A stretch of 64,000 nt of DNA from a virus, in the IMG/VR virus record IMGVR_UViG_3300035666_000002. The stretch is one strand, 5' to 3'. A model generated the notes under the pieces. The model was not told the DNA's origin, ran no database searches, and worked only from the letters and a program-made list of their open reading frames with translations. Positions 1-64,000 of the stretch are shown one piece after another. Numbering within the stretch: the stretch's first letter is position 1; the number at the start of each line of letters is the position of its first letter. A program made the position numbers and the translations under genes.

Positions 1-274
1 AAGAAATGGTCGAAGCAAAGTTTTTAATCTTGGTACGAAATACATCGATACCAGACTCATCAGAACCGTTAATGATGATGTAATCAGCATTGATTTCATT
101 ACACATAGCTTTAGCAATGGTTGTCTTACCGACACCTGCACCACCGCTCAAAAGCAAATGTGGAATCGTTCCACTTTTTACATACTCCTCGAAAGGCTTT
201 TTCAGCCTTTCGGGAAGAATACAATCATTAACGGTCTGTGGGCGATACTTCTCCGTCCAAAGTATATGTTCCAT
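1..274 (-). CDS. gp44: Sliding clamp loader large subunit (N-terminal part, runs off window)
   Basis: Manual translation from ATG at 274: MEHILWTEKYRPQTVNDCILP...GGAGVGKTTIAKAMCNE...INGSDESGIDVFR. WxEKYRP plus Walker A is typical of RFC/gp44; lies directly downstream of gp45. Not in the supplied ORF track. Confidence 0.95.
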   Translation of the reverse strand, partial: MEHILWTEKYRPQTVNDCILPERLKKPFEEYVKSGTIPHLLLSGGAGVGKTTIAKAMCNEINADYIIINGSDESGIDVFRTKIKNFASTIS

Positions 275-303
275 GATACCTCATAATATAAAAAGTCACA
301 AAA

Positions 304-978
304 TTATTCGTTTGTCGAACCAATGTCAGTTGCTACCCAATACTGAATGTCCTTTTCAGTATGTTTGAAGCTTGCAATACCACGGAAAGAAATTGATACT
401 TGATAAGACCCAGGAATCATCCGAAGATTTTCCGTCTTAAAAAGCATATTGTATTTTTTGCCATCACCATCAGCGATTTCGATTTCACTTGAATGTGCTG
501 ATGAATTTTTGCTGTCAAGTTGAGCAACAACAATTTTTGTTCCATCAGATTTGATAGCAATATGTGGGCTACCCAATACGGAAGCCGACTTCAAAACAGT
601 GTCAAGATCGTCTGATGACAAGGTGAAAGATACATCAACAGAAGGCATAGAAATAGTTTTATCTGGTGCATTCTTGATCATCTCAATAGAGCAAAGCTTG
701 TAACTGGTACGCTTTTTTCCGCTCTTGAGATTTGCAGCCTTGTTATTATCATCCAGTTCAATTTCTGTATTGTCATCATGTAGAGACAACACGGAAAGAA
801 AACGATTCAAATCGTAAATTGCAAAGTTTGAAGGAATCGTTTCGCTGATTTTTGTTTCAGCCATGATTTGCTTTTGAGTATCGCAAGTTCTCAAAATATT
901 TCCTGAACGAAAAACAATACCATCATTAATCGATGCAAAATTTTTCAGAACAGAAAGAGTTTCTTTAGAAAGTTTCAT
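304..978 (-). CDS. gp45: DNA polymerase sliding clamp
   Basis: MKLSKETLSVLKNFASIN...FAIYDLNRFLSVLSL...KTENLRMIPGSY is typical gp45; synteny with gp44. Confidence 0.95.
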   Translation of the reverse strand: MKLSKETLSVLKNFASINDGIVFRSGNILRTCDTQKQIMAETKISETIPSNFAIYDLNRFLSVLSLHDDNTEIELDDNNKAANLKSGKKRTSYKLCSIEMIKNAPDKTISMPSVDVSFTLSSDDLDTVLKSASVLGSPHIAIKSDGTKIVVAQLDSKNSSAHSSEIEIADGDGKKYNMLFKTENLRMIPGSYQVSISFRGIASFKHTEKDIQYWVATDIGSTNE

Positions 979-990
979 TATATAACCTCA

Positions 991-1362
991 TCATTTATCA
1001 ACAGAATACAGTATATCATGTTCATACAAAAACATCAAGCAACACATAGCGTGTGCTAGGTGATGTTTACCAGATTCGGGGTCTAGTTTCTCATTTTCTT
1101 TCCATGCCCACAAATGTCGTTGTAGTGCATCAAAATACCTACGCTTAGAATCTGGCACCAATTTCCAATTGTCACGCTCATACTTTTGAGCACCAAATGT
1201 CAATACATCAACGGTAGCTTTGAGTGCAAGAGGAGGAAGAAGCCCATATTCTAATTTACTACCATCAAACTTTCTACCACCTTCAGTGGCTACTTGTGAA
1301 CGAGCAACTTCATCCATGACATTAGTAGACTCAAAAAGTTCATATTGATCATCTTTCATCAT
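991..1362 (-). CDS. dATP/dGTP diphosphohydrolase-domain protein (DUF5664-like)
   Basis: GRKFDGSKLEYGLLP...VLTFGAQKYERDNW...YFDALQRHL..W...E.LDPESGKHHLAHAMCCLMFL signature. Confidence 0.8.
   Translation of the reverse strand: MMKDDQYELFESTNVMDEVARSQVATEGGRKFDGSKLEYGLLPPLALKATVDVLTFGAQKYERDNWKLVPDSKRRYFDALQRHLWAWKENEKLDPESGKHHLAHAMCCLMFLYEHDILYSVDK
1010..1038 (-). promoter_or_regulatory. Putative sigma70 promoter for gp45/gp44, inside the 3' end of the upstream gene
   Basis: Minus strand TTGATG-17 nt-TATACT with a TG extended -10. Confidence 0.45.
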
Positions 1363-2174
1363 AGTCTCCCAGTAAGTTCAGCAATCTTAGGCATATTGCC
1401 AGTGAAAGGATATGTTCCAATATGCTGAGTTCTCATCCAAGGGCACAAATAGATTTGACCTCCGATCTTTCTCCACAATTGACAAAACATATAGTCTTCA
1501 GAAAGATAACGGTCAGAACCACCACCTGTTGCACTCTCTTTAGTGTCGATGATAGTGTCAAAGTATGCATGAATATATCGTGAGCCATCGAAGTGTGCCT
1601 GCCCAACGTGATCTGGTTTGTATCGAAGTTGTGGATAAGCTTTCTCCATCTGTTCGAATACATGCCGCTTGATCAACATGAATCCAGTACCAATCTCTAG
1701 AACTTCTAGAGGATCAGTGACAGTGAATTGTTGAGTTCCTTTTACCACATTGAATACATAATCGCCAACAAGATTTTCTAATTCACCTGGGTTCATATCT
1801 GGATGTTTTCTTGCAGCTTCAGCAATATTAGCCCAGTTGATTGATTTTTTCGGATATGGACCACCAATCACGTCCTTATCTAGTGCTAGAAGAGCAATTA
1901 CATCTTGAGGATTGTAATGAATATCAGAATCGATAAACAATAGATGGGTACAATCTGAACGGAGAAATTCATCTGTTAGATAATTTCTAGCTCTGGTGAT
2001 CAAAGATTCGTTGAACAGAAATGAAAATCTTGTTTCGACTCCATACTTTGACATAATACCTTGAAGATCAAGACAAGACTTCACATACATGCCATGAGCC
2101 ATGCCACCATACATGGGTGTTGCAATAAACAGTTTGCTTTTTTTCAAGTCATCAATTTTTACTTTAATTTCCAT
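1359..2174 (-). CDS. GT-A fold glycosyltransferase-like protein
   Basis: KLFIATPMYGG...NESLITRARN...THLLFIDSDI (DxD)...IGTGFMLIKR...YLSEDYMFC...H.G pattern. Confidence 0.7.
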   Translation of the reverse strand: MEIKVKIDDLKKSKLFIATPMYGGMAHGMYVKSCLDLQGIMSKYGVETRFSFLFNESLITRARNYLTDEFLRSDCTHLLFIDSDIHYNPQDVIALLALDKDVIGGPYPKKSINWANIAEAARKHPDMNPGELENLVGDYVFNVVKGTQQFTVTDPLEVLEIGTGFMLIKRHVFEQMEKAYPQLRYKPDHVGQAHFDGSRYIHAYFDTIIDTKESATGGGSDRYLSEDYMFCQLWRKIGGQIYLCPWMRTQHIGTYPFTGNMPKIAELTGRL

Positions 2175-2184
2175 AATTCACCAT

Positions 2185-2224
2185 AAAAAATAAGGAAGCG
2201 ATACTATTATATATCGCCTCCTTA
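2185..2224 (-). terminator. Intrinsic terminator after the HTH gene
   Basis: Minus strand TAAGGAGGCGATA-TATAATAG-TATCGCTTCCTTA followed by TTTTTT (13 bp stem with one G:U). Confidence 0.75.
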
Positions 2225-2242
2225 TCAAGGATTAGTTAGGTA

Positions 2243-2527
2243 TTAGGCGAATGTGCGAACATTCTTCTCACGAAGAGAACGGTAACCAGCAGCAACAACT
2301 TCTTTGCTAGGCTTGCCCATACGATAGAAGGAAATCTTACGACCATCAGCAAGAGTTTTGCGGTTGGTATAGATAGGATATCCTTCTTCACGAAGTTCGT
2401 GAATACGGGCTGAAACGTTCGTAACACCAAAACGATTACGAGCAGAAGCTACAGTAAAAGTATTAAACCCTTCAGCTTTAGTAAGGGCATTTAGCATTTT
2501 TTGTTTAGCAGACATTTTAGTCATCAA
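2243..2527 (-). CDS. Small basic winged helix-turn-helix protein
   Basis: FTVASARNRFGVTNVSARIHELREEGYPIYTN...ISFYRM; own promoter, GGAG RBS and terminator. Confidence 0.7.
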   Translation of the reverse strand: MMTKMSAKQKMLNALTKAEGFNTFTVASARNRFGVTNVSARIHELREEGYPIYTNRKTLADGRKISFYRMGKPSKEVVAAGYRSLREKNVRTFA

Positions 2528-2571
2528 ATTATCTCCATAGTTAAGTTAAAAAGAGCAGTGCTCTAGGACAA

Positions 2572-2613
2572 ATAATAACAAAACCTGAGAACCTTGTCAA
2601 TAGGTTCTCAGGT
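2572..2613 (-). promoter_or_regulatory. Sigma70 promoter with the -35 box in the loop of a 12 bp inverted repeat (also terminator-like for cobS)
   Basis: TTGACA (2600-2595)-17 nt-TATTAT with a TG extension; arms 2583-2594 and 2602-2613 are perfect reverse complements and are followed by TTTG on the minus strand. Confidence 0.75.
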
Positions 2614-2620
2614 ACAGTTA

Positions 2621-3769
2621 TCAGAAAGGAACCTCGTCAGTTTTTTCTACCGATGGTTGAACAACTTCAGGCTTTTGAAGCTTATTGTAAAGATCAAGAA
2701 ACGCAGCCTTAGTATCATCATCAAATCGATTCAAGCACAATTCGATAGACTTAGCTTTATCGCCGTGAACAGAGTAGGTACGGCAGATATGAACTAGGCG
2801 ACGGGTCGAAATAATCTCATCAACACCACCTTCCTTGAAGGTCTGGCGAATAACATCAGCCCAGTTAACAAGAAGATCACCAAAATCATCATCTTTACGA
2901 CCGAATGATTCAAGTTCCTTCTTGATAATTTTTTGTTCGACCTTGACAGGAGGAAATTCTTGTTCGTAGGTGTTCAGAAAACGTTCCAAGAATGCTTCGT
3001 TTAGAACATTGGTGAACATATATCGACCGTCTTCACTGCCTTTACCTTTGGTGTTTGCAGTGGCTACGATAGTGAAGCCTTCAGCAGGGCGAACAAGTTC
3101 ATTCTTTTTCTTCAAAAGAAAGGGTTTACCTTCAAGTACCCGTTGCAAGCAGGAGAGATTCTGAGCACCGTAGTCAATTTCATCGATACAAAGAACAGCA
3201 CCTTGACGAGCAGCAACAGTCACGGGACCATCACGCCATTCCATTTGACCGTTGATTAGAACATAGTTACCGAGAAGATCGGACTCATCGGTATCGGGAG
3301 TCATCGATACACACACAAACTTACGTTTGGTTTTAGCGCAAGCTTGTTCGACGGACATTGTTTTGCCGTTACCGGAATGTCCAGAAATAAAGACAGGAAA
3401 GAATTGGTTGCTCTTAAAGATAGAAACCAAATCATTGAAGTTACCAAAAGGAACATAGTTATCGTATACTTTTGGTACCAAATCTTCAGTTTCAAGATCG
3501 GTAGTAACACTAGAGATACGATTACCCGATTGTGTATTTTTACTCATGGGAATTACCTGAGCGGTCGAAGCCATCTCAACGATAGCAGAAGAAGGAACAC
3601 GGAACATACCGCGACTCACTCGATTCGAATCATCATTGGTGAACCAGTGAGGAAATGCAATAGAATTTTCTGAGCAAATCGAAGCAATATCTTGCCGACT
3701 CAGAATGGTTTTACCAGAAGCAGACAGAAGATCGAGAACCATTTGGCGCTTATTAGCACGTGAACTCAT
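2621..3769 (-). CDS. cobS: MoxR/CobS-like AAA+ ATPase
   Basis: Walker A GHSGNGKT, Walker B LCIDEID, ATANTKGKGSEDGRY, NVLNEAFLERF, ISTRRL. Confidence 0.9.
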   Translation of the reverse strand: MSSRANKRQMVLDLLSASGKTILSRQDIASICSENSIAFPHWFTNDDSNRVSRGMFRVPSSAIVEMASTAQVIPMSKNTQSGNRISSVTTDLETEDLVPKVYDNYVPFGNFNDLVSIFKSNQFFPVFISGHSGNGKTMSVEQACAKTKRKFVCVSMTPDTDESDLLGNYVLINGQMEWRDGPVTVAARQGAVLCIDEIDYGAQNLSCLQRVLEGKPFLLKKKNELVRPAEGFTIVATANTKGKGSEDGRYMFTNVLNEAFLERFLNTYEQEFPPVKVEQKIIKKELESFGRKDDDFGDLLVNWADVIRQTFKEGGVDEIISTRRLVHICRTYSVHGDKAKSIELCLNRFDDDTKAAFLDLYNKLQKPEVVQPSVEKTDEVPF

Positions 3770-3798
3770 GATATAGAAACTCCTCAGAAGATATGATC

Positions 3799-3839
3799 AT
3801 TATATGATGCCTGGAAGGTCCTGTCAAGCGACCTTCCAG
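3799..3839 (-). promoter_or_regulatory. Consensus sigma70 promoter for cobS with the -35 box in a hairpin loop
   Basis: TTGACA (3827-3822)-17 nt-TATAAT (3804-3799); 10 bp arms at 3811-3820 and 3830-3839. Confidence 0.85.
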
Positions 3840-3852
3840 ACTGTTGTAAAAA

Positions 3853-6072
3853 TCATACAGCGATTTGCTGAATGAATTTGTTAACGAACACTCGGCTAAT
3901 TTGCTTTTTAACATTAGCCTTCAGAAAAGCTTTTTTGATTTGGCTAGTTTTGGCACCCTCTTGAATATCCAATTCATAATCTTCAGCAGCAAGATTCGAA
4001 TCACCAGGAACGAAATAGAATTTTGAGTAGCCTTTGTTATTCGATTCGAGATGTTTATTCTCACGAACAATTTTTTGCAACTCTTTGCATTTTTCTTTAA
4101 TTTCAAAGAAACGATTTTCAAACAATTCTTGAATATGTTTTCCGTTTTCATCATGATAACGCCGAAAAATCGCTTCACGGGTTTCATGTTGATTGCCAGT
4201 AATATAGAAACCGATAATTTTTGAATCAGTAACTTTGGAGTACCAACTCAAAACAGATTCGAAAAGTTTATCACCTACAACATCGAATTGAAGTTTATTT
4301 TTCTTATCAGTCAAAACAACATTTTGTTTTTCAGAATTAAAAATTTTATAATGCTTATCTAGATTGTAACAGTGAATATTATCGGCATCGCCATCATGAA
4401 TCAGAATTGTATTTACAATATCCAGATTGTTCATCTTACGAAAATCATTAGTCAAAGGTTCGAGAGCAACCATTGCTTCAATCAAAGGAGTATTGGACAA
4501 TTCTTCAGAATAGGGGCGAAAAATAGTTCGCGAGTAACGACCACCATAAGAGTTCGATAGCGCAAGAACATTCTTCATACAGCGAGTGTATTCGGAAGCT
4601 TTCATATTTGAATTCAAATACTCTCGCAAGTAAACATGAGTCAAATACAATTCTTTATCGTTGGAAGAAAATCCGTTCAAACCCATACCCTCATTCGGAA
4701 AATCAACATTACGACAAGCAACATTATTTCCGAAACCGTACACCACAAAAGGAATATTAACTTTGCGACAGAATGCGGTCAAAATTAGAACTTGCTCAAG
4801 TGCATGTTTCATACAGTTGATCATCGATCCTGACCGATCAAACATGATAACGATACCATGAGACTTACCTTTTGGAACTTTTGTAAGTTTACGGAAAAGA
4901 TTATCTTCAATTTGATATTTGTAGATACGATTTACATCGATATCGCCAGTCTCAGAAATTTTCTGTTTGGAGAACTTCGATGCAGATTTACGCATCTCAA
5001 ATTCTTTGGCTAACAAACTAATGTAACGGTCATTTTTATTCTTAAACTCGGTATAATACTCAGAAATTTTCTGTTGAATTTCTTCATGAGTCCAACATGC
5101 ATTCATCAACTCATGGACACGCTTATATGGAGTAACGATTTTGTTTAGAATTGGTTTAGGAATATCAACATAAACATAGTCGCGACTTTCTTTCGAAAGC
5201 AACTTTGATTCATTATTGCGAAAAGCTTCATCTGTAACACAAACGGGTTCGAAGTTGCGCTCGCCAGAAAAAGGTGACGATTCTTTGAATCGATTTAGAA
5301 TATATTCATCATTCTCGGTCGATTCTTCTCCATCACCATCATCGGACTTGCGAGACTTGTTAGAGATATCGGAACTTTCCTCCGACTCATCTTCTTCCTC
5401 ATCACCATAATCATCAAAATCAAAATCATCACCGAAGTCAGAATCATCCATATCTTCGAACGAAGAGGAGATTTTCTTCATCTGCTCCTGCATCAATTCT
5501 TTTTGTTCTTCCTTCGAGTAATCATAGATGGCACCAGTTACACGAACAACATCTTCCCAAGTTTCACAAGATTCGACCTGAGAAACGAGAATTTGCTCTT
5601 CATCAGTAAAGGTAATACCTTGATTAACACCAGCTTTGGTGTACAAATTCAATCGATCAATGAAAGGCATATCATCAATCTTTCGATCTTTAATGCCAAA
5701 AAAATCCTTATCGATCAAGCTTTGATAAGCCTTAACAAAGGAAGGGCGAAGACCAGGGTAGCGCCGCTTGATTTTTTTCTCGATACGAGAATCTTCAACC
5801 ACATTCAAAAAGTGCTTGAAGTTTTTATTGAACTTGCCAGTTCCCATGACTGCATTATGCCAGCCCTCTTCTGGAGTTTCTAATGCATGACCGACTTCGT
5901 GACCTAGAAGAAGATCATAAAGTTCACCAGACATATTTTCCCAGATAGGGCAGTAGAGTGTGCGATTCTTCAAATCGAACATAGCCGTTTGAATCTTTTG
6001 ATGTTCGACTCGGATGTTCTCACTAGCCATAAGCTTGGCTAGTTGAGATTTAGATTCTTGGGTGAATTGCAT
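3853..6072 (-). CDS. HExxH metallopeptidase-like plus VWA (CobT-like) protein
   Basis: N-terminal LLGHEVGHAL and NVVEDSRIE, acidic linker, MIDAS motif MFDRSGSM, NTPL, IHDGDA; partner of the adjacent MoxR ATPase. Confidence 0.85.
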   Translation of the reverse strand: MQFTQESKSQLAKLMASENIRVEHQKIQTAMFDLKNRTLYCPIWENMSGELYDLLLGHEVGHALETPEEGWHNAVMGTGKFNKNFKHFLNVVEDSRIEKKIKRRYPGLRPSFVKAYQSLIDKDFFGIKDRKIDDMPFIDRLNLYTKAGVNQGITFTDEEQILVSQVESCETWEDVVRVTGAIYDYSKEEQKELMQEQMKKISSSFEDMDDSDFGDDFDFDDYGDEEEDESEESSDISNKSRKSDDGDGEESTENDEYILNRFKESSPFSGERNFEPVCVTDEAFRNNESKLLSKESRDYVYVDIPKPILNKIVTPYKRVHELMNACWTHEEIQQKISEYYTEFKNKNDRYISLLAKEFEMRKSASKFSKQKISETGDIDVNRIYKYQIEDNLFRKLTKVPKGKSHGIVIMFDRSGSMINCMKHALEQVLILTAFCRKVNIPFVVYGFGNNVACRNVDFPNEGMGLNGFSSNDKELYLTHVYLREYLNSNMKASEYTRCMKNVLALSNSYGGRYSRTIFRPYSEELSNTPLIEAMVALEPLTNDFRKMNNLDIVNTILIHDGDADNIHCYNLDKHYKIFNSEKQNVVLTDKKNKLQFDVVGDKLFESVLSWYSKVTDSKIIGFYITGNQHETREAIFRRYHDENGKHIQELFENRFFEIKEKCKELQKIVRENKHLESNNKGYSKFYFVPGDSNLAAEDYELDIQEGAKTSQIKKAFLKANVKKQISRVFVNKFIQQIAV

Positions 6073-6096
6073 TTCGTTTCCTCACGTTATGAAACG

Positions 6097-6146
6097 ATTC
6101 TACACAGTTCAGAATGCTTTGTCAACACTGTTGTAAAAATACAACA
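6097..6146 (-). promoter_or_regulatory. Sigma70 promoter with upstream palindrome TGTTGTA-N4-TACAACA
   Basis: TTGACA (6125-6120)-17 nt-TAGAAT (6102-6097); palindrome at 6129-6146; GAGG RBS before ATG 6072. Confidence 0.8.
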
Positions 6147-7475
6147 CTATCGTCCTACTTGATTCAGGTACTTATCTTTTGTTTCTTCCCAAGTCATGTA
6201 AATGAGGTCATCATAAAATAAGGTTTCATCTGACACTTTTTCTTTCTTCTTCAGAAAACCGATTCGTCCTCTTGCATGTTTTTCTTTCCAGATTTTGACC
6301 AATGCTTCGGTGCTGCTATCAAAAGTCTTTTTCATATCTTCGAACTTGCATTCTTTTCTGAGAAAATCAGAAGTCTTATCGTACAGAGGTGTAAAATAAA
6401 TTCCTCGCGCATGTTCAGAGCGAACTAATTCTTTTGGTACACCCATCTTTGAGTAGGTAAAGTTCAGCGACCGATTCTTGTGGTCTCTTTTAAAAGGTTG
6501 ACCAGCAGGATTGGTTGCCACATACCATTCAAAATATCTTTGCGTATGATTTACTTTCAACCATTGCTCAATGTCTTTACGTGTTTTCTTGCTTGGTTCA
6601 AAAGAAACAGAACCAGCAGTGAAGCCCATAGGCTTCCAATGATCCAGATTATCATACTGGCTCAGACCGTTTGCTTTTGTTTTACCATAGAGAGAAGTTG
6701 TTGTGACACCAACAAGCTTATCACCATAAACTTTTTCCCATAGATGCTGAACTTCATCAGACAAACAAAGCAGTGCTAGAAGTTTACCACCCACATAGTT
6801 ATAACCTAGAGGCTGAAAAGGAACAATGGTCGAACCGATTGCAGTATGATTAATCATTCGACCTTGTGTTTTGATTTCTCTCGACCAACCGATAAAACTA
6901 TCTCTTGGTGTTAGATCGAGAAAGTCGGATGAAATACAAATAACACCGAGATATTTTTTTGATGTACGATCTTTAACAAAGAAGTTCAGATTTCTTCCGA
7001 TGTTGCTGTTATTCTTCATCGTTGAGATGAATGTGCGAGCGGTGTTCCAATACTCAGGAAGATTCGATCTTTTTATTTTGATATCGACAGTATCACCATC
7101 AACAGTTTCTTTCTGAATGATTGTTGAATCATCTGTCCATTCAAGATATGGATCAAGACTCATATAATCATCCGGGCTAGTTGGCTTCCAGATATTCGAT
7201 TTAATGTGATCGATCATATCACCTTGTTCAGGATTCACAAGTTGTTTTTCCGAACCAAAGAGAGTATTCGTTTCTACAACGGGATATTTTTCTTGGACTT
7301 CACACCATTTTTGATAGAGAGTATACTCTTTAACGTCCATTTGTGAAACATAGGACAGTTCACGAATAACTCTTTCGGTCAGTTCTTTTTCATCAATCGT
7401 CTGGAAAGACTCGGAAGGATTAGCTTCCGACCATTCTTTCCATTGTCTCTTAACATCATCAGTCCAATTTTCCAT
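6147..7475 (-). CDS. DUF4338 / Druantia DruA-like domain protein
   Basis: IGRNLNFFVKD...YLGVICISSD..DLTPRD.FIGW; STIVPFQPLGYNYVGGKLLALL; LVGVTTTSLYG; SQYD.L..W...G.T.G motifs recognised by eye. Confidence 0.7.
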   Translation of the reverse strand: MENWTDDVKRQWKEWSEANPSESFQTIDEKELTERVIRELSYVSQMDVKEYTLYQKWCEVQEKYPVVETNTLFGSEKQLVNPEQGDMIDHIKSNIWKPTSPDDYMSLDPYLEWTDDSTIIQKETVDGDTVDIKIKRSNLPEYWNTARTFISTMKNNSNIGRNLNFFVKDRTSKKYLGVICISSDFLDLTPRDSFIGWSREIKTQGRMINHTAIGSTIVPFQPLGYNYVGGKLLALLCLSDEVQHLWEKVYGDKLVGVTTTSLYGKTKANGLSQYDNLDHWKPMGFTAGSVSFEPSKKTRKDIEQWLKVNHTQRYFEWYVATNPAGQPFKRDHKNRSLNFTYSKMGVPKELVRSEHARGIYFTPLYDKTSDFLRKECKFEDMKKTFDSSTEALVKIWKEKHARGRIGFLKKKEKVSDETLFYDDLIYMTWEETKDKYLNQVGR

Positions 7476-8462
7476 TCAATTTCCTATGATTTGATTCAAT
7501 CTCTCAGAGAATCTTTCGTAATACCACTCTTCAGAATATTGCTTACTAATATAATTTAGGAAAACTTTTTCTTTATATTTTTCAATCTCTGGTATTTTAC
7601 TATAAAGTTCTTCAACAGAAGAAACTCTCTGCCAAGGATCAGCGACTAGAGTGTTGTCTTCATCATAGTTTTTCCATACAAAAGGAAAAATATCACAAGC
7701 GATAGCTTCATGATATCGACTCGTAGTTGCTTTACTATCAAGCCAATTAAAACAAAGAGTAGACTTACCTTCTTCCAAGATGGGAACCAGATTATACATC
7801 GAATCAATTTTTTTGTCAGGTACAATTGAGTTGTACTTGCCGATAAAGTAGGAAGATATTTTGTTATCTTTTTTAATGCGTTTGAAAACTGTATGTCTCT
7901 CATCTCCACTTTCGATGTTATCAATCAGTTTTCTTTTGTCGCATCCCCAATAAACAAAATCATAATTTCTTTCAGTTTCAAACAGTTTGATACCTCGTCT
8001 TTGTCGGATAAAAAAGTATTTCATTCCGTGAAGACCACCAGGAATATCCATCTCATCAAAAGTAGAAAACTTTCCTATCAGATGCCCAGCAAAAGTTCTT
8101 TTTCGATACAGTTCTTCATTGTCTGCTCGGTCACTACGCACAATTACAACATGTTTATTGTGAAGATGACCTCCAATTTGATTTACAAATTCATCCGATC
8201 TTTCTTTGTGTCTTTGGTCAACATAACCTTTGATGTGTTGAAAAAATTCATTCTCACTGGGAATCAAAATGACATCAGAATCAGCAATGTCATCTAGTTT
8301 TTTTCTATTAGCGGCACCCCAGCCGAAATTACAAACACCATAATCGTGTTGAGGGTTTCGTACCATATACTCTTTGAAAAGATAATAGAAAGAATCCATA
8401 ATATCATGGAGAGGTTCTTTGTAATTAGTACCGCTTCGCAATCTAGCAATAGTCAATTTCAT
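7476..8462 (-). CDS. GT-B glycosyltransferase resembling T4 DNA beta-glucosyltransferase
   Basis: YDFVYWG...SGDER and TTSRYHEAIAC...YDEDNTLV...VSSVEELYSKI match recalled T4 BGT motifs DVIYGG..RSGQR and TLRVWETMAS...FDTKHRII...VNNRAELIDRV; similar size. Confidence 0.6.
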   Translation of the reverse strand: MKLTIARLRSGTNYKEPLHDIMDSFYYLFKEYMVRNPQHDYGVCNFGWGAANRKKLDDIADSDVILIPSENEFFQHIKGYVDQRHKERSDEFVNQIGGHLHNKHVVIVRSDRADNEELYRKRTFAGHLIGKFSTFDEMDIPGGLHGMKYFFIRQRRGIKLFETERNYDFVYWGCDKRKLIDNIESGDERHTVFKRIKKDNKISSYFIGKYNSIVPDKKIDSMYNLVPILEEGKSTLCFNWLDSKATTSRYHEAIACDIFPFVWKNYDEDNTLVADPWQRVSSVEELYSKIPEIEKYKEKVFLNYISKQYSEEWYYERFSERLNQIIGN

Positions 8463-9046
8463 CGTTTGGACTTTTTAATTCGATTAATTAATTTCACTTG
8501 TTTATCTTTAGCCATCTTTAATGCAAGAGGACCTACATGCTCAGTGTAAACTATTCCATTCATGTGGTCAAGTTCATGTTGAAAAACGTGGGCTGTAATA
8601 CCATCAAAAATTTCATTACGCAATTTTCCGGTTTCATCATTAAATTCCACTTCGATTTTCTGATATCTAGGTACATACAAAAACAAACCAGGATAAGATA
8701 AACATCCTTCTCTCATCTTAACTGGATCGCCATGCTTTTCGGTGATTCTAGGATTGAAGCAGACGATTTGCTCTTCTGGGCTACCCATAACAAAGACGCG
8801 GAACTTATAGCCACATTGATTGGCTGATAAACCTAACCCGCTATTGTCAACCATAGTTCTTTTCAGTCGCTTAATAAAGGTTTGAATTTCTGGTGTTGTA
8901 ATTTGATCAACATCGAATTCAGACAACTGCTCTGAAAGAACTTTCACATTTTCGTTAAAATTATGAAAGATAGGTAGAGGCTCAATAGGAGCCGGTTGCG
9001 TCACCCTAGTTGGTGATGTATTAATAACTAGATATTCGTCACTCAT
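8459..9046 (-). CDS. def: Peptide deformylase
   Basis: All three PDF motifs present: GLGLSANQ, EGCLS, QHELDHMNG. Confidence 0.95.
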   Translation of the reverse strand: MSDEYLVINTSPTRVTQPAPIEPLPIFHNFNENVKVLSEQLSEFDVDQITTPEIQTFIKRLKRTMVDNSGLGLSANQCGYKFRVFVMGSPEEQIVCFNPRITEKHGDPVKMREGCLSYPGLFLYVPRYQKIEVEFNDETGKLRNEIFDGITAHVFQHELDHMNGIVYTEHVGPLALKMAKDKQVKLINRIKKSKR

Positions 9047-9215
9047 CTATCCATTCCTCTGCAAAATCTTCAGCTTGTTGTTCGGTATAAAAAAATTCAG
9101 TTTTCAAAAAATTAGTTTGTTTATCGTGGCAAAGGACCATGAATCGAACACAGTCATCTACACGATATATTTTTGTGATTTTAGTATCACCATAGTATAC
9201 ACTTAACTCTATCAC
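9039..9215 (-). CDS. Small hypothetical protein (58 aa)
   Basis: Manual: GTG start overlapping the gp46 stop, (M)IELSVYYGDTK...QQAEDFAEEWIDE, stop overlapping the def start region; exactly fills the gap. Below the ORF-track cutoff. Confidence 0.65.
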   Translation of the reverse strand: MIELSVYYGDTKITKIYRVDDCVRFMVLCHDKQTNFLKTEFFYTEQQAEDFAEEWIDE

Positions 9216-10924
9216 ATTACTATCCTTGAGAAATTATTTACCTTTTCAAATCGTATCATATTCCTAAATTTGTCTTGTAAGATATCTCCTTTGTGTGAGA
9301 TAACAAACAGGTTAACATCCTCAAGCATATGCAAAATTTGCATCAAGTATTCAGTTCCATTTGTATCCAAAGAAGAATCGAAAACCTCATCTAGAATCAG
9401 AAGATTTGTATTGGCGGAGTTCTTTAACTTAGCCACAGCGCGCCAAGTCAACATCAGTGCCATGTCGATTCGCTGTTTCTCACCTTCACTGAATGAAGCA
9501 TAACTAAATTCGTCCCTATGCCTAGATTTTATTGTCTCTTTAAATGATTCATCAAGATTAAAATTAACAAAGAAATCTAAAGAAGACAAATTTTTATTCA
9601 CAAGTTTGTTTATAATAGGTAGGTATTGTTTAATAATCTTAGTTTTGATTCCAGTATCTTTCAAAAGAATCGATGCGGTTTCAAGATAATTCTTATCTTC
9701 TATAAGAGTCTTTTTTGTTTCTTCCAATACAGCAATTTCTTGTTGTATGGCTTTCAATTTAAATTCATCTTCTTCAATATCTTTTGTATCATTCTTCAGC
9801 GATTCAATTTCTTTCTTCAGTTTTTGAATATACTTCATAGACTGATTGATTGACATAGAATTGGATGCAGTTTGTATCTGTAAGTCTTGAACTTCTTTCG
9901 AGACAGAATTTATTTCTTTCAATCTATCTTGAGTAGTTTTTATCTGGAAAGATATTTGTTCAAGACCTTTTTTCAATTGATCTTCTTTTTCTTCCAATGT
10001 TTTAATTTGATCTTGTTTAAACCCTTCCTGAATGACCTGCTTACAAGTTGGGCACGAATCATTCAGACAGAAAAAATCTTTATCTTTTTTATGCTTAGAA
10101 AGATTTGTTTCAATTTTTGTTTCGTACTGAAAAAGTTTCTTCGAAGTATTTTCGGTAGTGTCTTTATCTAGAATTGAATTCTGAAGAGATAATACTTTTT
10201 CTGACAGTTCGATTCCAACTTGTTGGAGATCATTAATTTGTTTTTGTGTTGCATCAATCTCTTGCTGTTTTTTATCAATCAGATCAGTATTATTTTGCTG
10301 TAGTTTGTTTACATGTTCTTGCTGAAGTTCCAGAAGTGCTTCTTTTTTCTCTATAGAATTTCTAACAATCTGTAGCTCATCTTTGTTGTTCGAAATCTTT
10401 TCTTTCAATACATTATTCATAGTTGAAAAGATTTGAATGTCCAACAAGTCTTCAATAATCGCTCGTCTGTCAGCAGCAGAAAGTTGCATGAAAGGTGTGA
10501 ACGATGCGCTACCTAAAATTACAATTTGTGTAAATGATTTGTAATTCAGTTTCAGTATCACCTTTTCAAGGTGTTCTTGATAATCTTTTGATGCTGCATC
10601 TTGATTTAATAGATCACCATCAATATAAATTTCAAAGATGTTCGGCTTCATTCCTCGAACGATTCTGAAATCTTTACTACCAATAGAAAATTCACACTCA
10701 ACCAAACAATCTTTTTGATTGATAGAGTTGACTAACTGAGGTTTATTGATATTTCTAAATGCTTTTCCAAATAGAACAAAACACAATGCATCAAGCATTG
10801 TGGATTTACCAGCACCATTTGAGCCTACTACAAGCGTATTTGTATTACGACAGAGATTTATTTCTGTGAAGTAGTTGCCTGTAGAGAGAAAGTTTTTAAA
10901 TTTAAGAGTCTTAAAAAATATCAT
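9212..10924 (-). CDS. gp46: Recombination endonuclease subunit (Rad50/SbcC-like)
   Basis: GSNGAGKST, CPTC zinc hook, FSEGEKQRID signature, LILDEVFDSSLD, ISH. Confidence 0.97.
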   Translation of the reverse strand: MIFFKTLKFKNFLSTGNYFTEINLCRNTNTLVVGSNGAGKSTMLDALCFVLFGKAFRNINKPQLVNSINQKDCLVECEFSIGSKDFRIVRGMKPNIFEIYIDGDLLNQDAASKDYQEHLEKVILKLNYKSFTQIVILGSASFTPFMQLSAADRRAIIEDLLDIQIFSTMNNVLKEKISNNKDELQIVRNSIEKKEALLELQQEHVNKLQQNNTDLIDKKQQEIDATQKQINDLQQVGIELSEKVLSLQNSILDKDTTENTSKKLFQYETKIETNLSKHKKDKDFFCLNDSCPTCKQVIQEGFKQDQIKTLEEKEDQLKKGLEQISFQIKTTQDRLKEINSVSKEVQDLQIQTASNSMSINQSMKYIQKLKKEIESLKNDTKDIEEDEFKLKAIQQEIAVLEETKKTLIEDKNYLETASILLKDTGIKTKIIKQYLPIINKLVNKNLSSLDFFVNFNLDESFKETIKSRHRDEFSYASFSEGEKQRIDMALMLTWRAVAKLKNSANTNLLILDEVFDSSLDTNGTEYLMQILHMLEDVNLFVISHKGDILQDKFRNMIRFEKVNNFSRIVM

Positions 10925-11991
10925 TCTGTAGTTTCAATAGTCAAAGATTCAACATAAAGTTCTCGCATTAAATTTTTCAGTTTATTACCATCAATATTTA
11001 ATGATGCACCATCAATATATTTTGATAGAATCGTCATGGTATCTTCAGCTTGATCGACCAATTCTTCATCATCAGTTGATTCGAATTCCATAACGTCTTC
11101 AACAATAGACAAATCAGATACTCCCACTTTATAAAGTTCATTGACAACAGTATCAAATAGGAAAGAATTCTTTTTGTTGCAAACAACTATCTTAACATAA
11201 GTGTCTTTGTATTGCCCATAATCAAAAGACTTCCAGTGATCGAAGTCTTCTTTGCTGTCATCATAGTATATTTTATGAAACATTTTATATGGATTTTCAA
11301 CAAATGTCAAATCCCTATTTTCAGTGTCGAAAACGTGAAAGCCTCTTCTATCTCCTTGATCAGCCCAAGTAATTTCATATTGATTGCCCAAATAATAAAC
11401 GGTGCCGTCATTTGACTTATGGTGAAAATGACCAGAAAGAACCAGATCAAATCTATCGAAAACATTTCGTTCTATCCCTGTATGGCAAATATTGCCTCTG
11501 TCCATTTCGAAACCGGATATCTCAAAGTGCCCAAAAACAACTTGACTTTTTGTATTCTCAAGAAATCGCATCGACTCTTCGTAATTGGAAGAATTGATCC
11601 AAGGCACTAGAGAGATTGAAAGATCATCATAGTTTTTATCTAGAGGTGAAATATAAACATTGATGTTATCATAATGATTGAACAATTCGTGTATTGCATT
11701 TATTTCATTGGTATTTTTGTATGTTACATCATGATTGCCAACAATTACATCCATAGTTATGTTTTCACGAACCAGCACATCAAAAAATCTTTTTCTCCAT
11801 TGATTCAGTATCACATAGTTAATAAATTTTCTTCTATCAACAACATCACCCAAATGAACGATATGTTTGATGTTATGCTCTTTCAAATAAGGAAAGAATA
11901 CATTTTCCCAAAACTTGAAGAAAAATTCATTAAACAAGAGGCTGTCTCCTCTCGCTCCAGCATGAGTATCATTTATAAGTGCAATTCGCAT
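10921..11991 (-). CDS. gp47: Recombination endonuclease subunit (Mre11/SbcD-like)
   Basis: DTH, GDVVDRR, GNHD, GHFE, SGHFH metallophosphoesterase motifs. Confidence 0.97.
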   Translation of the reverse strand: MRIALINDTHAGARGDSLLFNEFFFKFWENVFFPYLKEHNIKHIVHLGDVVDRRKFINYVILNQWRKRFFDVLVRENITMDVIVGNHDVTYKNTNEINAIHELFNHYDNINVYISPLDKNYDDLSISLVPWINSSNYEESMRFLENTKSQVVFGHFEISGFEMDRGNICHTGIERNVFDRFDLVLSGHFHHKSNDGTVYYLGNQYEITWADQGDRRGFHVFDTENRDLTFVENPYKMFHKIYYDDSKEDFDHWKSFDYGQYKDTYVKIVVCNKKNSFLFDTVVNELYKVGVSDLSIVEDVMEFESTDDEELVDQAEDTMTILSKYIDGASLNIDGNKLKNLMRELYVESLTIETTE

Positions 11992-11997
11992 TAATAC

Positions 11998-12426
11998 TTA
12001 CCATTTATCTTTAATAGATTCAGCTTCTTGTACACGTTTGCGAAGTTCGGTTGTAGAGAAACTGTGTCTTCTTTTATTATAGAAGATCGGCATATTCATT
12101 TCTTTCCCGGTAAAAGTTTTATCCCGATATTCTTCACCAACAATTCTAACATCAATTGGATAAGAATTCAAGATGTCTATGAGGTCTTTTTCCGTAGCAT
12201 ATACAACAATTTCATCAATATACTTGCAAGCCTGAAGTTGAACGTATCTTTCAAATATTGATTGTATAGGTTTGTTCTTTTCTGACCTGTCCAATGTTGG
12301 ATCGGTTTGCAATCCAACAATCAGATAATCACATTGTTCTTTTGCATCTTTTAACATCATGATATGCCCAGCATGAAATAAATCAAATGTTGAGCAAGTG
12401 AATCCTACTTTCAAATCATCCTTCAT
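11998..12426 (-). CDS. TagD-like cytidylyltransferase
   Basis: TFDLFHAGH (HxGH), LIVGLQTD, RRHSFSTTELR. Confidence 0.85.
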   Translation of the reverse strand: MKDDLKVGFTCSTFDLFHAGHIMMLKDAKEQCDYLIVGLQTDPTLDRSEKNKPIQSIFERYVQLQACKYIDEIVVYATEKDLIDILNSYPIDVRIVGEEYRDKTFTGKEMNMPIFYNKRRHSFSTTELRKRVQEAESIKDKW

Positions 12427-12961
12427 TTGTTAGTTCTTCTTCAAAAAATTGTTCTAGACCTTTTTTGTTTTTCTTTTTGTTTCTTTTCTTCTCTTCAAAA
12501 TTGTGAATGAATTCGGAAATGTTATCGTAGATTACGAATTGTTTCATATTTCCATCAGAGTCTTCATAAAGCTCACCCTCATCCAAAATACCAAATTGTT
12601 CCGTCGCCTTATACTTCACATACATCTGCTTCTTTTCTTTTTGAATCCTACGAAGAAAAGCATAATAAATTATCTGTGTAAAGTAGGCAAAAGGATTGTT
12701 AGATTTTGTTGGGTCAAAATTTCTAAAATACATAATGCAATTTTCGATGCCATCACAAATCATTTCTTCTCTAAATGAGTATGAGATAAAGTTCGGTTTT
12801 CTGGAAAGATGTTCAGCAATCTTCAGAAAACATTCACCGATATAGTTGGGTACAATAGGTTCATTTTTATTTTCTTTCTTTGCTGTGTCACAATCTTCTT
12901 TGTACTTGATTAGAGCATTTAAAAAATCTTCATTGTTGACGTAGTGTTTACTTTTTGTCAT
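12416..12961 (-). CDS. gp55: Late transcription sigma factor
   Basis: HYVNNEDFL...YIGECFLKIAEHLS.KPNFI.Y...DGIENC...NPFAYFTQIIYYAFLRRIQKEKKQ. Confidence 0.97.
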   Translation of the reverse strand: MTKSKHYVNNEDFLNALIKYKEDCDTAKKENKNEPIVPNYIGECFLKIAEHLSRKPNFISYSFREEMICDGIENCIMYFRNFDPTKSNNPFAYFTQIIYYAFLRRIQKEKKQMYVKYKATEQFGILDEGELYEDSDGNMKQFVIYDNISEFIHNFEEKKRNKKKNKKGLEQFFEEELTNEG

Positions 12962-12983
12962 TCATTACTTCCTATTATTTTGC

Positions 12984-13012
12984 TTGACAAGAGCCAGGCA
13001 TAGACATATAAT
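12984..13012 (+). promoter_or_regulatory. Perfect sigma70 consensus promoter, antisense to the uvsY-uvsW operon
   Basis: Plus strand TTGACA-17 nt-TATAAT in the intergenic gap upstream of gp55. Confidence 0.75.
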
Positions 13013-13032
13013 GCTGGTGTCCAAGCTTGAGA

Positions 13033-13446
13033 TTAATGTAAGGTATGTCCTTTAGAAGTTTCTTCTACTTCTAGCAATTCTTCCTCATCGTATTCTTCTT
13101 CTGAGAGTGCATCTTTTTGATCAAGAAGAGATGTGTCAATCAGCTTTTCATTCATTTTAATAATTTCATTACACTCATCAACTGCTGATAGATAATATTC
13201 AACTAATGAACTCTTTGGTTCAAAAATAGAAACGATCCTATGTGCGTGTATTTTAGCAGAGTTGATTTTCAAAAGTTCAGCAGGCATCCAAGGGCTCATC
13301 ATGACCATAGATTTACCTGGAGTAATTCTTTTAAAGAAAAGAGTCATCGGGTTATTCATCACAATGGTGTCCGTTTCTTCCTCAATTTGATACGAAGTAA
13401 TGATATCTTCTCCATCTTCAAGCCTTATTATTTTTATATTATCCAT
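13033..13446 (-). CDS. Conserved T4-like hypothetical protein (possible Sm-like fold, acidic tail)
   Basis: IKIIRLEDGEDII...NPM...SPW pattern; usual position between uvsW and gp55. Confidence 0.7.
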   Translation of the reverse strand: MDNIKIIRLEDGEDIITSYQIEEETDTIVMNNPMTLFFKRITPGKSMVMMSPWMPAELLKINSAKIHAHRIVSIFEPKSSLVEYYLSAVDECNEIIKMNEKLIDTSLLDQKDALSEEEYDEEELLEVEETSKGHTLH

Positions 13447-14902
13447 GTTTTAACTCGATGTTATAGAACTTATAATTAAACTTCTCTTCATCATATATTT
13501 TAACTCTTTCTATAAAATGATTCAAGGTAAAATTCGTATGTTTACCTACTCTTAAATCATCCGCAATGTCAAATAAAGTTGCAACTTCTTTGTTATCTCC
13601 TTTTCTGAGACCTCTTCCTATTGATTGAAGGTTTCTGATTCTGGATTTTGAAGGTGAAGCAAAAATAACATTGTGGAGATTTCGAATGTTAATTCCGGTA
13701 CTAAACGTTCCGTAAGAAGCAATGATGATTGCATCATTTTGTTTTTCAGTAATTGCTCTTATGGATTCGCGAGTATCGACTTCCGTTCCTCCGTAGATGA
13801 AGAAAACTTTTCTATCTTTAGCTTCTGTTTCGACAATACTAAACAGTTGTTTTCCTTGCTTCTCAACAAACTGAAACAGAACTAATGAATTACCTTGAAG
13901 AGATAAAACAAGATTCTTAATGAAGTTGTTTCTGTGAGCATTCATTACTATGTATTCTATCTCTTTTTGATAGTCCCACTTTCTGCTTTGTTGACAAATA
14001 TCTTCTGGATATTTCAATATCAAACATTTAATTTTAAAATCAGATAAAACTTTATTGTCGATCAATTCTTTTGTTGTCGTTACTTTGAAAGTTGGACCAA
14101 ACAAACCTTCTAGAACAAGCTTGTGCGTTTTAGTTCCATCAAGAGTTCCTGTGCAACCAATTCTATACCTTGCGTTTAGAAGTCCGGTCATGATTGTTGC
14201 TAGTGATTTCGCTTTAAATTGATGTGCTTCATCACCCAAAACAAAATCAAATTGTTCGAAGTAAGATTTGTCCAGATTGTAAATAGACTGCCAAGTTGTA
14301 ATTGTTAGAAATTTGTTTGTGTGTTTTTCTTTTCCGGAATATTGACGATGACAAAATGATTCGACATCGTATCCATAGGATTTAAAATCAGTATACATTT
14401 GTTCCACTAGAGATGTTGTAGGAACAATTAGTAGACCTTTATTGCATTGCTGCTGAATGTATCGTACAATCAGATATTGTATGAATGATTTACCAGATGC
14501 GGTTGGTGATAAAAGTAATATTCTTCTACTTCTTATTGCTTGAACAAAAGCGACCTTCTGATAATCTTTTGGCTGAAAAGGTATGTTTAGAGTTGATATA
14601 AACTCTTCTGCTTCTTTTAATGAAAAATTTTCTTCTAACTCAACATTCTTATCAAACGTGACACTATATTTTCTATCAGAGCAGAATTTTTTGATGTATG
14701 GAACTAATCCATAATAAATTTGATTAGTTTTTAAATCAAATAAACGTATTTTTCCGTCCCACAATTTATTTCTATAAGCAGGAACAAATTGATAACCTGG
14801 GACTTGAAACGTGAAGTAGTCTGAGATTTCTTGGCTCGTACTACGTTCACATTCTAATTTGATGAAAGCTTCATTTACTTTCGTTACAGTAACATCATAC
14901 AC
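13439..14902 (-). CDS. uvsW: RNA-DNA/DNA helicase
   Basis: WDGKIRLF, SPTASGKS, DEAH, TGT, QSIGRGLR SF2 motifs. Confidence 0.97.
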   Translation of the reverse strand: MYDVTVTKVNEAFIKLECERSTSQEISDYFTFQVPGYQFVPAYRNKLWDGKIRLFDLKTNQIYYGLVPYIKKFCSDRKYSVTFDKNVELEENFSLKEAEEFISTLNIPFQPKDYQKVAFVQAIRSRRILLLSPTASGKSFIQYLIVRYIQQQCNKGLLIVPTTSLVEQMYTDFKSYGYDVESFCHRQYSGKEKHTNKFLTITTWQSIYNLDKSYFEQFDFVLGDEAHQFKAKSLATIMTGLLNARYRIGCTGTLDGTKTHKLVLEGLFGPTFKVTTTKELIDNKVLSDFKIKCLILKYPEDICQQSRKWDYQKEIEYIVMNAHRNNFIKNLVLSLQGNSLVLFQFVEKQGKQLFSIVETEAKDRKVFFIYGGTEVDTRESIRAITEKQNDAIIIASYGTFSTGINIRNLHNVIFASPSKSRIRNLQSIGRGLRKGDNKEVATLFDIADDLRVGKHTNFTLNHFIERVKIYDEEKFNYKFYNIELKHG

Positions 14903-15329
14903 CTTGAATAAATCTTTCCCATTCTATAAATGATCTAAGTTGAAATGTCCTACTATGTAGTTCTTTCAGGATCATCTCACAGCAACTAACGATCTCGTCA
15001 TGTAATGTTTTGTTTGCAATACATTTTTGAATATCGACATCACCTTCAAGATAAGTTGATATGTCACTTTTCAAGACAAATGGAAATTGATCCCATCCGA
15101 ACTTTTTCAAGTCCTCATGGCTCATTTTACCTGAATAGTATTCCCACTTTGTTCTCTTCATTTGATTGTATTTAAACTCCGCTTCTTTCGACAAAAGTTT
15201 GTGTCTCGAAAGAATGTTTAGATATTTGCTATGAAGTTTGGGAATATCAAGAAGTGCTTTACCAGGTTCGGTTCTATCAATTTGACTGTCTTTTTCCCAC
15301 TCAGACATCAATTCATCAAGTTTAGACAT
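14895..15329 (-). CDS. uvsY: Recombination mediator protein
   Basis: WEKDSQID...IPKLHSKYL...KWEYYSGK...IEWERFIQG. Confidence 0.92.
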   Translation of the reverse strand: MSKLDELMSEWEKDSQIDRTEPGKALLDIPKLHSKYLNILSRHKLLSKEAEFKYNQMKRTKWEYYSGKMSHEDLKKFGWDQFPFVLKSDISTYLEGDVDIQKCIANKTLHDEIVSCCEMILKELHSRTFQLRSFIEWERFIQGV

Positions 15330-15347
15330 AATAATCCTCCTAGACGG

Positions 15348-15376
15348 AGTATATACTAATCAAAAAAGTTTTTCAA
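15348..15376 (-). promoter_or_regulatory. Sigma70 promoter for uvsY-uvsW
   Basis: TTGAAA-17 nt-TATACT followed by a GGAGG RBS. Confidence 0.6.
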
Positions 15377-15896
15377 TATTAAAATAGGTATATCTGAATG
15401 ATGCGTCTGCGGTGATAACACTTTCTGGTGTGTCTTGGGTAGACAACATGAAAGATGATAGTGATGTTGGGAAAACGTTGTAAAACTTAAAACGATAGTA
15501 TGGAGTAAACGACGAAGAATATATCGTTAAAGTTGCATCTGAAAATTGAGGTGTAACTGGATTACTAAACTTGGAAAGTTTATCTAAGTTGGCATACTCT
15601 TCAAAGTTTTCTGGAAAAGTCATACCTCGAATCCAATCATGAATTTCTACCCACGAACGCATTTCTTCATCCATCGCAAAGGTAACATTCAGAATATCAT
15701 AGATTGCTTTTTCACCTGGAGAGTACATTTCAACAAAAGGTGTGGCAATAGGTATTTCACCTAATGATAAACCAGGAACACTCACCATTTGACAAAAGAA
15801 TTCCATATTAGGAATCCTTTTAAATGACAAATGAAACTTATTAGGGTGTAAAAAGTTTTGATTTGTTGGTGTTGTAGATAGTGCGGTATTAGCCAT
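15360..15896 (-). CDS. gp3: Tail completion / tube terminator
   Basis: NFLHPNKF...EFFCQ..SVPG...DEEM..W.EIHDWI...SDATL...FPTSLS (gp19-like fold). Confidence 0.9.
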   Translation of the reverse strand: MANTALSTTPTNQNFLHPNKFHLSFKRIPNMEFFCQMVSVPGLSLGEIPIATPFVEMYSPGEKAIYDILNVTFAMDEEMRSWVEIHDWIRGMTFPENFEEYANLDKLSKFSNPVTPQFSDATLTIYSSSFTPYYRFKFYNVFPTSLSSFMLSTQDTPESVITADASFRYTYFNIEKLF

Positions 15897-15920
15897 ATTT
15901 TATATAGTTTGATATATCTT

Positions 15921-15928
15921 TATTTATG
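15921..15928 (-). promoter_or_regulatory. T4-type late promoter variant (CATAAATA) for gp3
   Basis: NATAAATA immediately after the gp23 terminator. Confidence 0.65.
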
Positions 15929-15931
15929 TAT

Positions 15932-15964
15932 AAAAAAAGAGGAGAATCTTTCGACTCTCCTCTT
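15932..15964 (-). terminator. Intrinsic terminator after gp23
   Basis: AAGAGGAGAGTC-GAAA-GATTCTCCTCTT followed by a T run. Confidence 0.9.
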
Positions 15965-16006
15965 AAAGGGCAGAACCCTAACTTCTATCTCTCTAAGGAG
16001 ATTTAA

Positions 16007-17353
16007 TTACATAAGATTTGCGATCTTGAATGCTCTGTAGTAGTTGTTGCTTGTTACAGTAAGAGCACCGTTGCCTTGTGTAGTACCTTCAGCAAATGGG
16101 TTAGCAACTAGACCATAACGTGTCTTAAAGCCGATCTTTGGCTGGAAGGTGTTAGTGTCAACAGCGCGAACCATTTGTAGAGGAACGTATGGGCAGTAGA
16201 AAAGACCTGCGTCATAAGCATTCGAACCTTTGAAGCCGATGACTGCAAACTCAGATGTTGAACCTGTTGGGAAGTATGGGTCGATGTAGACCTTGATACG
16301 ACCGAAGAGAGTACCAGCAAATGTGTTGCCTGTATCATCAACTGTTAGGCTAACTTGCCCACCAAGAGCAGAGTTGTAATCAAGAATACCAGCCATTGCA
16401 AGAGCCGATGCTACGTCTGACGAGCAGATCATAACATTACCTTTACCACGACGAGTCAACTTAGCGATTTGATTAGCTTCACGCTCGATTTGGAATGCAA
16501 GACCTTTAACTTTCTCAACCATCCAACGACCATTTGAATCTGTGTCTAGGTCGAATGTACCAACAGTTGTTGTACCAACTTTACATCCAACTTTTGCAAC
16601 AGTGTAAATGGTGCGAAGAACTTCACGATTGATCTCAGCAAGAATTTCTGAAGAAAGAATATTGCTGAGTTCTGTTTCTGCGTCAAGACCGTGAACTGCT
16701 TTAAGGTCTTGTGCAAGTTCCATCGAATACTCTGCTTTAAGAGCGCGTGTCTTAGCAGTAACGGTAACTTTTTCAATGCTGAAACCCATCTCGTTAGGTG
16801 TCAAACCTTCAGCAACAGCAGTGGCCATGGCACCAACGGTGTTAGCATCAAACACGCCGTATGGGCGATCCGATGTTGAAGCCTTCATTGCAAGAGATTG
16901 CTGACCAGAAGCAGATGCAGCACCAGAATGTGCAGTATTAGCTTCATTGTAGAAAGCTTCTTGACCGAATACACTGGCTGTAGCAGTACGGTCTGTGCCG
17001 TATGTAGTACGCATTGCGAAGATCATGCCTGTAGGACCAGTCATAGGCTGAACACCGCAAACGTCATAAGCGATAAGGTTAGGAAGCGAACGACGAACCA
17101 AGCTGATAAGGATTGGGTCGAAACCGGCAACAGGACCTGCATTCTGAGCATCAGCACCACCGAAACCGCCTGTACCAGCAGAGTTGGTTGGAGCAGCTTC
17201 AGTAATAACGCCTGCTTCTTTTGCCATTGCTTGAATTTGGTTTTCAAGAACGACAGCGGTAACTGCGCGTTTGTAAGGATCGGTGATCTTTGGAAGATCA
17301 GCGTGTTCTAGGACCGGAGCCCATTTCTTTTGAAGTTGTTCGGAAAGATACAT
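16007..17353 (-). CDS. gp23: Major capsid protein
   Basis: FDPILISLVRR..PNLIAYDVCGVQPMTGPTGMIFAMR; RALKAEYSMELAQDLKAVHGLDAE; YCPYVPL; QPKIGFKTRYG. Confidence 0.99.
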   Translation of the reverse strand: MYLSEQLQKKWAPVLEHADLPKITDPYKRAVTAVVLENQIQAMAKEAGVITEAAPTNSAGTGGFGGADAQNAGPVAGFDPILISLVRRSLPNLIAYDVCGVQPMTGPTGMIFAMRTTYGTDRTATASVFGQEAFYNEANTAHSGAASASGQQSLAMKASTSDRPYGVFDANTVGAMATAVAEGLTPNEMGFSIEKVTVTAKTRALKAEYSMELAQDLKAVHGLDAETELSNILSSEILAEINREVLRTIYTVAKVGCKVGTTTVGTFDLDTDSNGRWMVEKVKGLAFQIEREANQIAKLTRRGKGNVMICSSDVASALAMAGILDYNSALGGQVSLTVDDTGNTFAGTLFGRIKVYIDPYFPTGSTSEFAVIGFKGSNAYDAGLFYCPYVPLQMVRAVDTNTFQPKIGFKTRYGLVANPFAEGTTQGNGALTVTSNNYYRAFKIANLM

Positions 17354-17375
17354 CTAAATCTCCTTGTTTTTTTAA

Positions 17376-18395
17376 TTAAATTCTTGTTGTTTTTGAGATT
17401 GACTGAACGATAGAATTCATGAAAGAGTCGGTAACGACTGCTTTCTGACCGTCTTCTACTTGTTCGTTAAGTTGATTTTCATCGGCTTTCTTTACACCTG
17501 AAGGAAAATAATTCTCGCGAATTGTCTCAAGTTTTGTTCTATATTCTTCCTCTGTGGAAAAATCTACACTCTCTGCGAGCGATTTAATTTTTTCAACTTG
17601 AGTTGCGGTTAAGCCTTCGCATACTTCATGTGTTACTACTTCTTTAAAAGCTTCAATGAGAGCAGCACGATACTCTACACCACGCTCAACTTCTTCGTTA
17701 AGTTTGCTTTCAAGTTCGTCAACTTTACTTGCCAATTCATCAACGAGGTCAACTTTTTCGGCAGGAACATCAATATAATGTTCTGCAAATAGGTTACGAA
17801 GACCACCAATGAAGTCTTCAGTAATTTCTGTACGAATACCTTTTTCGATTGCGATTTCGTTTTCTTCCATCCATTCTTCGACAACGTAACCAAGGTAATC
17901 ATTTACTTTGTTTGTAAGGTCTTCTTTAAGGGATTCGATTGCTTCTTCTAACATAGAAGCATACTGACCTTCAATCTCTTCTTGAATTTGTGCTACGCGA
18001 TCTTGTACGCGAGCTTCGAAAATTGTGGAAACTTTTGTTTTGAATTCTTCAGAGATTGTTGCATCATCAGAAAACAATGCATCAACATCCTCTTTCATCT
18101 TCTTTTTCCATTCCATCTTTTCGTCGATTTGTTCCTCTTCAGAAACAATCTCTTCATTTTCAACTTCTGTTTCTTCCATTTTAGCGGAAGCATCAGAAGA
18201 TTTAGTTGTAGGTGCAGTTGCAGACTTGGATGTGAAAGTCATTTTGTGCGAATTATCATCAGGCTTAGCATTTTCTGGTGTTGGTCCACCAGCTACTTGA
18301 ACTTCGCCATCTAGCTTTTGTGAAGGCATAGCATTCTTACCCTTACCAGCAGCAAGAATTTCCGCAGCAGCCTCGAAAAGTTTGTTAGTAGCCAT
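17376..18395 (-). CDS. gp22: Prohead core scaffold protein
   Basis: Acidic coiled coil; FKTKVSTIFEA; YLGYVVEEWMEENEIAIE.G; synteny. Confidence 0.95.
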   Translation of the reverse strand: MATNKLFEAAAEILAAGKGKNAMPSQKLDGEVQVAGGPTPENAKPDDNSHKMTFTSKSATAPTTKSSDASAKMEETEVENEEIVSEEEQIDEKMEWKKKMKEDVDALFSDDATISEEFKTKVSTIFEARVQDRVAQIQEEIEGQYASMLEEAIESLKEDLTNKVNDYLGYVVEEWMEENEIAIEKGIRTEITEDFIGGLRNLFAEHYIDVPAEKVDLVDELASKVDELESKLNEEVERGVEYRAALIEAFKEVVTHEVCEGLTATQVEKIKSLAESVDFSTEEEYRTKLETIRENYFPSGVKKADENQLNEQVEDGQKAVVTDSFMNSIVQSISKTTRI

Positions 18396-18418
18396 TAGGA
18401 ATCTCCTTTGTGTTTATT

Positions 18419-18426
18419 TATTTATA
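18419..18426 (-). promoter_or_regulatory. T4 late promoter TATAAATA for gp22/gp23
   Basis: Exact consensus in the gp21-gp22 gap. Confidence 0.85.
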
Positions 18427-18429
18427 ATT

Positions 18430-19083
18430 TTAAAGTTTTGATAAAAAGTTTTCGAAGAGGCGAATCGCCACTTGTTCAATATCTTTTCTTGAGGCTTTTT
18501 GTATAGCATGTTTGGTTCTAGCAATGTCAACTTCAACAAAACGACCCTCAACAAACAACCATTCTTTATTTTCCATAATACCATTTACGAAAGCACCTGG
18601 TGCAGAAGGATCTGCTACCACATCAGCAGCGGTAGCCAATCTAAAATCATCAGCAACAATGCTGATGCCGTCTTCACCTGGTATCAAAGAACCCATACCT
18701 CTTGAAGATACACCTAAGCTAACACCCGACTCGATGAAATTTTTTACGATGTTGCCATAAGGTGTATCGAGAACTTTTGCTTTACCGATGAATCTATTTT
18801 GATCGTCTTCAACTAAAGATTCAATCTTGATGCAAACTCTTTCTAAATTTAAATTGGGTGTGTCAGGATGACCTAACTCACCAAGAGCACGGTTTGCATC
18901 AATATATTCATTAGTGTAACGCTTAACTTCTTCTCTTAGAGTAGATATTCTATATTTTCTTCTATTTCTGTTAGCTTCTTCACCAACAAGAAATGGACCT
19001 TGAATATAAAGATTCTTTTTTCCTGATTCTGTAGTTTCGGTTAAATACTTAACCTCTTCTACGCTTTCTTTTATAAGCTTCAT
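18430..19083 (-). CDS. gp21: Prohead protease
   Basis: NRNRRKY, ALGELGHP, LGVSSRGMGSL, DVVADPSAPGAFVNGIME. Confidence 0.97.
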   Translation of the reverse strand: MKLIKESVEEVKYLTETTESGKKNLYIQGPFLVGEEANRNRRKYRISTLREEVKRYTNEYIDANRALGELGHPDTPNLNLERVCIKIESLVEDDQNRFIGKAKVLDTPYGNIVKNFIESGVSLGVSSRGMGSLIPGEDGISIVADDFRLATAADVVADPSAPGAFVNGIMENKEWLFVEGRFVEVDIARTKHAIQKASRKDIEQVAIRLFENFLSKL

Positions 19084-19439
19084 ACGTTCTCCAAATTAGT
19101 GGAGTAGGTTGCGGTCTTTGACATTTCAATAACGATAGAACCACCAGTTGCAATCGTAACCACAACATTACCTGTGTTCGTGTTTGCAATAGAATAACCT
19201 AACTCATCAAATTTCATTTGACCTGATTGGGAAAGTGACAGCATAGGAGTAGGAGTTGCTCCTCTTCCTATGGTAATATAACCATTCGAAGACCAAAGAA
19301 TTCGTTTGATATTAGCTGCACTTACAGTTTCTAAGTCGGTATTAGAAGATAAGTTATTAAGAGTAATTGTATATGTACCAGGATCGACCGCACGAATGAT
19401 ACTGGTACCTCTTAAATTGTTAACTACTTCGTATGGCAT
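19080..19439 (-). CDS. Hypothetical virion protein (beta-rich)
   Basis: Translationally coupled within the head operon; S/T/N-rich. Confidence 0.6.
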   Translation of the reverse strand: MPYEVVNNLRGTSIIRAVDPGTYTITLNNLSSNTDLETVSAANIKRILWSSNGYITIGRGATPTPMLSLSQSGQMKFDELGYSIANTNTGNVVVTIATGGSIVIEMSKTATYSTNLENV

Positions 19440-19440
19440 T

Positions 19441-19875
19441 TTATTTTATTCCCATTGATTTGCGGCGGCGCATAGACATTTTTCTTTTTAACAAAGTTCT
19501 ATTCAGTCTTGCTCTGCCTTTTGTTTTCCAGTATCTCTTTAATTTTCTTGCTTTTTGTATTCTTTGTGCTGCTGGTATTCTTTTAACTGTACTGCCTGAA
19601 ATTCTAAATCCTTTTACAGCAGAGCGTCTAACATTTCTCTGAACTGTTATTTGTCCTTTTGCATTTCTTCTAATGCGTCTTCTTATTCTTTGTATTCTTC
19701 CTTGTCTTACTATATTACCTTCAAGCAATTCTGAAATGTCATCTCCGTATATATCTGCCGACATTTCTCTTCTTTTTTCTTCCAATCTTTTAGAAGCAAT
19801 AGCATTCAAATGTGCAAAAATATCTTCTTTTAAAGAAGTTAATTTGTTTTCTAAAATTTTATTTACTATACTCAT
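19441..19875 (-). CDS. Arg/Lys-rich prohead core protein (gp68-like)
   Basis: Very basic C-terminal half ending KRKMSMRRRKSMGIK, as in gp68; located between gp20 and gp21. Confidence 0.65.
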   Translation of the reverse strand: MSIVNKILENKLTSLKEDIFAHLNAIASKRLEEKRREMSADIYGDDISELLEGNIVRQGRIQRIRRRIRRNAKGQITVQRNVRRSAVKGFRISGSTVKRIPAAQRIQKARKLKRYWKTKGRARLNRTLLKRKMSMRRRKSMGIK

Positions 19876-20633
19876 TTAGATTTACTGAATGCAAAGTCTG
19901 CTGCTTTAGAAAAATGTGCAGGTGACTTATGAACCATATCTGCAAACTTCTTTTTATTTTCATCATTCAAAGCTTTATGCACTTGTGTAATAGCTGATGC
20001 AGTCAAATGATCTACCTTTCTTGTTTCACCTGAAGCAAATTTTACTGTTTGTGCAGATTTGCCATGAACTATCTTATGAAGAGTGTCCATGACTGCTTCT
20101 GTTTGAATCATGCCTGCCTGATCGTCAACAAAAGGAACAACAAAATCTTTATCCAATTTATCGCTATGATAAACAGCAACTTTTATATTATTTGGATATA
20201 AACGTACACCTGTTCTTTTCAAAATAAGAACATAAGGAGGTTCTTTAGTAATCGCTTCACTGATATCAAATTGTTCTTTTACTTCTTTCTTTTCATCTTT
20301 GTCGAAATGTAATCGGTGAGCTTTTACTTTTTTACCTGATTTTGAAAGTTTATAGTCAGCAGTATCAACATCCTCTTTAACTGCGGTTCTAGTTTGACGG
20401 AAAATTTGTGGATTGTTTGTAATAACATCCACCATTTTATTAAAAAGATTTTGAATGATAGCTCTATCAGCAGGAGTAAAAGAAGGTTTTTCTTCTCCCA
20501 TCTTATCCAAAATTTGATGCATTCTCTGTACTTGTGCTTTGTTACCTAAACCAGCACGAACTAAAGCATCAAACTTGCTATAGTCTTTTTTTTCTTCTTC
20601 GAGGATTTGTTTAAAATCGTCTAAAGATTTCAT
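19872..20633 (-). CDS. Hypothetical, probable internal head protein
   Basis: In the head operon; several hydrophobic-x-E sites compatible with gp21 processing. Confidence 0.55.
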   Translation of the reverse strand: MKSLDDFKQILEEEKKDYSKFDALVRAGLGNKAQVQRMHQILDKMGEEKPSFTPADRAIIQNLFNKMVDVITNNPQIFRQTRTAVKEDVDTADYKLSKSGKKVKAHRLHFDKDEKKEVKEQFDISEAITKEPPYVLILKRTGVRLYPNNIKVAVYHSDKLDKDFVVPFVDDQAGMIQTEAVMDTLHKIVHGKSAQTVKFASGETRKVDHLTASAITQVHKALNDENKKKFADMVHKSPAHFSKAADFAFSKSK

Positions 20634-20830
20634 TCGGTAGTTTCGCCTTCTTCCGTTTCCACTTCTTGTTCAGGTTCTTCTTCTCGCCCATTAAAAAGTG
20701 TAGAAGCAACTTCTTGTTTTTTGGCTTCAAGTGCTTCTAGTGCGCGAGTAGAAAGCAATTCTTCAAGTGCATCTTTAGCTTCTGCTGATTGACCAGCAGC
20801 AAGCATATCTAAAAATTGTCTTGCATCCAT
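20630..20830 (-). CDS. Small acidic prohead core protein (gp67-like)
   Basis: 66 aa acidic helical protein immediately after portal. Confidence 0.7.
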   Translation of the reverse strand: MDARQFLDMLAAGQSAEAKDALEELLSTRALEALEAKKQEVASTLFNGREEEPEQEVETEEGETTE

Positions 20831-20839
20831 AATATCTCC

Positions 20840-22504
20840 TTATCTATTATTTAGAACTCGACTAAATCGTTTTACAACACTATCAAGTTCTGGTGTGTCC
20901 GACTCTTCATCTCCTCTTTCTGCAACATTATTTTCTGGAGGAAATTGTTCAGGTGTCACTTCTTCTTGTTGACCTTGTTGCATCATTTGATCTGGTTGAC
21001 CAGGTATCTGTGGTTCTGGTTCAGAATCAATTTCTTTTTGCATTTCTTTTATTTCATCATCATCTAAATGAAGCACATGTTTTTTAACCCACATTTGTGA
21101 AAAATAACGACCAACATACGGATCAACTAATCCTAAAAGCTGTAATCTATTTTGCCAAAGTTCAGCTTCTTTTAGCTCGGTAAAATTGTTATCTTTTTTG
21201 TATTCATAGTAGACAACATCTCTAAATTCTTTCCATTCTTCTTTAGTACAAATACCTTTTAGAACTAATTGTGTTTCTAAGGCTTCATCGAAAATTCTGG
21301 AAAATTTATTACGAATCTTTTCGATGAATTTGTTAAATTTTAATTCATCTCTAGTAACTTCTGTTGTTCTTCCCAAACCAACCAAACCACCACTCTGCGC
21401 TTCTAGTCTGGAGTAAGGAACATTCATAGACTGATACAATTTTTTCTGGAAGTAGAGAACATCATCCATTTGCCCAAGATTCTGCCCAGCAGGTAAAGTT
21501 GTAATTTCTGTACCTTTACCACCTTCTCTACGAGGCAACCAAAAATCTTCAAGCATCGAAAGATGTTTTCTGTCATCTCGAAGTTCACCGGTCTGTGCAT
21601 CGTAAACCATTTTGTTACGATACTTGACCATAATGTCGCGAATATATTGTTCAGCTTTACCTTTTGGAAGATTACCAACGTCAATGTAAAATACTCGACG
21701 TTCTGGTGCTCTGCTGATTCGATAAATGACCGTAGCATCCTCAATCATTCTTAATTGATTGAGTGGCTTGATTGCTTTGTGTAAAAATGAAATGACGAAT
21801 GTATTTTTTGCATCCATCAAACCTGAATTAATATTGATTACAGATTCGGGAGCAATTCTTAATCCTTGATTTGCTGCTGCGGTAAAAGACTGAGTGGTTG
21901 TGCCTCGATCATTATAGATATAATATTCGGCTATGGATTTAATTATTTCTGCACCAGTCTTTGGATCTCTTCCTTTTTGAACTTCACGAACTTTACGAAT
22001 CTTTCTCGGATCGATATAGCGAAGTTCTTTAATACCTTCTTTAGGATTATTCTCATTTACAATTACATGATAATAAATTCTTCCGTCAATATACCAACGT
22101 CTGAATATATCATCAGCTAAATTTGAGAAGTTTAGCATTTTTAAAATGTTGTCAAACTCTTCTCGAATTTTTTTCTTAATGGATTCTGGTTGCTTCAAAT
22201 CGTCCATAATAATTTCAACAACTCTTCCATCTTTGTCATGTGAAATTGCTTCATCGACGATTTCTGTAATTGCTTGATCACATTCCGGATGATTCGACAT
22301 CTCTCTATAACGAGTTATAAGTTCTAGTTCATTACGAACAGAACCTTCTAGGTCAATATAGGTTCCAAAATGTGCATTTTGTGTGATGGTAACTGCACCA
22401 TCGTCGAGAGAATCGGTAGGTAAAGCGAACGAGGCCTGTTCAGGAATTTCTTTCTGAACTATATCTTTTTGCCCTAATGTGAAACCAAATAGTTTTATTG
22501 CCAC
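20840..22504 (-). CDS. gp20: Portal vertex protein
   Basis: YRISRAPERRVFYIDVGNLPK.KAEQY; EDFWLPRREGGKGTEITTLP.GQNLG; RDELKF. Confidence 0.99.
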   Translation of the reverse strand: MAIKLFGFTLGQKDIVQKEIPEQASFALPTDSLDDGAVTITQNAHFGTYIDLEGSVRNELELITRYREMSNHPECDQAITEIVDEAISHDKDGRVVEIIMDDLKQPESIKKKIREEFDNILKMLNFSNLADDIFRRWYIDGRIYYHVIVNENNPKEGIKELRYIDPRKIRKVREVQKGRDPKTGAEIIKSIAEYYIYNDRGTTTQSFTAAANQGLRIAPESVININSGLMDAKNTFVISFLHKAIKPLNQLRMIEDATVIYRISRAPERRVFYIDVGNLPKGKAEQYIRDIMVKYRNKMVYDAQTGELRDDRKHLSMLEDFWLPRREGGKGTEITTLPAGQNLGQMDDVLYFQKKLYQSMNVPYSRLEAQSGGLVGLGRTTEVTRDELKFNKFIEKIRNKFSRIFDEALETQLVLKGICTKEEWKEFRDVVYYEYKKDNNFTELKEAELWQNRLQLLGLVDPYVGRYFSQMWVKKHVLHLDDDEIKEMQKEIDSEPEPQIPGQPDQMMQQGQQEEVTPEQFPPENNVAERGDEESDTPELDSVVKRFSRVLNNR

Positions 22505-22525
22505 TTATTTTCCTTTTTCATTATT

Positions 22526-22550
22526 AAAAAGGAGGAGCAATTGCTCCTCC
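22526..22550 (-). terminator. Intrinsic terminator after gp19
   Basis: GGAGGAGC-AATT-GCTCCTCC followed by TTTTT. Confidence 0.85.
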
Positions 22551-22554
22551 CTTA

Positions 22555-23100
22555 TCAAACTACTGCGTCCTCTATTGATTCCCACCACTGATATGTCAAG
22601 TTGACTGAGAATTCTTCGATGGTATCGTTAGAACCCCAATCAACATCAATAGCGGAAATGTCTGTTGGAAATAAGCCAATAAATTTATATTTTTTGAGAA
22701 TGTTTCCTGCTTTCCCATACTGACGAACTTCACCATCTACGCTATAACCTAAAGCAGTTGCAGCAGCAGGATTTCTAACATTCAAACTGTGGCTATTAAT
22801 TCCATTTAGCCATCTTTCAAAAGCATTACGAATTACAAAGTCTTCATCATTGATAATTGTGACTGTCCAATCTGTGAAGGTTCTGTTACCAGCAAATTTA
22901 AGTTCGCGACCGAAGTATTGAACTGGAACAGCACCAATAGTAGAACCAGGTAACTGAGCAGTCTTACACATGAACGACATTTTTGTTTGTGCATTTCCTG
23001 GCAATGAGAAGGCTGGGAAAGGAAGCGTAACCTCAAATAGATTTGGGCGTGCTCCATCTCCCTGCATCTGAGAGCGGAATTCGTTAATGTTAAAAGCCAT
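22555..23100 (-). CDS. gp19: Tail tube protein
   Basis: GARPNLFEV...CKTAQLPGS...GRELKFAGNRTF..W.VTIINDEDF.IR..FE.W. Confidence 0.97.
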   Translation of the reverse strand: MAFNINEFRSQMQGDGARPNLFEVTLPFPAFSLPGNAQTKMSFMCKTAQLPGSTIGAVPVQYFGRELKFAGNRTFTDWTVTIINDEDFVIRNAFERWLNGINSHSLNVRNPAAATALGYSVDGEVRQYGKAGNILKKYKFIGLFPTDISAIDVDWGSNDTIEEFSVNLTYQWWESIEDAVV

Positions 23101-23122
23101 TTAATTTATCTCCTATCTCTCT

Positions 23123-23130
23123 TATTTATT
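23123..23130 (-). promoter_or_regulatory. Late promoter variant (AATAAATA) for gp19
   Basis: NATAAATA overlapping the gp18 stop, upstream of an AGGAG RBS. Confidence 0.65.
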
Positions 23131-24802
23131 AGAATCTTCCGACAACTTCTTCAAACGCAACACCCGTTCTAACAGCAACGAAATTGAGTTGAATAAAGTT
23201 AATCGAACGAGCAGGTTTAATATAGATGTCACCGATAAATTCATTGCGATCAATAACTTCAGGTGTGTTATTTGTAATATCGCAAACAACACGGAAATCA
23301 TAAATGCCGCGGCGACCCTGGACTTCTCTTAGGTATGGCTCAACAAGATTTACAAAGGCTGCGCGAGTAAATTCATCATTGAATTCAAACAGAGATGAAC
23401 GTGCTGCGCGAGCAATAGATTTCTCAAGAACAATAAACAAACGACGAACATTGATTCTGTCAAATGCACTTGGTCTGCTTAAAAGAGTCTTATCGCCATA
23501 TAGAATAGTACCTTCACCCGGGAAAGTAACTACAGGATTGACACCAACTTTGTACAAAGCATCTCTATTAGCTTTGGTTGGATTCCATGCTAACTTAACA
23601 ACATTCTTGATAATTCCTCTGTTTACGCCTGCTGGTGAGAACCAAGGATCACGCTCACTGTCGGTACGAGCGCAAAGCCCTGCAATGTCTCCGTTTAATG
23701 GAATCCAACGATAAACATCGTTATATTTGTCGTATTGGTATTTCCATCCGCTATCCATCACTGCATAGGAAGATTTTGTGTAAGTTCCAGCAGTAGAAGC
23801 AACATCGGTATCTTCACTGCCAGAATTGTCAACTACATCACTAAATTCTGGTGAAACAAACACGACACAATCTTTTCTCGATTCTGCTATACCAATTAAA
23901 TAATTTGGTGTATCGGTACCAGTTGTTGCTCCTGCCATCAGAAGAGATACATCTACAGAGTCAGGATTTTCAAACAAATCTAAAGATGTATTGACATTAG
24001 CTGCCGAAGCTACAGCATCTACACCACCAGCTAAGTTATATATTGCATTAGCGGCAACAGGTGCTGAGGTATAACTTGCGATATTGGTTGTTGCCTGTCC
24101 CCAATTCGTATTACCTACATGCCCACCCCACCAGATATATTTTGATCGACTATTTAAAACATCTTTATAATAGTTGCTTGATCCATCAGAATTTTTAGCA
24201 TCACTCGCTTTAGATACATAACCAAATTTTTCAAGAACAGTATTCGCTGTTCCAGAAATTGCTCCGGATCTATCAATTACAATAATATGTAACTCATCAT
24301 CTGTTGAACTATTTCCGGAAGCATAAGCAGAAGTTCCTGGTGTAGAATCGAATTGGTTTTCATATGTCCAACCAGAATATGAAGATGAATCTACGAAAGA
24401 AACACGTATCGAATTTCCTAATGTTCCTGGGTATTTTGCGTAAAATAAGTTTGCGGAGTTAGCACTATGATTTACAAGATAATCATTTTCGTTTTCAATC
24501 AAGACTGGAGTTCCGGTGGAAATAGTAGCGTTTAGAGCACCACTTCCAACTGATCTGATAACTCTTAAATCTGTACCATATGCAAGGAAGTTTGCACATG
24601 TGAAAAATGCATTTGCTGTATTATCATCAGGTTTACCAAAAACCTGTGCTAATTGGAGTTCGTTGTTGATAACCGTAACTTCGTTGACTGGTCCCCACTT
24701 GAAATATCCAGCAAAACCACCCACGGTAGTTGCAACAGACGGTACAACTGTTGTCAAGTCTACTTCGGAGACATTAACTCCTGGTGACAGTTGAAAAGCC
24801 AT
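23129..24802 (-). CDS. gp18: Tail sheath protein
   Basis: LSPGVNVSEVD; PWFSPAG..RG; GDKT...SAFDRINVRRLF; IYIKPARSINFI.LNFVA. Confidence 0.99.
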   Translation of the reverse strand: MAFQLSPGVNVSEVDLTTVVPSVATTVGGFAGYFKWGPVNEVTVINNELQLAQVFGKPDDNTANAFFTCANFLAYGTDLRVIRSVGSGALNATISTGTPVLIENENDYLVNHSANSANLFYAKYPGTLGNSIRVSFVDSSSYSGWTYENQFDSTPGTSAYASGNSSTDDELHIIVIDRSGAISGTANTVLEKFGYVSKASDAKNSDGSSNYYKDVLNSRSKYIWWGGHVGNTNWGQATTNIASYTSAPVAANAIYNLAGGVDAVASAANVNTSLDLFENPDSVDVSLLMAGATTGTDTPNYLIGIAESRKDCVVFVSPEFSDVVDNSGSEDTDVASTAGTYTKSSYAVMDSGWKYQYDKYNDVYRWIPLNGDIAGLCARTDSERDPWFSPAGVNRGIIKNVVKLAWNPTKANRDALYKVGVNPVVTFPGEGTILYGDKTLLSRPSAFDRINVRRLFIVLEKSIARAARSSLFEFNDEFTRAAFVNLVEPYLREVQGRRGIYDFRVVCDITNNTPEVIDRNEFIGDIYIKPARSINFIQLNFVAVRTGVAFEEVVGRF

Positions 24803-24841
24803 TTTCTGTTCTCCTTATTTTATAGAACTTTTTTATTTTCC

Positions 24842-24849
24842 TATTTATT
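24842..24849 (-). promoter_or_regulatory. Late promoter variant (AATAAATA) for gp18
   Basis: NATAAATA in the gp17-gp18 gap. Confidence 0.65.
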
Positions 24850-24852
24850 ATT

Positions 24853-26487
24853 TTAGAAAGTTGAAGGTATATACCCACGATTTCTTACTGTTGTCCACAA
24901 ATCTCTTCCATCAGATTCTCTTTCTTCTTGTAGACCGTCATTTAATTCACCTATAGGCAACATTTCTTCTTCTAACTGAAGATTTCTTTCTTCTAAAAGT
25001 CTCTGACGAACATCTGAATCCGTCAATTCTCTGAAATAGCTTTGAACTGTTAACCAAGAAAACAATACTAAAGTCATTACAATATCATCATTATTTCCTT
25101 CTTCTGCCTTGTACGAATCTTTATCTCTTACAAAAGTATTAAATTCTGCGATGGTATCAAAATCATTCGTAACTAACTTATCCGTTTCAATTAGAGTTTT
25201 TAAGTTAGCACATCCTATTTTCTTTACCGATTTGGATGTCTTAATTCCATATGATGCTCCTTTTTTAAATCCTGATGCTATATGAACACCTTTTATGTCG
25301 TGACTTTCTATTCTGAAAATGTTTTCATACTCTAAATCATAATGTAAAATGTCAACAACTTGTTGCCCAACATTATTTGTTTCTACAAGTATAAATGCTC
25401 GATTATATCTATTCGCTATATTATAGACATATGTAGGAAAAATCAAAGGTGATATCTTATTGTCTCTATATTTTGCAACGTGCTTATAAGGAAGCTCGGT
25501 CACATCCAATATTGAAACAACGGAATAATCTCTATCAACTCCTTCAGCACAATCTACTATAGCAATATACGTATGCCCTTTCTTAGGTTCTTCGTAGATA
25601 TCTATATTTTCTTCTTTTTTAATCGGATTTGTGAATACTAAAGTTTTAAGTTTAGCTCCAGGAATTAATGTCGCACTTGATCCTATAAATTCAGTTTCAA
25701 ATTCTTGTCTGAACTGTTCTTCGCTTGTGTTGCGAATGGTTTCTTCTCTCCACTTTTCATCTCTTCCTGGAACCATCGACCAATGAACTTCAAAAGGAAC
25801 ATAAAGTGAACGTTTCTCTACGGCATCCGTCCACATCTTATAGAACTGATTTAGACCATTCGGTGTTGAGACAATGATAACTTTGGTTGTATTACCTGAA
25901 GATATAACAGGGTACGTAGCAGTAAAGAATTCCACTGCCATGTTTTGTGGGACGAAGGCAAATTCATCTAAGAAAATTAAATTGTAAGAACCACCTCGAA
26001 CACCTGAAGAACTTGTAGCATAAGCAGAAATTTCGGAACCATTTTCAAGAACAATGTTGCCTTTATTCCACTCCAAAATTCCTTGTTGGAGCCAAATCGG
26101 AAGAAATTCATAAGCATACTTTATTCTTCCTAAAATATCTCTAGCAAGATCACCTTTATTCGCTAAGATAGCAATCTTATAATCATCAGTAAATAGAATC
26201 GACCAAAGCATGAATGCTGCAACGGTAGTAGTCTTACCTACCTGACGAGGCATCTTACATATGGAGAAACGATTACTATGAAAACCTTGAACCATTTCCT
26301 CTTGGAAAGGCCACATTTCAAAAGGAACAAGACCTTTATCTACGTTAACAATTCGAACGTACTTTTTGATAAAGTAAAGAGGTTCTTTAATACATTTAGT
26401 AATCTCAATTAGTTGATCTCGGGAGTATTCAATTTCTACTCCCGATCTTTTTAAATTTGGATTACCTAGATAGCCACCTGCTGACAT
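24853..26487 (-). CDS. gp17: Terminase large subunit
   Basis: YLGNPNLK, PRQVGKTT, LDEFAFV, VSTPNG, DCAEG..DYS, NDDIVM. Confidence 0.99.
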   Translation of the reverse strand: MSAGGYLGNPNLKRSGVEIEYSRDQLIEITKCIKEPLYFIKKYVRIVNVDKGLVPFEMWPFQEEMVQGFHSNRFSICKMPRQVGKTTTVAAFMLWSILFTDDYKIAILANKGDLARDILGRIKYAYEFLPIWLQQGILEWNKGNIVLENGSEISAYATSSSGVRGGSYNLIFLDEFAFVPQNMAVEFFTATYPVISSGNTTKVIIVSTPNGLNQFYKMWTDAVEKRSLYVPFEVHWSMVPGRDEKWREETIRNTSEEQFRQEFETEFIGSSATLIPGAKLKTLVFTNPIKKEENIDIYEEPKKGHTYIAIVDCAEGVDRDYSVVSILDVTELPYKHVAKYRDNKISPLIFPTYVYNIANRYNRAFILVETNNVGQQVVDILHYDLEYENIFRIESHDIKGVHIASGFKKGASYGIKTSKSVKKIGCANLKTLIETDKLVTNDFDTIAEFNTFVRDKDSYKAEEGNNDDIVMTLVLFSWLTVQSYFRELTDSDVRQRLLEERNLQLEEEMLPIGELNDGLQEERESDGRDLWTTVRNRGYIPSTF

Positions 26488-26921
26488 TACTTAGTTAAAC
26501 TCTTCAACATCCAAGCGTGTTTTTGATGTGCATCTAAAAGTTCTTGTAGAAAGTTGCTTATCGCAGACTCATCAGCAACATCAGCAGCAGCAATACCCGC
26601 TCTCAAATGAAAAATATATTTGTCATTAGATTGTGCTAAATCTCTTAACATTGTCATAGCATCAGGAATATTTTCGTTTTCCAAAACATCAGACAATTCG
26701 TGTATTCGTGATAAATTTGCTGGAGCATAAGCACCCAACATACGGATCTTTTCAGCAATCAAATCTGTTTGATTCCAAACGGCAGTATAAAATTGCCCAA
26801 GAAAATCGTGGTATTGTAAAAAGTCCGGACCTTCTACATTCCAGTGAAATGAATGTGCCTTAAAATAAAGACCAAAATTTGTTCCTAAAATGGTTCTCAT
26901 TTGTTCAATTAAAGTTTCCAT
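26487..26921 (-). CDS. dps: Dps family ferritin-like DNA protection protein
   Basis: KAHSFHWNVEGPDF..YH...Y......DLIAEKIRMLG...HQKHAWML; ferroxidase ligands H, D, E retained. Confidence 0.92.
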   Translation of the reverse strand: METLIEQMRTILGTNFGLYFKAHSFHWNVEGPDFLQYHDFLGQFYTAVWNQTDLIAEKIRMLGAYAPANLSRIHELSDVLENENIPDAMTMLRDLAQSNDKYIFHLRAGIAAADVADESAISNFLQELLDAHQKHAWMLKSLTK

Positions 26922-26923
26922 TT

Positions 26924-27310
26924 TTATCCTATCTGTTTTATTTGTTTAATTAAATCTGCTGTAGATCCAACGAAAACTGCTTTGTCAACATTGACAACCG
27001 AAGTCTCTTTTACTGGAACTAAATCTCTTTTCTTCTTTTGCAATTCAATCAAGTCTTTATTGATATCAGACATATTTTTTATCAAAGTGGCTGCAACTTC
27101 ATATGCTCTAGGATGATCCGTTGCTTTTGCTACTTCTAATATATTGTCTACTGCAATCTTACCTTTTTCTGCTAAATCTCTTATATTTTGTCTAGCGAAT
27201 TCAAAATCTGAATCTACTTCTGTAGGTATCACTTCTGGTAAAGAAGATTCTCCTTTACCTAAAGGTTCGATATCAAATAATCTGGATAAATTTTCATCTG
27301 TTTTTTTCAT
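26924..27310 (-). CDS. gp16: Terminase small subunit
   Basis: DFEFARQN...HPRAYEVAATLIK...AVFVGSTADL. Confidence 0.95.
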   Translation of the reverse strand: MKKTDENLSRLFDIEPLGKGESSLPEVIPTEVDSDFEFARQNIRDLAEKGKIAVDNILEVAKATDHPRAYEVAATLIKNMSDINKDLIELQKKKRDLVPVKETSVVNVDKAVFVGSTADLIKQIKQIG

Positions 27311-28314
27311 GATAAGTTATTGGGAAATTCTTCTATGGTTTCAATAAATCCAAAATCATCATCTGGTGTAGCACCAAAAGGATCAACTTCAGTTACTATA
27401 GACACACTTTTTATTGGATTCAAATCTATCGTATCAACAGTATATGTGGCGTTCGAAAAGTCACCTACAACAATATCATTCTCTTCTAAAGATTCAGACA
27501 TATCAGAAACAACTAAAGTTCCTATGCTGTTATTTGAGAAATAAACAACTGTTCCTGTTTTGTTTTTTGAAACTACCCGAATAGTTTCTCCTGTAGTGTA
27601 AACACCATTACCAGTATTCATATCAACATAGACTTTTTGTATATTTGTATTTCTACTGTCGGTATAAATGTTAGTGTTTGCTCTCTTTATTATCTTATCG
27701 TTACCAAAGTTAACAGGCGGAAATATATAACCTTTCATCGTGAAAGTTAAGTTCCAGATAACTAAGCGAGTTGATGACATATCTCCTTCATATTCTATTT
27801 GAGGAGAAACTGAATCTAAAGTGATAGGTAAGTCAAATTTTCTTCCCAAAGACGGAATCAAATCTGCTGTAACCGTAAAGTCAGGTGTAAAGAAAGGTAA
27901 AATCTGTTCGAGTATCTGTGTACCATCTTCTTGATTTCTTACGAAAATGCTCAAGTCGAATTCGAAATTATATGGTATCGGAGAATACTGAGAGTTTACG
28001 GAATTAGTAACAGAATTAACTGCGAAATTTTTATTCAGAGTATTCATCTTTCTAGATGAATCGTAGTTGATACCTACCAAATCGAATGCAATTCTAGGTA
28101 CATAAACATTTATTGATTTCGTCAAGTCTGGGTCGGAAAATAAACGAGTTATATATTTTTCTTTTGAACCATAAGAAAGCGGAACTCTAGTTCTCTCGAA
28201 TTCTTCCGTACCTGCTTTGTTATATCTGACTAAAGTTATATCATTGAAAAGAGTTCCGAAAGCAGTAATCATCTTTCGAATTGTTCTATTATAAAAATGT
28301 GAATTTCCTAACAT
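27307..28314 (-). CDS. gp15: Tail sheath stabiliser, with an inserted beta module
   Basis: FYNRTIRK...FGTLFNDI; VPLSYGSKEKY; PIPYN; QILEQILPFFTP. Confidence 0.95.
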   Translation of the reverse strand: MLGNSHFYNRTIRKMITAFGTLFNDITLVRYNKAGTEEFERTRVPLSYGSKEKYITRLFSDPDLTKSINVYVPRIAFDLVGINYDSSRKMNTLNKNFAVNSVTNSVNSQYSPIPYNFEFDLSIFVRNQEDGTQILEQILPFFTPDFTVTADLIPSLGRKFDLPITLDSVSPQIEYEGDMSSTRLVIWNLTFTMKGYIFPPVNFGNDKIIKRANTNIYTDSRNTNIQKVYVDMNTGNGVYTTGETIRVVSKNKTGTVVYFSNNSIGTLVVSDMSESLEENDIVVGDFSNATYTVDTIDLNPIKSVSIVTEVDPFGATPDDDFGFIETIEEFPNNLS

Positions 28315-29219
28315 TATGCCTCACCAAAAGGATTTTTCTCTGTCCAATCCAAAATAGAATCTGCTTCAGTTTCAATAATTTTATTATCTGAAATATCTTC
28401 AAATACATTTTCATCAACTTGTGTGTCGGTATCTGCAAGTAGTACACTTCTGAGTGTCGAACTTGTATTACCTTTAATTTCACCTGTATTAAAGGTGCCT
28501 TGAATTCTTATTACATTTACGTGAGTATGTGGCTCATAAGAATGAACGATAGCTTGAGCGTTCGCTGTTGCTAATGTTGTCCCTTGATAAATGATTTCAC
28601 CGGGAACAAACGATCCTGTACTTGCTGGGAACACAGAATTATTAGCTAAGAACAATCTGGTTCTACGATATTCGTCAAATGCTTGACCATCCACTTCTTC
28701 AACACCAGTTGAAATAATCTCTTCACTGAACACATATTGTTTCATCTTCAACGCATAAACATAAACATTACCTCCGCGACCTCTACCTAATGTGTAGAAC
28801 ATAGCTTGGTCGTTTTCGTGCTCAACAAAAGTAATCTCGAAAAAGTTTTGCACAAGAGGGATGTATACCAAATCACCTTCTCTAGGTCTTGTAAGTGGCA
28901 CAGTATATTTAAATCTTCTTCTTGAAACTAATAGTGTAACCTCATCTCGAATTTCTAATCCAAATTTTGAAATGAAGTCACCTTCACCGTCCATGCCTGT
29001 GACGTTTTCCATATACATCTCAAGACCATGTGCAGTTCTATATTCTTTTAATGGATCTTCACCATAAAGCATATCGACTTGATCACGACTTGTTCTAGGT
29101 AAGTAATAGACATCCATGCCATGAATCTGCATAGCTTCAATGACCAAATCTTCAACTAGTAATTGCTCACTAGTTATTTGATGTTGTGGAAAATTATTGA
29201 AATAAAAATTAGTAGGCAT
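28314..29219 (-). CDS. gp14: Neck protein, with an inserted beta module
   Basis: EQLLVEDLVIE...G.DVYYLPR; SKFGLEIRDE; RPREGDLVY.P; FEITFVEHE; NPFGE end. Confidence 0.95.
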   Translation of the reverse strand: MPTNFYFNNFPQHQITSEQLLVEDLVIEAMQIHGMDVYYLPRTSRDQVDMLYGEDPLKEYRTAHGLEMYMENVTGMDGEGDFISKFGLEIRDEVTLLVSRRRFKYTVPLTRPREGDLVYIPLVQNFFEITFVEHENDQAMFYTLGRGRGGNVYVYALKMKQYVFSEEIISTGVEEVDGQAFDEYRRTRLFLANNSVFPASTGSFVPGEIIYQGTTLATANAQAIVHSYEPHTHVNVIRIQGTFNTGEIKGNTSSTLRSVLLADTDTQVDENVFEDISDNKIIETEADSILDWTEKNPFGEA

Positions 29220-29220
29220 A

Positions 29221-30174
29221 TTAACCTATGAATATTTCGCTTGGCATGGAAAGAGTGCTCTTTGCATCTTCTTCCAGCGATTCAATTTCTTCTTTAGCTT
29301 CTTGCATAATTCTTGGACCATCAAGCGTCACACCACCAGGCATTTGAATACCTGCAAATTTACTTAGGTTTGAACCCCACTGATATTTGATTTTAGCTGT
29401 AGCATATGCTTTTAAAAATCTATCATTCCAAACATCCGGAAATCCTGTCACAGTCATTGCATTTCCGCTGGAACTTGTGGCATACGATGAGCTAACATTC
29501 AAAGAAGTGTCACTATCTATTGTTATAATTCTTTTTGATTCATTAGCAATTACGATTTCATCACCAATTGAAACTTCGGAAGTAAATGACGTTCCGCTAC
29601 CCACAACTGTATTCGAAGAAGTAGAAATCGTTGCGGTTCCAGTTAAAGTTTTATTGTCTGGTGATATGTATCTATAACATTCAATGATGATATATTCATC
29701 AGGTTTAACATCTCTCGTCCAATCTATATCAAGATACAACCTGTCCATCTTTCTATTGAATCTAATTTGAGGTGTTCCAGAGAATAAAAGATTCAAAGTT
29801 CGAATATGTTGCATTGTAATTTCATACGAAACATAGGAAACAGAGGTAAAATCGTAAAGGTCGTGTAATCTAAGTTGATATCTCAAATCAAACATATTAA
29901 CTGACGAATTCGATTGATCAAACGGCAAAATACCAACAATAAATTGTATTGCATCTGGGCAAGGAATCCACTGACGATCTATATCAGTCTGTGTCAACTT
30001 GTGTTTCAAATACATTTGCTGAGTGCCGTCATAGTGATAATCATTGAAAAATGCTAGTGCATCATCAATTCTATCTTCTACCTGATCGTCATCTACGTTA
30101 ATTTGAATAACAGGATGACCTAAACGGCGCAAGCAATAGTCTCTAAACTGCGATCTTGTTGTTATTTTTGCCAT
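29221..30174 (-). CDS. gp13: Neck protein, with an inserted beta module
   Basis: YCLRRLG.PVIQINVDDDQVEDRID; YATAKIKYQWGSNLSKF.G.Q.PGGVTLDG. Confidence 0.96.
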   Translation of the reverse strand: MAKITTRSQFRDYCLRRLGHPVIQINVDDDQVEDRIDDALAFFNDYHYDGTQQMYLKHKLTQTDIDRQWIPCPDAIQFIVGILPFDQSNSSVNMFDLRYQLRLHDLYDFTSVSYVSYEITMQHIRTLNLLFSGTPQIRFNRKMDRLYLDIDWTRDVKPDEYIIIECYRYISPDNKTLTGTATISTSSNTVVGSGTSFTSEVSIGDEIVIANESKRIITIDSDTSLNVSSSYATSSSGNAMTVTGFPDVWNDRFLKAYATAKIKYQWGSNLSKFAGIQMPGGVTLDGPRIMQEAKEEIESLEEDAKSTLSMPSEIFIG

Positions 30175-30197
30175 ATAATACCTACAGTTTTATGAGG

Positions 30198-30205
30198 TAT
30201 TTATA
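30198..30205 (-). promoter_or_regulatory. T4 late promoter TATAAATA for gp13
   Basis: Exact consensus overlapping the stop of the upstream GT gene. Confidence 0.8.
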
Positions 30206-31475
30206 TTCTCAACGGACCAGGTAATCTAGGCATACCTTCTTTTATGGCTACAAGCCAAGCGTCCGTGACGCAAACGTTAAGATTTTTCAGCCAATCATTA
30301 GGAAACCATGTTAGTTTTCTATATTCCTGAAATCGAATAGTTTTGTTTTCGATAAAATTGGCCAGATATGCGTCTGTGTAATACAAGAAACTATTCTCAT
30401 TCCAATAACTAACATGAGTGGGATCCTGAAATGCACCTCTTCCGTCTGTACTTGGAACTTGAATAAAAGCCCAACCTCCAGGAGCTAAAACTCTATGAAT
30501 CTCTTTCATTATTTCAGTTTTGTCTTTTAAATGTTCAAGAATATGACTGGCATTAATGACTCCAACAGTGTTGTCTGGAAGAGGAATGCCATTATTTAAA
30601 TCGTGAACGATGTCTGCATCCGATCTTAAATCAATTGCAACATAATTAGGATAAGGATTCAATCCTCCACCCAAATCTACACACAACAAATTCTTGTCTT
30701 TTGCATCTTTTTCAGCTAGTTTCTGTGCATACTGAGCAAACAATTCTACAGTCTTAACTTGAATCGCTTCGTTTCTTTCCAACCAAGTATTGTTTCCTGT
30801 GATTCTATAAATGTAAAGAACTTTAGGAACTCGTTTCATTTTTGTTGTTAGATATGTTCGAATACAAAGTTCATGATCGTCACAAATTGAAAGTGTTGGA
30901 TTGTGCCCTCCGAGCTTTTGATAAACTGATCTTTTCCAACTTCTAATATGATCGGGAGCATACCAAATATAACCCAGAGAATGTGAAGATGGCTCAAAAC
31001 TATCCATCGCAATTAATTGCTTGCCTTTCCAATCAAATGTTCTGTGTGTCCATCCATAACTTTGATCATAAGGAACAAATTCATCTTTCATATGAAGAAC
31101 AGCATTATCACTGTAAACAAAACCTACATCAGGTTCTTGGAAAGCAATAAACAATTCTTGTAAACAATCCGGTGTCAACAAATCATCATGATCAACTTCA
31201 ACAAGAATGTTGCCGGTACCAGAGTTAAAAGCTTTATTCTTAATTGCTCCAACTTTTGTTTCACCACTTCCATCATAAAAAACTTTTACTTTAGGATCTT
31301 TTACTATTACTTCAGGTAAAAAATCTTCTGTGCATTTATTGTTTAAGTATAGAACCCATTCCCAATCTGTGTATGTTTGTGCTTTAATTGTGTCGTACAA
31401 CTCAAGCAAAAAAGGAATATTATTAGGGTCGTGTTCAGGTGTGATAATGCTAAATTTCATAATATACTCACTCAA
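30201..31475 (-). CDS. GT2 glycosyltransferase fused to a class I SAM methyltransferase
   Basis: N-term FSIITP..QTYTDWEW..EVDHDD (DxD)..GFVYSD..DDHEL..R; C-term DLGGG...SHILEHL..EIHRVLAPGG. Confidence 0.88.
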   Translation of the reverse strand: MSEYIMKFSIITPEHDPNNIPFLLELYDTIKAQTYTDWEWVLYLNNKCTEDFLPEVIVKDPKVKVFYDGSGETKVGAIKNKAFNSGTGNILVEVDHDDLLTPDCLQELFIAFQEPDVGFVYSDNAVLHMKDEFVPYDQSYGWTHRTFDWKGKQLIAMDSFEPSSHSLGYIWYAPDHIRSWKRSVYQKLGGHNPTLSICDDHELCIRTYLTTKMKRVPKVLYIYRITGNNTWLERNEAIQVKTVELFAQYAQKLAEKDAKDKNLLCVDLGGGLNPYPNYVAIDLRSDADIVHDLNNGIPLPDNTVGVINASHILEHLKDKTEIMKEIHRVLAPGGWAFIQVPSTDGRGAFQDPTHVSYWNENSFLYYTDAYLANFIENKTIRFQEYRKLTWFPNDWLKNLNVCVTDAWLVAIKEGMPRLPGPLRI

Positions 31476-33174
31476 AGAAAAATAAATGTGTCAATCTTCC
31501 ATTTTGTTCATTTTGCCCAAAATAAGGACCAGCAGAATGAATCGCTCTCGCATCCATAATTAGAAGTCTATTGTATATATTTCCAATATTATCGACAGTA
31601 TCGAATTTGGTGCTGTCATAAAAACCATAAGAAAAGGAGTTGTCGATACCCTCTTCGGTCGAATGTCGAAGCCCGGTTATTTTCGATTTGTGCGATCTGG
31701 TACCGCTTTCTAAAGGAGCATTGGGTGTCAAGTAAATCATGCCTGCCCATCTTTGTTGATCATAATGATAAACTTGAGGATCATTTGATGTCGTTATTTG
31801 AAAAACTCCATTATAGCCATCATCCCACAAAGTAATTGTTTCACCTATAATTCTTTCAAATGTTCTCTTAATCGAATGTGGTCTATACGTATCTTTTGAT
31901 CTGAGACCTTTATACCATCTTATGTCTGCTTGATATTCAACACTTAAAGCATAATTTCGAATTTCATCAGGATTGTCATAAAAATTATCAACGACAAAAA
32001 CTTTTCTATCTAAACTTTTACGAATTGAGAAAACTGAAATATCTTTTGGTTTATTATTTTCGTATTTCTCTAATGCTCGTTGATGAATTTCTTGAACTCT
32101 TCCTGTTGAGCTGTCCCAATACATTGAAGTGTCGATGAAGTTCACATAATTGGGAAATGCATTTGTTCGTTCAGGTTGTAACATTCTTGTGGTTTGTTTA
32201 ACCATGTTTTCATAATCACCGATTTTTTCATAAAGAAGAGTTAGTGCCCAAATGTGATCATTTCTTCCTGGTGCAAACTTCTCGGAAAGATTATACGAAG
32301 CAATTGCTGCTGATGTATTATCTAACATCTGATAACAATCACCACAAAAAATTAATGAGAGATAACAAGTCTCATCAATTGGAACTTCTTTTTTATCTTT
32401 ATATAAAAAATTTACGAATTCTTGAAAATAATAAATTGCTCTCCTAGCATATTCTTTTCTTTGTGAATTTCCTAAAGGAAATGAATCACACTCTCTAGCA
32501 TCAAAATAACTTTTACCTATGTACCAAAAATGATATAGATTGGTCAACATCGTGCCATCAGATATCATTTGCTGCTCTAACGTTAAAGAATGTTTTACAA
32601 ATTTAAACGGATCGGACCAACTTTCACCTGTATTGAATCCTGTTTGTCTGAACTTAGGTGACAAATCATATCTCTGAAAATCTTTTCCGATTTCAGGTAA
32701 GTCACAATAAACAGTTTCATGACAAGGATCGTGATTGAATCTCCAAGGCATTTTTGCATTATACATCCACGCTCTATGATAGATGCTGGTGCCTTGAACT
32801 GCGGGTATATGAAAAGTATGAATATTCGTATCATCAAATACAGACCAATCGAAGTCATCATCAACTTCTAATATCTCATCACAATCCATTTTTAAAATCC
32901 AATCACACCCGTGATCGACACTTTGACAGTATTTAATTAGATGATCTCGATTCCAACCGAACCCTTTCCACCCTTCTTCACAAATATAAATTTCACCTGA
33001 AAGATTATTGTCTAATAGAAATTGTTTTGCAATTTCATCTGTTCCATCAGTTGATCCGTTGTTTTGCATAACATAATAATCAACATAAGGCAAACAAGAA
33101 TTTAACATTCTAAGAATGCTTTTAGATTCATTCTTGAACATTGTAATCATAACAATTTTTGTTTTCTTATTCAT
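31468..33174 (-). CDS. GT2-TPR glycosyltransferase fused to a 2OG-Fe(II) dioxygenase (DUF6445-like)
   Basis: MFKNES...GSTDGT...FGWNR...WILKMDCDE...HE; helical TPR-like middle; C-term VVDNFYDNPDEIR..YHYD..AGMIYLTP..NRL...HS...R.T..FFF (HxD...H...R). Confidence 0.85.
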   Translation of the reverse strand: MNKKTKIVMITMFKNESKSILRMLNSCLPYVDYYVMQNNGSTDGTDEIAKQFLLDNNLSGEIYICEEGWKGFGWNRDHLIKYCQSVDHGCDWILKMDCDEILEVDDDFDWSVFDDTNIHTFHIPAVQGTSIYHRAWMYNAKMPWRFNHDPCHETVYCDLPEIGKDFQRYDLSPKFRQTGFNTGESWSDPFKFVKHSLTLEQQMISDGTMLTNLYHFWYIGKSYFDARECDSFPLGNSQRKEYARRAIYYFQEFVNFLYKDKKEVPIDETCYLSLIFCGDCYQMLDNTSAAIASYNLSEKFAPGRNDHIWALTLLYEKIGDYENMVKQTTRMLQPERTNAFPNYVNFIDTSMYWDSSTGRVQEIHQRALEKYENNKPKDISVFSIRKSLDRKVFVVDNFYDNPDEIRNYALSVEYQADIRWYKGLRSKDTYRPHSIKRTFERIIGETITLWDDGYNGVFQITTSNDPQVYHYDQQRWAGMIYLTPNAPLESGTRSHKSKITGLRHSTEEGIDNSFSYGFYDSTKFDTVDNIGNIYNRLLIMDARAIHSAGPYFGQNEQNGRLTHLFFFE

Positions 33175-33905
33175 AATGTTCTTTCTTGTATCAACTTCAA
33201 AATTTCAGTGTTACTCTTTTGTTCTTCTGTTGGAGAATATAAAGCTCGTTTTCTCTGATTGGTATTTTCGGTAGAAGGTATTACATAATACATCGCAATG
33301 CTTTTTCGGTAGACATTTTCTGGGCATCTAATTGGTTTTGAAAATCCGTGCCAAGAATTTTGTGTGGTGTCGAACAGTAACAATCTGTTGAATTTATTTT
33401 CAATAGTCTTTACTAATTCCTTTGGTGTATTGTTGGTCTCATCATGTGACCAAAACTCCAAGTTGCCTCCCCAATTTTCATCCCAATCTTCCGAGAGATA
33501 ATAAATTAGATTTATCTTTCGCTCCATTTTTAATTTAGGGTGTAATGAATAATCTAAATGCACATTCAGTTTACCATTATTACCTTGAATGTGCCATCCA
33601 GCACCATGAAGCCCACAATCAGGAGTTAATTCATGACAAAAAGTTGAATTTCGTAAAAAATCTACGAATTGAGGAGAAATTAGATGTTGAAAAAATTGAT
33701 ATGTAGTTTCTGGAAAATGATACCAATTGTTTAATGCTTTTTTATTTTCCAAAGGATTGTCATAAACAAACCACTCTTTAGAATTATAGTCTATAAATTC
33801 GTTCGATAATTTTTTTGCTAAATCAATAGGTAAAAAATCATCTATAATAATGTGTGAAAAAGGATCATCATAAAATTGCATGTCATCTCCATTTTGGACC
33901 TTCAA
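33171..33905 (-). CDS. 2OG-Fe(II) oxygenase (prolyl hydroxylase-like)
   Basis: PFSHIIIDDFL...LHGAGWH...LNVHLD...NLIYYL..W..NWGGNLEFW...FNRLLLF...SWHG...RKS. Confidence 0.9.
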   Translation of the reverse strand: MKVQNGDDMQFYDDPFSHIIIDDFLPIDLAKKLSNEFIDYNSKEWFVYDNPLENKKALNNWYHFPETTYQFFQHLISPQFVDFLRNSTFCHELTPDCGLHGAGWHIQGNNGKLNVHLDYSLHPKLKMERKINLIYYLSEDWDENWGGNLEFWSHDETNNTPKELVKTIENKFNRLLLFDTTQNSWHGFSKPIRCPENVYRKSIAMYYVIPSTENTNQRKRALYSPTEEQKSNTEILKLIQERTL

Positions 33906-34455
33906 ACCATGCTGCTATACTATATCTAGTGCCTCTTGTAACTGGGTTTGCTTTGTGGCGAAATAGTGAAGGAAAGTAAATGAATGTTCCTTGCTGATTA
34001 ATATCTTTGTCTAATTTCGCCGAAGTTTCTGTGAGTTCAAGTTCACCACCAACATAATCGTTTGGATCGGAAAGTTGAATTACACAAGATAATTTTCTAT
34101 GATAAATTGGATCATTGTTTATCCAAAAAACATCATGATGCTCTTTATATTCACCTAGATATGTTTCATCATATTCTGCAAACTGAATAAAATCTAATTT
34201 GGTGATATGAAGATTGAAAAAATCTCGATTTGCTTCGAGTGCTGTTCTCCATAGTGCATCGAAAATATATTGATATCTCCAATCACCGGAATTTATAAAT
34301 CTAATCTTACTTCTTCGGTAATTATAATCAACACCTTCACCACCGTCTGTTCCTATATAACCATCTTGTATAGGCAAAACTTGTACTTCACTTATAATTT
34401 TCTCACACATTTCCTTGCTGAAATATGATTTAAAATAACACCATTCACCTTTCAT
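33883..34455 (-). CDS. 2OG-Fe(II) oxygenase (PKHD/P4H-type)
   Basis: QFAEY...YKEHHD...RKLS..IQLSDP.DY.GGEL...G..I.FPS...H...PVTRGTRYS..AW..GP. Confidence 0.92.
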   Translation of the reverse strand: MKGEWCYFKSYFSKEMCEKIISEVQVLPIQDGYIGTDGGEGVDYNYRRSKIRFINSGDWRYQYIFDALWRTALEANRDFFNLHITKLDFIQFAEYDETYLGEYKEHHDVFWINNDPIYHRKLSCVIQLSDPNDYVGGELELTETSAKLDKDINQQGTFIYFPSLFRHKANPVTRGTRYSIAAWFEGPKWR

Positions 34456-34468
34456 TTTATAACAATCC

Positions 34469-36583
34469 TTATGTTTTAGATTTTATATATTCTATTTGAT
34501 CCTTTTGTTCTTTTAGAGCTTGTATTAAAAGTGGAACAACTCTTTCATACATAACAGTCAAATAGTTTTCACCAGATACACTATGCCCATATTTATTAGA
34601 GTCAAATGGAGCGTTTGTGATAACTTCAGGTAAAACCTCTTGAACTTCTTGCGCTATGAATCCTACCTGCCTTTCACCTTCTTTTTTGAAACCTAGTTGC
34701 TTGGCTAATTCATTCTGTTCATAATACACACCTCGAATTCTCTCCAATCTTTCCAAACTTTTTTCAACCGGTCCTAATATATCTTTTAATCTCATATCAG
34801 AGTAACCGGCAGTAATATCTCCTGTAGCCCTAACTGTTCCTGTCGTACCAGCAGCAGTGTTCACACCAAGTGCTGCAACTTGATTTGGTGGTACAGCGGG
34901 AGGTCCTTGAAAACCTTGTCTGCCTTGAAATCCAGAAGTTGTGCTTTGTGGTCCTTGAGGACCTTGAGCACCTTGTCTACCTTGAAATCCTGGTACTCCA
35001 AAAATATTCTGTGGACCTAGAGGTCCTTGTCTACCTTGAAATCCTGATGTGGTTGCTTGAGCACCTTGAGGTCCTTGAACTCCTTGGCGACCTTGGAATC
35101 CTACAGTTGTTCCTTGAACACCAGTTGCACCTTGAACTCCTTGGTGACCTTGGAATCCTGCTGTGGGTCCTTGTGCGCCTTGAGGTCCTTGGAATCCTTG
35201 TCTACCCTGAAATCCAGATGTTGGTCCTTGAGCACCTTGAGGCCCTTGAACTCCTTGGCGACCTTGGAACCCTGCTGTTGGTCCTTGAGCACCAGTTGCT
35301 CCTTGAACTCCTTGGTGACCTTGGAATCCTGCTGTGGGTCCTTGTGCGCCTTGGAATCCTTGTCGACCTTGGAATCCTTGTGCACCTGCTGTAGGTCCTT
35401 GAGCACCTTGAGGTCCTTGAAAACCAGAAGGTCCCTGAGCACCAGTTGTTGGTCCTTGAGCACCTTGGAATCCTTGTCGACCTTGGAATCCTTGAGCACC
35501 TGCTGTTGGTCCTTGAGCACCTTGCGGTCCTTGAAAACCAGAAGGTCCTTGAGCACCAGTTGTTGGTCCTTGAGCACCTTGAGGACCTTGGAATCCTTGT
35601 CTACCTTGGAATCCAGATGTTGGTCCTTGAGCACCAGTTGCTCCTTGAACTCCTTGGTGACCTTGGAATCCAGATGTTGGTCCTTGAGCACCTTGAGGTC
35701 CTTGGAATCCTTGGCGACCTTGGAATCCTACAGTTGTTCCTTGAACACCAGTTGCTCCTTGAACACCTTGGCGTCCTTGAAACCCTGCTGTTGGTCCTTG
35801 AGCGCCTTGCGGACCTTGAACTCCTTGAAATCCTTGAAACCCTGCTGTTGGTCCTTGAGCGCCTTGCGGACCTTGAACTCCTTGGCGACCTTGGAATCCT
35901 ACAGTTGTTCCTTGAACTCCTTGAGGACCTTGAACTCCTTGAGTGCCTTGAAAACCTGAAGTTACTCCTTGAGGTCCTTGAAAACCTTGTCTGCCTTGAG
36001 CACCTTGAAAGCCGAAAACAGAACTTTGTGCACCTTGAGGACCTTGAGGTCCTTGAACTCCTTGGAATCCAGATGTAGGTCCTTGAGCACCAGTTGCTCC
36101 TTGGACTCCTTGGGCACCTTGGAATCCCGCTGTGGGTCCTTGAGCACCTTGCGGTCCTTGGACTCCTTGGCGCCCTTGGAATCCTGCTGTTGGTCCTTGA
36201 GCACCTTGAGGTCCTTGAGCACCTTGAATGCCTTGAGCACCTGGTGCTCCAGTAGGACCAGAAACTCCTTGAAAACCCTGAGCGCCTTGAGCACCTGCAA
36301 CAGTGCTTTGTGCACCTTGAGGTCCTTGAGCACCTTGAATGCCTTGAGCACCTGGTGCTCCAGTAGGACCAGAAACTCCTTGAACTCCTTGAGCACCTTG
36401 AAATCCTGATGGACCTTGAACGCCTTGAAAACCTACAGCACCTTGCACTCCTTGAAAACCTTGCGGACCTTGAGGTCCTCTTATGTTTTGTGTGTCGCCT
36501 ATCCAAACACCATTAGCTGCAATAACACCATGTGTTTCAATTGTCAATCCATTTTTTACAACAAATGTATTTGCAGTAGCCAA
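34469..36583 (-). CDS. Collagen-like fibre A with C-terminal intramolecular chaperone (peptidase S74-like)
   Basis: TTG start; N-term FVVKNGL; about 530 aa Gly-X-Y with periodic one-residue insertions; GYSDMRLK...GFIAQEVQEVLPE...YERVVPLLIQALKE. Confidence 0.9.
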   Translation of the reverse strand: MATANTFVVKNGLTIETHGVIAANGVWIGDTQNIRGPQGPQGFQGVQGAVGFQGVQGPSGFQGAQGVQGVSGPTGAPGAQGIQGAQGPQGAQSTVAGAQGAQGFQGVSGPTGAPGAQGIQGAQGPQGAQGPTAGFQGRQGVQGPQGAQGPTAGFQGAQGVQGATGAQGPTSGFQGVQGPQGPQGAQSSVFGFQGAQGRQGFQGPQGVTSGFQGTQGVQGPQGVQGTTVGFQGRQGVQGPQGAQGPTAGFQGFQGVQGPQGAQGPTAGFQGRQGVQGATGVQGTTVGFQGRQGFQGPQGAQGPTSGFQGHQGVQGATGAQGPTSGFQGRQGFQGPQGAQGPTTGAQGPSGFQGPQGAQGPTAGAQGFQGRQGFQGAQGPTTGAQGPSGFQGPQGAQGPTAGAQGFQGRQGFQGAQGPTAGFQGHQGVQGATGAQGPTAGFQGRQGVQGPQGAQGPTSGFQGRQGFQGPQGAQGPTAGFQGHQGVQGATGVQGTTVGFQGRQGVQGPQGAQATTSGFQGRQGPLGPQNIFGVPGFQGRQGAQGPQGPQSTTSGFQGRQGFQGPPAVPPNQVAALGVNTAAGTTGTVRATGDITAGYSDMRLKDILGPVEKSLERLERIRGVYYEQNELAKQLGFKKEGERQVGFIAQEVQEVLPEVITNAPFDSNKYGHSVSGENYLTVMYERVVPLLIQALKEQKDQIEYIKSKT
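34900..36480 (-). repeat. Collagen repeat, dominant 57 nt (19 aa) unit
   Basis: GAQ-GPTA-GFQ-GRQ-GVQ-GPQ type units; boundaries approximate. Confidence 0.85.
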
Positions 36584-36589
36584 AGTTTA

Positions 36590-38770
36590 TTACCTTTTTT
36601 CTATTTTTTTAATTAAGTCTGATATAATTAATTGTTGTTCTTTTATAGCTTGAGTGATTACCGGAATTAGTTTCTCATATTGAACAGCAAGGAAATTTTC
36701 ACCAGTTTTACTTTTTCCATTTTCATCAAGATCAAAAGGTGCTTGTGATATAATTTCGGGAACAGAAGGTTGTATTTGTTGTGCTATGAGCCCAACTTTT
36801 CTCGAATAATCTTTATATCCATATTTCTCAGCCAATCTATTTTGGGTGTAGTAAATTCCTGTCATGTTTAATATTTTTTCTAAACAATTTTCAATGACAG
36901 CAATTTTTGTTTTCAATCTTGCATCCGAATATCCTGAAATAATATCACTTGTTGCTCTAATTGTTCCAGTCGGACCGGCAGCAGTATTTATACCTAAAGC
37001 ACTCACATTAGGTGTTGATGTGGTACCTTGAGCACCTTGAGGTCCTTGTGGACCTTGAGCACCTTGAGCACCTTGAACTCCAGTAAATCCAGTTGGACCT
37101 GCACCACCTTGTGGACCTTGCGGACCTTGCACACCTTGAAATCCAAAAGGTCCCCCAGGTCCTTGCGGTCCTTGTGGACCTTGAACTCCAACTGGACCCT
37201 GCGGACCTTGAGGACCTTGTGCTCCTTGCGGTCCTTGAACACCGACCGGACCTTGTGAACCAGGAGGTCCTTGCGGTCCTTGTGGACCTTGAACACCAAC
37301 TGGACCTTGAGGTCCTTGTGGACCTTGTGCTCCTTGAGGTCCTTGAACACCGACCGGACCTTGACCACCAACTGGACCTTGTGCTCCTTGAGGTCCTTGA
37401 ACACCGACCGGACCTTGAGGACCTTGCGGTCCTTGAGGACCTTGAGGTCCTTGAACACCAACTGGACCTTGTGCGCCTGGAGGTCCTTGAGGTCCTTGCG
37501 GTCCTTGAACTCCAACCGGACCTTGTACACCTACCGGTCCTTGAGGACCTTGAGGACCCTGTACGCCGACTGGTCCTTGAGGACCCTGAGGTCCTTGTGG
37601 ACCTTGAGGTCCTTGTACACCAACTGGACCTTGACCACCTATTGGTCCTTGAAAACCTGATGGTCCTTGGACACCAACAGGACCTTGAGGTCCTTGAGGT
37701 CCTTGCGGACCTTGAGGTCCTTGCACACCGACCGGACCTTGACCTCCTATTGGTCCCTGAAAACCTGATGGACCTTGAACACCAACAGGTCCTTGAGGAC
37801 CTTGCGGTCCTTGTGGTCCTTGCGGTCCTTGTACACCAACCGGACCTTGAACACCAACTGGTCCTTGAGGACCTTGAGGTCCTTGTACACCGACCGGTCC
37901 TTGAGGACCTTGAGGTCCTTGCGGACCTTGAGGTCCTTGCACACCGACTGGACCTTGTGTGCCAGGAGGTCCTTGCGGTCCTTGTGGTCCTTGCACACCG
38001 ACCGGTCCTTGTCCACCAATTGGACCCTGAGGTCCTTGCGGACCTTGTACACCAACCGGACCTTGTGCTCCAACAGGTCCTTGAGCACCTTGTGGACCTT
38101 GTACGCCAACTGGACCTTGTACACCGACCGGTCCTTGAGCGCCTTGTGGACCTTGAACACCAACAGGACCTTGAGGTCCTTGAGGTCCTTGCGGTCCTTG
38201 CGGTCCTTGTACGCCAACTGGACCTTGTACACCGACCGGTCCTTGAGCGCCTTGAGGTCCTTGAACACCAACAGGACCTTGTGCACCAGGAGGTCCTTGC
38301 GGACCTTGCGGACCTTGTACACCTACTGGACCTTGTCCACCAATTGGTCCCTGTGGACCTTGAGGACCTTGTACACCTACTGGACCTTGTCCACCAATTG
38401 GACCCTGTGGACCTTGAGCACCAGGAGGTCCTTGAAAACCAGGTGATCCTTGCGGACCTTGGGGTCCTTGTGGACCTTGTACACCAACTGGACCTTGTAC
38501 ACCAACTGGACCTTGAGGACCTTGAGCACCAGGAGGTCCTTGAAAACCAGGTGATCCTTGCGGACCTTGAGGACCTTGAGGACCTTGAACGCCAGAAAAT
38601 CCTTGTGGTCCTTGCGAACCTACAAACCCTTGAGGACCTTGACTGCCAGGATAGTTAGATTTATTTCCTTGCCAAATACCCGATGAAGATATAATTATCT
38701 TTCCATTAGATAAAGATGTATTGCTTACTGCTAATCCATTTTTTACTACAAAATCCTTATTAGTTGCCAT
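36590..38770 (-). CDS. Collagen-like fibre B with S74-like chaperone
   Basis: DFVVKNGL N-term; about 180 apparently uninterrupted Gly-X-Y triplets (GPQ/GVQ/GPV); GYSDARLK...[14 protein letters not shown]. Confidence 0.9.
37020..38647 (-). repeat. Collagen repeat, 54 nt (18 aa) unit
   Basis: [12 protein letters not shown]-GPx-GxQ units; boundaries approximate. Confidence 0.85.
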
Positions 38771-40979
38771 TCAATTTTTCTCTGAGAATTTCTATTTCTT
38801 TTTGTTGTATTTTTATTGTTTCAACAATTAGAGGTATAAGGAATTGATATTGAACCGTTAAATAATTTTGGCCGCTTTTACTGTTACCATATTCATCTAT
38901 ATCAAAAGGAGCTAAAGAAATAATTTCAGGTAATATCTTTTGAACTTCTTGTGCTATAACACCAATCTCTGTTTTATAAGTGTGATAACCAAACTTCTCT
39001 GACAATTCATTTTGTTTATAAAAAATAGCACTTAATGAATACAATTTTTTATCCGCTTCTTTTATGTATTCTATATTATCTTTAAGTCTTACATCAGAAA
39101 ATCCAGCAACAATATCGCTTGTTGCCCTTAATGTGCCTGTAGGACCAGCAGCAGTATTTACACCTAATGCCGTTGCTTGTGTGCCTAATGCTCCTACTAT
39201 ACCTTGAGCACCAGGAACTCCTGTAGGTCCTGTTGGACCTGGAGCACCTTGACGACCTTGTGCACCAGGAACACCTGATGAGCCTGTTGCACCTTGAGCA
39301 CCTTGAGCACCTTGTGCACCTGGAACTCCTGTTGGACCTGTTGGACCCGGAACTCCTTGAAATCCTGGAGCACCTGTTACTCCGGTTGGTCCTGTTGGAC
39401 CTGGAACGCCTTGTGCTCCTGAAACACCTGGAACACCCGTTGGTCCGGCAAAACCTGGAACACCTTGGAATCCTGGTGCACCTGGCACACCTGTAGGTCC
39501 TGTTGGACCTGGAACACCTTGAAATCCAGAAACGCCAGGAACTCCTGTTGGTCCTGTTGGACCTGGAACTCCTTGGGCGCCCGAAACTCCTGGTACACCT
39601 GTAGGCCCAGCAACACCTGGAACTCCTTGAAATCCTGGAGCACCTGGAACACCTGTAGGTCCAGTAACACCCGGAACTCCTTGAGCACCTGAAACACCTG
39701 GAACCCCGGTTGGTCCTGTCGGACCTGCTACACCTTGTGCTCCTGCAACACCCGGAACTCCTGTTGGTCCTGTAACACCCGGAACTCCTTGAGCACCCGA
39801 AATACCCGGAACTCCTGTCGGTCCAGTAACACCAGGAACACCTTGAAATCCTGAAGGTCCTGTAGAACCCGTTGCACCTTGCGGTCCGGGAACTCCTTGG
39901 GCACCTGAAACTCCTGGAACTCCTGTCGGTCCAGTAACACCAGGAACACCTTGAAATCCTGAAGGTCCTGTAGAACCCGTTGCACCTTGCGGTCCGGGAA
40001 CTCCTTGAAATCCTGAAGCACCAGGAATTCCTGTAGGACCCGTTGGACCTGGAACGCCTTGTGCTCCTGAAACACCTGGAACACCCGTTGGTCCAGCAAC
40101 ACCAGGAACACCTTGAAACCCTGGAGCTCCTGGAACTCCTGTGGGTCCCGTTGGACCTGGAACGCCTTGTGCTCCTGAAACACCTGGAACACCCGTTGGT
40201 CCGGCAACACCAGGAACACCTTGAAATCCAGAGACGCCTGGAACTCCTGTAGGTCCTGTTGGACCTGGAACACCTTGAAATCCAGAGACACCAGGTACGC
40301 CTGTGGCTCCTGTTGGACCTGGAACTCCTTGAGCACCAGATACGCCAGATACACCCGTAGGACCTTGAGGTCCTGGAACTCCTTGTGCCCCAGAAACGCC
40401 AGGCACGCCTGTAGGTCCTGTTTGTCCTGCAACACCTTGGAATCCTGGAGCACCTGAAACTCCTGTGGCACCTTGAGGTCCTGGAACACCTTGAGCGCCA
40501 GAAACGCCAGGCACACCTGTAGGTCCTGTTGGACCTGGAACACCTTGAAATCCAGAGACACCAGGTACGCCTGTGGGTCCTGTTGGACCTGGAACTCCTT
40601 GAAATCCAGAGACACCAGGTACTCCTGTGGGTCCTGTAATTCCCGTACCACCTTGTGGTCCTTGTGCACCTGCTACACTGCTTGCTGCTCCTTGAGGACC
40701 GAGAACGCCTTGAAATCCAGAAACACCAGTAGCTCCAGTTGCTCCAATTAAACCAGTAGCGCCTTGTGGTCCTTGTGCTCCCGCCACACTGCTAGCCGCA
40801 CCTTGTGCACCTTGAGTGCCTTGTGGACCTCTATCACCACCTTGACCGGTTGCTCCTTGAAATCCTGAAAATCCCGTTATATTTGTTCCGGGACCTATCC
40901 AGTTTCCTGATGAATCGATTACATCTGTAGTGCCTACAGACAAACCATTTTTTACTATGAAATTAGAATTAGTAGCCAA
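38760..40979 (-). CDS. Collagen-like fibre C with S74-like chaperone
   Basis: TTG start; NFIVKNGL N-term; Gly-X-Y rich in GVP/GPT/GVS; GFSDVRLK...[13 protein letters not shown]. Confidence 0.9.
39190..40880 (-). repeat. Collagen repeat, 54 nt (18 aa) unit
   Basis: [18 protein letters not shown] units; boundaries approximate. Confidence 0.85.
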
Positions 40980-41009
40980 GGTTCATTATCCCCTTTTTTA
41001 TTTTTTTAA

Positions 41010-43610
41010 TTATACAGGAATTAATGTTCTCATGGCTTTATATGTCGTAGAAGCATTAGTTGGTGTTGATAACAATCTAACTTGGCCTCCAGTTATATTG
41101 GCATCAAATGTTGCTAAAGATGCTCCAGTTCTTATCTCACCATATTGCACTAAAAATACTGTGCTACCATCATGGACTAAACTTATCTCTATGACTTGAT
41201 ATGCAGAACCACTTGTTATCTGAACAAAGTATTTTGCTGATCTATAAACAGAAGAACTAAAGAAATCTAATATAAACTCTGTTGTACTAGACGTTGTTTG
41301 TGTAGTTGATGATAATGTAGAATTGGTGTTAAGTGTAATTGAAGTATTTGATATGAGAGAAGAACCAGTTAATGTTGAACTAGTTGTTAAAGCTCCAGTC
41401 ATAACATCGCCAGATTTATTGACTTTGGCGATATTAATTGCTCCAGTGTTGGCTAAAATTTCTAATCTAGCCGCACCCGTATTTGCTTGTGCAGCAGCGG
41501 TATCAGCAATTCTGGCGGCACCAACGTTCGCCTGATATGCATTGGTAATCGATGTTGTGGTTGATATTAAACCAGCACCAACATTAGCTTGAGAGATAGT
41601 CTGGTATGAAATTAAACCAGCACCAACATTAGCTTGTGAAGAGGCGGTATCAGCAATTCTAGCGGCACCGATATTTGCTTCGTATGCATTTGTAACAGAA
41701 ATTAAGCCTGCACCAACATTAGATTGACTACTTGATTGTATTGTATTTGCATAGTCAAGTGGATCTAATCCACGCAAACTTATTACATTTGTAACAAGAT
41801 TAGCACTTAGAGTTGCAACTCTAGTGTTTGCAACATCAATTATGTTTGTTGGTTCATTGTTTGTTAATAAATTGTCAAATAGGTAATATTTACCGTCTGA
41901 GTGTTTACGAACTAAACCGGTATGATTGTTTGGTGTGTTTGCATAGTGTCCAACAAAACCAATATCCAAAGCATCAGTTGAATTTTCAAACCCCAACTGA
42001 ATTATAGTATCAGTAACTTTAAGTGAGGTAACATTAATAGTGGTAGTGTTTCCAGCAATGGTTAAATTTCCCGTTACTGCCAAATCGCCCGAAATTGTAC
42101 CACCTGTTTTGTCCAGTTTATTTAATAAACCAGCGCCAACGTTTGCTTGATAAGCGTTTGTTACTGATATTAGACCAAGACCAACATTAGCTTCAGTCGT
42201 AGCTCTATCTGCAATTCTAGCCGCACCAACGTTTGCTTGATAAGCATTTGTTACCGATATTAGACCAAAACCAACATTTGCTTGACTTGCAGCCGTGTCG
42301 GTGATTCTAGCTGCTCCAATGTTTGCTTGGAGCCAAGTATTTGCAGTATTTGAAGATTCGAAAGCTAAATTTGCTTGATCAAAGGCTGAGTTTGCTCTGT
42401 TTGAAATGGCAATAAAGCTTGGAGTTGTGGAGTCGGACAATACTAGATCGGATGCACCAGAAATAGAAAGTGTTCCTGATGAATTGCTGATAACTGTTCC
42501 ACCCAAGTCGATAGAACCTGGTCCCACAAACAATGAATGCCAGCGTTTTGAAGGAGATCCTAAATTCCAAGTAACATCAGTATTGGGTGTAATGTTTCCT
42601 GAGACTTCAACATTTCCTAAAATTAACCCGCCAGTTTTGGCAAAGAATGTGCTATCAGCATAATTCTTTAAATTGGTATTTGCTGTTATTATCCCTATAC
42701 CAACGTTCGCTTCAGTCGTTGCTCTGTCTGCAATTCTAGCTGCACCAACATTTGCCTCATAAGCATTCGTGACTGATATTAATCCAGCACCGACGTTAGC
42801 TTGTGAAGCAGCAGCATCAGCGATTCTGGCGGCACCAATGTTTGCATATATGCTATTAACATTAGATACTAAATCTATACGAAGTTCACCAGTATTAGCA
42901 TAAACACCATTTGAAAGTAAATCAATTTTATCCAGCAAGAATATTTTTGCACCACCAACATTAGCCTGTAGCCAGGTATTTGCCGTATTCGATGAATCAT
43001 ACGCTTGTTGAGCTAAAATGTTTGCAGAATTAGCTTTATTGAAGGCTAAATTCGCTTGGTCGAATGCTGAGTTAGCAAGATTTCTAGCCGTAGTGTCTGG
43101 TGCGGATCCAGGATTTAAAAGGTTTGTTCCTGCACCACCAACGCATTCCGTTAAATCTATATAAGCTCCTCGGGCGCCACCGCCTTGCTCAAAGAATCTT
43201 ATTTTATTTTGATACGAATCAATAGTTATACCAACACCATCAAGTGTGGTATTGGTTACAGCCTTAGCTAATAATATTTCACCACCCTCATCACCGCCAG
43301 AATTGTTTGATATCAGCTTATTTGCTGTGACATCTACACTGGCTAATATTTTGTCTGTGCTAAGAGTTTTTGTGCTGGTGTCATATTTGAGATTTGCTGA
43401 AGCTCCAAATACACCAGAGTTATTGAATTGTATTTCACCGTTTAAACCGCTTGGTTCTGTTACGACATCAAATTGTGTGGCTATAGATGAAGAATTGCCA
43501 TAATACAATTTTCCATCATAATAGTTGATAGCAAGTTCACCAGGATATAATGTTGCTGGAACATTTCCTGCTTGACCTGAATTTTTTAATAAAATTATTG
43601 TATTAGCCAT
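41010..43610 (-). CDS. Fibre protein with Mtd-N/hyaluronidase-like N-terminus and ANVGAARI repeats
   Basis: P..LYPGELAINYYDGKLYYG N-term; QANVGAARI/QANVGAGLIS repeats; KTGGTISG; C-terminal YRSAKYFVQ..E...HDG...YG domain common in T4-like virion proteins. Confidence 0.8.
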   Translation of the reverse strand: MANTIILLKNSGQAGNVPATLYPGELAINYYDGKLYYGNSSSIATQFDVVTEPSGLNGEIQFNNSGVFGASANLKYDTSTKTLSTDKILASVDVTANKLISNNSGGDEGGEILLAKAVTNTTLDGVGITIDSYQNKIRFFEQGGGARGAYIDLTECVGGAGTNLLNPGSAPDTTARNLANSAFDQANLAFNKANSANILAQQAYDSSNTANTWLQANVGGAKIFLLDKIDLLSNGVYANTGELRIDLVSNVNSIYANIGAARIADAAASQANVGAGLISVTNAYEANVGAARIADRATTEANVGIGIITANTNLKNYADSTFFAKTGGLILGNVEVSGNITPNTDVTWNLGSPSKRWHSLFVGPGSIDLGGTVISNSSGTLSISGASDLVLSDSTTPSFIAISNRANSAFDQANLAFESSNTANTWLQANIGAARITDTAASQANVGFGLISVTNAYQANVGAARIADRATTEANVGLGLISVTNAYQANVGAGLLNKLDKTGGTISGDLAVTGNLTIAGNTTTINVTSLKVTDTIIQLGFENSTDALDIGFVGHYANTPNNHTGLVRKHSDGKYYLFDNLLTNNEPTNIIDVANTRVATLSANLVTNVISLRGLDPLDYANTIQSSSQSNVGAGLISVTNAYEANIGAARIADTASSQANVGAGLISYQTISQANVGAGLISTTTSITNAYQANVGAARIADTAAAQANTGAARLEILANTGAINIAKVNKSGDVMTGALTTSSTLTGSSLISNTSITLNTNSTLSSTTQTTSSTTEFILDFFSSSVYRSAKYFVQITSGSAYQVIEISLVHDGSTVFLVQYGEIRTGASLATFDANITGGQVRLLSTPTNASTTYKAMRTLIPV

Positions 43611-43619
43611 TGCCCGATG

Positions 43620-44207
43620 TTAAAATGTGCCTCCAGACTTCACCAAATCATTTTCTTCTTGTGCATTATCTATTGGTTCTGGTTGAACATTTTCACCAAG
43701 TCTAACTTTTTTCAGTTTCGCGGCTGGAACTACGTTTTCTAATTTGAGTATGTATCTATTTAATTCTTCGATTTTATTTACGTTTTGTATCAGAATTTCT
43801 TGAGATTCAATTTTCACTTTTAAAATTTCTTTTCTTGTTTCTTCTAATTGTCTCATGTAGTCGTTTACGGCATTTTGCAATCTATTCTTTTCAGCAACAA
43901 TACTATTCATGACATTTGCTTGTGTATCCTTAGTGTTTAACGAAGATTTCAAGTTATCTTTTTCACTTATCAATGAATTTATTTGTTTATCTTTTTCGCT
44001 TAAATTAAAATCTCTTTGTTGCAAGCCATGTTGTAACTCTTCATTTCTTCTAGACAAATCATTAACTTGCCTTCTAAAATCTTCGAGAACTTCAAATTCA
44101 TTTTTATTAACTTCTAATTGAGCTTGAAACATAACGTTTTGCTTGATAACAGAAACAAAATTATCAAGCAAAACGTTAACATAAGCATTTTGTAACTTCA
44201 CATCCAT
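43620..44207 (-). CDS. Coiled-coil protein, possible fibre assembly factor
   Basis: Heptad-rich; GGAG RBS; ends SGGTF. Confidence 0.7.
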   Translation of the reverse strand: MDVKLQNAYVNVLLDNFVSVIKQNVMFQAQLEVNKNEFEVLEDFRRQVNDLSRRNEELQHGLQQRDFNLSEKDKQINSLISEKDNLKSSLNTKDTQANVMNSIVAEKNRLQNAVNDYMRQLEETRKEILKVKIESQEILIQNVNKIEELNRYILKLENVVPAAKLKKVRLGENVQPEPIDNAQEENDLVKSGGTF

Positions 44208-44229
44208 GATAAACTCCGTTCAAAATAAT

Positions 44230-46137
44230 TTAGAATGTTCCACCACTTATTGTATATGTATATCGTATTTCTTTTGTAGATGCATTGTATATCATAAAGC
44301 CGTCATATGTTGCATCTTGTGTTGCAGTGAAACGAATTGGATTAACATAGAACCCAGACTGCGAAGCACTTAGATTATTTCCTGAAGCATTCAATACAAT
44401 ACTGTTTGCTGCACCAGATTCAAATCCTGCTTTATTACCAATTGCAATTGCATTAACACCTATTGAAGTTGTGTTTCCTTTACCTGCTTGATTACCAATT
44501 ACAACTGAGTAATTACCTTGTGATCCTCCAGTATCATAACCCATCGCAATCGCATACTGTCCCTGATTACTACCAGAAGATCCACCGATTGCAATACCAT
44601 TATATCCTTGAGCACTTATACCTGCATTCAAACCAATCGCGATTGCCACTTGACCTTGGTTCTGATTACCAGCACCATAACCTATCGCAATACCGTAAGC
44701 ACCTTGAGTATTGTAACCGGCAGATTCGCCGATTGCAACCGCTTGTGCTCCTTGAGCTATCGTACCTGCGAATTCACCAAATGCAACAGCACTGTCTGCT
44801 GTATCTTTTATAATTGCACCATTTGCAAGAAGAATACTTGTTGCGTTTGTGGTGATTTGACCACTGCTCTCTAAAGTGAAATTATAGTTACCATTTACAA
44901 GAGCAGTGATCGAAGTATTTGTAACTCCAGATACTCTGCCGTAATTATCTACTGTTATGACTGGAACATGAGTCGTGTTTCCATATGTTCCGGCTGAACT
45001 TGTATTTGAGAGTACACCTAGAGCACCGCTACCATTACCAACTAAAATTGAACCTGTTGTAAACGATGATTGTCCAGTACCACCATTTCCAACAGACAAA
45101 TCATTCGTCAGTGTTAATGTACCAATCGTTGCTTCTGTAAAACTACCAACATTAGAAGAAACTAATTTACCGATTAAGTTCGCACGAACATTAGCATAAA
45201 CTAAAGATGGATTCGCTAAATTGAGTGTATTAGTAACAAATTCTTCATTATAACCAGTAAAAATGTAAGCATCATTTGTTGCTGCTTTACGAATAATACC
45301 AAAATGATTATTTGAGCCTGACTCATTATAATGACCAACGAAGCCTATATCAACAATGTCCGATGTGGTATTATTTGCCGCAAGGAAAATAACAGGGTCA
45401 GTAATATTCAATGATTGTACACCGATTGATGTTACATTGCCGGAAATAGTTAAGTTGCCTGTGAGACTTAGATCACCAGAAATTGTTTGGTTACCAGTCG
45501 TTCTAATAACCGTATTATCAACATCAATTTTAATTGTATCTGTAGGATCAATAGAGGTTGTGATTCCGTCACCGCCAGCAACAGTTAATGTTTCCGTTAG
45601 CAACGAAATTGTATTGATGCCTGTATCAGCAGCAATACTTAAATTTGTAGAAATACTGACATTTGCAGCATAACTAATACGTCCTTTTGTATCTACAGTA
45701 AAGACTGGAACATTAGCTGTTCCACCGTATGTTCCAGATGAAACTCCAGTTGTTTTCAGATTACCTTGGAGAACAACATCTGATGTTCCATTGAAACTGA
45801 CAGCAGCAGAATCTACATCAGAACCATCAATACTGAAATTTCTTCCATTTAATAAAGATGTGGCAGTATCAGCATTACCTTTAAAACCATTCGCTGTAAC
45901 AAAATTGAAAGAAACATTCCCCGCAAGGTCTCTTAGTGCAATGGTATTAGCAGTTGGTGAAGCAGTTGCATTATCGATTCTTGTGGTATACGATTTACCA
46001 CCGATGGCAACGACACCAGAACCATCATCAATCCAAAGTACCCCAGATACATTAGAATATGCGGGTTCTGCAACATTTAATGTTGGTGGTTGGGAAGTTA
46101 CATTTGAATATTTTAGCTGGATTACGGTGTTTGCCAT
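44230..46137 (-). CDS. Fibre protein with YadA-head-like repeats
   Basis: Start reassigned to ATG 46137 (MANTVIQLK, paralogous to the 43610 N-terminus, with a late promoter just upstream); GTYG...P..TVD..GR knots; about 16 aa AIAIG repeats; ends SGGTF. Confidence 0.8.
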   Translation of the reverse strand: MANTVIQLKYSNVTSQPPTLNVAEPAYSNVSGVLWIDDGSGVVAIGGKSYTTRIDNATASPTANTIALRDLAGNVSFNFVTANGFKGNADTATSLLNGRNFSIDGSDVDSAAVSFNGTSDVVLQGNLKTTGVSSGTYGGTANVPVFTVDTKGRISYAANVSISTNLSIAADTGINTISLLTETLTVAGGDGITTSIDPTDTIKIDVDNTVIRTTGNQTISGDLSLTGNLTISGNVTSIGVQSLNITDPVIFLAANNTTSDIVDIGFVGHYNESGSNNHFGIIRKAATNDAYIFTGYNEEFVTNTLNLANPSLVYANVRANLIGKLVSSNVGSFTEATIGTLTLTNDLSVGNGGTGQSSFTTGSILVGNGSGALGVLSNTSSAGTYGNTTHVPVITVDNYGRVSGVTNTSITALVNGNYNFTLESSGQITTNATSILLANGAIIKDTADSAVAFGEFAGTIAQGAQAVAIGESAGYNTQGAYGIAIGYGAGNQNQGQVAIAIGLNAGISAQGYNGIAIGGSSGSNQGQYAIAMGYDTGGSQGNYSVVIGNQAGKGNTTSIGVNAIAIGNKAGFESGAANSIVLNASGNNLSASQSGFYVNPIRFTATQDATYDGFMIYNASTKEIRYTYTISGGTF

Positions 46138-46162
46138 TTTTTGCCCTATTGAGTTATTATTG

Positions 46163-46170
46163 TATTTATC
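46163..46170 (-). promoter_or_regulatory. Late promoter variant (GATAAATA)
   Basis: NATAAATA just after the stop at 46172 and upstream of ATG 46137; the nearest candidate I found for driving the fibre/collagen/modification cassette. Confidence 0.65.
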
Positions 46171-46171
46171 C

Positions 46172-46420
46172 CTAAAACGAACCACCATTTATGGAACGAA
46201 TAGCCACTTGTGTAAGAGATTGATTGGTAAATTTTTGTTGTGTCGCATCATAAGCAACCACATCTCCGTTTTGTAGACCTGAAACTGAGGTGTCTACAAG
46301 TTCAACCAAAGCTACATTAGGTTTAGGTTTAAATTTTGGATCCGCTATTGTAGTTCTTACACTACCAGAAACAGAAACTTTTCCTATTATTCCTGGTGTT
46401 CTTATTTTAACAGTTGTCAT
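46172..46420 (-). CDS. Small virion protein
   Basis: L.DTSVSGLQNGDVVAYD....KF.N motif typical of short fibre repeats; ends NGGSF. Confidence 0.7.
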   Translation of the reverse strand: MTTVKIRTPGIIGKVSVSGSVRTTIADPKFKPKPNVALVELVDTSVSGLQNGDVVAYDATQQKFTNQSLTQVAIRSINGGSF

Positions 46421-46421
46421 T

Positions 46422-46754
46422 TTATCTCGTTACAGATGGTAGAACTGTTACGATTCCTTCAACCACTCTCGTAACAACATTTGCTGAAGAAGTGATAATA
46501 ACGTCATAAACATATCTTCCAGGAGTTAAATTAGCCGTGTTTGCAGCCGACATCGACAAGGTTATCTCACCATTAGATGTTCCTGTTACCGTAGAAACTA
46601 TGGTAGTTGATGATGTCGAATAATAAGATTTACGCATTTGGGAACCGGAGGTGTATGCATAAAGATTAATAGCATCGCCATTAGAATCTTCAACATTCAG
46701 AAGACTACTAAAAGTAGCCCCCTGCTCTATTACTAACTCGGAAAAGGCTGCCAA
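46422..46754 (-). CDS. Ig-like fibre adaptor / baseplate-associated protein
   Basis: TTG start with AAGGAG RBS; IEQGATF...QMRKSY...GEITLS.....T..L..GRYVYDV......RVVEG..TV.P.VTR. Confidence 0.75.
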   Translation of the reverse strand: MAAFSELVIEQGATFSSLLNVEDSNGDAINLYAYTSGSQMRKSYYSTSSTTIVSTVTGTSNGEITLSMSAANTANLTPGRYVYDVIITSSANVVTRVVEGIVTVLPSVTR

Positions 46755-46764
46755 GATTTACTCC

Positions 46765-49700
46765 TTAAATTTTCTTTTTAATATCTTCAATTTCCGATTT
46801 CAATTCTTTAATTGCTTCAATCAATAAAGGAATCATTCTGTCATATTTCACGGTTAAGAATTGGCTTCCGATTGGAGCTGGAACAACAACTTCTGGAAGA
46901 ACTTTTTGAACTTCTTGAGCAGAAACACCAACCTGAACAGAATCATCATAACCCAAAGATTTAGCTAATTCATTTGGCTGATAATAGAAACCTGCAAGCT
47001 GTACAACTTTATCGATAGCATTTTCAATATTACCTATCTTATCTTTTAGCTTATCATCAGAGTAGCCAGAAGTAATATCACCTGTTGCTCTTATTTCACC
47101 TGTGGTTCCTGATGCGGCCGTACCCACACCAAGAGAAGCGAATTGAGGTGTCCCTGTTGTTCCTAAAGATATCGCGGTGTTTGTAACTGTTGTAATATGA
47201 CCTCTGTCATTTACAGTAAACACCGGAATCTCAGTAGCAGAACCGTGTGTTGCAGCAACAACCCCTGAGGTATCATGTGAAATTGATAATGCACCGTTTG
47301 TTAATGATGCAGTAATTGGTGCTGTTCCTGATACTGATCTTGCAACTCTGACACCACCATCGAACACACCTGTTGCACCATAAACTGGACCAGTTGAAAC
47401 CACATTTGCTGCCCAAACATTTCCAGCTACACCAACACCACCAGAAACTTTTAATGAACCAGTAGAGGTAGAAGTTGCTGCTGTAGTGTCAGTGATTGTA
47501 AGGGCACCAGTTAACGTTCCACCACCTGTGCTCAGATATGTTCCATCATGGTTGTGATTTGATAAAGAAACTGTAGCACCAGCAGAGTCGGTGATATGAC
47601 CGAAACCGTCTATTGTTAAAGAGGTTATAACACCTGTTGTACCTGATGTGAATGGTCCTGTTGGTCCTAATGCTCCAGATAATGTTGAAGTGTCAGCGTG
47701 ACCAATAGATAGATTACCATTAGCAGCTAGAGAACTCACAATTCCTGTTTGAGGATTCACCGATCTTGCAACTCTCACACCACCATCAAATACTCCTGTT
47801 GCACCGTAAACTGGTCCTGTTGAAACAAGATTTGCTGCCCAAGCATTTCCAGAAACACCTATACCGCCAGAAGTTACTATCGAACCTGTAGTTCTTGAAG
47901 TTGAAGCATCGGTTGATAAAACTTCAATAAAACCACCAGCTTCAATATTTAAAGCAGTTGAATATAGTTGATCCGCATACAAATCACCACTAACACCGGC
48001 ACCACCCGCTACAATTAATGCTCCAGTTATTCTTGATGTTGCGACCGTTGCATTCGCAATATTCAATGCTCCAGTCATTGTATCACCGGTCACATTAACA
48101 AATCTACTATCTGCTTCTGTTTCCGTATAATAACGGTCATCCAAGTTTACGGAACCTAAAGCTGTTATATGCCCATTAGTGTCCAGTGTAACATCTTGTA
48201 TTACATTTCCAGCACTGTTATCAACACTTGCTTGAGTTGATGTATCATCATGTGAAATGTAAAGTTTTCCGTTTGCAGCTAACGAACCTAGTATTGATGA
48301 TGAAGCAACTATTGCGCTTGCAACTCTTACACCAGTATCAAATACGCCTGTTGCGCCGTAAACTGGACCAGTTGAAACAAGATTTGCTGCCCAAACATTT
48401 CCAGCCACACCTATACCGCCACCACCAACACCACCACCAACAATTAAAGCACCAGTAGCCGTGGAAGTTGCTGCTGTGGTAGTAGCAATGTTTAAAGCAC
48501 CAGTCATTGTATCACCGGTCACATTAACAAATCTATTATCAGATTCGGTTTCGGTGTAATAACGGTCATCCAAGTTTACGGAACCTAAAGCTGTTATATG
48601 TCCAAAACCATCTAATGTAACATCTTGTATTACATTTCCAGCACTGTTATCAACATTTTCTTGAGTTGATGTATCCTGGTGCGAAATATACAGCCTTCCA
48701 TTGGCAGCTAACGAACCTAATATTGCAGAGGATGCAGTAATCGCACTTGCAACTCTAGTTCCAGTGTCATAAACTGGTCCAGTTGAAACCACATTTGCTG
48801 CCCAAACATTTCCAGCTACACCAACACCACCAGAAACTTTTAATGAACCAGTAGAGGTAGAAGTTGCTGCTGTATTATCAGTAATTGTAAGAGCACCAGT
48901 CATTGTATCGCCGGTCACATTAACGAATCTACTGTCAGATTCGGCTTCAGTGTAATAACGATCATCCAAGTTTACAGAACCTAAAGCTGTTATATGACCG
49001 AAACCGTCTAATGTAACATCTTGTATTACATTTCCAGCACTGTTATCAACATTTTCTTGAGTTGACGTATCTTCATGAGAGACATATAGTCTTCCATTGG
49101 CGGCTAAAGAACCTAATATTGCAGACGATGCAGTAATCGCACTTGCAACTCTTGTACCGGTATCGAACACTCCTGTTGCACCGTAAATTGGACCAGTTGA
49201 AACAAGATTTGCTGCCCAAGCACTTCCAGCAATACCAGCGCCACCTCCAACTATTAACGCACCAGTAATCGTAGAAGTTGCTGCCGTGTTAATAGCAACG
49301 TTTAAAGCACCAGTCATTGTATCACCAGATTTATTAACTTTAGTAATAAGCCCAGCACCAACGTTTGCTTGATATGCACTAGTTACTGCAATATCTCCAG
49401 CACCAGCATTAGCTGTTGTTCCAACAATAAACTGCCCAGAGTTATCTCGGAGAACCCAATAATCATTGCCCTCATCATAACGAATGTAAACATTAGGAGA
49501 ATTGGCTATATTCCCTCTGTTAATTATAATGCCAGCATTTTGTGTTGGCATCATATTAGTTGTATGATTGGAATTTAATACAATTTCATTATCTGCTAAA
49601 TTAATTTCTTCTGTGTTTATAGTAGTAATAGAGCCACTTACAGTTAAACTACCAGAAATCGTCAGATCACTAGAAATTGTTCCTCCAGTTTTTGGAAGGA

Positions 49701-52700
49701 AAGTAGAATCTGCATAATTTTTTAACTTAGTGTTGGCAGTATCAATATCCGCTCTAGCGGTAATTAATGCTACTCCAGAATTTGCTTGTGCATTAGCAGC
49801 ATCAGCAATCCTAGCAGCACCAATATTAGCTGCTAGTGAAGTATTGGCGTTTTGAGTATCAAGTCTTAATTGACCAACGTTTGCTTGATATGCATTGGTA
49901 ATCGATATTAAACCAGCACCAACGTTTGCTTGACCACTCAGCACAGCAGTTCTGACTGCATTTGAAGTTGCAACATTAGATGAACTATCAAGTGAAATGC
50001 TGTTACTCATTAAGTTGGCAGTTAATATTCTAGAATATGCAGTGGAATCATCGAGATTTCCCACATCTCTAAATTCCCAAACTTTAGAAACTTCGCTCCA
50101 ACGAAGATCGGCATCTTTATTATCTTGATCGAATGTTAGTGTTGTTCCATTGTTAGCAAAGTTTATTGGTGTTGATGTTGCTGGAGAAGCAGAATTATAT
50201 CCAGCAGAAGTTGTTACTTTGAAGAAGTTAGAGTTTGTTCCGCCAACTGCAACCGCTCCACTTGCATTCAAAACAAGAACACGATATATCGTATTATTTG
50301 AAAGACCTGTTACTGGTGATCCAACACTTGCTGCACTAATGTTTGTGAACATAACATTTTGACCCATAGAAAATCCATGAGCAGACATGTTAATAGTATC
50401 ACTTGTTCCATCTAATGTTGCTGTAGCATTTACTCTGTTAATCGTGATATAATCATATCCTGCGCCAATAGTTTGCTTAGTCGTTGCCATCAACTTAATT
50501 CTATTGGTATCAACTAATTGTTGCCCAGTTATAGTGAAATCACCACCAACAGAAACTCCACCAGTAATAGCTAAGGAACCGGTTATTGTTTGTGAGGTTG
50601 AAGTTAATTTCACATGATTAGCAAATGCTGATATATTTGCTGCACCGACATTAGCCTGATATGCATTTGTGATAGCAATCCTAGCTGCACCGACATTAGC
50701 CTGATATGCATTTGTAACAGTGATATCTCCAGCACCCGAATTTGCTTGTGCATTAGCGGTATCAGTAATTCTAGCAGCACCAACGTTTGCTTGTGCAGCA
50801 GCGACATCAGCAATTCTAGCAGCACCAACGTTTGCTTGAAAAAGGAGAACCGCAGTATTAATAGAATTTGCTGTTGCTGCGGTAGTCGTACTGGTGCTAG
50901 TAATAGAGTCTGTAAGTTGTAGAATACCCGTTTCTGTTGTAGAACCAGTTCTAATTGCAACATTTTGAGCAGATGTAATATGCCCTCTATCATTAACCGT
51001 AAATGAAGCAACATTTACACTATTACCATAAGTTGTTGCAGTCACACCAGAAACATCATGAGATATTGCTAATGCACCTGTCGAAGAATTTAAAGTGGCA
51101 CTTATTGGTGCGGTTGCTGATACAGTTCTAGCCACTCTGTTTCCGTTATCGTAAACCGAAGAAGCATATAAATTTACAGCAGAAAGATTGCTGGTTATTC
51201 TAGCATTGTCAGCAACTAAAGTGCCAGTCGCTACAAAACTGTTTGCTGTTACATTAGCAGTAATTCTAGCATTGTCAGCAACTAAAGTGCCAGTCGCTAC
51301 AAAACTGTTTGCTGTTACATTAGCAGTAATTCTAGCGTTATCCGCAACTAATGAATTTGATGCTGTTATACTGGAAACATTAGCGTTATCAGAAATTCTA
51401 GCATTGGTAGCATTTATAGTTGTTGCAGTTGTTTCAGTAAAAGTAGCATTGGATGTAATTCTAGCATTATCAACAACTAAAGAGCCTGTTCCCACAAAAC
51501 TGTTTGCGGTCACATTAGCTGTAATTCTAGCGTTATCCGCAACTAATGAATTTGAAATAGTAACATTAGCTACGTTAGCGTTACCAGAAATTCTAGCATT
51601 GGTAGCATTTATAGTTGTTGCAGTTGTTTCACCAAACGTGGCGTTAGCAGTAATTCTAGCGTTATCCGCAACTAAAGTGCCAGTTGCTACAAAACTGTTT
51701 GCTGTTACGTTAGCAGTGATTCTAGCACTATCAACAACTAACGAACCTGTTCCTACAAAACTGTTCGCTGTTACATTAGCTGTAATTCTAGCATTATCAA
51801 CAACTAAAGAGCCTGTTCCCACAAAACTGTTTGCGGTCACATTAGCAGTAATTCTGGCATTGTCAGCAACTAATGAATTTGATGCTGTTATACTAGAAAC
51901 ATTAGCGTTACCAGAAATTCTAGCATTGGTAGCATTTATAGTTGTTGCAGTGGTTTCACCGAACGTGGCGTTAGCCGTAATCCTAGCGTTATTAACAACT
52001 AAAGATCCTGTTCCTACAAAACTGTTTGCGGTCACATTAGCTGTAATTCTGGCGTTATCCGCAACTAATGAATTTGTTGCTATAAAATCTGTTGCATGTA
52101 CGTTTGCTGATACACCAACACCACCTTCGACAATTAATGATCCTGTTGTTTTTGATGATGAAACTAGACCACTACCTAATCTTAAATTGCCAGTGATGTT
52201 GGAATTACCTTGGACAGTTAATGATCCGTTAGCACCACCATTTGCTGTATTTGCTGCATAAATGTATAGATTTCCAGCACTATTGGACGCAAGACTTCCC
52301 AAAGAAAGTAAAACAGTGTTATTAACTGCACCGGCAGCATCACCTTTAACTGTAACATTTCCAGAAATGAATGCTGATTTTGATACTCCAACACCACCGT
52401 ATATTATTGCAGCACCAGAAATATTTGAAGAAGTTTCCGTTGTATCATTAACTCTTAGTGATCCAGTCGATGTTGCATTCGCAGTTGTTAAATTGCCAGC
52501 AGTTGTATTCCCAGTAATTATGGCAATACTATCAACAAGTAAATTACCACTCTGCGTAGTTCCAGATACAGTTACATTAACATTTGCAACAATATTATTT
52601 GTTCTTACATTTTGAGTTACTTGTAAATTCGTATTTACGGTTGCATTGTTTGCAACAAAAAGAGCAGTTCCAACTCCGTAGATAAAGACATTTGCACCTA

Positions 52701-52968
52701 CAGTTAAATTACCAGTGGCAATTTCTCTAGAACCTAATTCAACATTTCTACCTATTGTTACAGTGTTTGAAAGAAGAACATTATTAGCAACTGTAAGTGA
52801 TGTTCCCTGAGCGGTTATTGATAACGCTCCAGTATTAGAAATCGTCAGGGTACCTGATGTCTTATTAAAATTACCCGTTTCGATGTTATTAATTGCATTA
52901 GCTGATTGATTGGTCTGAATTCTCCATTCATCAACTGTGTTTATTCTAGTGATATTATTAATAGGCAT
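46765..52968 (-). CDS. Long tail fibre (2067 aa) with S74-like chaperone
   Basis: NTVDEWR N-term; several repeat blocks; GDTMTGAL; TGAL.V.GG.G; C-term GYSDDKLK...VGVSAQEVQKVLPE...YDRMIPLLIEAIKE. Confidence 0.88.
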   Translation of the reverse strand: MPINNITRINTVDEWRIQTNQSANAINNIETGNFNKTSGTLTISNTGALSITAQGTSLTVANNVLLSNTVTIGRNVELGSREIATGNLTVGANVFIYGVGTALFVANNATVNTNLQVTQNVRTNNIVANVNVTVSGTTQSGNLLVDSIAIITGNTTAGNLTTANATSTGSLRVNDTTETSSNISGAAIIYGGVGVSKSAFISGNVTVKGDAAGAVNNTVLLSLGSLASNSAGNLYIYAANTANGGANGSLTVQGNSNITGNLRLGSGLVSSSKTTGSLIVEGGVGVSANVHATDFIATNSLVADNARITANVTANSFVGTGSLVVNNARITANATFGETTATTINATNARISGNANVSSITASNSLVADNARITANVTANSFVGTGSLVVDNARITANVTANSFVGTGSLVVDSARITANVTANSFVATGTLVADNARITANATFGETTATTINATNARISGNANVANVTISNSLVADNARITANVTANSFVGTGSLVVDNARITSNATFTETTATTINATNARISDNANVSSITASNSLVADNARITANVTANSFVATGTLVADNARITANVTANSFVATGTLVADNARITSNLSAVNLYASSVYDNGNRVARTVSATAPISATLNSSTGALAISHDVSGVTATTYGNSVNVASFTVNDRGHITSAQNVAIRTGSTTETGILQLTDSITSTSTTTAATANSINTAVLLFQANVGAARIADVAAAQANVGAARITDTANAQANSGAGDITVTNAYQANVGAARIAITNAYQANVGAANISAFANHVKLTSTSQTITGSLAITGGVSVGGDFTITGQQLVDTNRIKLMATTKQTIGAGYDYITINRVNATATLDGTSDTINMSAHGFSMGQNVMFTNISAASVGSPVTGLSNNTIYRVLVLNASGAVAVGGTNSNFFKVTTSAGYNSASPATSTPINFANNGTTLTFDQDNKDADLRWSEVSKVWEFRDVGNLDDSTAYSRILTANLMSNSISLDSSSNVATSNAVRTAVLSGQANVGAGLISITNAYQANVGQLRLDTQNANTSLAANIGAARIADAANAQANSGVALITARADIDTANTKLKNYADSTFLPKTGGTISSDLTISGSLTVSGSITTINTEEINLADNEIVLNSNHTTNMMPTQNAGIIINRGNIANSPNVYIRYDEGNDYWVLRDNSGQFIVGTTANAGAGDIAVTSAYQANVGAGLITKVNKSGDTMTGALNVAINTAATSTITGALIVGGGAGIAGSAWAANLVSTGPIYGATGVFDTGTRVASAITASSAILGSLAANGRLYVSHEDTSTQENVDNSAGNVIQDVTLDGFGHITALGSVNLDDRYYTEAESDSRFVNVTGDTMTGALTITDNTAATSTSTGSLKVSGGVGVAGNVWAANVVSTGPVYDTGTRVASAITASSAILGSLAANGRLYISHQDTSTQENVDNSAGNVIQDVTLDGFGHITALGSVNLDDRYYTETESDNRFVNVTGDTMTGALNIATTTAATSTATGALIVGGGVGGGGIGVAGNVWAANLVSTGPVYGATGVFDTGVRVASAIVASSSILGSLAANGKLYISHDDTSTQASVDNSAGNVIQDVTLDTNGHITALGSVNLDDRYYTETEADSRFVNVTGDTMTGALNIANATVATSRITGALIVAGGAGVSGDLYADQLYSTALNIEAGGFIEVLSTDASTSRTTGSIVTSGGIGVSGNAWAANLVSTGPVYGATGVFDGGVRVARSVNPQTGIVSSLAANGNLSIGHADTSTLSGALGPTGPFTSGTTGVITSLTIDGFGHITDSAGATVSLSNHNHDGTYLSTGGGTLTGALTITDTTAATSTSTGSLKVSGGVGVAGNVWAANVVSTGPVYGATGVFDGGVRVARSVSGTAPITASLTNGALSISHDTSGVVAATHGSATEIPVFTVNDRGHITTVTNTAISLGTTGTPQFASLGVGTAASGTTGEIRATGDITSGYSDDKLKDKIGNIENAIDKVVQLAGFYYQPNELAKSLGYDDSVQVGVSAQEVQKVLPEVVVPAPIGSQFLTVKYDRMIPLLIEAIKELKSEIEDIKKKI
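47280..49340 (-). repeat. Tandem modules of about 130-145 aa in the long fibre
   Basis: Three near-identical DNA copies encoding VDNSAGNVIQDVTLD..GHITALGSVNLDDRYYTE plus degenerate copies. Confidence 0.85.
51188..52075 (-). repeat. 14 tandem 21-22 aa NARI repeats
   Basis: DNARITANVTANSFVGTGSLVV and variants, counted from the translation. Confidence 0.9.
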
Positions 52969-53201
52969 TATTGTTTACTCTGTTTCAGCAAGGAGTTTAA
53001 AAGTTCTTTTATGTCTTTCATGTCGTTAGAAAGCTCATCGACTTTACTTTTAAGATTATTTATCTCATCATTTTTGCCGTTAATTCTCTGAGCTAACTTT
53101 TTTCTCGCTTCATTTTCAAGAAGAGCATTTTGCCCAGTCATTAATAATGCATTAGTTGATACATCTTTTACAAAATTTGTACCTTCAACTTTTAGCTTCA
53201 T
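52968..53201 (-). CDS. Small coiled-coil protein
   Basis: FVKD..TNALL...EINNLK..V.EL..D..DIKELL; commonly follows the DUF4815 gene in T4-like phages. Confidence 0.75.
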   Translation of the reverse strand: MKLKVEGTNFVKDVSTNALLMTGQNALLENEARKKLAQRINGKNDEINNLKSKVDELSNDMKDIKELLNSLLKQSKQ

Positions 53202-53204
53202 CGA

Positions 53205-56200
53205 TTACTCCGCAGGTGTTGCAATAATACGTAAATCTCTTACACTGGGTGGAATCGCTGGGTCTGTAGAGGTGAGAACAATTTTTATAGCAAAGGTTTT
53301 GAAACTATCATAAGTCACACCATTTGATCCTGTGTAAGTTACTTGATTTACCGTAGCTGAAGGGCGATATTCATATTCTCTATAAGTTGTTAAATCTGGC
53401 GAAGGAGTTGTTGTTGGATTGATACAAACCATCTTTTCATAAGGTCTATCTGCGAATTCTGTTCCATCCGAATCTGAAAGAACTTTATAGTAGACTGACA
53501 CCTCAGAAATACCAGGTTTGTTTGCAGACAAGAACACACGTAAATCTCCAGCATCATAACCATCTGCCAATTTGATAGGCTTAGTGATGTATCTTGCAAG
53601 GCAAGGACCACCAGAAGAATCAAACTCGCTATTCAGTACGATTGTAGCTGGAGTAGTTGGATGTGTATAATATGAAATTGTGAAATCATCCAAATAACCA
53701 GACCCAGAAGAAGTGACATAGATTCCTACAACATTTCCATTCGCATCAACTGTGACGTTCGCATTCGCTCCAGAACCGGTGGAACTCGTTACCGAAATTA
53801 AATTAGCATTGCTGTATTTGGATCCTGGAGCAATAATTGTAAAATCATCTGAGGTAATTTCTCCATTGTCTAAGAAATTTTCCCAAACGTTCAAAAACAG
53901 ACTTTCTTCGGAAATAATAGGAGATACAGCATCATTTGTCGTCGATATAGTCGCTTTTAATGTCCAATCATTCTTACTTCCAATTTTTTTGCGTCTATTT
54001 CCTACTGCGTAAATATCATCTTCCGCCATCATATATGTGACGTAAGGAGTAATTGGTCTATAAGTCGTTTCTTTCGAACCTGTTACTGGTGTGGTAACAA
54101 TAGAGTAATTGAGATTTGTCACACCAGCAGAAGGAATAATAGAAGTTTCCATCAATTTAAATTTATCAACATAATATAAAGATGGAGTTGCCTGATTCTC
54201 GAAAGCATAAGTTGCTGAAGAAGTAGAGAAAACACAACGATTCAATCTAAACATCAAATCTTCATTCATGAACGGAACATATTCCATGGAATTTTGTGAT
54301 TTGTAAAGTGTTCCGACATATGGTTGTTTATCAACAAATTCGTTGTTGGTTGTCGTTGAACCTTTTTCAGCACCCCAAATTGTATAATCATTTGAGTCTG
54401 TTAGAACAACAAATGCATACAGACCTGGTTTCAGATAAACTGGAAAATCAAATTTGAAGTTGGTTGCAGTCGCAGTTGTTGATACCGAAGGATTATCAGA
54501 AATGTTAATCTCACTAGGATACTTGACTACGACCGATTCTGGATACCAATAATCTGAGGAAGGTGCGCCATTAATAGTTGGTCTAATTTGAACGATAACT
54601 GGTATATTTTCATCATCCTTTGCTCTGAAAAATAAATCCATGCTATCCAAAAATAATCCATAAGGATACTTTTCAACATCAACGAAGAATGTTTGCGCTA
54701 GAGGATCTCTATTAACTGCGGTAAATACTGTACTTAATTCTCTAGTACCAATAATTTTCTCTGAAGTGAGCGCACCAACAATTTTGCTATCCACATCAAC
54801 ATTCAAAACAGTATCAACTAATGTAGTTTTATTTACTGTAATGCCTGAAGATGTATAAACTTTATCTGCAAAAGAAATTGCATCTGCATCATAAGTGTTG
54901 TTGAATGATTCAGTTACACGGAAGTTTCTTTGCCCAGAACGGAAGGTTGCTTCAGGTATGTAAAGAGCGCCACCAATTTGACCTAATTTATTTGTGTTAT
55001 TATTACCAAAACTGTAAACATATTCTTGCCCTGCATAAGCAGAAGCTCCGCTAACGGTTGCAACTTTAGTCGTTGTATTATAATTAATAACATTAAATGA
55101 GGCACCGACACCAATTTCATTATTTGATTTGTGTATTAAGTATAATGTATTGCTAGAAATATTATAAGATGGAGCATCTGAAGCGAGAGTAATTTCTGTG
55201 GCTGTAATTCCTCTTGTAACTCCGGAGCGATGATCATTTACACTAGAGATAGAATAAACATTTCCTGAGTCTACACCGTATACGAATTTGCCTGATAAGT
55301 TTATTGTAGCATTTTCGTTTATGATTGAAACATTAGCAGAACCAATTTCACTCATAACGATTGTGCCGGTTTTAAATGATGATCCTCCGGCGACTAAACT
55401 TGCTACATTAGCAACCAAATCTGCATAGGTATTGGCTATCAGGATAGTTTCACCATTTGTTAATCTTGTGTTCACATTTAATGTGACTCTGTTGGGAACA
55501 ACAACATATTTGTTAACATCAACATCATCAAAGAAAGAATACATTCTTGTTGATGGTCTTAAACCAACCGAAGAGAAAACAATTCTCTTTGGTTTCATAT
55601 AAGGCTGAATTGCTAAATCTGTAACAAAAGTTCCAACATCAACTTGTGAAGAAGAAGTTGATATTTGTTTTTGTGAAAACTCTGTTCCAGCTTTAGCAAA
55701 AGTTAATTCATTAGTCGTTGTCAAGAAACCAAAGCCTTGTGATTTCCAACCTACATCACTAACTATTGTTTGATTTCTAGTCTGGTACCATTTACTATCA
55801 ATTATTTGAGCAAACGGACTATTTTTATCATCTCTCCATTGAGGTACATTATCTGAAATATATTTAAATGCTTGATTAACAAAATTAAATGCGTTTTCTA
55901 CCCCTTGTGTTGAATTTAAAGTTACCTTAGCAGTAACTCCAGTATCAACATCACCTGTAAATTCAGGAAATAATTTCGTTACACCTTTAAAGTTTGCAAA
56001 AAGTGCTTGTGCAACAGGAATGGATTTAGTAAAATATTGTTGTTGAGCAAAATTAGAAGATGTATAAGAAAGAATGTGTGCTTTCTTTGATCCTGTTCCT
56101 ATAGTTTTAGTTGAACCAGTAAATGAAGAAGTAATTGCTTGTAATTTTACAGTTCTCATTAGTGAAGCAGGATATAATGTTCCATTATCAAGAAGATTTC

Positions 56201-59200
56201 TATTATCGAAAGTAGTTGTATCCTGAACTAATTCTTTATTTGTAAAATTATCAACAAGTATACCATACTTCGCTCTTTCTAATCCATTGTTGTCCAATAT
56301 CTTAGCGTCTGCGGCACTCTTCTCAAGTGCGTTTAAAGAAACATAATATTCTAGACCACGAATTCTATCTTCAAAGTTTTGAATGTCCTGCATTGTATAA
56401 CGACGATTATTCTTGAAATCTGCACGAATATCTTTTACATTTTCGGTATACGCAGGAATAGTCAAAGTATAAATCAACATATCTTTTACATCAACCACTG
56501 GAGGAAGAGGTTGTACGGCAGCCTGCCCCTTAACAACAGCAAACTCTCCTCCTGATTTTACAATAACTCTATCGATTCTCGGCAGATAATAATCATATGA
56601 CATCTCAATGTTTTCTAATGGTTCTGGATTTAAAGCACCTGATAGTGTTGTTCCGCCAATAGCTTTGTATGGTCTGAAATCAAATGCCGATCTTAAACTT
56701 AGAATGTTATTGTTTTCTTTATCATTAAATGAAGGAATGTCATCATAATTAATATTAGAACCTTGTGCATAAGAATCTACAGTAAATAAGCCGCTAAAAA
56801 CTGTTAGTTGTTTAAAGTAACGGTACTGAACAAAAATTCTTCCGGTTGGTGCAGAAAATCCTCTTTTCAATTTAATAGTTGCATGATCATAGTGTGTTTT
56901 TCTTTGACCAGTATCAAATTCATATCTTTCTGTGACATCATACGCTGTATTTGTAAGCATTGCAGAAGTCACATTTGATGTTGTATTTTTAGAATCAAAT
57001 ATGCCGACAATTTCATAAACATCAGGAACTTGTAAACTAACAACTTTTCCTGGCGTTCTCAGATCGGTTAGAATTGATGATTCTGTGAAGTTTGTTGCAC
57101 CAATACTTTTGAAAACCATTCCTCCGGCAAAACTAGTAGTTTCACCAGAAGTATTTGCCGAATAGAGAACATCCGTACCTTGTGTTCCAGAAGTATTCAT
57201 CTCATAAGGGATTAAATCATGAAGAGTGTCACTTATAGGAACTAATTGCTTTTTCTTTGTTACACCTGTTGTGGCATTTTCGGCATTGTTTATTTTTGTT
57301 GTCACCAATAAATCAACTCTTATAGTATCTTCCGTTTTCAAATCTACTTCGAAGGAGTTAGTACCAATAGATGTGACTGTAAAGTTATCATTCGAAAGGG
57401 CTAAAACAGTATTTGCAGTTATTCCTAATTGAGCATTGCTTGTGCTATCGGAGCGAACAAAACATATAATATTATCTCGTATTAAAGAATCTGAAATTAC
57501 GCCACTTCCTGAAGAGAATGCAAAAGTATCAGGAGAGGTTGCAGTAACAGTAAATTTGCCTGTAGCGGCAACTGTCACACCAGAATATTTCTTTCTAACA
57601 TAAAAATCCATATCAGAAATCGTATTCGCTTTAATTGCGGTTTGTCTTGGGTTAAATATCAACGAAGCTCTAGCTTGTTCATTAATTGATGCGAATCCAG
57701 TGGACGTCGATTTAGAATCGGCATCAATATTTCCCGCAAATGCAATATAAAGCCCACCATTTGCAACAAGAGATTCAGCAGCAGTGAAGTCTGATTCAAT
57801 ACTAAATGTGTTCGACGCTGGAATAAAAGGTAAAGAAGATGAAAGATTTAATGTTACAGTATTTGAACTTGTAATCAATATTGGTGAAAGACTAGAACCA
57901 CCAGAATCAGTGATTCTAAAATACATGTTAGCATAAGCATTAGTTGTAAGTGTCGAACTAAATGTGGTAGGAATAGCAATCGTTGTTGGTGAACTTCCGC
58001 TTGCTGCTAATGTACCCGTAACAGGAACATTATTGGCACCAAAAAGATACGTCGTGAATGTATGTGTATTTCCGTTAGATGAATCTGTGGAATCATTGTA
58101 ACGAATCATATGAGCATAAACCGTACCAATTTTTGTAGAGTTATATTTTGATGCAGTTGTTATCTGTATACTTTCGTGTGGGACGCAATGAATATCGAGT
58201 TGAGGAAAAGTTGTGATGTCTAATGTGTTACGAACGTTTGCTAATACAACACTTGATTCATAGTTAGTTGGAAGATCAAAATCATTCACATTCGCAACTT
58301 CTCTTGCTCTATCAACTTTGATTCTGCTTGGAGCTATAGTTTGAAATTCATAACCTCCAACATAAGCTTTACCTGGATCCAACACTACATCAAATTTACC
58401 ATTAGCTTGATCACCTTCTTCTAAAGAAATAACAAAAGGATCGACCGTGTAGTTGCCTGATTCATCATATGTTCTTCTAGCTAAAGTTTTCTCAATTTCA
58501 CTATAAATTGGATATTCTATCTCTTTTGTTTTAACGTCTTCAACAAGTCGTATAATTTCAAAAAATGTTGAAGTATCGGCTGAATCCAGAGTTCTCTTTG
58601 AAAGAGTTGTTGTAACTTGAAAACGATTTGCGCCGGGAGCTTGATAGTTAAATGAGCCTTGTGCAGGATCTAACAGTGAAGTATCATCAATTTCATCTAC
58701 AATATTTTCTTCAAACTCAATACCAATCTTGTAAGAGGGTAAGACATTGACTGTTGAACTAGATCCAATTCGATAAAAAGATTCAATAATTAAAAATTGA
58801 GGAACAACTTTAACAAATTGACCTTTAAAATAATAAACACCTTCTTGTATGCTTGCAACAAAAGAACCTCCTGTTGCATTTGTTCCTCTTAATACCGCAA
58901 AAATATCTTGTCCAAAAACTCGAAGCTCATCACCCTCTGCAAATTTCTCTCCACTTAAATACTTAATAACGAGAATTGATAACCCTCCAGTGGTGTCTGT
59001 TGCTATAACTTTAGCTCTAACCAATTTGGAACTATTATATGAGACAATAGTTTTATCACGGAAATCATTTAAGTCAATATCTACACCACTATATTGATTT
59101 TGCAAAATAATATAGTTAGCTTTTCTATCTAAAGAAATTCTTCCACCAATAATAGGGCTGCCACTCTTAAAAATGTGATTGCCGAACTTTTCTATTTGAT

Positions 59201-59333
59201 TAGATAAAATAGTTTGTAATTGAGTCAATTCTCTAGCCTGAACAGCATATCCAGGTCTAAATAGAACCCTTAAAAAATTCTTATCTTCATCAAAATCGTC
59301 GTAGTATGGGTCGTAATTGAAAAGCGTAGTCAT
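53205..59333 (-). CDS. Large virion structural protein (DUF4815 / VrlC-like)
   Basis: PYYDDFDEDKNF.RVLFRPG.AVQARELTQLQ; LARRTYDESG.Y; NRRYTM.DI; DPLAQTF; F..FAIKIVL...P.VRDLR.IA. Confidence 0.9.
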   Translation of the reverse strand: MTTLFNYDPYYDDFDEDKNFLRVLFRPGYAVQARELTQLQTILSNQIEKFGNHIFKSGSPIIGGRISLDRKANYIILQNQYSGVDIDLNDFRDKTIVSYNSSKLVRAKVIATDTTGGLSILVIKYLSGEKFAEGDELRVFGQDIFAVLRGTNATGGSFVASIQEGVYYFKGQFVKVVPQFLIIESFYRIGSSSTVNVLPSYKIGIEFEENIVDEIDDTSLLDPAQGSFNYQAPGANRFQVTTTLSKRTLDSADTSTFFEIIRLVEDVKTKEIEYPIYSEIEKTLARRTYDESGNYTVDPFVISLEEGDQANGKFDVVLDPGKAYVGGYEFQTIAPSRIKVDRAREVANVNDFDLPTNYESSVVLANVRNTLDITTFPQLDIHCVPHESIQITTASKYNSTKIGTVYAHMIRYNDSTDSSNGNTHTFTTYLFGANNVPVTGTLAASGSSPTTIAIPTTFSSTLTTNAYANMYFRITDSGGSSLSPILITSSNTVTLNLSSSLPFIPASNTFSIESDFTAAESLVANGGLYIAFAGNIDADSKSTSTGFASINEQARASLIFNPRQTAIKANTISDMDFYVRKKYSGVTVAATGKFTVTATSPDTFAFSSGSGVISDSLIRDNIICFVRSDSTSNAQLGITANTVLALSNDNFTVTSIGTNSFEVDLKTEDTIRVDLLVTTKINNAENATTGVTKKKQLVPISDTLHDLIPYEMNTSGTQGTDVLYSANTSGETTSFAGGMVFKSIGATNFTESSILTDLRTPGKVVSLQVPDVYEIVGIFDSKNTTSNVTSAMLTNTAYDVTERYEFDTGQRKTHYDHATIKLKRGFSAPTGRIFVQYRYFKQLTVFSGLFTVDSYAQGSNINYDDIPSFNDKENNNILSLRSAFDFRPYKAIGGTTLSGALNPEPLENIEMSYDYYLPRIDRVIVKSGGEFAVVKGQAAVQPLPPVVDVKDMLIYTLTIPAYTENVKDIRADFKNNRRYTMQDIQNFEDRIRGLEYYVSLNALEKSAADAKILDNNGLERAKYGILVDNFTNKELVQDTTTFDNRNLLDNGTLYPASLMRTVKLQAITSSFTGSTKTIGTGSKKAHILSYTSSNFAQQQYFTKSIPVAQALFANFKGVTKLFPEFTGDVDTGVTAKVTLNSTQGVENAFNFVNQAFKYISDNVPQWRDDKNSPFAQIIDSKWYQTRNQTIVSDVGWKSQGFGFLTTTNELTFAKAGTEFSQKQISTSSSQVDVGTFVTDLAIQPYMKPKRIVFSSVGLRPSTRMYSFFDDVDVNKYVVVPNRVTLNVNTRLTNGETILIANTYADLVANVASLVAGGSSFKTGTIVMSEIGSANVSIINENATINLSGKFVYGVDSGNVYSISSVNDHRSGVTRGITATEITLASDAPSYNISSNTLYLIHKSNNEIGVGASFNVINYNTTTKVATVSGASAYAGQEYVYSFGNNNTNKLGQIGGALYIPEATFRSGQRNFRVTESFNNTYDADAISFADKVYTSSGITVNKTTLVDTVLNVDVDSKIVGALTSEKIIGTRELSTVFTAVNRDPLAQTFFVDVEKYPYGLFLDSMDLFFRAKDDENIPVIVQIRPTINGAPSSDYWYPESVVVKYPSEINISDNPSVSTTATATNFKFDFPVYLKPGLYAFVVLTDSNDYTIWGAEKGSTTTNNEFVDKQPYVGTLYKSQNSMEYVPFMNEDLMFRLNRCVFSTSSATYAFENQATPSLYYVDKFKLMETSIIPSAGVTNLNYSIVTTPVTGSKETTYRPITPYVTYMMAEDDIYAVGNRRKKIGSKNDWTLKATISTTNDAVSPIISEESLFLNVWENFLDNGEITSDDFTIIAPGSKYSNANLISVTSSTGSGANANVTVDANGNVVGIYVTSSGSGYLDDFTISYYTHPTTPATIVLNSEFDSSGGPCLARYITKPIKLADGYDAGDLRVFLSANKPGISEVSVYYKVLSDSDGTEFADRPYEKMVCINPTTTPSPDLTTYREYEYRPSATVNQVTYTGSNGVTYDSFKTFAIKIVLTSTDPAIPPSVRDLRIIATPAE

Positions 59334-59343
59334 TTATTCCTCG

Positions 59344-60669
59344 TTAGAAACTCAATATGAAACGGATTCTTTCCGTTTGTGAGGGGTCTCTTGTTACAGG
59401 CAATTTATCTGATATGTATAAAACTTTTCCAGAGTATAATTCGAGAGAAGGATTTGTTACAGAGTTAACAACTCGAATCGCACCTGAAGATATGCCTTTA
59501 ATTGATTGATTTACACCTAAGGTGCCTTTTACATTATTCAAGTATAAGAAATTTTCTACATCATCAAACGATATAACATCTGCGGTAAAAGTGCTCGTAG
59601 AAATGTCTGTTCCTTGATAAACGACTTCATCCGAAGAGAAGTCTCCAACTCCAGGAGAAACTTTAACTTTCGTATATAAACTATAGGTATTACTTGTAGC
59701 TAAGGTTGTGGTTCCTCTTAAATAAGGATTTTGAATCAGTGTTATTTCTCTGAAATCATTGTTGGTGGGTATTAACCCAGATTCATCTTCTTCAAAGTCA
59801 ACGTTGAATAATATTGTAGAAGCTCGCAACTCATAAACAGGATCATAACCATGACCATCGACAGGAGATATTGAAACTGTAGCAGCAGCATCAGAACCAG
59901 AACCACCAACAACATCTTGAAAGCTCAAGTTCGCATAAGTGTAATTTGTTCCTCTATTTTGTATAATAATGTTAACAACTTTTCCATCCGAAACATTTGC
60001 TTTTAATACAGCACCAGTTCCGTCACCCGATATGTTTATGATGGACTGTGTTGCACCATTAGTATAATTATTTCCAGAATTTGTTATATGTACAATATCA
60101 ATTGAACCGGGTTCGGCTGCTGCTCTAACGAATTTATTAAAAACTGTAGGCATCCATTCTTCAGTCAAAAACTTTTGTTTTTGAATCGAGGTTAGAGTGA
60201 ACATATATTTCCATTTATAACCGTCTTCTGTCTGAACGAAAGGCTCTTCTAATGAAGTTGTGGAAAGGCTGAGTTCGGGTTCACTTGTAGATAAAGCTCC
60301 AGAATTGTTGGATAAACATTTAAAAACTTGATCTTTGGATGTTAGAACATAAAAATTAGTATTTGATGTATACGTATTATAAATTGTACTATTAGCCCAA
60401 TTTATTCTTGGAGCAACGAGAGAAGCATTCTCAATGGAAAGTCTTTTAGCAGCAATTGCCGTTTTATAAACATCATTTAGATAGGTTATAGTGTCAGAAG
60501 GAGTTCCTGCAACTTCAGTGCCAGCATTCCATCTTAATTGTTTACCCATTAAAGCATAGACATAAGATTTTCTTGGCGCAGGAAGGTAAGAATTTGCTCC
60601 AACCTCTAATAGGTTGTAAACTTGTTTTGCAAGTAAAATCTTGAAGTTTTCTGTTATTATAGATGACAT
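59344..60669 (-). CDS. gp8: Baseplate wedge subunit
   Basis: PRINW; FYV...VFKCLSN; DGYKWKYMF; GHGYDPVYEL; SGKVLY....P.TR...QTE.I..IL.F. Confidence 0.92.
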   Translation of the reverse strand: MSSIITENFKILLAKQVYNLLEVGANSYLPAPRKSYVYALMGKQLRWNAGTEVAGTPSDTITYLNDVYKTAIAAKRLSIENASLVAPRINWANSTIYNTYTSNTNFYVLTSKDQVFKCLSNNSGALSTSEPELSLSTTSLEEPFVQTEDGYKWKYMFTLTSIQKQKFLTEEWMPTVFNKFVRAAAEPGSIDIVHITNSGNNYTNGATQSIINISGDGTGAVLKANVSDGKVVNIIIQNRGTNYTYANLSFQDVVGGSGSDAAATVSISPVDGHGYDPVYELRASTILFNVDFEEDESGLIPTNNDFREITLIQNPYLRGTTTLATSNTYSLYTKVKVSPGVGDFSSDEVVYQGTDISTSTFTADVISFDDVENFLYLNNVKGTLGVNQSIKGISSGAIRVVNSVTNPSLELYSGKVLYISDKLPVTRDPSQTERIRFILSF

Positions 60670-60674
60670 AGTAT

Positions 60675-60682
60675 TATTTATC
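60675..60682 (-). promoter_or_regulatory. Late promoter variant (GATAAATA) 5 nt before the gp8 ATG
   Basis: NATAAATA overlapping the gp7 stop; no Shine-Dalgarno in the gap. Confidence 0.55.
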
Positions 60683-63600
60683 TAACTTTTTGTATGGTAG
60701 CGAAAAGATTACTTCCGTTAGCTTTAAATGTTGTTGTCGTTATTATTGTATTAGCATTTACAGAATTAGCTTTTGCATATTCAACCAAAACAACATTAGC
60801 ATTTACTTGTGTGGAAGAGACATTTAATATTGAACTTACGATTGCAACATTAGCATTTGTAACTTCTCTAACTGTAACTGTGTTTCCGGTGGAAAGATAT
60901 AGTGTATCTCCTTCTTGAAAATCATTCAAGAAATTAGCAGTTCCTTGATACGAAATAATTATATTTGAACCTGTTGAGACATTAACCGTACCAACAAGTC
61001 TCCTATGAACATTTGACAATAAGATAATATCACCAACATTTACGGTAGTTATCAGATTTGCAGATACATTTGTCGTTGTAATTGTATTTGATGATGCTGC
61101 AATATTATAAGTATCTGAAAGGTCATTTATTGTAATGTATTTTGTCTCATCTGTCGTTGTAATGATTTCTTTATTTTCATCTGTTTTAAAGGTAAATGTT
61201 TTTGTTCCTATTGGATGAACAATTTCATTTAAAGGTTTTTTGAATGTAGCATAATCTTTAGTCGATTTAATAACGTAAGAGAAGTTATGGTATTTTTCAC
61301 CATCTTGCAATCTCTTGTCTGAACTCACTTGACCGTCAGTGTTTAAATAAATTCCTGGATATCTAATCAATCCATTTTCAAATTTTGCAGTTGCTTTTGC
61401 GTTTCCATCTCCGTAGAAAGTTGAGGAAACCACTGTTGCTGAAACAGCATTCAATGCAATAGAGCTATCATATTTTATTAATAGACTATTATTTAAAGTT
61501 CCGACATAATCAAATATTCTTAAAACACCAGTGTCCGGGTCATAGCTATCAACACTCGCTTTGAATGAGAAGTTGGTATTCGAAGTTCCTTGGTATATAA
61601 TAGTGTTTGAAACAAACAATTGCCCAGCTGTAACTCCAGTAACATTTAGGTCCGCATTTCTCAAAGAAACATACGGAGCCGAAACATAATCATATCCATA
61701 ACTTATAACTCGTATTGAAGAAACAGCACCGATCCTTGAAGTTGTCAATCCATAAGACTCACCATCGCCTGCAATTTCTGAAACTGTTAGATTTGCTCCA
61801 GCACCGGCAGCAGACTGAACAGTGATGGCTGGTAATGAATCTCTTTTATAACCCTCACCACCAATAACATACGCATCTTGAGAATGATTGTTAATCGTAA
61901 CTGAAGTTATTACTCCAGCAGAAACGTTTACATAACCATTAGCACCATAACCAGAGCCTCCGGTAAAAATTAGAATATCACCATTCGCATATCCTGTTCC
62001 GCCATTATTAACATCAATTCTACCTATTGAACCTATATTATATAAATCATTTCGATTTATTTTATATACCGAAACGCCTATATCCGAAAGACTTCTAGGA
62101 ATGTCATTCTGAAAATTATCAGAAAAATAAATTCTGTTAGTATCCACATAGGTAATAACTTTGACTTCTTCATAAAGGTTTGGTATAAACAACCTTACAT
62201 AATCTCCTGTTTCCAATGAAAGAGTTAAATCTTGACTTGTATCTTCTATATAATTTGTATTTTTTATTATTCTTCTGGATGACATTATCAATGAATCTGA
62301 TAAATCTTCATTGTAAAAACTGTAAGTTTCTACCGTGGGTCTTGATCGGTATCCACCCCCAGAACCATCTATTGTAATAAAGGATATTGGATGAACATTA
62401 AATGCAGAATAAGTTGAAATGTTTTCTATTGTAGTTGAACGTATTCTAGAAATAGTTCTGCCTGCTTTTTTTAGAGTTAAACCAGACTCGGTTGTGGAAA
62501 AAACAGTATTTGTTCTTATCTGTGTAGTTGAGTTTATCTGATTTACTTCAGTAAGATAAGATCCAACATAAATTGCATCACCAACTGACAATTCAGTTGT
62601 AAATAAAGTTCCTGTTCCCGTAACAATATTGCTGGAAGGAGATATTGCTCCGGTTCCAGTTAATGTTGTATTAGATCCCAATCCATCTAGAGTTGATATA
62701 GCCATGTTAGAAACATTTATAAGTCTGACAGTATCTTCATCAATCAGACCAATAGATGCTTTAGCTTCCGAACCGAAAGGAGAATTTTCAAATCCTCCTT
62801 TGAAATCTACAATTGAAGAATTAGGATAATCTATAGAACTTCTAAACCCGAATCCTCCATCTAAAACAAATATATCAGAAATGCCACCTTTTGTGGTGTC
62901 TCCCACATAAGCTATGGCGCCGATAGGATTAGCTGAGTTGGCATTTAAACCTCCAACAATACTAACTGGATCTCCGTTATATCCAATGTCGGCATCAAAA
63001 CCATTATAGAAGAGACCTCTGTTTGTAGGATTAATTTTTATTTCAGAAAGAGAACCAATAAGCTTACCTGTTACAGTAACGTTTGTTTCTGAATTTTCAT
63101 CATAATAGGTTGCACTTAAAGTTTCTCCTGTCTGAAATAATCGTTCAACATTACTTACATAAGCCTCAATGTAAGTAATACCTAACTGTCGATCTACCGA
63201 TCTAATAACTTTTTCTACAACAGCACTAGATTTAGAAGACAACCCTGTTATTTTTGTTTTTGCGATATTGAAAATATTATTATCATTTGTATCAATACGC
63301 AACGCTAGAGGGAGAATCCATTTTCCATCTGAAGTTTTTAATATGTCTTCTTTTGGATAATATATGTCGATGTTGTCGTTGTAGAGAGCCTTAAATAAAA
63401 ATTTTACTGATTGTGGTGTTCCGCTAGACTTATAAAAATTTGTTACTAATTTTAGAAACAATCTTTTATCATTAACAATATTTTGCGGAAAGTAAGGAGC
63501 TAGATCCTGTTTTAATTTTTCAATATAAAAAGAATCTGAGTAGTCAATATCATTAGAATCAACTAGTGCTTCAACAGCATAATTGACTCTATTAGTTTGC

Positions 63601-63710
63601 TCTAACCATTCATAATATTTTTCCAAAAATGTAACAAATTTTGGATATTCACCTCTTACAAAATCTGGTAATTGACTTTTTACCAGAGTAGAAAGTTTAT
63701 AATTTTCCAT
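60678..63710 (-). CDS. gp7: Baseplate wedge initiator (gp7-like)
   Basis: QLPDFVR.EYP.FV.FLEKYYEWLE; FYKSSGT..S.KFLF..LY; SDGKW; LQDG..Y.NFSYVIKS...VHP.G; lies between gp6 and gp8. Confidence 0.85.
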   Translation of the reverse strand: MENYKLSTLVKSQLPDFVRGEYPKFVTFLEKYYEWLEQTNRVNYAVEALVDSNDIDYSDSFYIEKLKQDLAPYFPQNIVNDKRLFLKLVTNFYKSSGTPQSVKFLFKALYNDNIDIYYPKEDILKTSDGKWILPLALRIDTNDNNIFNIAKTKITGLSSKSSAVVEKVIRSVDRQLGITYIEAYVSNVERLFQTGETLSATYYDENSETNVTVTGKLIGSLSEIKINPTNRGLFYNGFDADIGYNGDPVSIVGGLNANSANPIGAIAYVGDTTKGGISDIFVLDGGFGFRSSIDYPNSSIVDFKGGFENSPFGSEAKASIGLIDEDTVRLINVSNMAISTLDGLGSNTTLTGTGAISPSSNIVTGTGTLFTTELSVGDAIYVGSYLTEVNQINSTTQIRTNTVFSTTESGLTLKKAGRTISRIRSTTIENISTYSAFNVHPISFITIDGSGGGYRSRPTVETYSFYNEDLSDSLIMSSRRIIKNTNYIEDTSQDLTLSLETGDYVRLFIPNLYEEVKVITYVDTNRIYFSDNFQNDIPRSLSDIGVSVYKINRNDLYNIGSIGRIDVNNGGTGYANGDILIFTGGSGYGANGYVNVSAGVITSVTINNHSQDAYVIGGEGYKRDSLPAITVQSAAGAGANLTVSEIAGDGESYGLTTSRIGAVSSIRVISYGYDYVSAPYVSLRNADLNVTGVTAGQLFVSNTIIYQGTSNTNFSFKASVDSYDPDTGVLRIFDYVGTLNNSLLIKYDSSIALNAVSATVVSSTFYGDGNAKATAKFENGLIRYPGIYLNTDGQVSSDKRLQDGEKYHNFSYVIKSTKDYATFKKPLNEIVHPIGTKTFTFKTDENKEIITTTDETKYITINDLSDTYNIAASSNTITTTNVSANLITTVNVGDIILLSNVHRRLVGTVNVSTGSNIIISYQGTANFLNDFQEGDTLYLSTGNTVTVREVTNANVAIVSSILNVSSTQVNANVVLVEYAKANSVNANTIITTTTFKANGSNLFATIQKVR

Positions 63711-64000
63711 CAGACTATTACAGTTTTAACGGTTACACTTGTTGGATCTGCTTCATCTAAAACCAGCATCTTATTTAATTTAGATTGAATAATGTTAATT
63801 TTAGGTTTTATATGTACTAATACATCACCAAAATCATTATTGATTGCTATAGGTTTGAAATCGTTTATGTATATTCTTCCCAAAAAGTAGTCAATAGTTC
63901 CTGTAACACCATTATTTTTATTTTTATTGATAACAACTTTTGTACTTTGACTACTTATTGCATCTATTTTATAGTAAGAAATTCTAATCTGCCCAAATCT
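63710..64000 (-). CDS. gp6: Baseplate wedge subunit, C-terminal part (partial)
   Basis: Manual translation ...GVTGTIDYFLGRIYINDFKP...NIIQSKLNKMLVLDEAD...VIV*, with TGA overlapping the gp7 ATG. GTIDY..G motif and synteny. Confidence 0.8.
   Translation of the reverse strand, partial: RFGQIRISYYKIDAISSQSTKVVINKNKNNGVTGTIDYFLGRIYINDFKPIAINNDFGDVLVHIKPKINIIQSKLNKMLVLDEADPTSVTVKTVIV

What the first reader, a model, noticed from the sequence alone, without database searches (positions are those of the whole stretch)
6147..8462. T4 BGT-like glycosyltransferase abutting a DruA/DUF4338-like gene: candidate DNA hypermodification pair
Seen: the two genes abut (TGA directly followed by ATG) at the end of the gp47-gp46-def run. 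The first retains motifs matching the UDP-binding region of T4 beta-glucosyltransferase (TSRYHE vs TLRVWE, recalled from memory). The second resembles the domain of the bacterial defence protein DruA. Inference: a DNA base is glycosylated and then further decorated (DruA-like proteins may have a GNAT/Mom-like acyltransferase fold), or the phage has co-opted a defence component.
Basis: partly seen in the sequence, partly recalled or inferred. Interest (0 to 1): 0.7.

Follow-up and report, generated by a model that had tools for sequence, protein, structure and literature searches.

The report
BGT-like glycosyltransferase paired with DruA-like acyltransferase
A freshwater T4-like phage of the SAR11-phage group carries a distant relative of the T4 DNA glucosyltransferase right next to a DruA-family acyltransferase, and this pairing recurs in hundreds of related phage contigs that show no detectable hydroxymethyl-base pathway, so it is a good candidate for a new kind of DNA decoration.

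Summary
Two minus-strand genes abut (TGA|ATG) after gp47-gp46-deformylase.

- **Gene 2 (6147-7475, 442 aa)** is a Pfam DruA/DUF4338 protein (E 1.8e-20) with a GNAT fold. Phage Mu Mom is the top structural hit, but it is tied with ordinary GNATs.

**Linkage is real but one-sided.**
- The GNAT is a core gene: 76 of 80 closest loci have it without the glycosyltransferase.
- The glycosyltransferase is accessory, yet it lies beside a DUF4338 gene in two clades only 36-39% identical, in both gene orders and next to two different DUF4338 paralogues.

**Supporting context.**
- No ThyA-type hydroxymethylase or TET/JBP was found in seven large genomes that carry the glycosyltransferase.
- DUF4338 relatives are fused to UDG, ParB and DUF3102 domains.

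**Best reading (about 0.45):** a DNA-modification module independent of hydroxymethyl bases, with the GNAT acting first and the sugar as an optional second step. Biochemistry is untested.

The scan noted this stretch before only as an overlapping first-reader note on the same DNA.

The parts
7476..8462 (-). Accessory glycosyltransferase gene (328 aa): GT-B fold, distant relative of T4 beta-glucosyltransferase
7707..7724 (-). TSRYHE motif (residues 247-252); R249 and E252 align with T4 BGT R269 and E272 in TLRVWE
   Evidence: R249, Y250, H251 and E252 are invariant in 42 homologues.
7896..7952 (-). YWGCDKR...SGDER segment (residues 171-189). A low-confidence global alignment places K176 opposite BGT R191 and R189 opposite BGT R195.
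   Evidence: Y171, W172, G173, K176, S185, D187 and R189 are invariant.
8130..8132 (-). Codon of invariant D111, at the end of strand 104-109. It lies within one position of BGT catalytic D100 in the global alignment.
   Evidence: PDB 1nzd is the D100A mutant.
6147..7475 (-). Core DUF4338/DruA-family gene (442 aa): N-terminal helical/hairpin domain, GNAT domain, C-terminal helices
   Evidence: Pfam PF14236 at E 1.8e-20, PADLOC DruA, and phrog_19197 at E 2.9e-27. AF2 model with pLDDT 94.
6318..7166 (-). GNAT-fold domain (about residues 104-386)
6783..6815 (-). Conserved QPxGxNxxGGK segment (residues 221-231). It resembles GNAT motif A (Q/RxxGxG/A).
   Evidence: Calling it motif A rests on general knowledge of GNATs and was not tested by superposition.
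6097..6125 (-). Sigma-70-like site TTGACA-17-TAGAAT in the gap after the DUF4338 stop, ahead of the peptidase gene. It probably marks the 3' boundary of the unit.
   Evidence: This is a consensus match only; the number of sites in the region is not above shuffles.

Best explanation
**What is shown**
- The genes encode (i) a nucleotide-sugar glycosyltransferase of the GT-B fold whose nearest known relative is T4 DNA beta-glucosyltransferase, and (ii) a DruA/DUF4338-family protein with a GNAT acyltransferase fold.
- The GNAT is a core gene of these T4-like phages of SAR11-type hosts.
- The glycosyltransferase is an accessory single-gene insert that is found, again and again, directly beside a DUF4338 gene.

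**What is inferred**
- Both enzymes act on phage DNA.
- The GNAT puts an acyl or aminoacyl group on a base after replication. Phage Mu Mom does this with glycyl-tRNA.
- Where the glycosyltransferase is present, it flips out the modified base and adds a sugar to the appended group, or to DNA in the same pathway.
- The result would be a hypermodification that needs no hydroxymethylcytosine or hydroxymethyluracil.
- The likely benefit is protection from host nucleases or other DNA-sensing defences.
For: **Fold and sequence**
- GT model pLDDT 93.
- hhalign against a 7-member BGT alignment gives prob 78%, E 1.9e-5. R249 aligns with R269 and E252 with E272.
- A PF09198 cluster ranks among the top feature hits in the ESM Atlas.
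- The GNAT fold is confirmed, with Mom ranked first of 48,161 chains.
- DUF4338 is called a GNAT in PMC10853773.
- Mom is a GNAT that modifies dsDNA using Gly-tRNA (PMC13219725).

**Linkage**
- In 80 viral loci of clade 1, every GT of 54% identity or more with enough downstream DNA is followed by DUF4338, apart from L040 and L042-046.
- In clade 2 (36-39% identical), 105 of 136 loci have DUF4338 directly adjacent. Most run pol>DUF4338>GT>uvsX, which is the other paralogue and the opposite order. By tblastn 77 of 90 unique GT sequences have DUF4338 in the +/-5 kb locus; the HMM count by locus finds it within 3 kb in 117 of 136.
- A fused GT in a non-T4 backbone (resolvase, HU) has a full-length DUF4338 about 1 kb away.

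**DNA context**
- DUF4338 relatives are fused to UDG, ParB_N, DUF3102 and LAGLIDADG/NUMOD3 domains.
- Both insertion sites lie in the replication/recombination module.
- Where DUF4338 is absent, the GT is followed by a DNA-methylase-like protein, with or without a 2OG oxygenase.
- No ThyA-family or Tet_JBP gene was found in seven large genomes that carry the GT.
Against: - No biochemical evidence exists for either protein.
- P0001 gets no Pfam PF09198 hit even at E<=1. Its identity to BGT is only 11-14%.
- Its pI is 6.8, against 9.05 for T4 BGT, so it is not an obviously basic DNA binder.
- Mom is statistically tied with ordinary GNATs (margin 0.9 Z), and profile comparison to Mom is not significant.
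- GNAT plus GT-B pairs are also common in sugar and glycan pathways.
- Pelagimyophages are rich in glycan genes, and SAR11 genomes rarely encode restriction-modification systems (PMC7029224).
- The GT occurs without a nearby DUF4338 in some lineages: L040, L042-046, L068-085, and 10 clade-2 loci.
- Most large contigs are incomplete, so failing to find a pathway gene in them is not proof that it is absent.
Confidence: 0.45

Rival explanations
1. A glycan or small-molecule pathway, not DNA. The GNAT N-acylates an NDP-amino sugar, a glycan or a protein, and the GT-B enzyme transfers a sugar onto a virion or host-envelope acceptor.
For: - GNAT plus GT-B partnerships are usual in polysaccharide biosynthesis (general knowledge).
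- Pelagimyophages carry many LPS-type glycosyltransferases, and the authors favour surface modification (PMC7029224).
- HTVC008M has UDP-glucose dehydrogenase, carbamoyltransferases and another GT.
- The window holds a cytidylyltransferase-like gene.
- P0001 has a neutral pI.
Against: - The closest fold by a clear margin is the DNA enzyme BGT.
- Both insertion sites are in the replication module, not in the glycan islands.
- DUF4338 is fused to UDG, ParB and DUF3102 in relatives.
- DUF4338 is core and mostly lacks this GT.
- DruA belongs to a DNA-targeting defence system.
Confidence: 0.2
2. Two unrelated functions. The adjacency is positional: the GT has landed in variable hot spots of the replication module that happen to flank core DUF4338 genes.
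For: - 76 of 80 closest DUF4338 loci lack the GT, which is a single-gene indel between the deformylase gene and DUF4338.
- The gp46-to-peptidase interval carries varying extra genes in relatives, including 2OG oxygenases and MazG.
- Some GT lineages have no DUF4338 nearby.
Against: - Adjacency recurs at two separate genome positions, next to two different paralogues and in both orders.
- It also recurs in non-T4 or rearranged backbones.
- With about 200 genes and two DUF4338 genes per genome, chance adjacency is roughly 2% per independent placement (my rough estimate).
Confidence: 0.12
3. Classical scheme: a hydroxymethylated pyrimidine is made, glucosylated by the BGT-like enzyme, and the sugar is then acylated by the GNAT.
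For: - BGT family likeness.
- Many 2OG-Fe(II) oxygenases in these genomes could include an unrecognised DNA base hydroxylase.
- One lineage has GT, then a 2OG oxygenase, then a methylase-like gene.
Against: - No PF00303 or PF12851 match in seven large genomes that carry the GT.
- The GNAT is present without the GT in most genomes, so it cannot depend on the sugar.
Confidence: 0.08
4. Anti-defence mimicry: the phage DruA-like protein interferes with host Druantia-type systems, and the GT is incidental.
For: Homology to DruA.
Against: - The phage family is large (890 clusters at 50% identity).
- It is core, duplicated and retains conserved GNAT motifs.
- No Druantia partner genes are nearby.
- Nothing suggests Druantia in SAR11-type hosts.
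Confidence: 0.05

Closest known systems
T4 DNA beta-glucosyltransferase (BGT; CAZy GT63, Pfam PF09198)
   Same: - Minimal GT-B fold of similar size (328 against 351 aa).
- C-terminal nucleotide-binding region is alignable, with R and E of T(L/S)R(V/Y)(W/H)E conserved.
- Phage gene in the DNA replication/recombination module.
   Different: - 11-14% identity and no Pfam hit.
- Neutral pI.
- No dCMP hydroxymethylase in the genomes, so the acceptor cannot be the usual 5-hmC.
- Linked to a GNAT gene rather than to gene 42.
Phage Mu Mom (GNAT-fold, Gly-tRNA-dependent adenine N6 modification of dsDNA; PDB 8bv8)
   Same: - GNAT fold with an insertion.
- Top structural hit for the DUF4338 domain.
- Phage-encoded.
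- A cyanophage homologue of the short DUF4338 form has been annotated as Mom-like by others (PMC12801897).
   Different: - No significant sequence relation.
- The Z margin over ordinary GNATs is under 1.
- P0002 is twice as long, with extra N- and C-terminal domains.
- Donor and target are unknown.
DruA of type I Druantia (DUF4338, PF14236)
   Same: Same Pfam family, well above the cut-off. Similar length and domain span (PADLOC DruA model positions 121-370 of 407).
   Different: - Encoded by a lytic T4-like phage as a core gene, in two paralogues.
- No DruB-E partners.
- DruA's own function is unknown, so the comparison gives no mechanism.
Two-step phage DNA hypermodification pathways (for example T-even hmC glucosylation, where the base change is core and the sugar step varies)
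   Same: A core first step with a variable, lineage-specific glycosyltransferase. The genes sit among replication genes.
   Different: Here the presumed first step would be a post-replicative acyl transfer by a GNAT, not a nucleotide-level hydroxymethylation.

Membership tests
T4 BGT family (PF09198 / GT63) | Compact two-Rossmann GT-B fold most similar to BGT | tested here: met
T4 BGT family (PF09198 / GT63) | Match to the Pfam PF09198 model above its cut-off | tested here: not met
   No Pfam family at E<=1.
T4 BGT family (PF09198 / GT63) | Detectable sequence homology to BGT proteins | tested here: inconclusive
   hhalign gives prob 78%, E 1.9e-5, but over the C-terminal 105 columns only. An Atlas PF09198 cluster scores 0.96.
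T4 BGT family (PF09198 / GT63) | UDP-binding Arg/Glu of the TLRVWE segment (R269, E272) | tested here: met
   R249 and E252 align with them and are invariant in 42 homologues. The role of these residues in BGT is from my memory of the BGT structures.
T4 BGT family (PF09198 / GT63) | Catalytic Asp100 and phosphate-binding R191/R195 | tested here: inconclusive
   The global hhalign has low confidence. It places invariant D111 one position from D100, K176 opposite R191 and R189 opposite R195. No residue-level superposition was available.
T4 BGT family (PF09198 / GT63) | 5-hmC acceptor supplied by a dCMP hydroxymethylase in the same genome | tested here: not met
   PF00303 is absent from HTVC008M, G001 and five other large genomes that carry the GT.
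T4 BGT family (PF09198 / GT63) | Sugar transfer to DNA | not testable with these tools
   Needs an enzyme assay or nucleoside mass spectrometry.
DruA / DUF4338 (PF14236) | Match to the Pfam model above the cut-off | tested here: met
   73.7 bits against a cut-off of 27, E 1.8e-20. PADLOC DruA at E 1.3e-17.
Type I Druantia system | Operon with DruB-DruE, including the large DruE helicase | tested here: not met
   The neighbours are deformylase, gp46/47, peptidase and CobS. This is a lytic phage backbone.
GNAT superfamily | GNAT fold | tested here: met
GNAT superfamily | Motif A (Q/RxxGxG/A) cofactor loop | tested here: inconclusive
   QPxGxNxxGGK is conserved in 53 homologues. Its equivalence to motif A was not checked by superposition.
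Mom family | Specific structural or sequence likeness to Mu Mom beyond the generic GNAT fold | tested here: inconclusive
Mom family | Aminoacyl-tRNA-dependent modification of dsDNA | not testable with these tools
   Needs biochemistry.

The most novel reading that the evidence does not exclude
DUF4338/DruA proteins are DNA base acyl- or aminoacyl-transferases, and the BGT-like enzyme glycosylates their product. This would be a DNA glycosylation pathway that needs no hydroxymethyl base, present in very abundant aquatic phages. It would imply that DruA is the DNA-marking component of type I Druantia.
Probability: 0.25. Interest if true: 0.9.

Novelty: new variant of a known kind. Interest (0 to 1): 0.68.

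Why it matters
Phages of SAR11-type bacteria are among the most abundant viruses in water, yet nothing is known about modification of their DNA.

- **A new route to glycosylated DNA.** A conserved module of a BGT-like glycosyltransferase and a GNAT, with no detectable hydroxymethyl-base pathway, would be a new route to glycosylated DNA.
- **A hypothesis for DruA.** I found no paper in the searchable library that assigns DruA/DUF4338 a function. This module offers a concrete, testable one.
- **A natural comparison.** Two cultured phages provide it: HTVC008M carries both genes, and Mosig EXVC030M carries the GNAT only.

Tried and rejected
- **ThyX lead.** ThyX was absent from the two complete clade-1 genomes that carry the GT and present in four genomes without it. 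The pattern failed in clade 2, where 3 of 5 GT-carrying genomes have ThyX. I dropped it as a clade effect.
- **Complex prediction of GT with DUF4338.** No verdict.
- **Sequence searches of the PDB with single proteins.** Nothing useful.
- **Megablast of the pair against cultured phages.** No match.
- **Exact-word search for the source contig in viral contigs.** None found. No whole genome is held for the window, so pathway searches used relatives.
- **C-terminal extension of the fused GT forms P0049 and P0051.** No convincing Pfam or PHROG family, and no likeness to HTVC008M gp105.
- **N-terminal 105 residues of P0002 in the Atlas.** No informative hit. The helix-helix-helix-hairpin order in the model looks winged-helix-like, but this was not tested.
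- **Sequencing runs.** No RNA holder is listed.
- **Promoter/terminator scan of the region.** Counts are not above shuffles.
- **Literature.** No paper in the library links DUF4338 with a BGT-like gene or gives a DruA function.

Full report
**Setting.** All genes in the first 64 kb lie on the minus strand. The window belongs to a T4-like myovirus related to the Pelagibacter phages HTVC008M and Mosig EXVC030M (Kyanoviridae).
- tblastn of the two proteins finds these phages at 54-60% identity.
- The neighbours are gp45, CobS, a peptidase, deformylase, gp46, gp47, gp55, UvsW, UvsY and gp23.
- The stretch occurs almost word for word in 20 lake-water metagenome runs from 2020 to 2024. The phage is therefore probably a freshwater member of this group.
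- No whole genome is held for the window.

**Observation.** The ORFs 7476-8462 (328 aa, P0001) and 6147-7475 (442 aa, P0002) are as described, and the TGA of the first is followed at once by the ATG of the second. The deformylase gene overlaps the start of P0001 by 4 nt. There is no terminator-like site on the coding strand within the unit. A good sigma-70-like site lies only after the P0002 stop, ahead of the peptidase gene (consensus match only).

**The glycosyltransferase.** P0001 has no Pfam, PADLOC or informative PHROG match.
- It has at least 814 homologues in aquatic metagenomes, none with a Pfam domain.
- An AlphaFold2 model from 42 homologues is confident (pLDDT 93, pTM 0.90) and shows two Rossmann-like halves.
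- Foldseek against the PDB puts T4 beta-glucosyltransferase first (1j39, E 5e-7) and T4 alpha-glucosyltransferase next.
- T4 BGT, read from the T4 record, carries TLRVWE at residues 267-272. Profile comparison of the P0001 family with seven BGT proteins gives prob 78%, E 1.9e-5 over the last 105 columns, with R249 opposite R269 and E252 opposite E272.
- A forced global alignment of low confidence puts invariant K176 and R189 opposite R191 and R195, and invariant D111 one position from D100.
- The roles of these BGT residues (phosphate and ribose contacts, general base) are from my memory of the BGT structures. The PDB title 'BGT-D100A mutant' is consistent with them.
- The ESM Atlas feature search also places a cluster that is 100% PF09198 among the top hits, at score 0.96.
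- A 'DNA beta-glucosyltransferase' is third in the viral structure library.
- Against a DNA role, P0001 has a pI of 6.8 while T4 BGT has 9.05.

**The DruA-like protein.** P0002 hits Pfam DruA at 73.7 bits, two PADLOC DruA models, and phrog_19197.
- The full-database search finds 890 clusters at 50% identity.
- The model from 53 diverse homologues has pLDDT 94.
- Profile comparison with Mom is not significant. The only match is a 17-column stretch containing RGVYF against RGVYL.
- A QPxGxNxxGGK segment is conserved.
- Aravind's group already lists DUF4338 as a GNAT (PMC10853773).
- Mom has recently been shown to be a GNAT that uses Gly-tRNA to modify adenine in dsDNA (PMC13219725).
- A cyanophage homologue of the short form has been annotated as Mom-like (PMC12801897).
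- Larger relatives of P0002 carry UDG, ParB N-terminal, DUF3102 and LAGLIDADG/NUMOD3/HTH_7 domains. These point to DNA as the working surface.

**Linkage.** This is the main new result, and it is one-sided.

*The GNAT is core.* Of the 80 viral contigs with the closest P0002 relatives (69-76% identity), 76 read deformylase>DUF4338>peptidase>CobS with no glycosyltransferase, and three have it. Mosig also has it without the GT. Near-complete genomes with and without the GT each hold two DUF4338 paralogues. The second lies next to the DNA polymerase and corresponds to HTVC008M gp122, the phrog_19197 prototype.

*The glycosyltransferase follows DUF4338.* Among 80 contigs with P0001 relatives:
- All those of 54% identity or more with enough downstream DNA have DUF4338 next, with gaps from a few bases up to about 210 nt by the tblastn coordinates, or about 600 nt in the HTVC008M type. 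The exceptions are L040 and a small group (L042-046) placed between RNR and a RuvC-like gene.
- A more distant subgroup (46-51% identity) lacks DUF4338 nearby. There the GT is followed by a 355-398 aa protein with weak DNA-methyltransferase hits (PHROG E 4e-6 to 3.5e-5; Pfam below cut-off). In one lineage a 2OG-Fe(II) oxygenase lies between them.

*Remote relatives keep the pairing.*
- L183 (39% identical to P0001) reads DNA polymerase>DUF4338 paralogue 2>GT, with start and stop overlapping, then UvsX.
- L184 (36% identical) reads nuclease>GT>DUF4338.
- This second clade gave 136 viral loci. DUF4338 is directly adjacent in 105, within 3 kb in 12 more, and absent despite adequate flanks in 10.
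- Among 90 unique GT sequences, 77 have DUF4338 within +/-5 kb. The arrangements are pol>DUF>GT, DUF>GT>pol, nuclease>DUF>GT, nuclease>GT>DUF and pol>GT>DUF.
- A fused 541-aa form of the GT (58% identical) sits in a non-T4 backbone with a resolvase and an HU protein. A full-length DUF4338 (30% identical to P0002) lies about 1 kb away, in convergent orientation.

Adjacency at two genome positions, with two paralogues, in both orders and outside the T4-like backbone is hard to explain as a hot-spot accident.

**Acceptor.** The ThyA/dCMP-hydroxymethylase family and Tet_JBP were sought in six frames and not found in:
- HTVC008M;
- G001 (146 kb, 99% complete);
- five large clade-2 genomes carrying the GT;
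- two genomes without the GT.

The control genomes gave the expected PF00303 hits. For Tet_JBP the controls held no match above the cut-off, so that search had no positive control. Several of the large contigs are incomplete, so a missing match in those is weak evidence. Taken together, the classical hmC or hmU route is unlikely.

The GT is a single-gene insert with no co-inserted partner. Its acceptor must therefore be something the core genome already provides, and the gene it keeps company with is the GNAT.

**Proposed mechanism.** This is inferred, with confidence about 0.45. The GNAT modifies a DNA base after replication. The glycosyltransferase is an optional second step on that product.

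**Rivals.**
- A glycan or small-molecule pathway (0.2). These phages are rich in sugar genes, and SAR11 rarely has restriction systems.
- Coincidental adjacency (0.12).
- The classical hydroxymethyl scheme (0.08).
- Anti-Druantia mimicry (0.05).

**Novelty.** I found no paper that pairs DUF4338 with a BGT-like gene, discusses this gene in pelagimyophages, or gives DruA a function. I file the GT as a distant relative of the BGT family, not a member. It misses the Pfam model, and the hmC context was tested and not met. I file P0002 as a member of PF14236 but not of a Druantia system.

Noticed in passing
window 991-1362 (-): 123-aa protein matching PF18909, the N-terminal domain of dATP/dGTP diphosphohydrolase (MazZ-like), at E 3.5e-33. 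It is conserved downstream of phrog_1574 in many relatives. Mosig has a MazG gene right after its DUF4338 gene.
   Followed up: partly
window 11998-12426 (-): 142-aa cytidylyltransferase-like protein (PF01467, E 5e-17) next to gp47. It is present in only some relatives, both with and without the GT.
   Followed up: partly
window 1359-2174 (-): 271-aa phrog_1574 protein with an Anp1 (GT62 mannosyltransferase) hit just under the Pfam cut-off (28.5 against 28.8 bits). It is highly conserved (about 80% identity) across relatives.
   Followed up: no
window 34000-42000: GC content rises to 43-49% against about 35% elsewhere, with many overlapping antisense ORFs. Earlier notes read this block as collagen-like fibre genes with modifying enzymes.
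   Followed up: no
L005:5536-6660 (HTVC008M gp122); L175, L174: A second DUF4338 paralogue (about 375 aa, the phrog_19197 prototype) lies directly after the DNA polymerase gene in pelagimyophages, whether or not they carry the GT.
   Followed up: yes
L076:6245-7312, L080:8980-10074, L077:8986-10831: In a GT subgroup without DUF4338, the GT is followed by a 355-398 aa protein with weak DNA-methyltransferase hits, overlapping start and stop in L076 and L080. In L077 the 2OG-Fe(II) oxygenase lies between them. A 250-aa phrog_7093 protein lies upstream.
   Followed up: partly
L180-L182: A 541-aa GT with an unexplained extension of about 190 aa at the C-terminus lies in a non-T4 element with a serine resolvase and an HU-like protein. 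None of ten neighbouring proteins has a PHROG match.
   Followed up: partly
P0271, P0322, P0325, P0341, P0388: DUF4338 domains fused to UDG, ParB N-terminal, DUF3102 and LAGLIDADG/NUMOD3/HTH_7 domains.
   Followed up: partly
P0002 residues 346-362 against Mu Mom 185-201: Short shared RGVY(F/L) stretch. R357 and G358 are nearly invariant or invariant in the DUF4338 family. In Mom the stretch lies in the HTH-like insertion reported as essential. It is not statistically significant.
   Followed up: no
window 2243-2527 (-): 94-aa winged-helix protein (PF14090 HTH_39, E 2.9e-8) between CobS and phrog_1574.
   Followed up: no
window 6147-8462: The stretch is held at 94-100% of sampled words by 20 lake-water metagenome runs from 2020-2024. 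The phage is therefore a persistent freshwater population, not a marine one.
   Followed up: no

Follow-up and report, generated by a model that had tools for sequence, protein, structure and literature searches.

A candidate fibre-modification cassette beside three collagen-like genes in an uncultured T4-like phage of lake water

Introduction

Collagen-like proteins of bacteria and phages are usually taken as unmodified, with charge pairs or polar residues as the source of their stability. The genome of an uncultured T4-like phage of lake water (IMG/VR record IMGVR_UViG_3300035666_000002) raises the question of whether a phage could modify such fibres with enzymes of its own. In the 64,000-nucleotide stretch that was analysed (the window), positions 30201-40979 of the minus strand encode three collagen-S74 fibres, two PF13640 oxygenases, one GT2-TPR-DUF6445 fusion and one GT2-methyltransferase fusion (GT2-MT), and a first-pass annotation of this DNA had proposed that the phage hydroxylates, glycosylates and methyl-caps its own collagen. 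Our literature search returned nothing relevant on phage collagen hydroxylation or glycosylation, nor on the function of PiuC, and such a collagen-modifying phage cassette was found nowhere in the literature. On the strength of sequence comparison and structural models, we lean towards the view that the cassette is a fibre-modification module with which the phage decorates its own collagen fibres.

Results

All seven genes were recovered on the minus strand at the positions that the first-pass annotation had assigned to them. From colA to GT2-MT the intergenic spacing was -11, +6, +13, -23, -4 and -8 nt, with outer gaps of 30 nt to the gene upstream and 26 nt to gp13, and the genes colA, colC, oxy2 and GT2-MT start with TTG. 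The earlier description of the spacing as overlaps or gaps under 15 nt was correct for five junctions and incorrect for oxy1/oxy2, where the overlap is 23 nt. Baseplate and fibre genes lie upstream, and the downstream flank holds the gp13-type neck gene (head-tail adaptor; 29221..30174, minus strand), which is the conserved anchor on this side, followed by gp14 (28314-29219) and gp15 (27307-28314), and the terminase and sheath genes; the assignment of the cassette to the late structural region was thereby confirmed. A motif scan placed the T4-type late-promoter consensus TATAAATA at the downstream edge of the cassette (30198..30205, minus strand), 24 nt upstream of the gp13 start and overlapping the stop codon of GT2-MT, but this is a lead only, as the window shows no excess of the motif (3 copies versus 4.95 expected). 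Promoter and terminator counts in the window were likewise no higher than in shuffled sequence. A megablast search of the region against GenBank phages gave zero matches.

In pelagimyophages and cyanomyophages, glycosyltransferases located amid tail-fibre genes have been read as modifying the host LPS, and collagens appear in that work only as putative receptor-binding proteins, with neither oxygenases nor a coupling to collagen described (PMC7029224). If this published reading of host-recognition-cluster glycosyltransferases is extended to our locus, the enzymes would form a host-surface glycan island (LPS O-chain or capsule, e.g., for superinfection block) and would adjoin the fibres only via the hypervariable host-recognition cluster upstream of gp13. 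We regard this as unlikely, and the overlap of cassette genes with fibre genes in the late block is one of several observations that argue against it.

The first gene, colA (38760..40979, minus strand), encodes 739 aa with a Pfam Collagen match (E 1e-86) and a C-terminal Peptidase_S74 domain; colB (36590..38770, minus strand; 726 aa, E 3e-77) and colC (34469..36583, minus strand; 704 aa, E 5e-50) carry the same two domains. All three proteins scored above the Pfam cut-off for PF01391, and their S74 domains (PF13884), of the chaperone type seen in endosialidase and T5 pb1 fibres, scored 36-44 bits where the cut-off is 22. In colA, a 35-aa N-terminal head is followed by a Gly-X-Y part of 566 aa, whose 186 triplets include many V-P-G and P-T-G, and then by the S74 intramolecular chaperone at residues 628-739 (window 38763-39098). 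The 181 triplets of colB, chiefly GPQ and GPV, are uninterrupted and have no charged residues, and the chaperone occupies residues 615-726 (window 36593-36928). In the G-x-Q-rich colC, the 163 triplets fall into 25 runs parted by one-residue insertions with a 19-residue period, and the chaperone lies at residues 595-704 (window 34472-34801). An SDxRLK cleavage-type motif is present in all three fibres (SDVRLK in colA, read from the sequence); self-cleavage is predicted, after which about 25 non-collagen residues would be left at the tip.

The collagen domains of 566, 543 and 527 aa correspond to 151-162 nm at 0.286 nm per residue, in agreement with the fibre length of about 150 nm given in the first-pass annotation, which was also right in describing these domains as devoid of Lys and almost free of charge: the counts in colA/colB/colC are 0/0/0 for Lys, 1/0/0 for Asp+Glu, 2/0/14 for Arg and 0/0/3 for His. 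The Y position is occupied by 50 Pro and 53 Thr in colA, by 127 Gln in colB and by 126 Gln in colC, and colB has 113 Pro at X; the majority of the Pro in colB and colC is at the X position, whereas animal C-P4H uses the Y position. The equal length of the three collagen genes is maintained across phages. The chains may form a single A-B-C heterotrimeric helix, and this would account for chain lengths that change in step.

The two stand-alone oxygenases are oxy1 (33883..34455, minus strand; 190 aa; Fe(II)/2OG oxygenase, PF13640) and oxy2 (33171..33905, minus strand; 244 aa; Fe(II)/2OG oxygenase, PF13640 and PF13661), with PF13640 scores of 58 and 64 bits. Both carry the HxD...H iron triad and the basic 2OG-binding residue of P4H/PHD/OGFOD1-type oxygenases, and these positions are invariant in the family alignments (H106-x-D108...H167...R177 in oxy1, H116-x-D118...H186...R200 in oxy2). 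In profile searches against the PDB, their best relatives were other enzymes than collagen P4H, namely PKHD/YbiX for oxy1 (9e-11), with weaker P4H matches including the Chlamydomonas P4H, and OGFOD1, a ribosomal-protein prolyl hydroxylase, for oxy2 (1e-12), and the P4H matches of the two reached 1e-4 to 1e-5. All three oxygenases of the cassette (oxy1, oxy2 and DUF6445) resemble protein prolyl hydroxylases, namely OGFOD1, PHD2 and P4H. LPS synthesis offers no obvious role for three prolyl-hydroxylase-like oxygenases, which speaks against the glycan island.

The GT2-TPR-DUF6445 gene (31468..33174, minus strand) encodes a three-domain enzyme in which Pfam detected GT2 and DUF6445 (PF20043, 26.7 bits versus a cut-off of 24). 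The GT2 (GT-A) domain spans residues about 7-180 and has a DCDE motif with D97-C-D99-E100 invariant; TPR helices follow at about 191-373, and the DUF6445 oxygenase occupies residues 385-568 (window 31471-32022), with the ligands H470-x-D472...H546...R560 invariant in relatives. The TPR part was missed by single-sequence Pfam and was recovered by a family profile searched against the PDB and by an AF2 model (pLDDT 88.5). Single-sequence PDB searches with either fusion protein gave zero matches, and family profiles were required.

Foldseek matched this model best to the peptide glycosyltransferases SunS/ThuS (E 3.5e-15, TM 0.56-0.64), with AspH (TPR and oxygenase) and then LH3 (GT and hydroxylase, E 2e-8) as lower PDB matches. 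In the profile search, the GT2 domain was closest in sequence to the flagellin glycosyltransferase GmaR, and TPR proteins were also matched. The N-terminal two thirds of the fusion combine GT-A, DXD and TPR as in the protein glycosyltransferases of the SunS/ThuS/GmaR class (PMC6405829), which comprises the glycocin S/O-glycosyltransferases SunS/ThuS and the Listeria flagellin O-GlcNAc transferase GmaR and in which TPR-type helices behind the GT-A (GT2) domain bind the peptide or protein. The identity is only 13-16%, and the known enzymes differ in that they lack an oxygenase and act on small bacteriocins or flagellin. A fold of the peptide/protein glycosyltransferase type is a further point against the glycan island.

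The DUF6445 domain is similar in fold to OGFOD1 (TM 0.62), PHD2 and PhyA, and the DUF6445 protein is matched by phrog_1644 (E 4e-26), which is named 'minor coat protein'; the fold is that of a DSBH oxygenase. AlkB-type enzymes matched the domain almost as well as prolyl hydroxylases did (ALKBH3 and ABH2, E 2e-4). This, and the abundance in cyanomyophages of PF13640 and DUF6445 genes that have no known role, would suit an explanation without any common target, in which the oxygenases are general cyanophage-type 2OG enzymes of nucleic-acid repair or metabolic sensing and the GT and MT genes are unrelated morons. We consider this explanation very improbable, because GT-TPR and oxygenase are fused in one polypeptide in >100 loci and also occur in a split but adjacent form, and because gene order is conserved. 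From 185,579 bacterial species genomes the fused enzyme was nearly missing, with one match on a 4-kb contig in an Acidimicrobiaceae MAG, which is not enough to assign a host.

In the two-domain GT2-MT (30201..31475, minus strand), Pfam identified a GT2 domain (residues about 1-250, DHDD motif) and a class-I SAM methyltransferase (about 260-424). The nearest relatives of its GT2 domain were polysaccharide synthases (chondroitin synthase at 7e-18, with a weak TuaG match), which favours the glycan island, and the methyltransferase matches were generic (D-glucose O-MT at E 0.03, lipid N-MTs). The target of the methyltransferase is probably a sugar, since we infer from its fusion to a GT that methylation of a sugar fits better than a methyl-capped fibre. 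The chlorovirus A064R is a GT-MT fusion of the type that methylates the transferred sugar and builds methylated glycans. Across relatives at 30-90% identity, both DXD-type GT motifs, the MT core and the metal/2OG ligands of the three oxygenases were invariant.

The order collagens, oxy1, oxy2, GT-TPR-oxygenase, GT-MT, gp13 was preserved down to about 55% identity. Among 64 related gp14-anchored loci, 48 had the enzymes and collagen, 11 neither and five the enzymes only; collagen without the enzymes occurred in none, which further argues against unrelated targets. In the same loci, five independent enzyme losses were each paired with the absence of collagen. Where collagens were missing, the four enzyme families were specifically missing too and other sugar genes remained, contrary to what a glycan island would suggest, although the presence of such sugar genes in collagen-free loci can be cited in its favour. 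A single exchange of one linked block may explain why enzymes and collagens are absent together. The cassette was unlinked from collagen in five contigs, and in all five collagen was encoded elsewhere; one of the five contigs without the cassette had collagen. By strict adjacency, collagen was found within 3 kb in only 27 of 60 GT2-MT clusters, a low proportion that is partly due to relatives inserting further enzyme genes between the collagens and the cassette.

Some relatives carry the cassette beside ThyX and RNR, and phage S-CRM01 carries it beside psbA. Among cultured relatives with parts of the system, Synechococcus phage S-CRM01 encodes GT2-MT together with collagens, and S-SCSM2R encodes TPR-DUF6445 close to a collagen ORF. 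The genes that relatives add at the cassette site (a sulfotransferase, an APS-kinase-like gene, a sugar epimerase and more GTs) are in keeping with a glycan island, as is the location of marine cyanophage DUF6445 homologues in sugar-gene islands, e.g., in cyanophage Sf-FS3, whose complete genome has no collagen. In many related phages, enzymes of a protein-modifying type were tied to collagen genes. The possibility that the enzyme clusters occur independently of collagen, which would count against modification of the fibres, was borne out in part, by distant single-enzyme homologues away from or without collagen.

The enzyme set also followed the composition of the collagen domains. Lineages without oxy1 (L041/L176, L017, L063 and L167) had 0-0.12 X-Pro per triplet, and those with oxy1 had 0.13-0.64, so that oxy1 follows proline-rich collagens, a further point against the glycan island. 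The tracking of Pro content by oxy1 was seen in all four close contrasts (4/4) and failed in remote contigs. In contig G003, oxy1 was expected from the 0.24 X-Pro of the collagens and was absent from its 143 kb; a distant PF13640 gene is present in G001 and G005, whose collagens are Pro-poor. Cassettes without DUF6445 were paired with the collagens lowest in Y-Gln, GPT collagens accompanied oxy1 and GT1 (as with the (GPT)n of relatives L217 and L236), and GAT collagens accompanied GT1-MT and no oxygenase. The presence of oxy2 showed no correlation with Y-Gln or Y-Thr/Ser. The composition and loss trends were not significant (sign tests on 3-5 independent contrasts, p = 0.125-0.25).

The sister clade L176 was informative in this respect. 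Its collagen consists of Gly, Ala, Val and Gln only, the Y position being devoid of Pro, Thr and Ser, and its cassette retains three of the four enzymes (oxy2, GT2-TPR-DUF6445 and GT2-MT). This implies that these three cannot depend on Hyp or Y-Thr. The L176 cassette also fits a different target, namely virion proteins modified outside the triple helix (Ser/Thr-rich fibre ends, other fibres, the neck or the capsid). The non-collagen head and tip of the L176 fibre are Ser/Thr-rich, some contigs have the cassette a long way from the collagens, and what SunS-type enzymes recognise is a peptide in a folded or helical state and not a triple helix. We judge a target outside the helix to be quite unlikely, given that enzyme sets vary with the make-up of the collagen domains themselves and that the tip would retain only about 25 non-collagen residues once S74 is cleaved.

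Discussion

The reading that we favour, a module for the modification of the phage's own collagen fibres, can be put as a sequence of steps, which we infer, together with the substrate, the target residues and the role of the coat, from the gene content, folds, motifs, synteny, co-occurrence and composition matching observed above. Fibre and fibre maturation would form one late-expressed module. The three collagen-like chains would fold via their C-terminal S74 chaperones, which would then self-cleave to give an about 150-160 nm, near-pure uncharged triple helix on a 35-aa head. Inside the host cytoplasm, the four enzymes would modify the fibres or their short non-collagen ends. Oxy1 would hydroxylate proline, chiefly the X-position Pro of Gly-Pro-Gln or Gly-Pro-Thr; GT2-TPR-DUF6445 would hold the protein through its TPR and couple a second hydroxylation to the attachment of the first sugar; oxy2 would add one further hydroxylation; and GT2-MT would extend the glycan and O-methylate the sugar. 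The resulting coat could serve stability, adhesion or shielding. A more specific proposal, which we put forward as distinctly improbable, is that DUF6445, perhaps with oxy2, hydroxylates a residue that is neither Pro nor Lys, likeliest the Y-Gln of Gly-X-Gln, as the acceptor for an O-linked methylated glycan (sulfated too in relatives). To our knowledge, hydroxylation or glycosylation of Y-Gln is a collagen chemistry known from no organism.

Several known systems share parts of this arrangement. Mimivirus encodes the lysyl hydroxylase-glucosyltransferase L230 and the glucosyltransferase R699, with LH3/PLOD3 and COLGALT1 as the human enzymes (PMC9546862, PMC12279948). Mimivirus combines collagens with modifying enzymes, as our phage probably does, and in both, as in LH3, one protein unites a 2OG oxygenase with a GT-A glycosyltransferase. 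The likeness to LH3 is an architectural analogy only (overall TM about 0.2): the phage order is GT-TPR-oxygenase, DUF6445 is nearer to OGFOD1/PHD than to the LH domain, and the host is bacterial. In the mimivirus and animal route the Lys of X-Lys-Gly is converted to hydroxylysine and then carries Gal/Glc, whereas the phage collagen domains have no Lys (0 in all three, 0-2 in most relatives), and this lysine chemistry was excluded. The chemistry is probably unlike that of animal collagen.

BclA of Bacillus anthracis/cereus is an exosporium collagen whose GPT repeats bear O-linked rhamnose oligosaccharides that are in part methylated. It resembles the phage fibres as a prokaryotic collagen filament that is Pro/Thr-rich and uncharged, and its glycan with methylated sugars would match the modification that we propose; in L217 and L236, (GPT)n accompanies oxy1 and GT1. 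It differs in that its enzymes are not homologous and in that Y-position Gln dominates in the phage collagens, and we know of no hydroxylation of BclA. The Skp1 pathway of Dictyostelium and Toxoplasma (the prolyl 4-hydroxylase PhyA, Gnt1 and further GTs) offers, together with plant Hyp-O-glycosylation, a parallel of the hydroxylate-then-glycosylate kind, in which a hydroxyl made by a cytoplasmic P4H is extended by soluble GTs. In the PDB searches, oxy1, oxy2 and DUF6445 all gave weak matches to PhyA (6t8m; E 1e-5 to 2e-4). In Skp1 one residue is modified, as opposed to a repetitive fibre in the phage, and we are aware of no enzyme fusion of the GT-TPR-oxygenase kind in that pathway. In mycobacteriophages, virion proteins receive their glycans from phage GTs encoded next to structural genes.

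That enzyme sets match collagen composition opens the way to cheap and concrete tests, each with one enzyme and one repeat peptide. If the proposed role is true, a phage cassette for hydroxylation and glycosylation would supply compact, cytoplasmic, E. coli-compatible enzymes for modified recombinant collagen. Some of the many unexplained 2OG oxygenases of aquatic T4-like phages, and of their 'LPS-type' glycosyltransferases, would also gain a function, and the view of unmodified collagen would be overturned for a large and abundant group of lake phages.

Genomic context of the collagen cassette

The window represents part of the genome of an uncultured T4-like myophage whose major capsid protein shares 62-64% identity with its cyanomyophage counterparts. 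A megablast search of GenBank phages gave no nucleotide match to the region, and 24 or more lake-water metagenome runs (2020-2024) contained a near-identical enzyme region. All long genes of the window are on the minus strand. Along transcription, baseplate and large fibre genes are followed by the three collagen-S74 fibre genes colA (38760-40979), colB (36590-38770) and colC (34469-36583), the stand-alone oxygenase genes oxy1 (33883-34455) and oxy2 (33171-33905), the fusion genes GT2-TPR-DUF6445 (31468-33174) and GT2-MT (30201-31475), and then gp13, gp14, gp15, the terminase subunits and the sheath. The spacing from colA to GT2-MT is -11, +6, +13, -23, -4 and -8 nt. By this gene order the cassette takes the position of gp12 and wac in T4, immediately ahead of the neck genes. 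A word of T4 late-promoter type occurs shortly ahead of gp13, and the remaining promoter and terminator scans of the window were uninformative.

Elsewhere in the window, 46765-52968 encodes a 2067-aa fibre that has an S74 chaperone of its own; a 110-aa tail-fibre-assembly-like gene comes next (46422-46754), and a 2042-aa DUF4815 protein is encoded at 53205-59333. Three genes at 41010-46188 (866, 195 and 652 aa) had no match in the family search. Distant from the cassette, 1359-2174 encodes another small GT-like protein, which matches Anp1 weakly, and 2621-3769 encodes an AAA_5 ATPase.

The three collagen fibres and their lengths

The three fibres share one layout: a conserved N-terminal head (about 35 aa, MATNxxFxVKNGL...), 527-566 aa of collagen domain, a short tip that is also conserved, and finally an S74 chaperone carrying SDxRLK. 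Judging from the family, the chaperone would cleave itself off, leaving a fibre of almost nothing but triple helix, 151-162 nm long. The first-pass annotation had described the collagen domains as Lys-free with hardly any charge, and in our count Lys was indeed absent and acidic residues essentially so. ColA has an abundance of V-P-G and P-T-G and colB consists of GPQ/GPV with zero breaks, whereas colC is of the G-x-Q type with a one-residue insertion per 19 residues. Each of these strict periods holds six Gly-X-Y triplets and a single additional residue (GPTA/GPTS), giving 24 regular interruptions; in relatives, too, the most interrupted collagen gene is the third one. The paralogues share only 50-57% identity and are therefore not undergoing homogenisation.

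Among 16 non-redundant phages, collagen gene length differed widely from phage to phage (376 to 796 aa), with a median within-phage spread of only 14 aa, and the lengths of the three genes were correlated (r 0.91-0.94, permutation P < 1e-4). Moreover, the near-identical phages L032 and L096 differ by exactly 24 aa (8 triplets) at roughly the same site in all three paralogues. These observations argue for a strict equal-length rule. Either an A-B-C heterotrimer or a set of three homotrimers obliged to span the same distance would account for it; in the window, colC is regularly interrupted and colB is not, which speaks against a simple heterotrimer there.

Candidate modifying enzymes

In family alignments of the PF13640 oxygenases oxy1 and oxy2 the HxD...H...R residues are invariant, as are the catalytic motifs throughout the enzyme alignments. 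According to the family profiles, oxy1 is nearest to PKHD/YbiX/PiuC hydroxylases (9e-11), with weaker matches to Chlamydomonas P4H, PhyA and P3H1, and oxy2 lies closest to OGFOD1 (1e-12), with PhyA and PHD2 next. In NCBIfam, oxy2 gave weak, far sub-cut-off matches to FlmC, an oxygenase of a flagellin-modification locus, and to the peptide-maturation oxygenase YhhC.

The N-terminal two thirds of the AF2 model of the 568-aa GT2-TPR-DUF6445 protein (pLDDT 88.5) resemble SunS and ThuS, which are glycocin peptide glycosyltransferases (E 3.5e-15, TM 0.56-0.64); AspH (TPR plus oxygenase) and LH3 (glycosyltransferase plus hydroxylase) ranked next in the structure comparison, and the sequence profile retrieved TPR proteins and the flagellin glycosyltransferase GmaR. 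Modelled separately (pLDDT 91), the C-terminal DUF6445 domain has the DSBH oxygenase fold, and its nearest structures are OGFOD1 (TM 0.62), PHD2, PhyA and a Pseudomonas P4H, with AlkB homologues scoring close behind. In GT2-MT, a generic class-I methyltransferase is joined to a GT-A domain that has chondroitin synthase and GalT1 as relatives.

Split variants also occur (DUF6445 alone, about 195 aa; GT2-TPR alone, about 379 aa), and L074 (8675-11704) encodes a 1009-aa four-domain Methyltransf_24-GT2-TPR-DUF6445 protein adjoining GT2-MT, beside ThyX and an RNR gene and away from collagen genes. The sole GT2-TPR-DUF6445 match among 185,579 prokaryote species genomes (CAXHFF010000079.1, 49% identity) lies on a 4-kb contig in an Acidimicrobiaceae MAG, which may be phage DNA inside the bin or a weak host hint.

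Co-occurrence of enzymes and collagens

IMG/VR scans with both fusion proteins as queries yielded 152 loci, and the full order of collagens, oxy1, oxy2, GT-TPR-oxygenase, GT-MT and gp13 was maintained in relatives with as little as about 55% identity. A further scan used gp14 as its anchor, which made it blind to the cassette, and added 76 loci. At 64 loci the sequence upstream of gp13 covered 6 kb or more; enzymes and collagen occurred together in 48 of them, neither in 11 and enzymes only in five. The gp14 tree revealed five enzyme losses or gains, with the collagens changing together each time (sign test, P = 0.125); since the genes are linked, a single block swap could account for a joint loss. 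Where both were missing, other fibres filled the space, and sulfotransferase, epimerase and kinase-like sugar genes were present while the four cassette families were absent. For example, L202 (840-5354) carries a 1505-aa RCC1-repeat protein in place of collagens and cassette, its gp14 being almost identical to that of the collagen-bearing L208. When the cassette was located elsewhere (beside ThyX/RNR, the GT-TPR-oxygenase having a fourth, methyltransferase domain), collagen was still encoded in 5/5 contigs tested, compared with 1/5 cassette-less contigs, which had a PF13640 gene in 0/5; this is a rough control, as contig sizes differ between the groups.

In L048 (4257-8697) and L062 (2024-5711) extra genes separate fibres and cassette. 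Inserts of this type code for a sulfotransferase, an APS-kinase-like/KTI12-like protein, an NAD-dependent sugar epimerase, a DUF4422 protein and one more GT2, which hints at sulfated glycans.

The families are not collagen-bound everywhere, since the complete genome of Sf-FS3 has six weak-to-moderate DUF6445 matches and no collagen, S-CRM01 has GT2-MT (54% identity) beside psbA with collagens about 50 kb off, and in S-SCSM2R a TPR-DUF6445 gene lies 6-8 kb from a 978-aa collagen ORF. Thus, the co-occurrence of collagen-S74 genes with these enzymes, a point raised by the first-pass annotation, holds for the clade containing the window (collagen only in 0/64 loci) but not for all distant homologues.

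Enzyme sets and the proposed modification

Enzyme sets track collagen composition, although the events are few and some cassettes and collagens may have moved as blocks. (GPT)n collagens are accompanied by oxy1 and GT1 (L217, L236), (GAT)n collagens by a GT1-MT fusion and no oxygenase (L167, a close relative of the window by gp14), mixed GPT/GPQ collagens by oxy1, a free-standing DUF6445 and a small GT2 (L208 clade), Pro-containing G-x-Q collagens by the full set, as in the window, and Pro-free G-[AV]-Q collagens by the set minus oxy1 (L041/L176, L017, L063). X-position Pro per triplet was 0-0.12 in lineages without oxy1 and 0.13-0.64 in those with it, and all four close contrasts agreed (4/4). 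In remote contigs the oxy1-Pro relation breaks down. The lowest Y-position Gln was found in the three cassettes without DUF6445.

The main rival is that the enzymes modify host glycans, the published view of glycosyltransferases in this genomic region (PMC7029224); in marine cyanophages the DUF6445 genes are located in sugar-gene islands. Set beside the match between enzymes and collagen composition, host-glycan modification appears unlikely to us, and we lean towards the block being a fibre-maturation cassette. That a hydroxylase is fused to a protein-type glycosyltransferase suggests coupling between hydroxylation and glycosylation, as in LH3 and L230, which are fusions as well; in the window, however, the modified residue cannot be lysine. 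L176 makes oxy2, DUF6445 and both glycosyltransferases independent of helix Pro or Y-position Thr/Ser, and their target would be either helix Gln or Val, or the Ser/Thr-rich ends. Judging from the GT-MT fusion, the methyltransferase most likely acts on the sugar rather than on protein.

We found no paper on phage-encoded collagen hydroxylation or glycosylation, whereas viral collagen modification is already known from mimivirus. Specific to the present analysis are the SunS-like GT2-TPR fused to DUF6445, GT2-MT, the two PF13640 enzymes, and the matching of enzymes to collagen composition.
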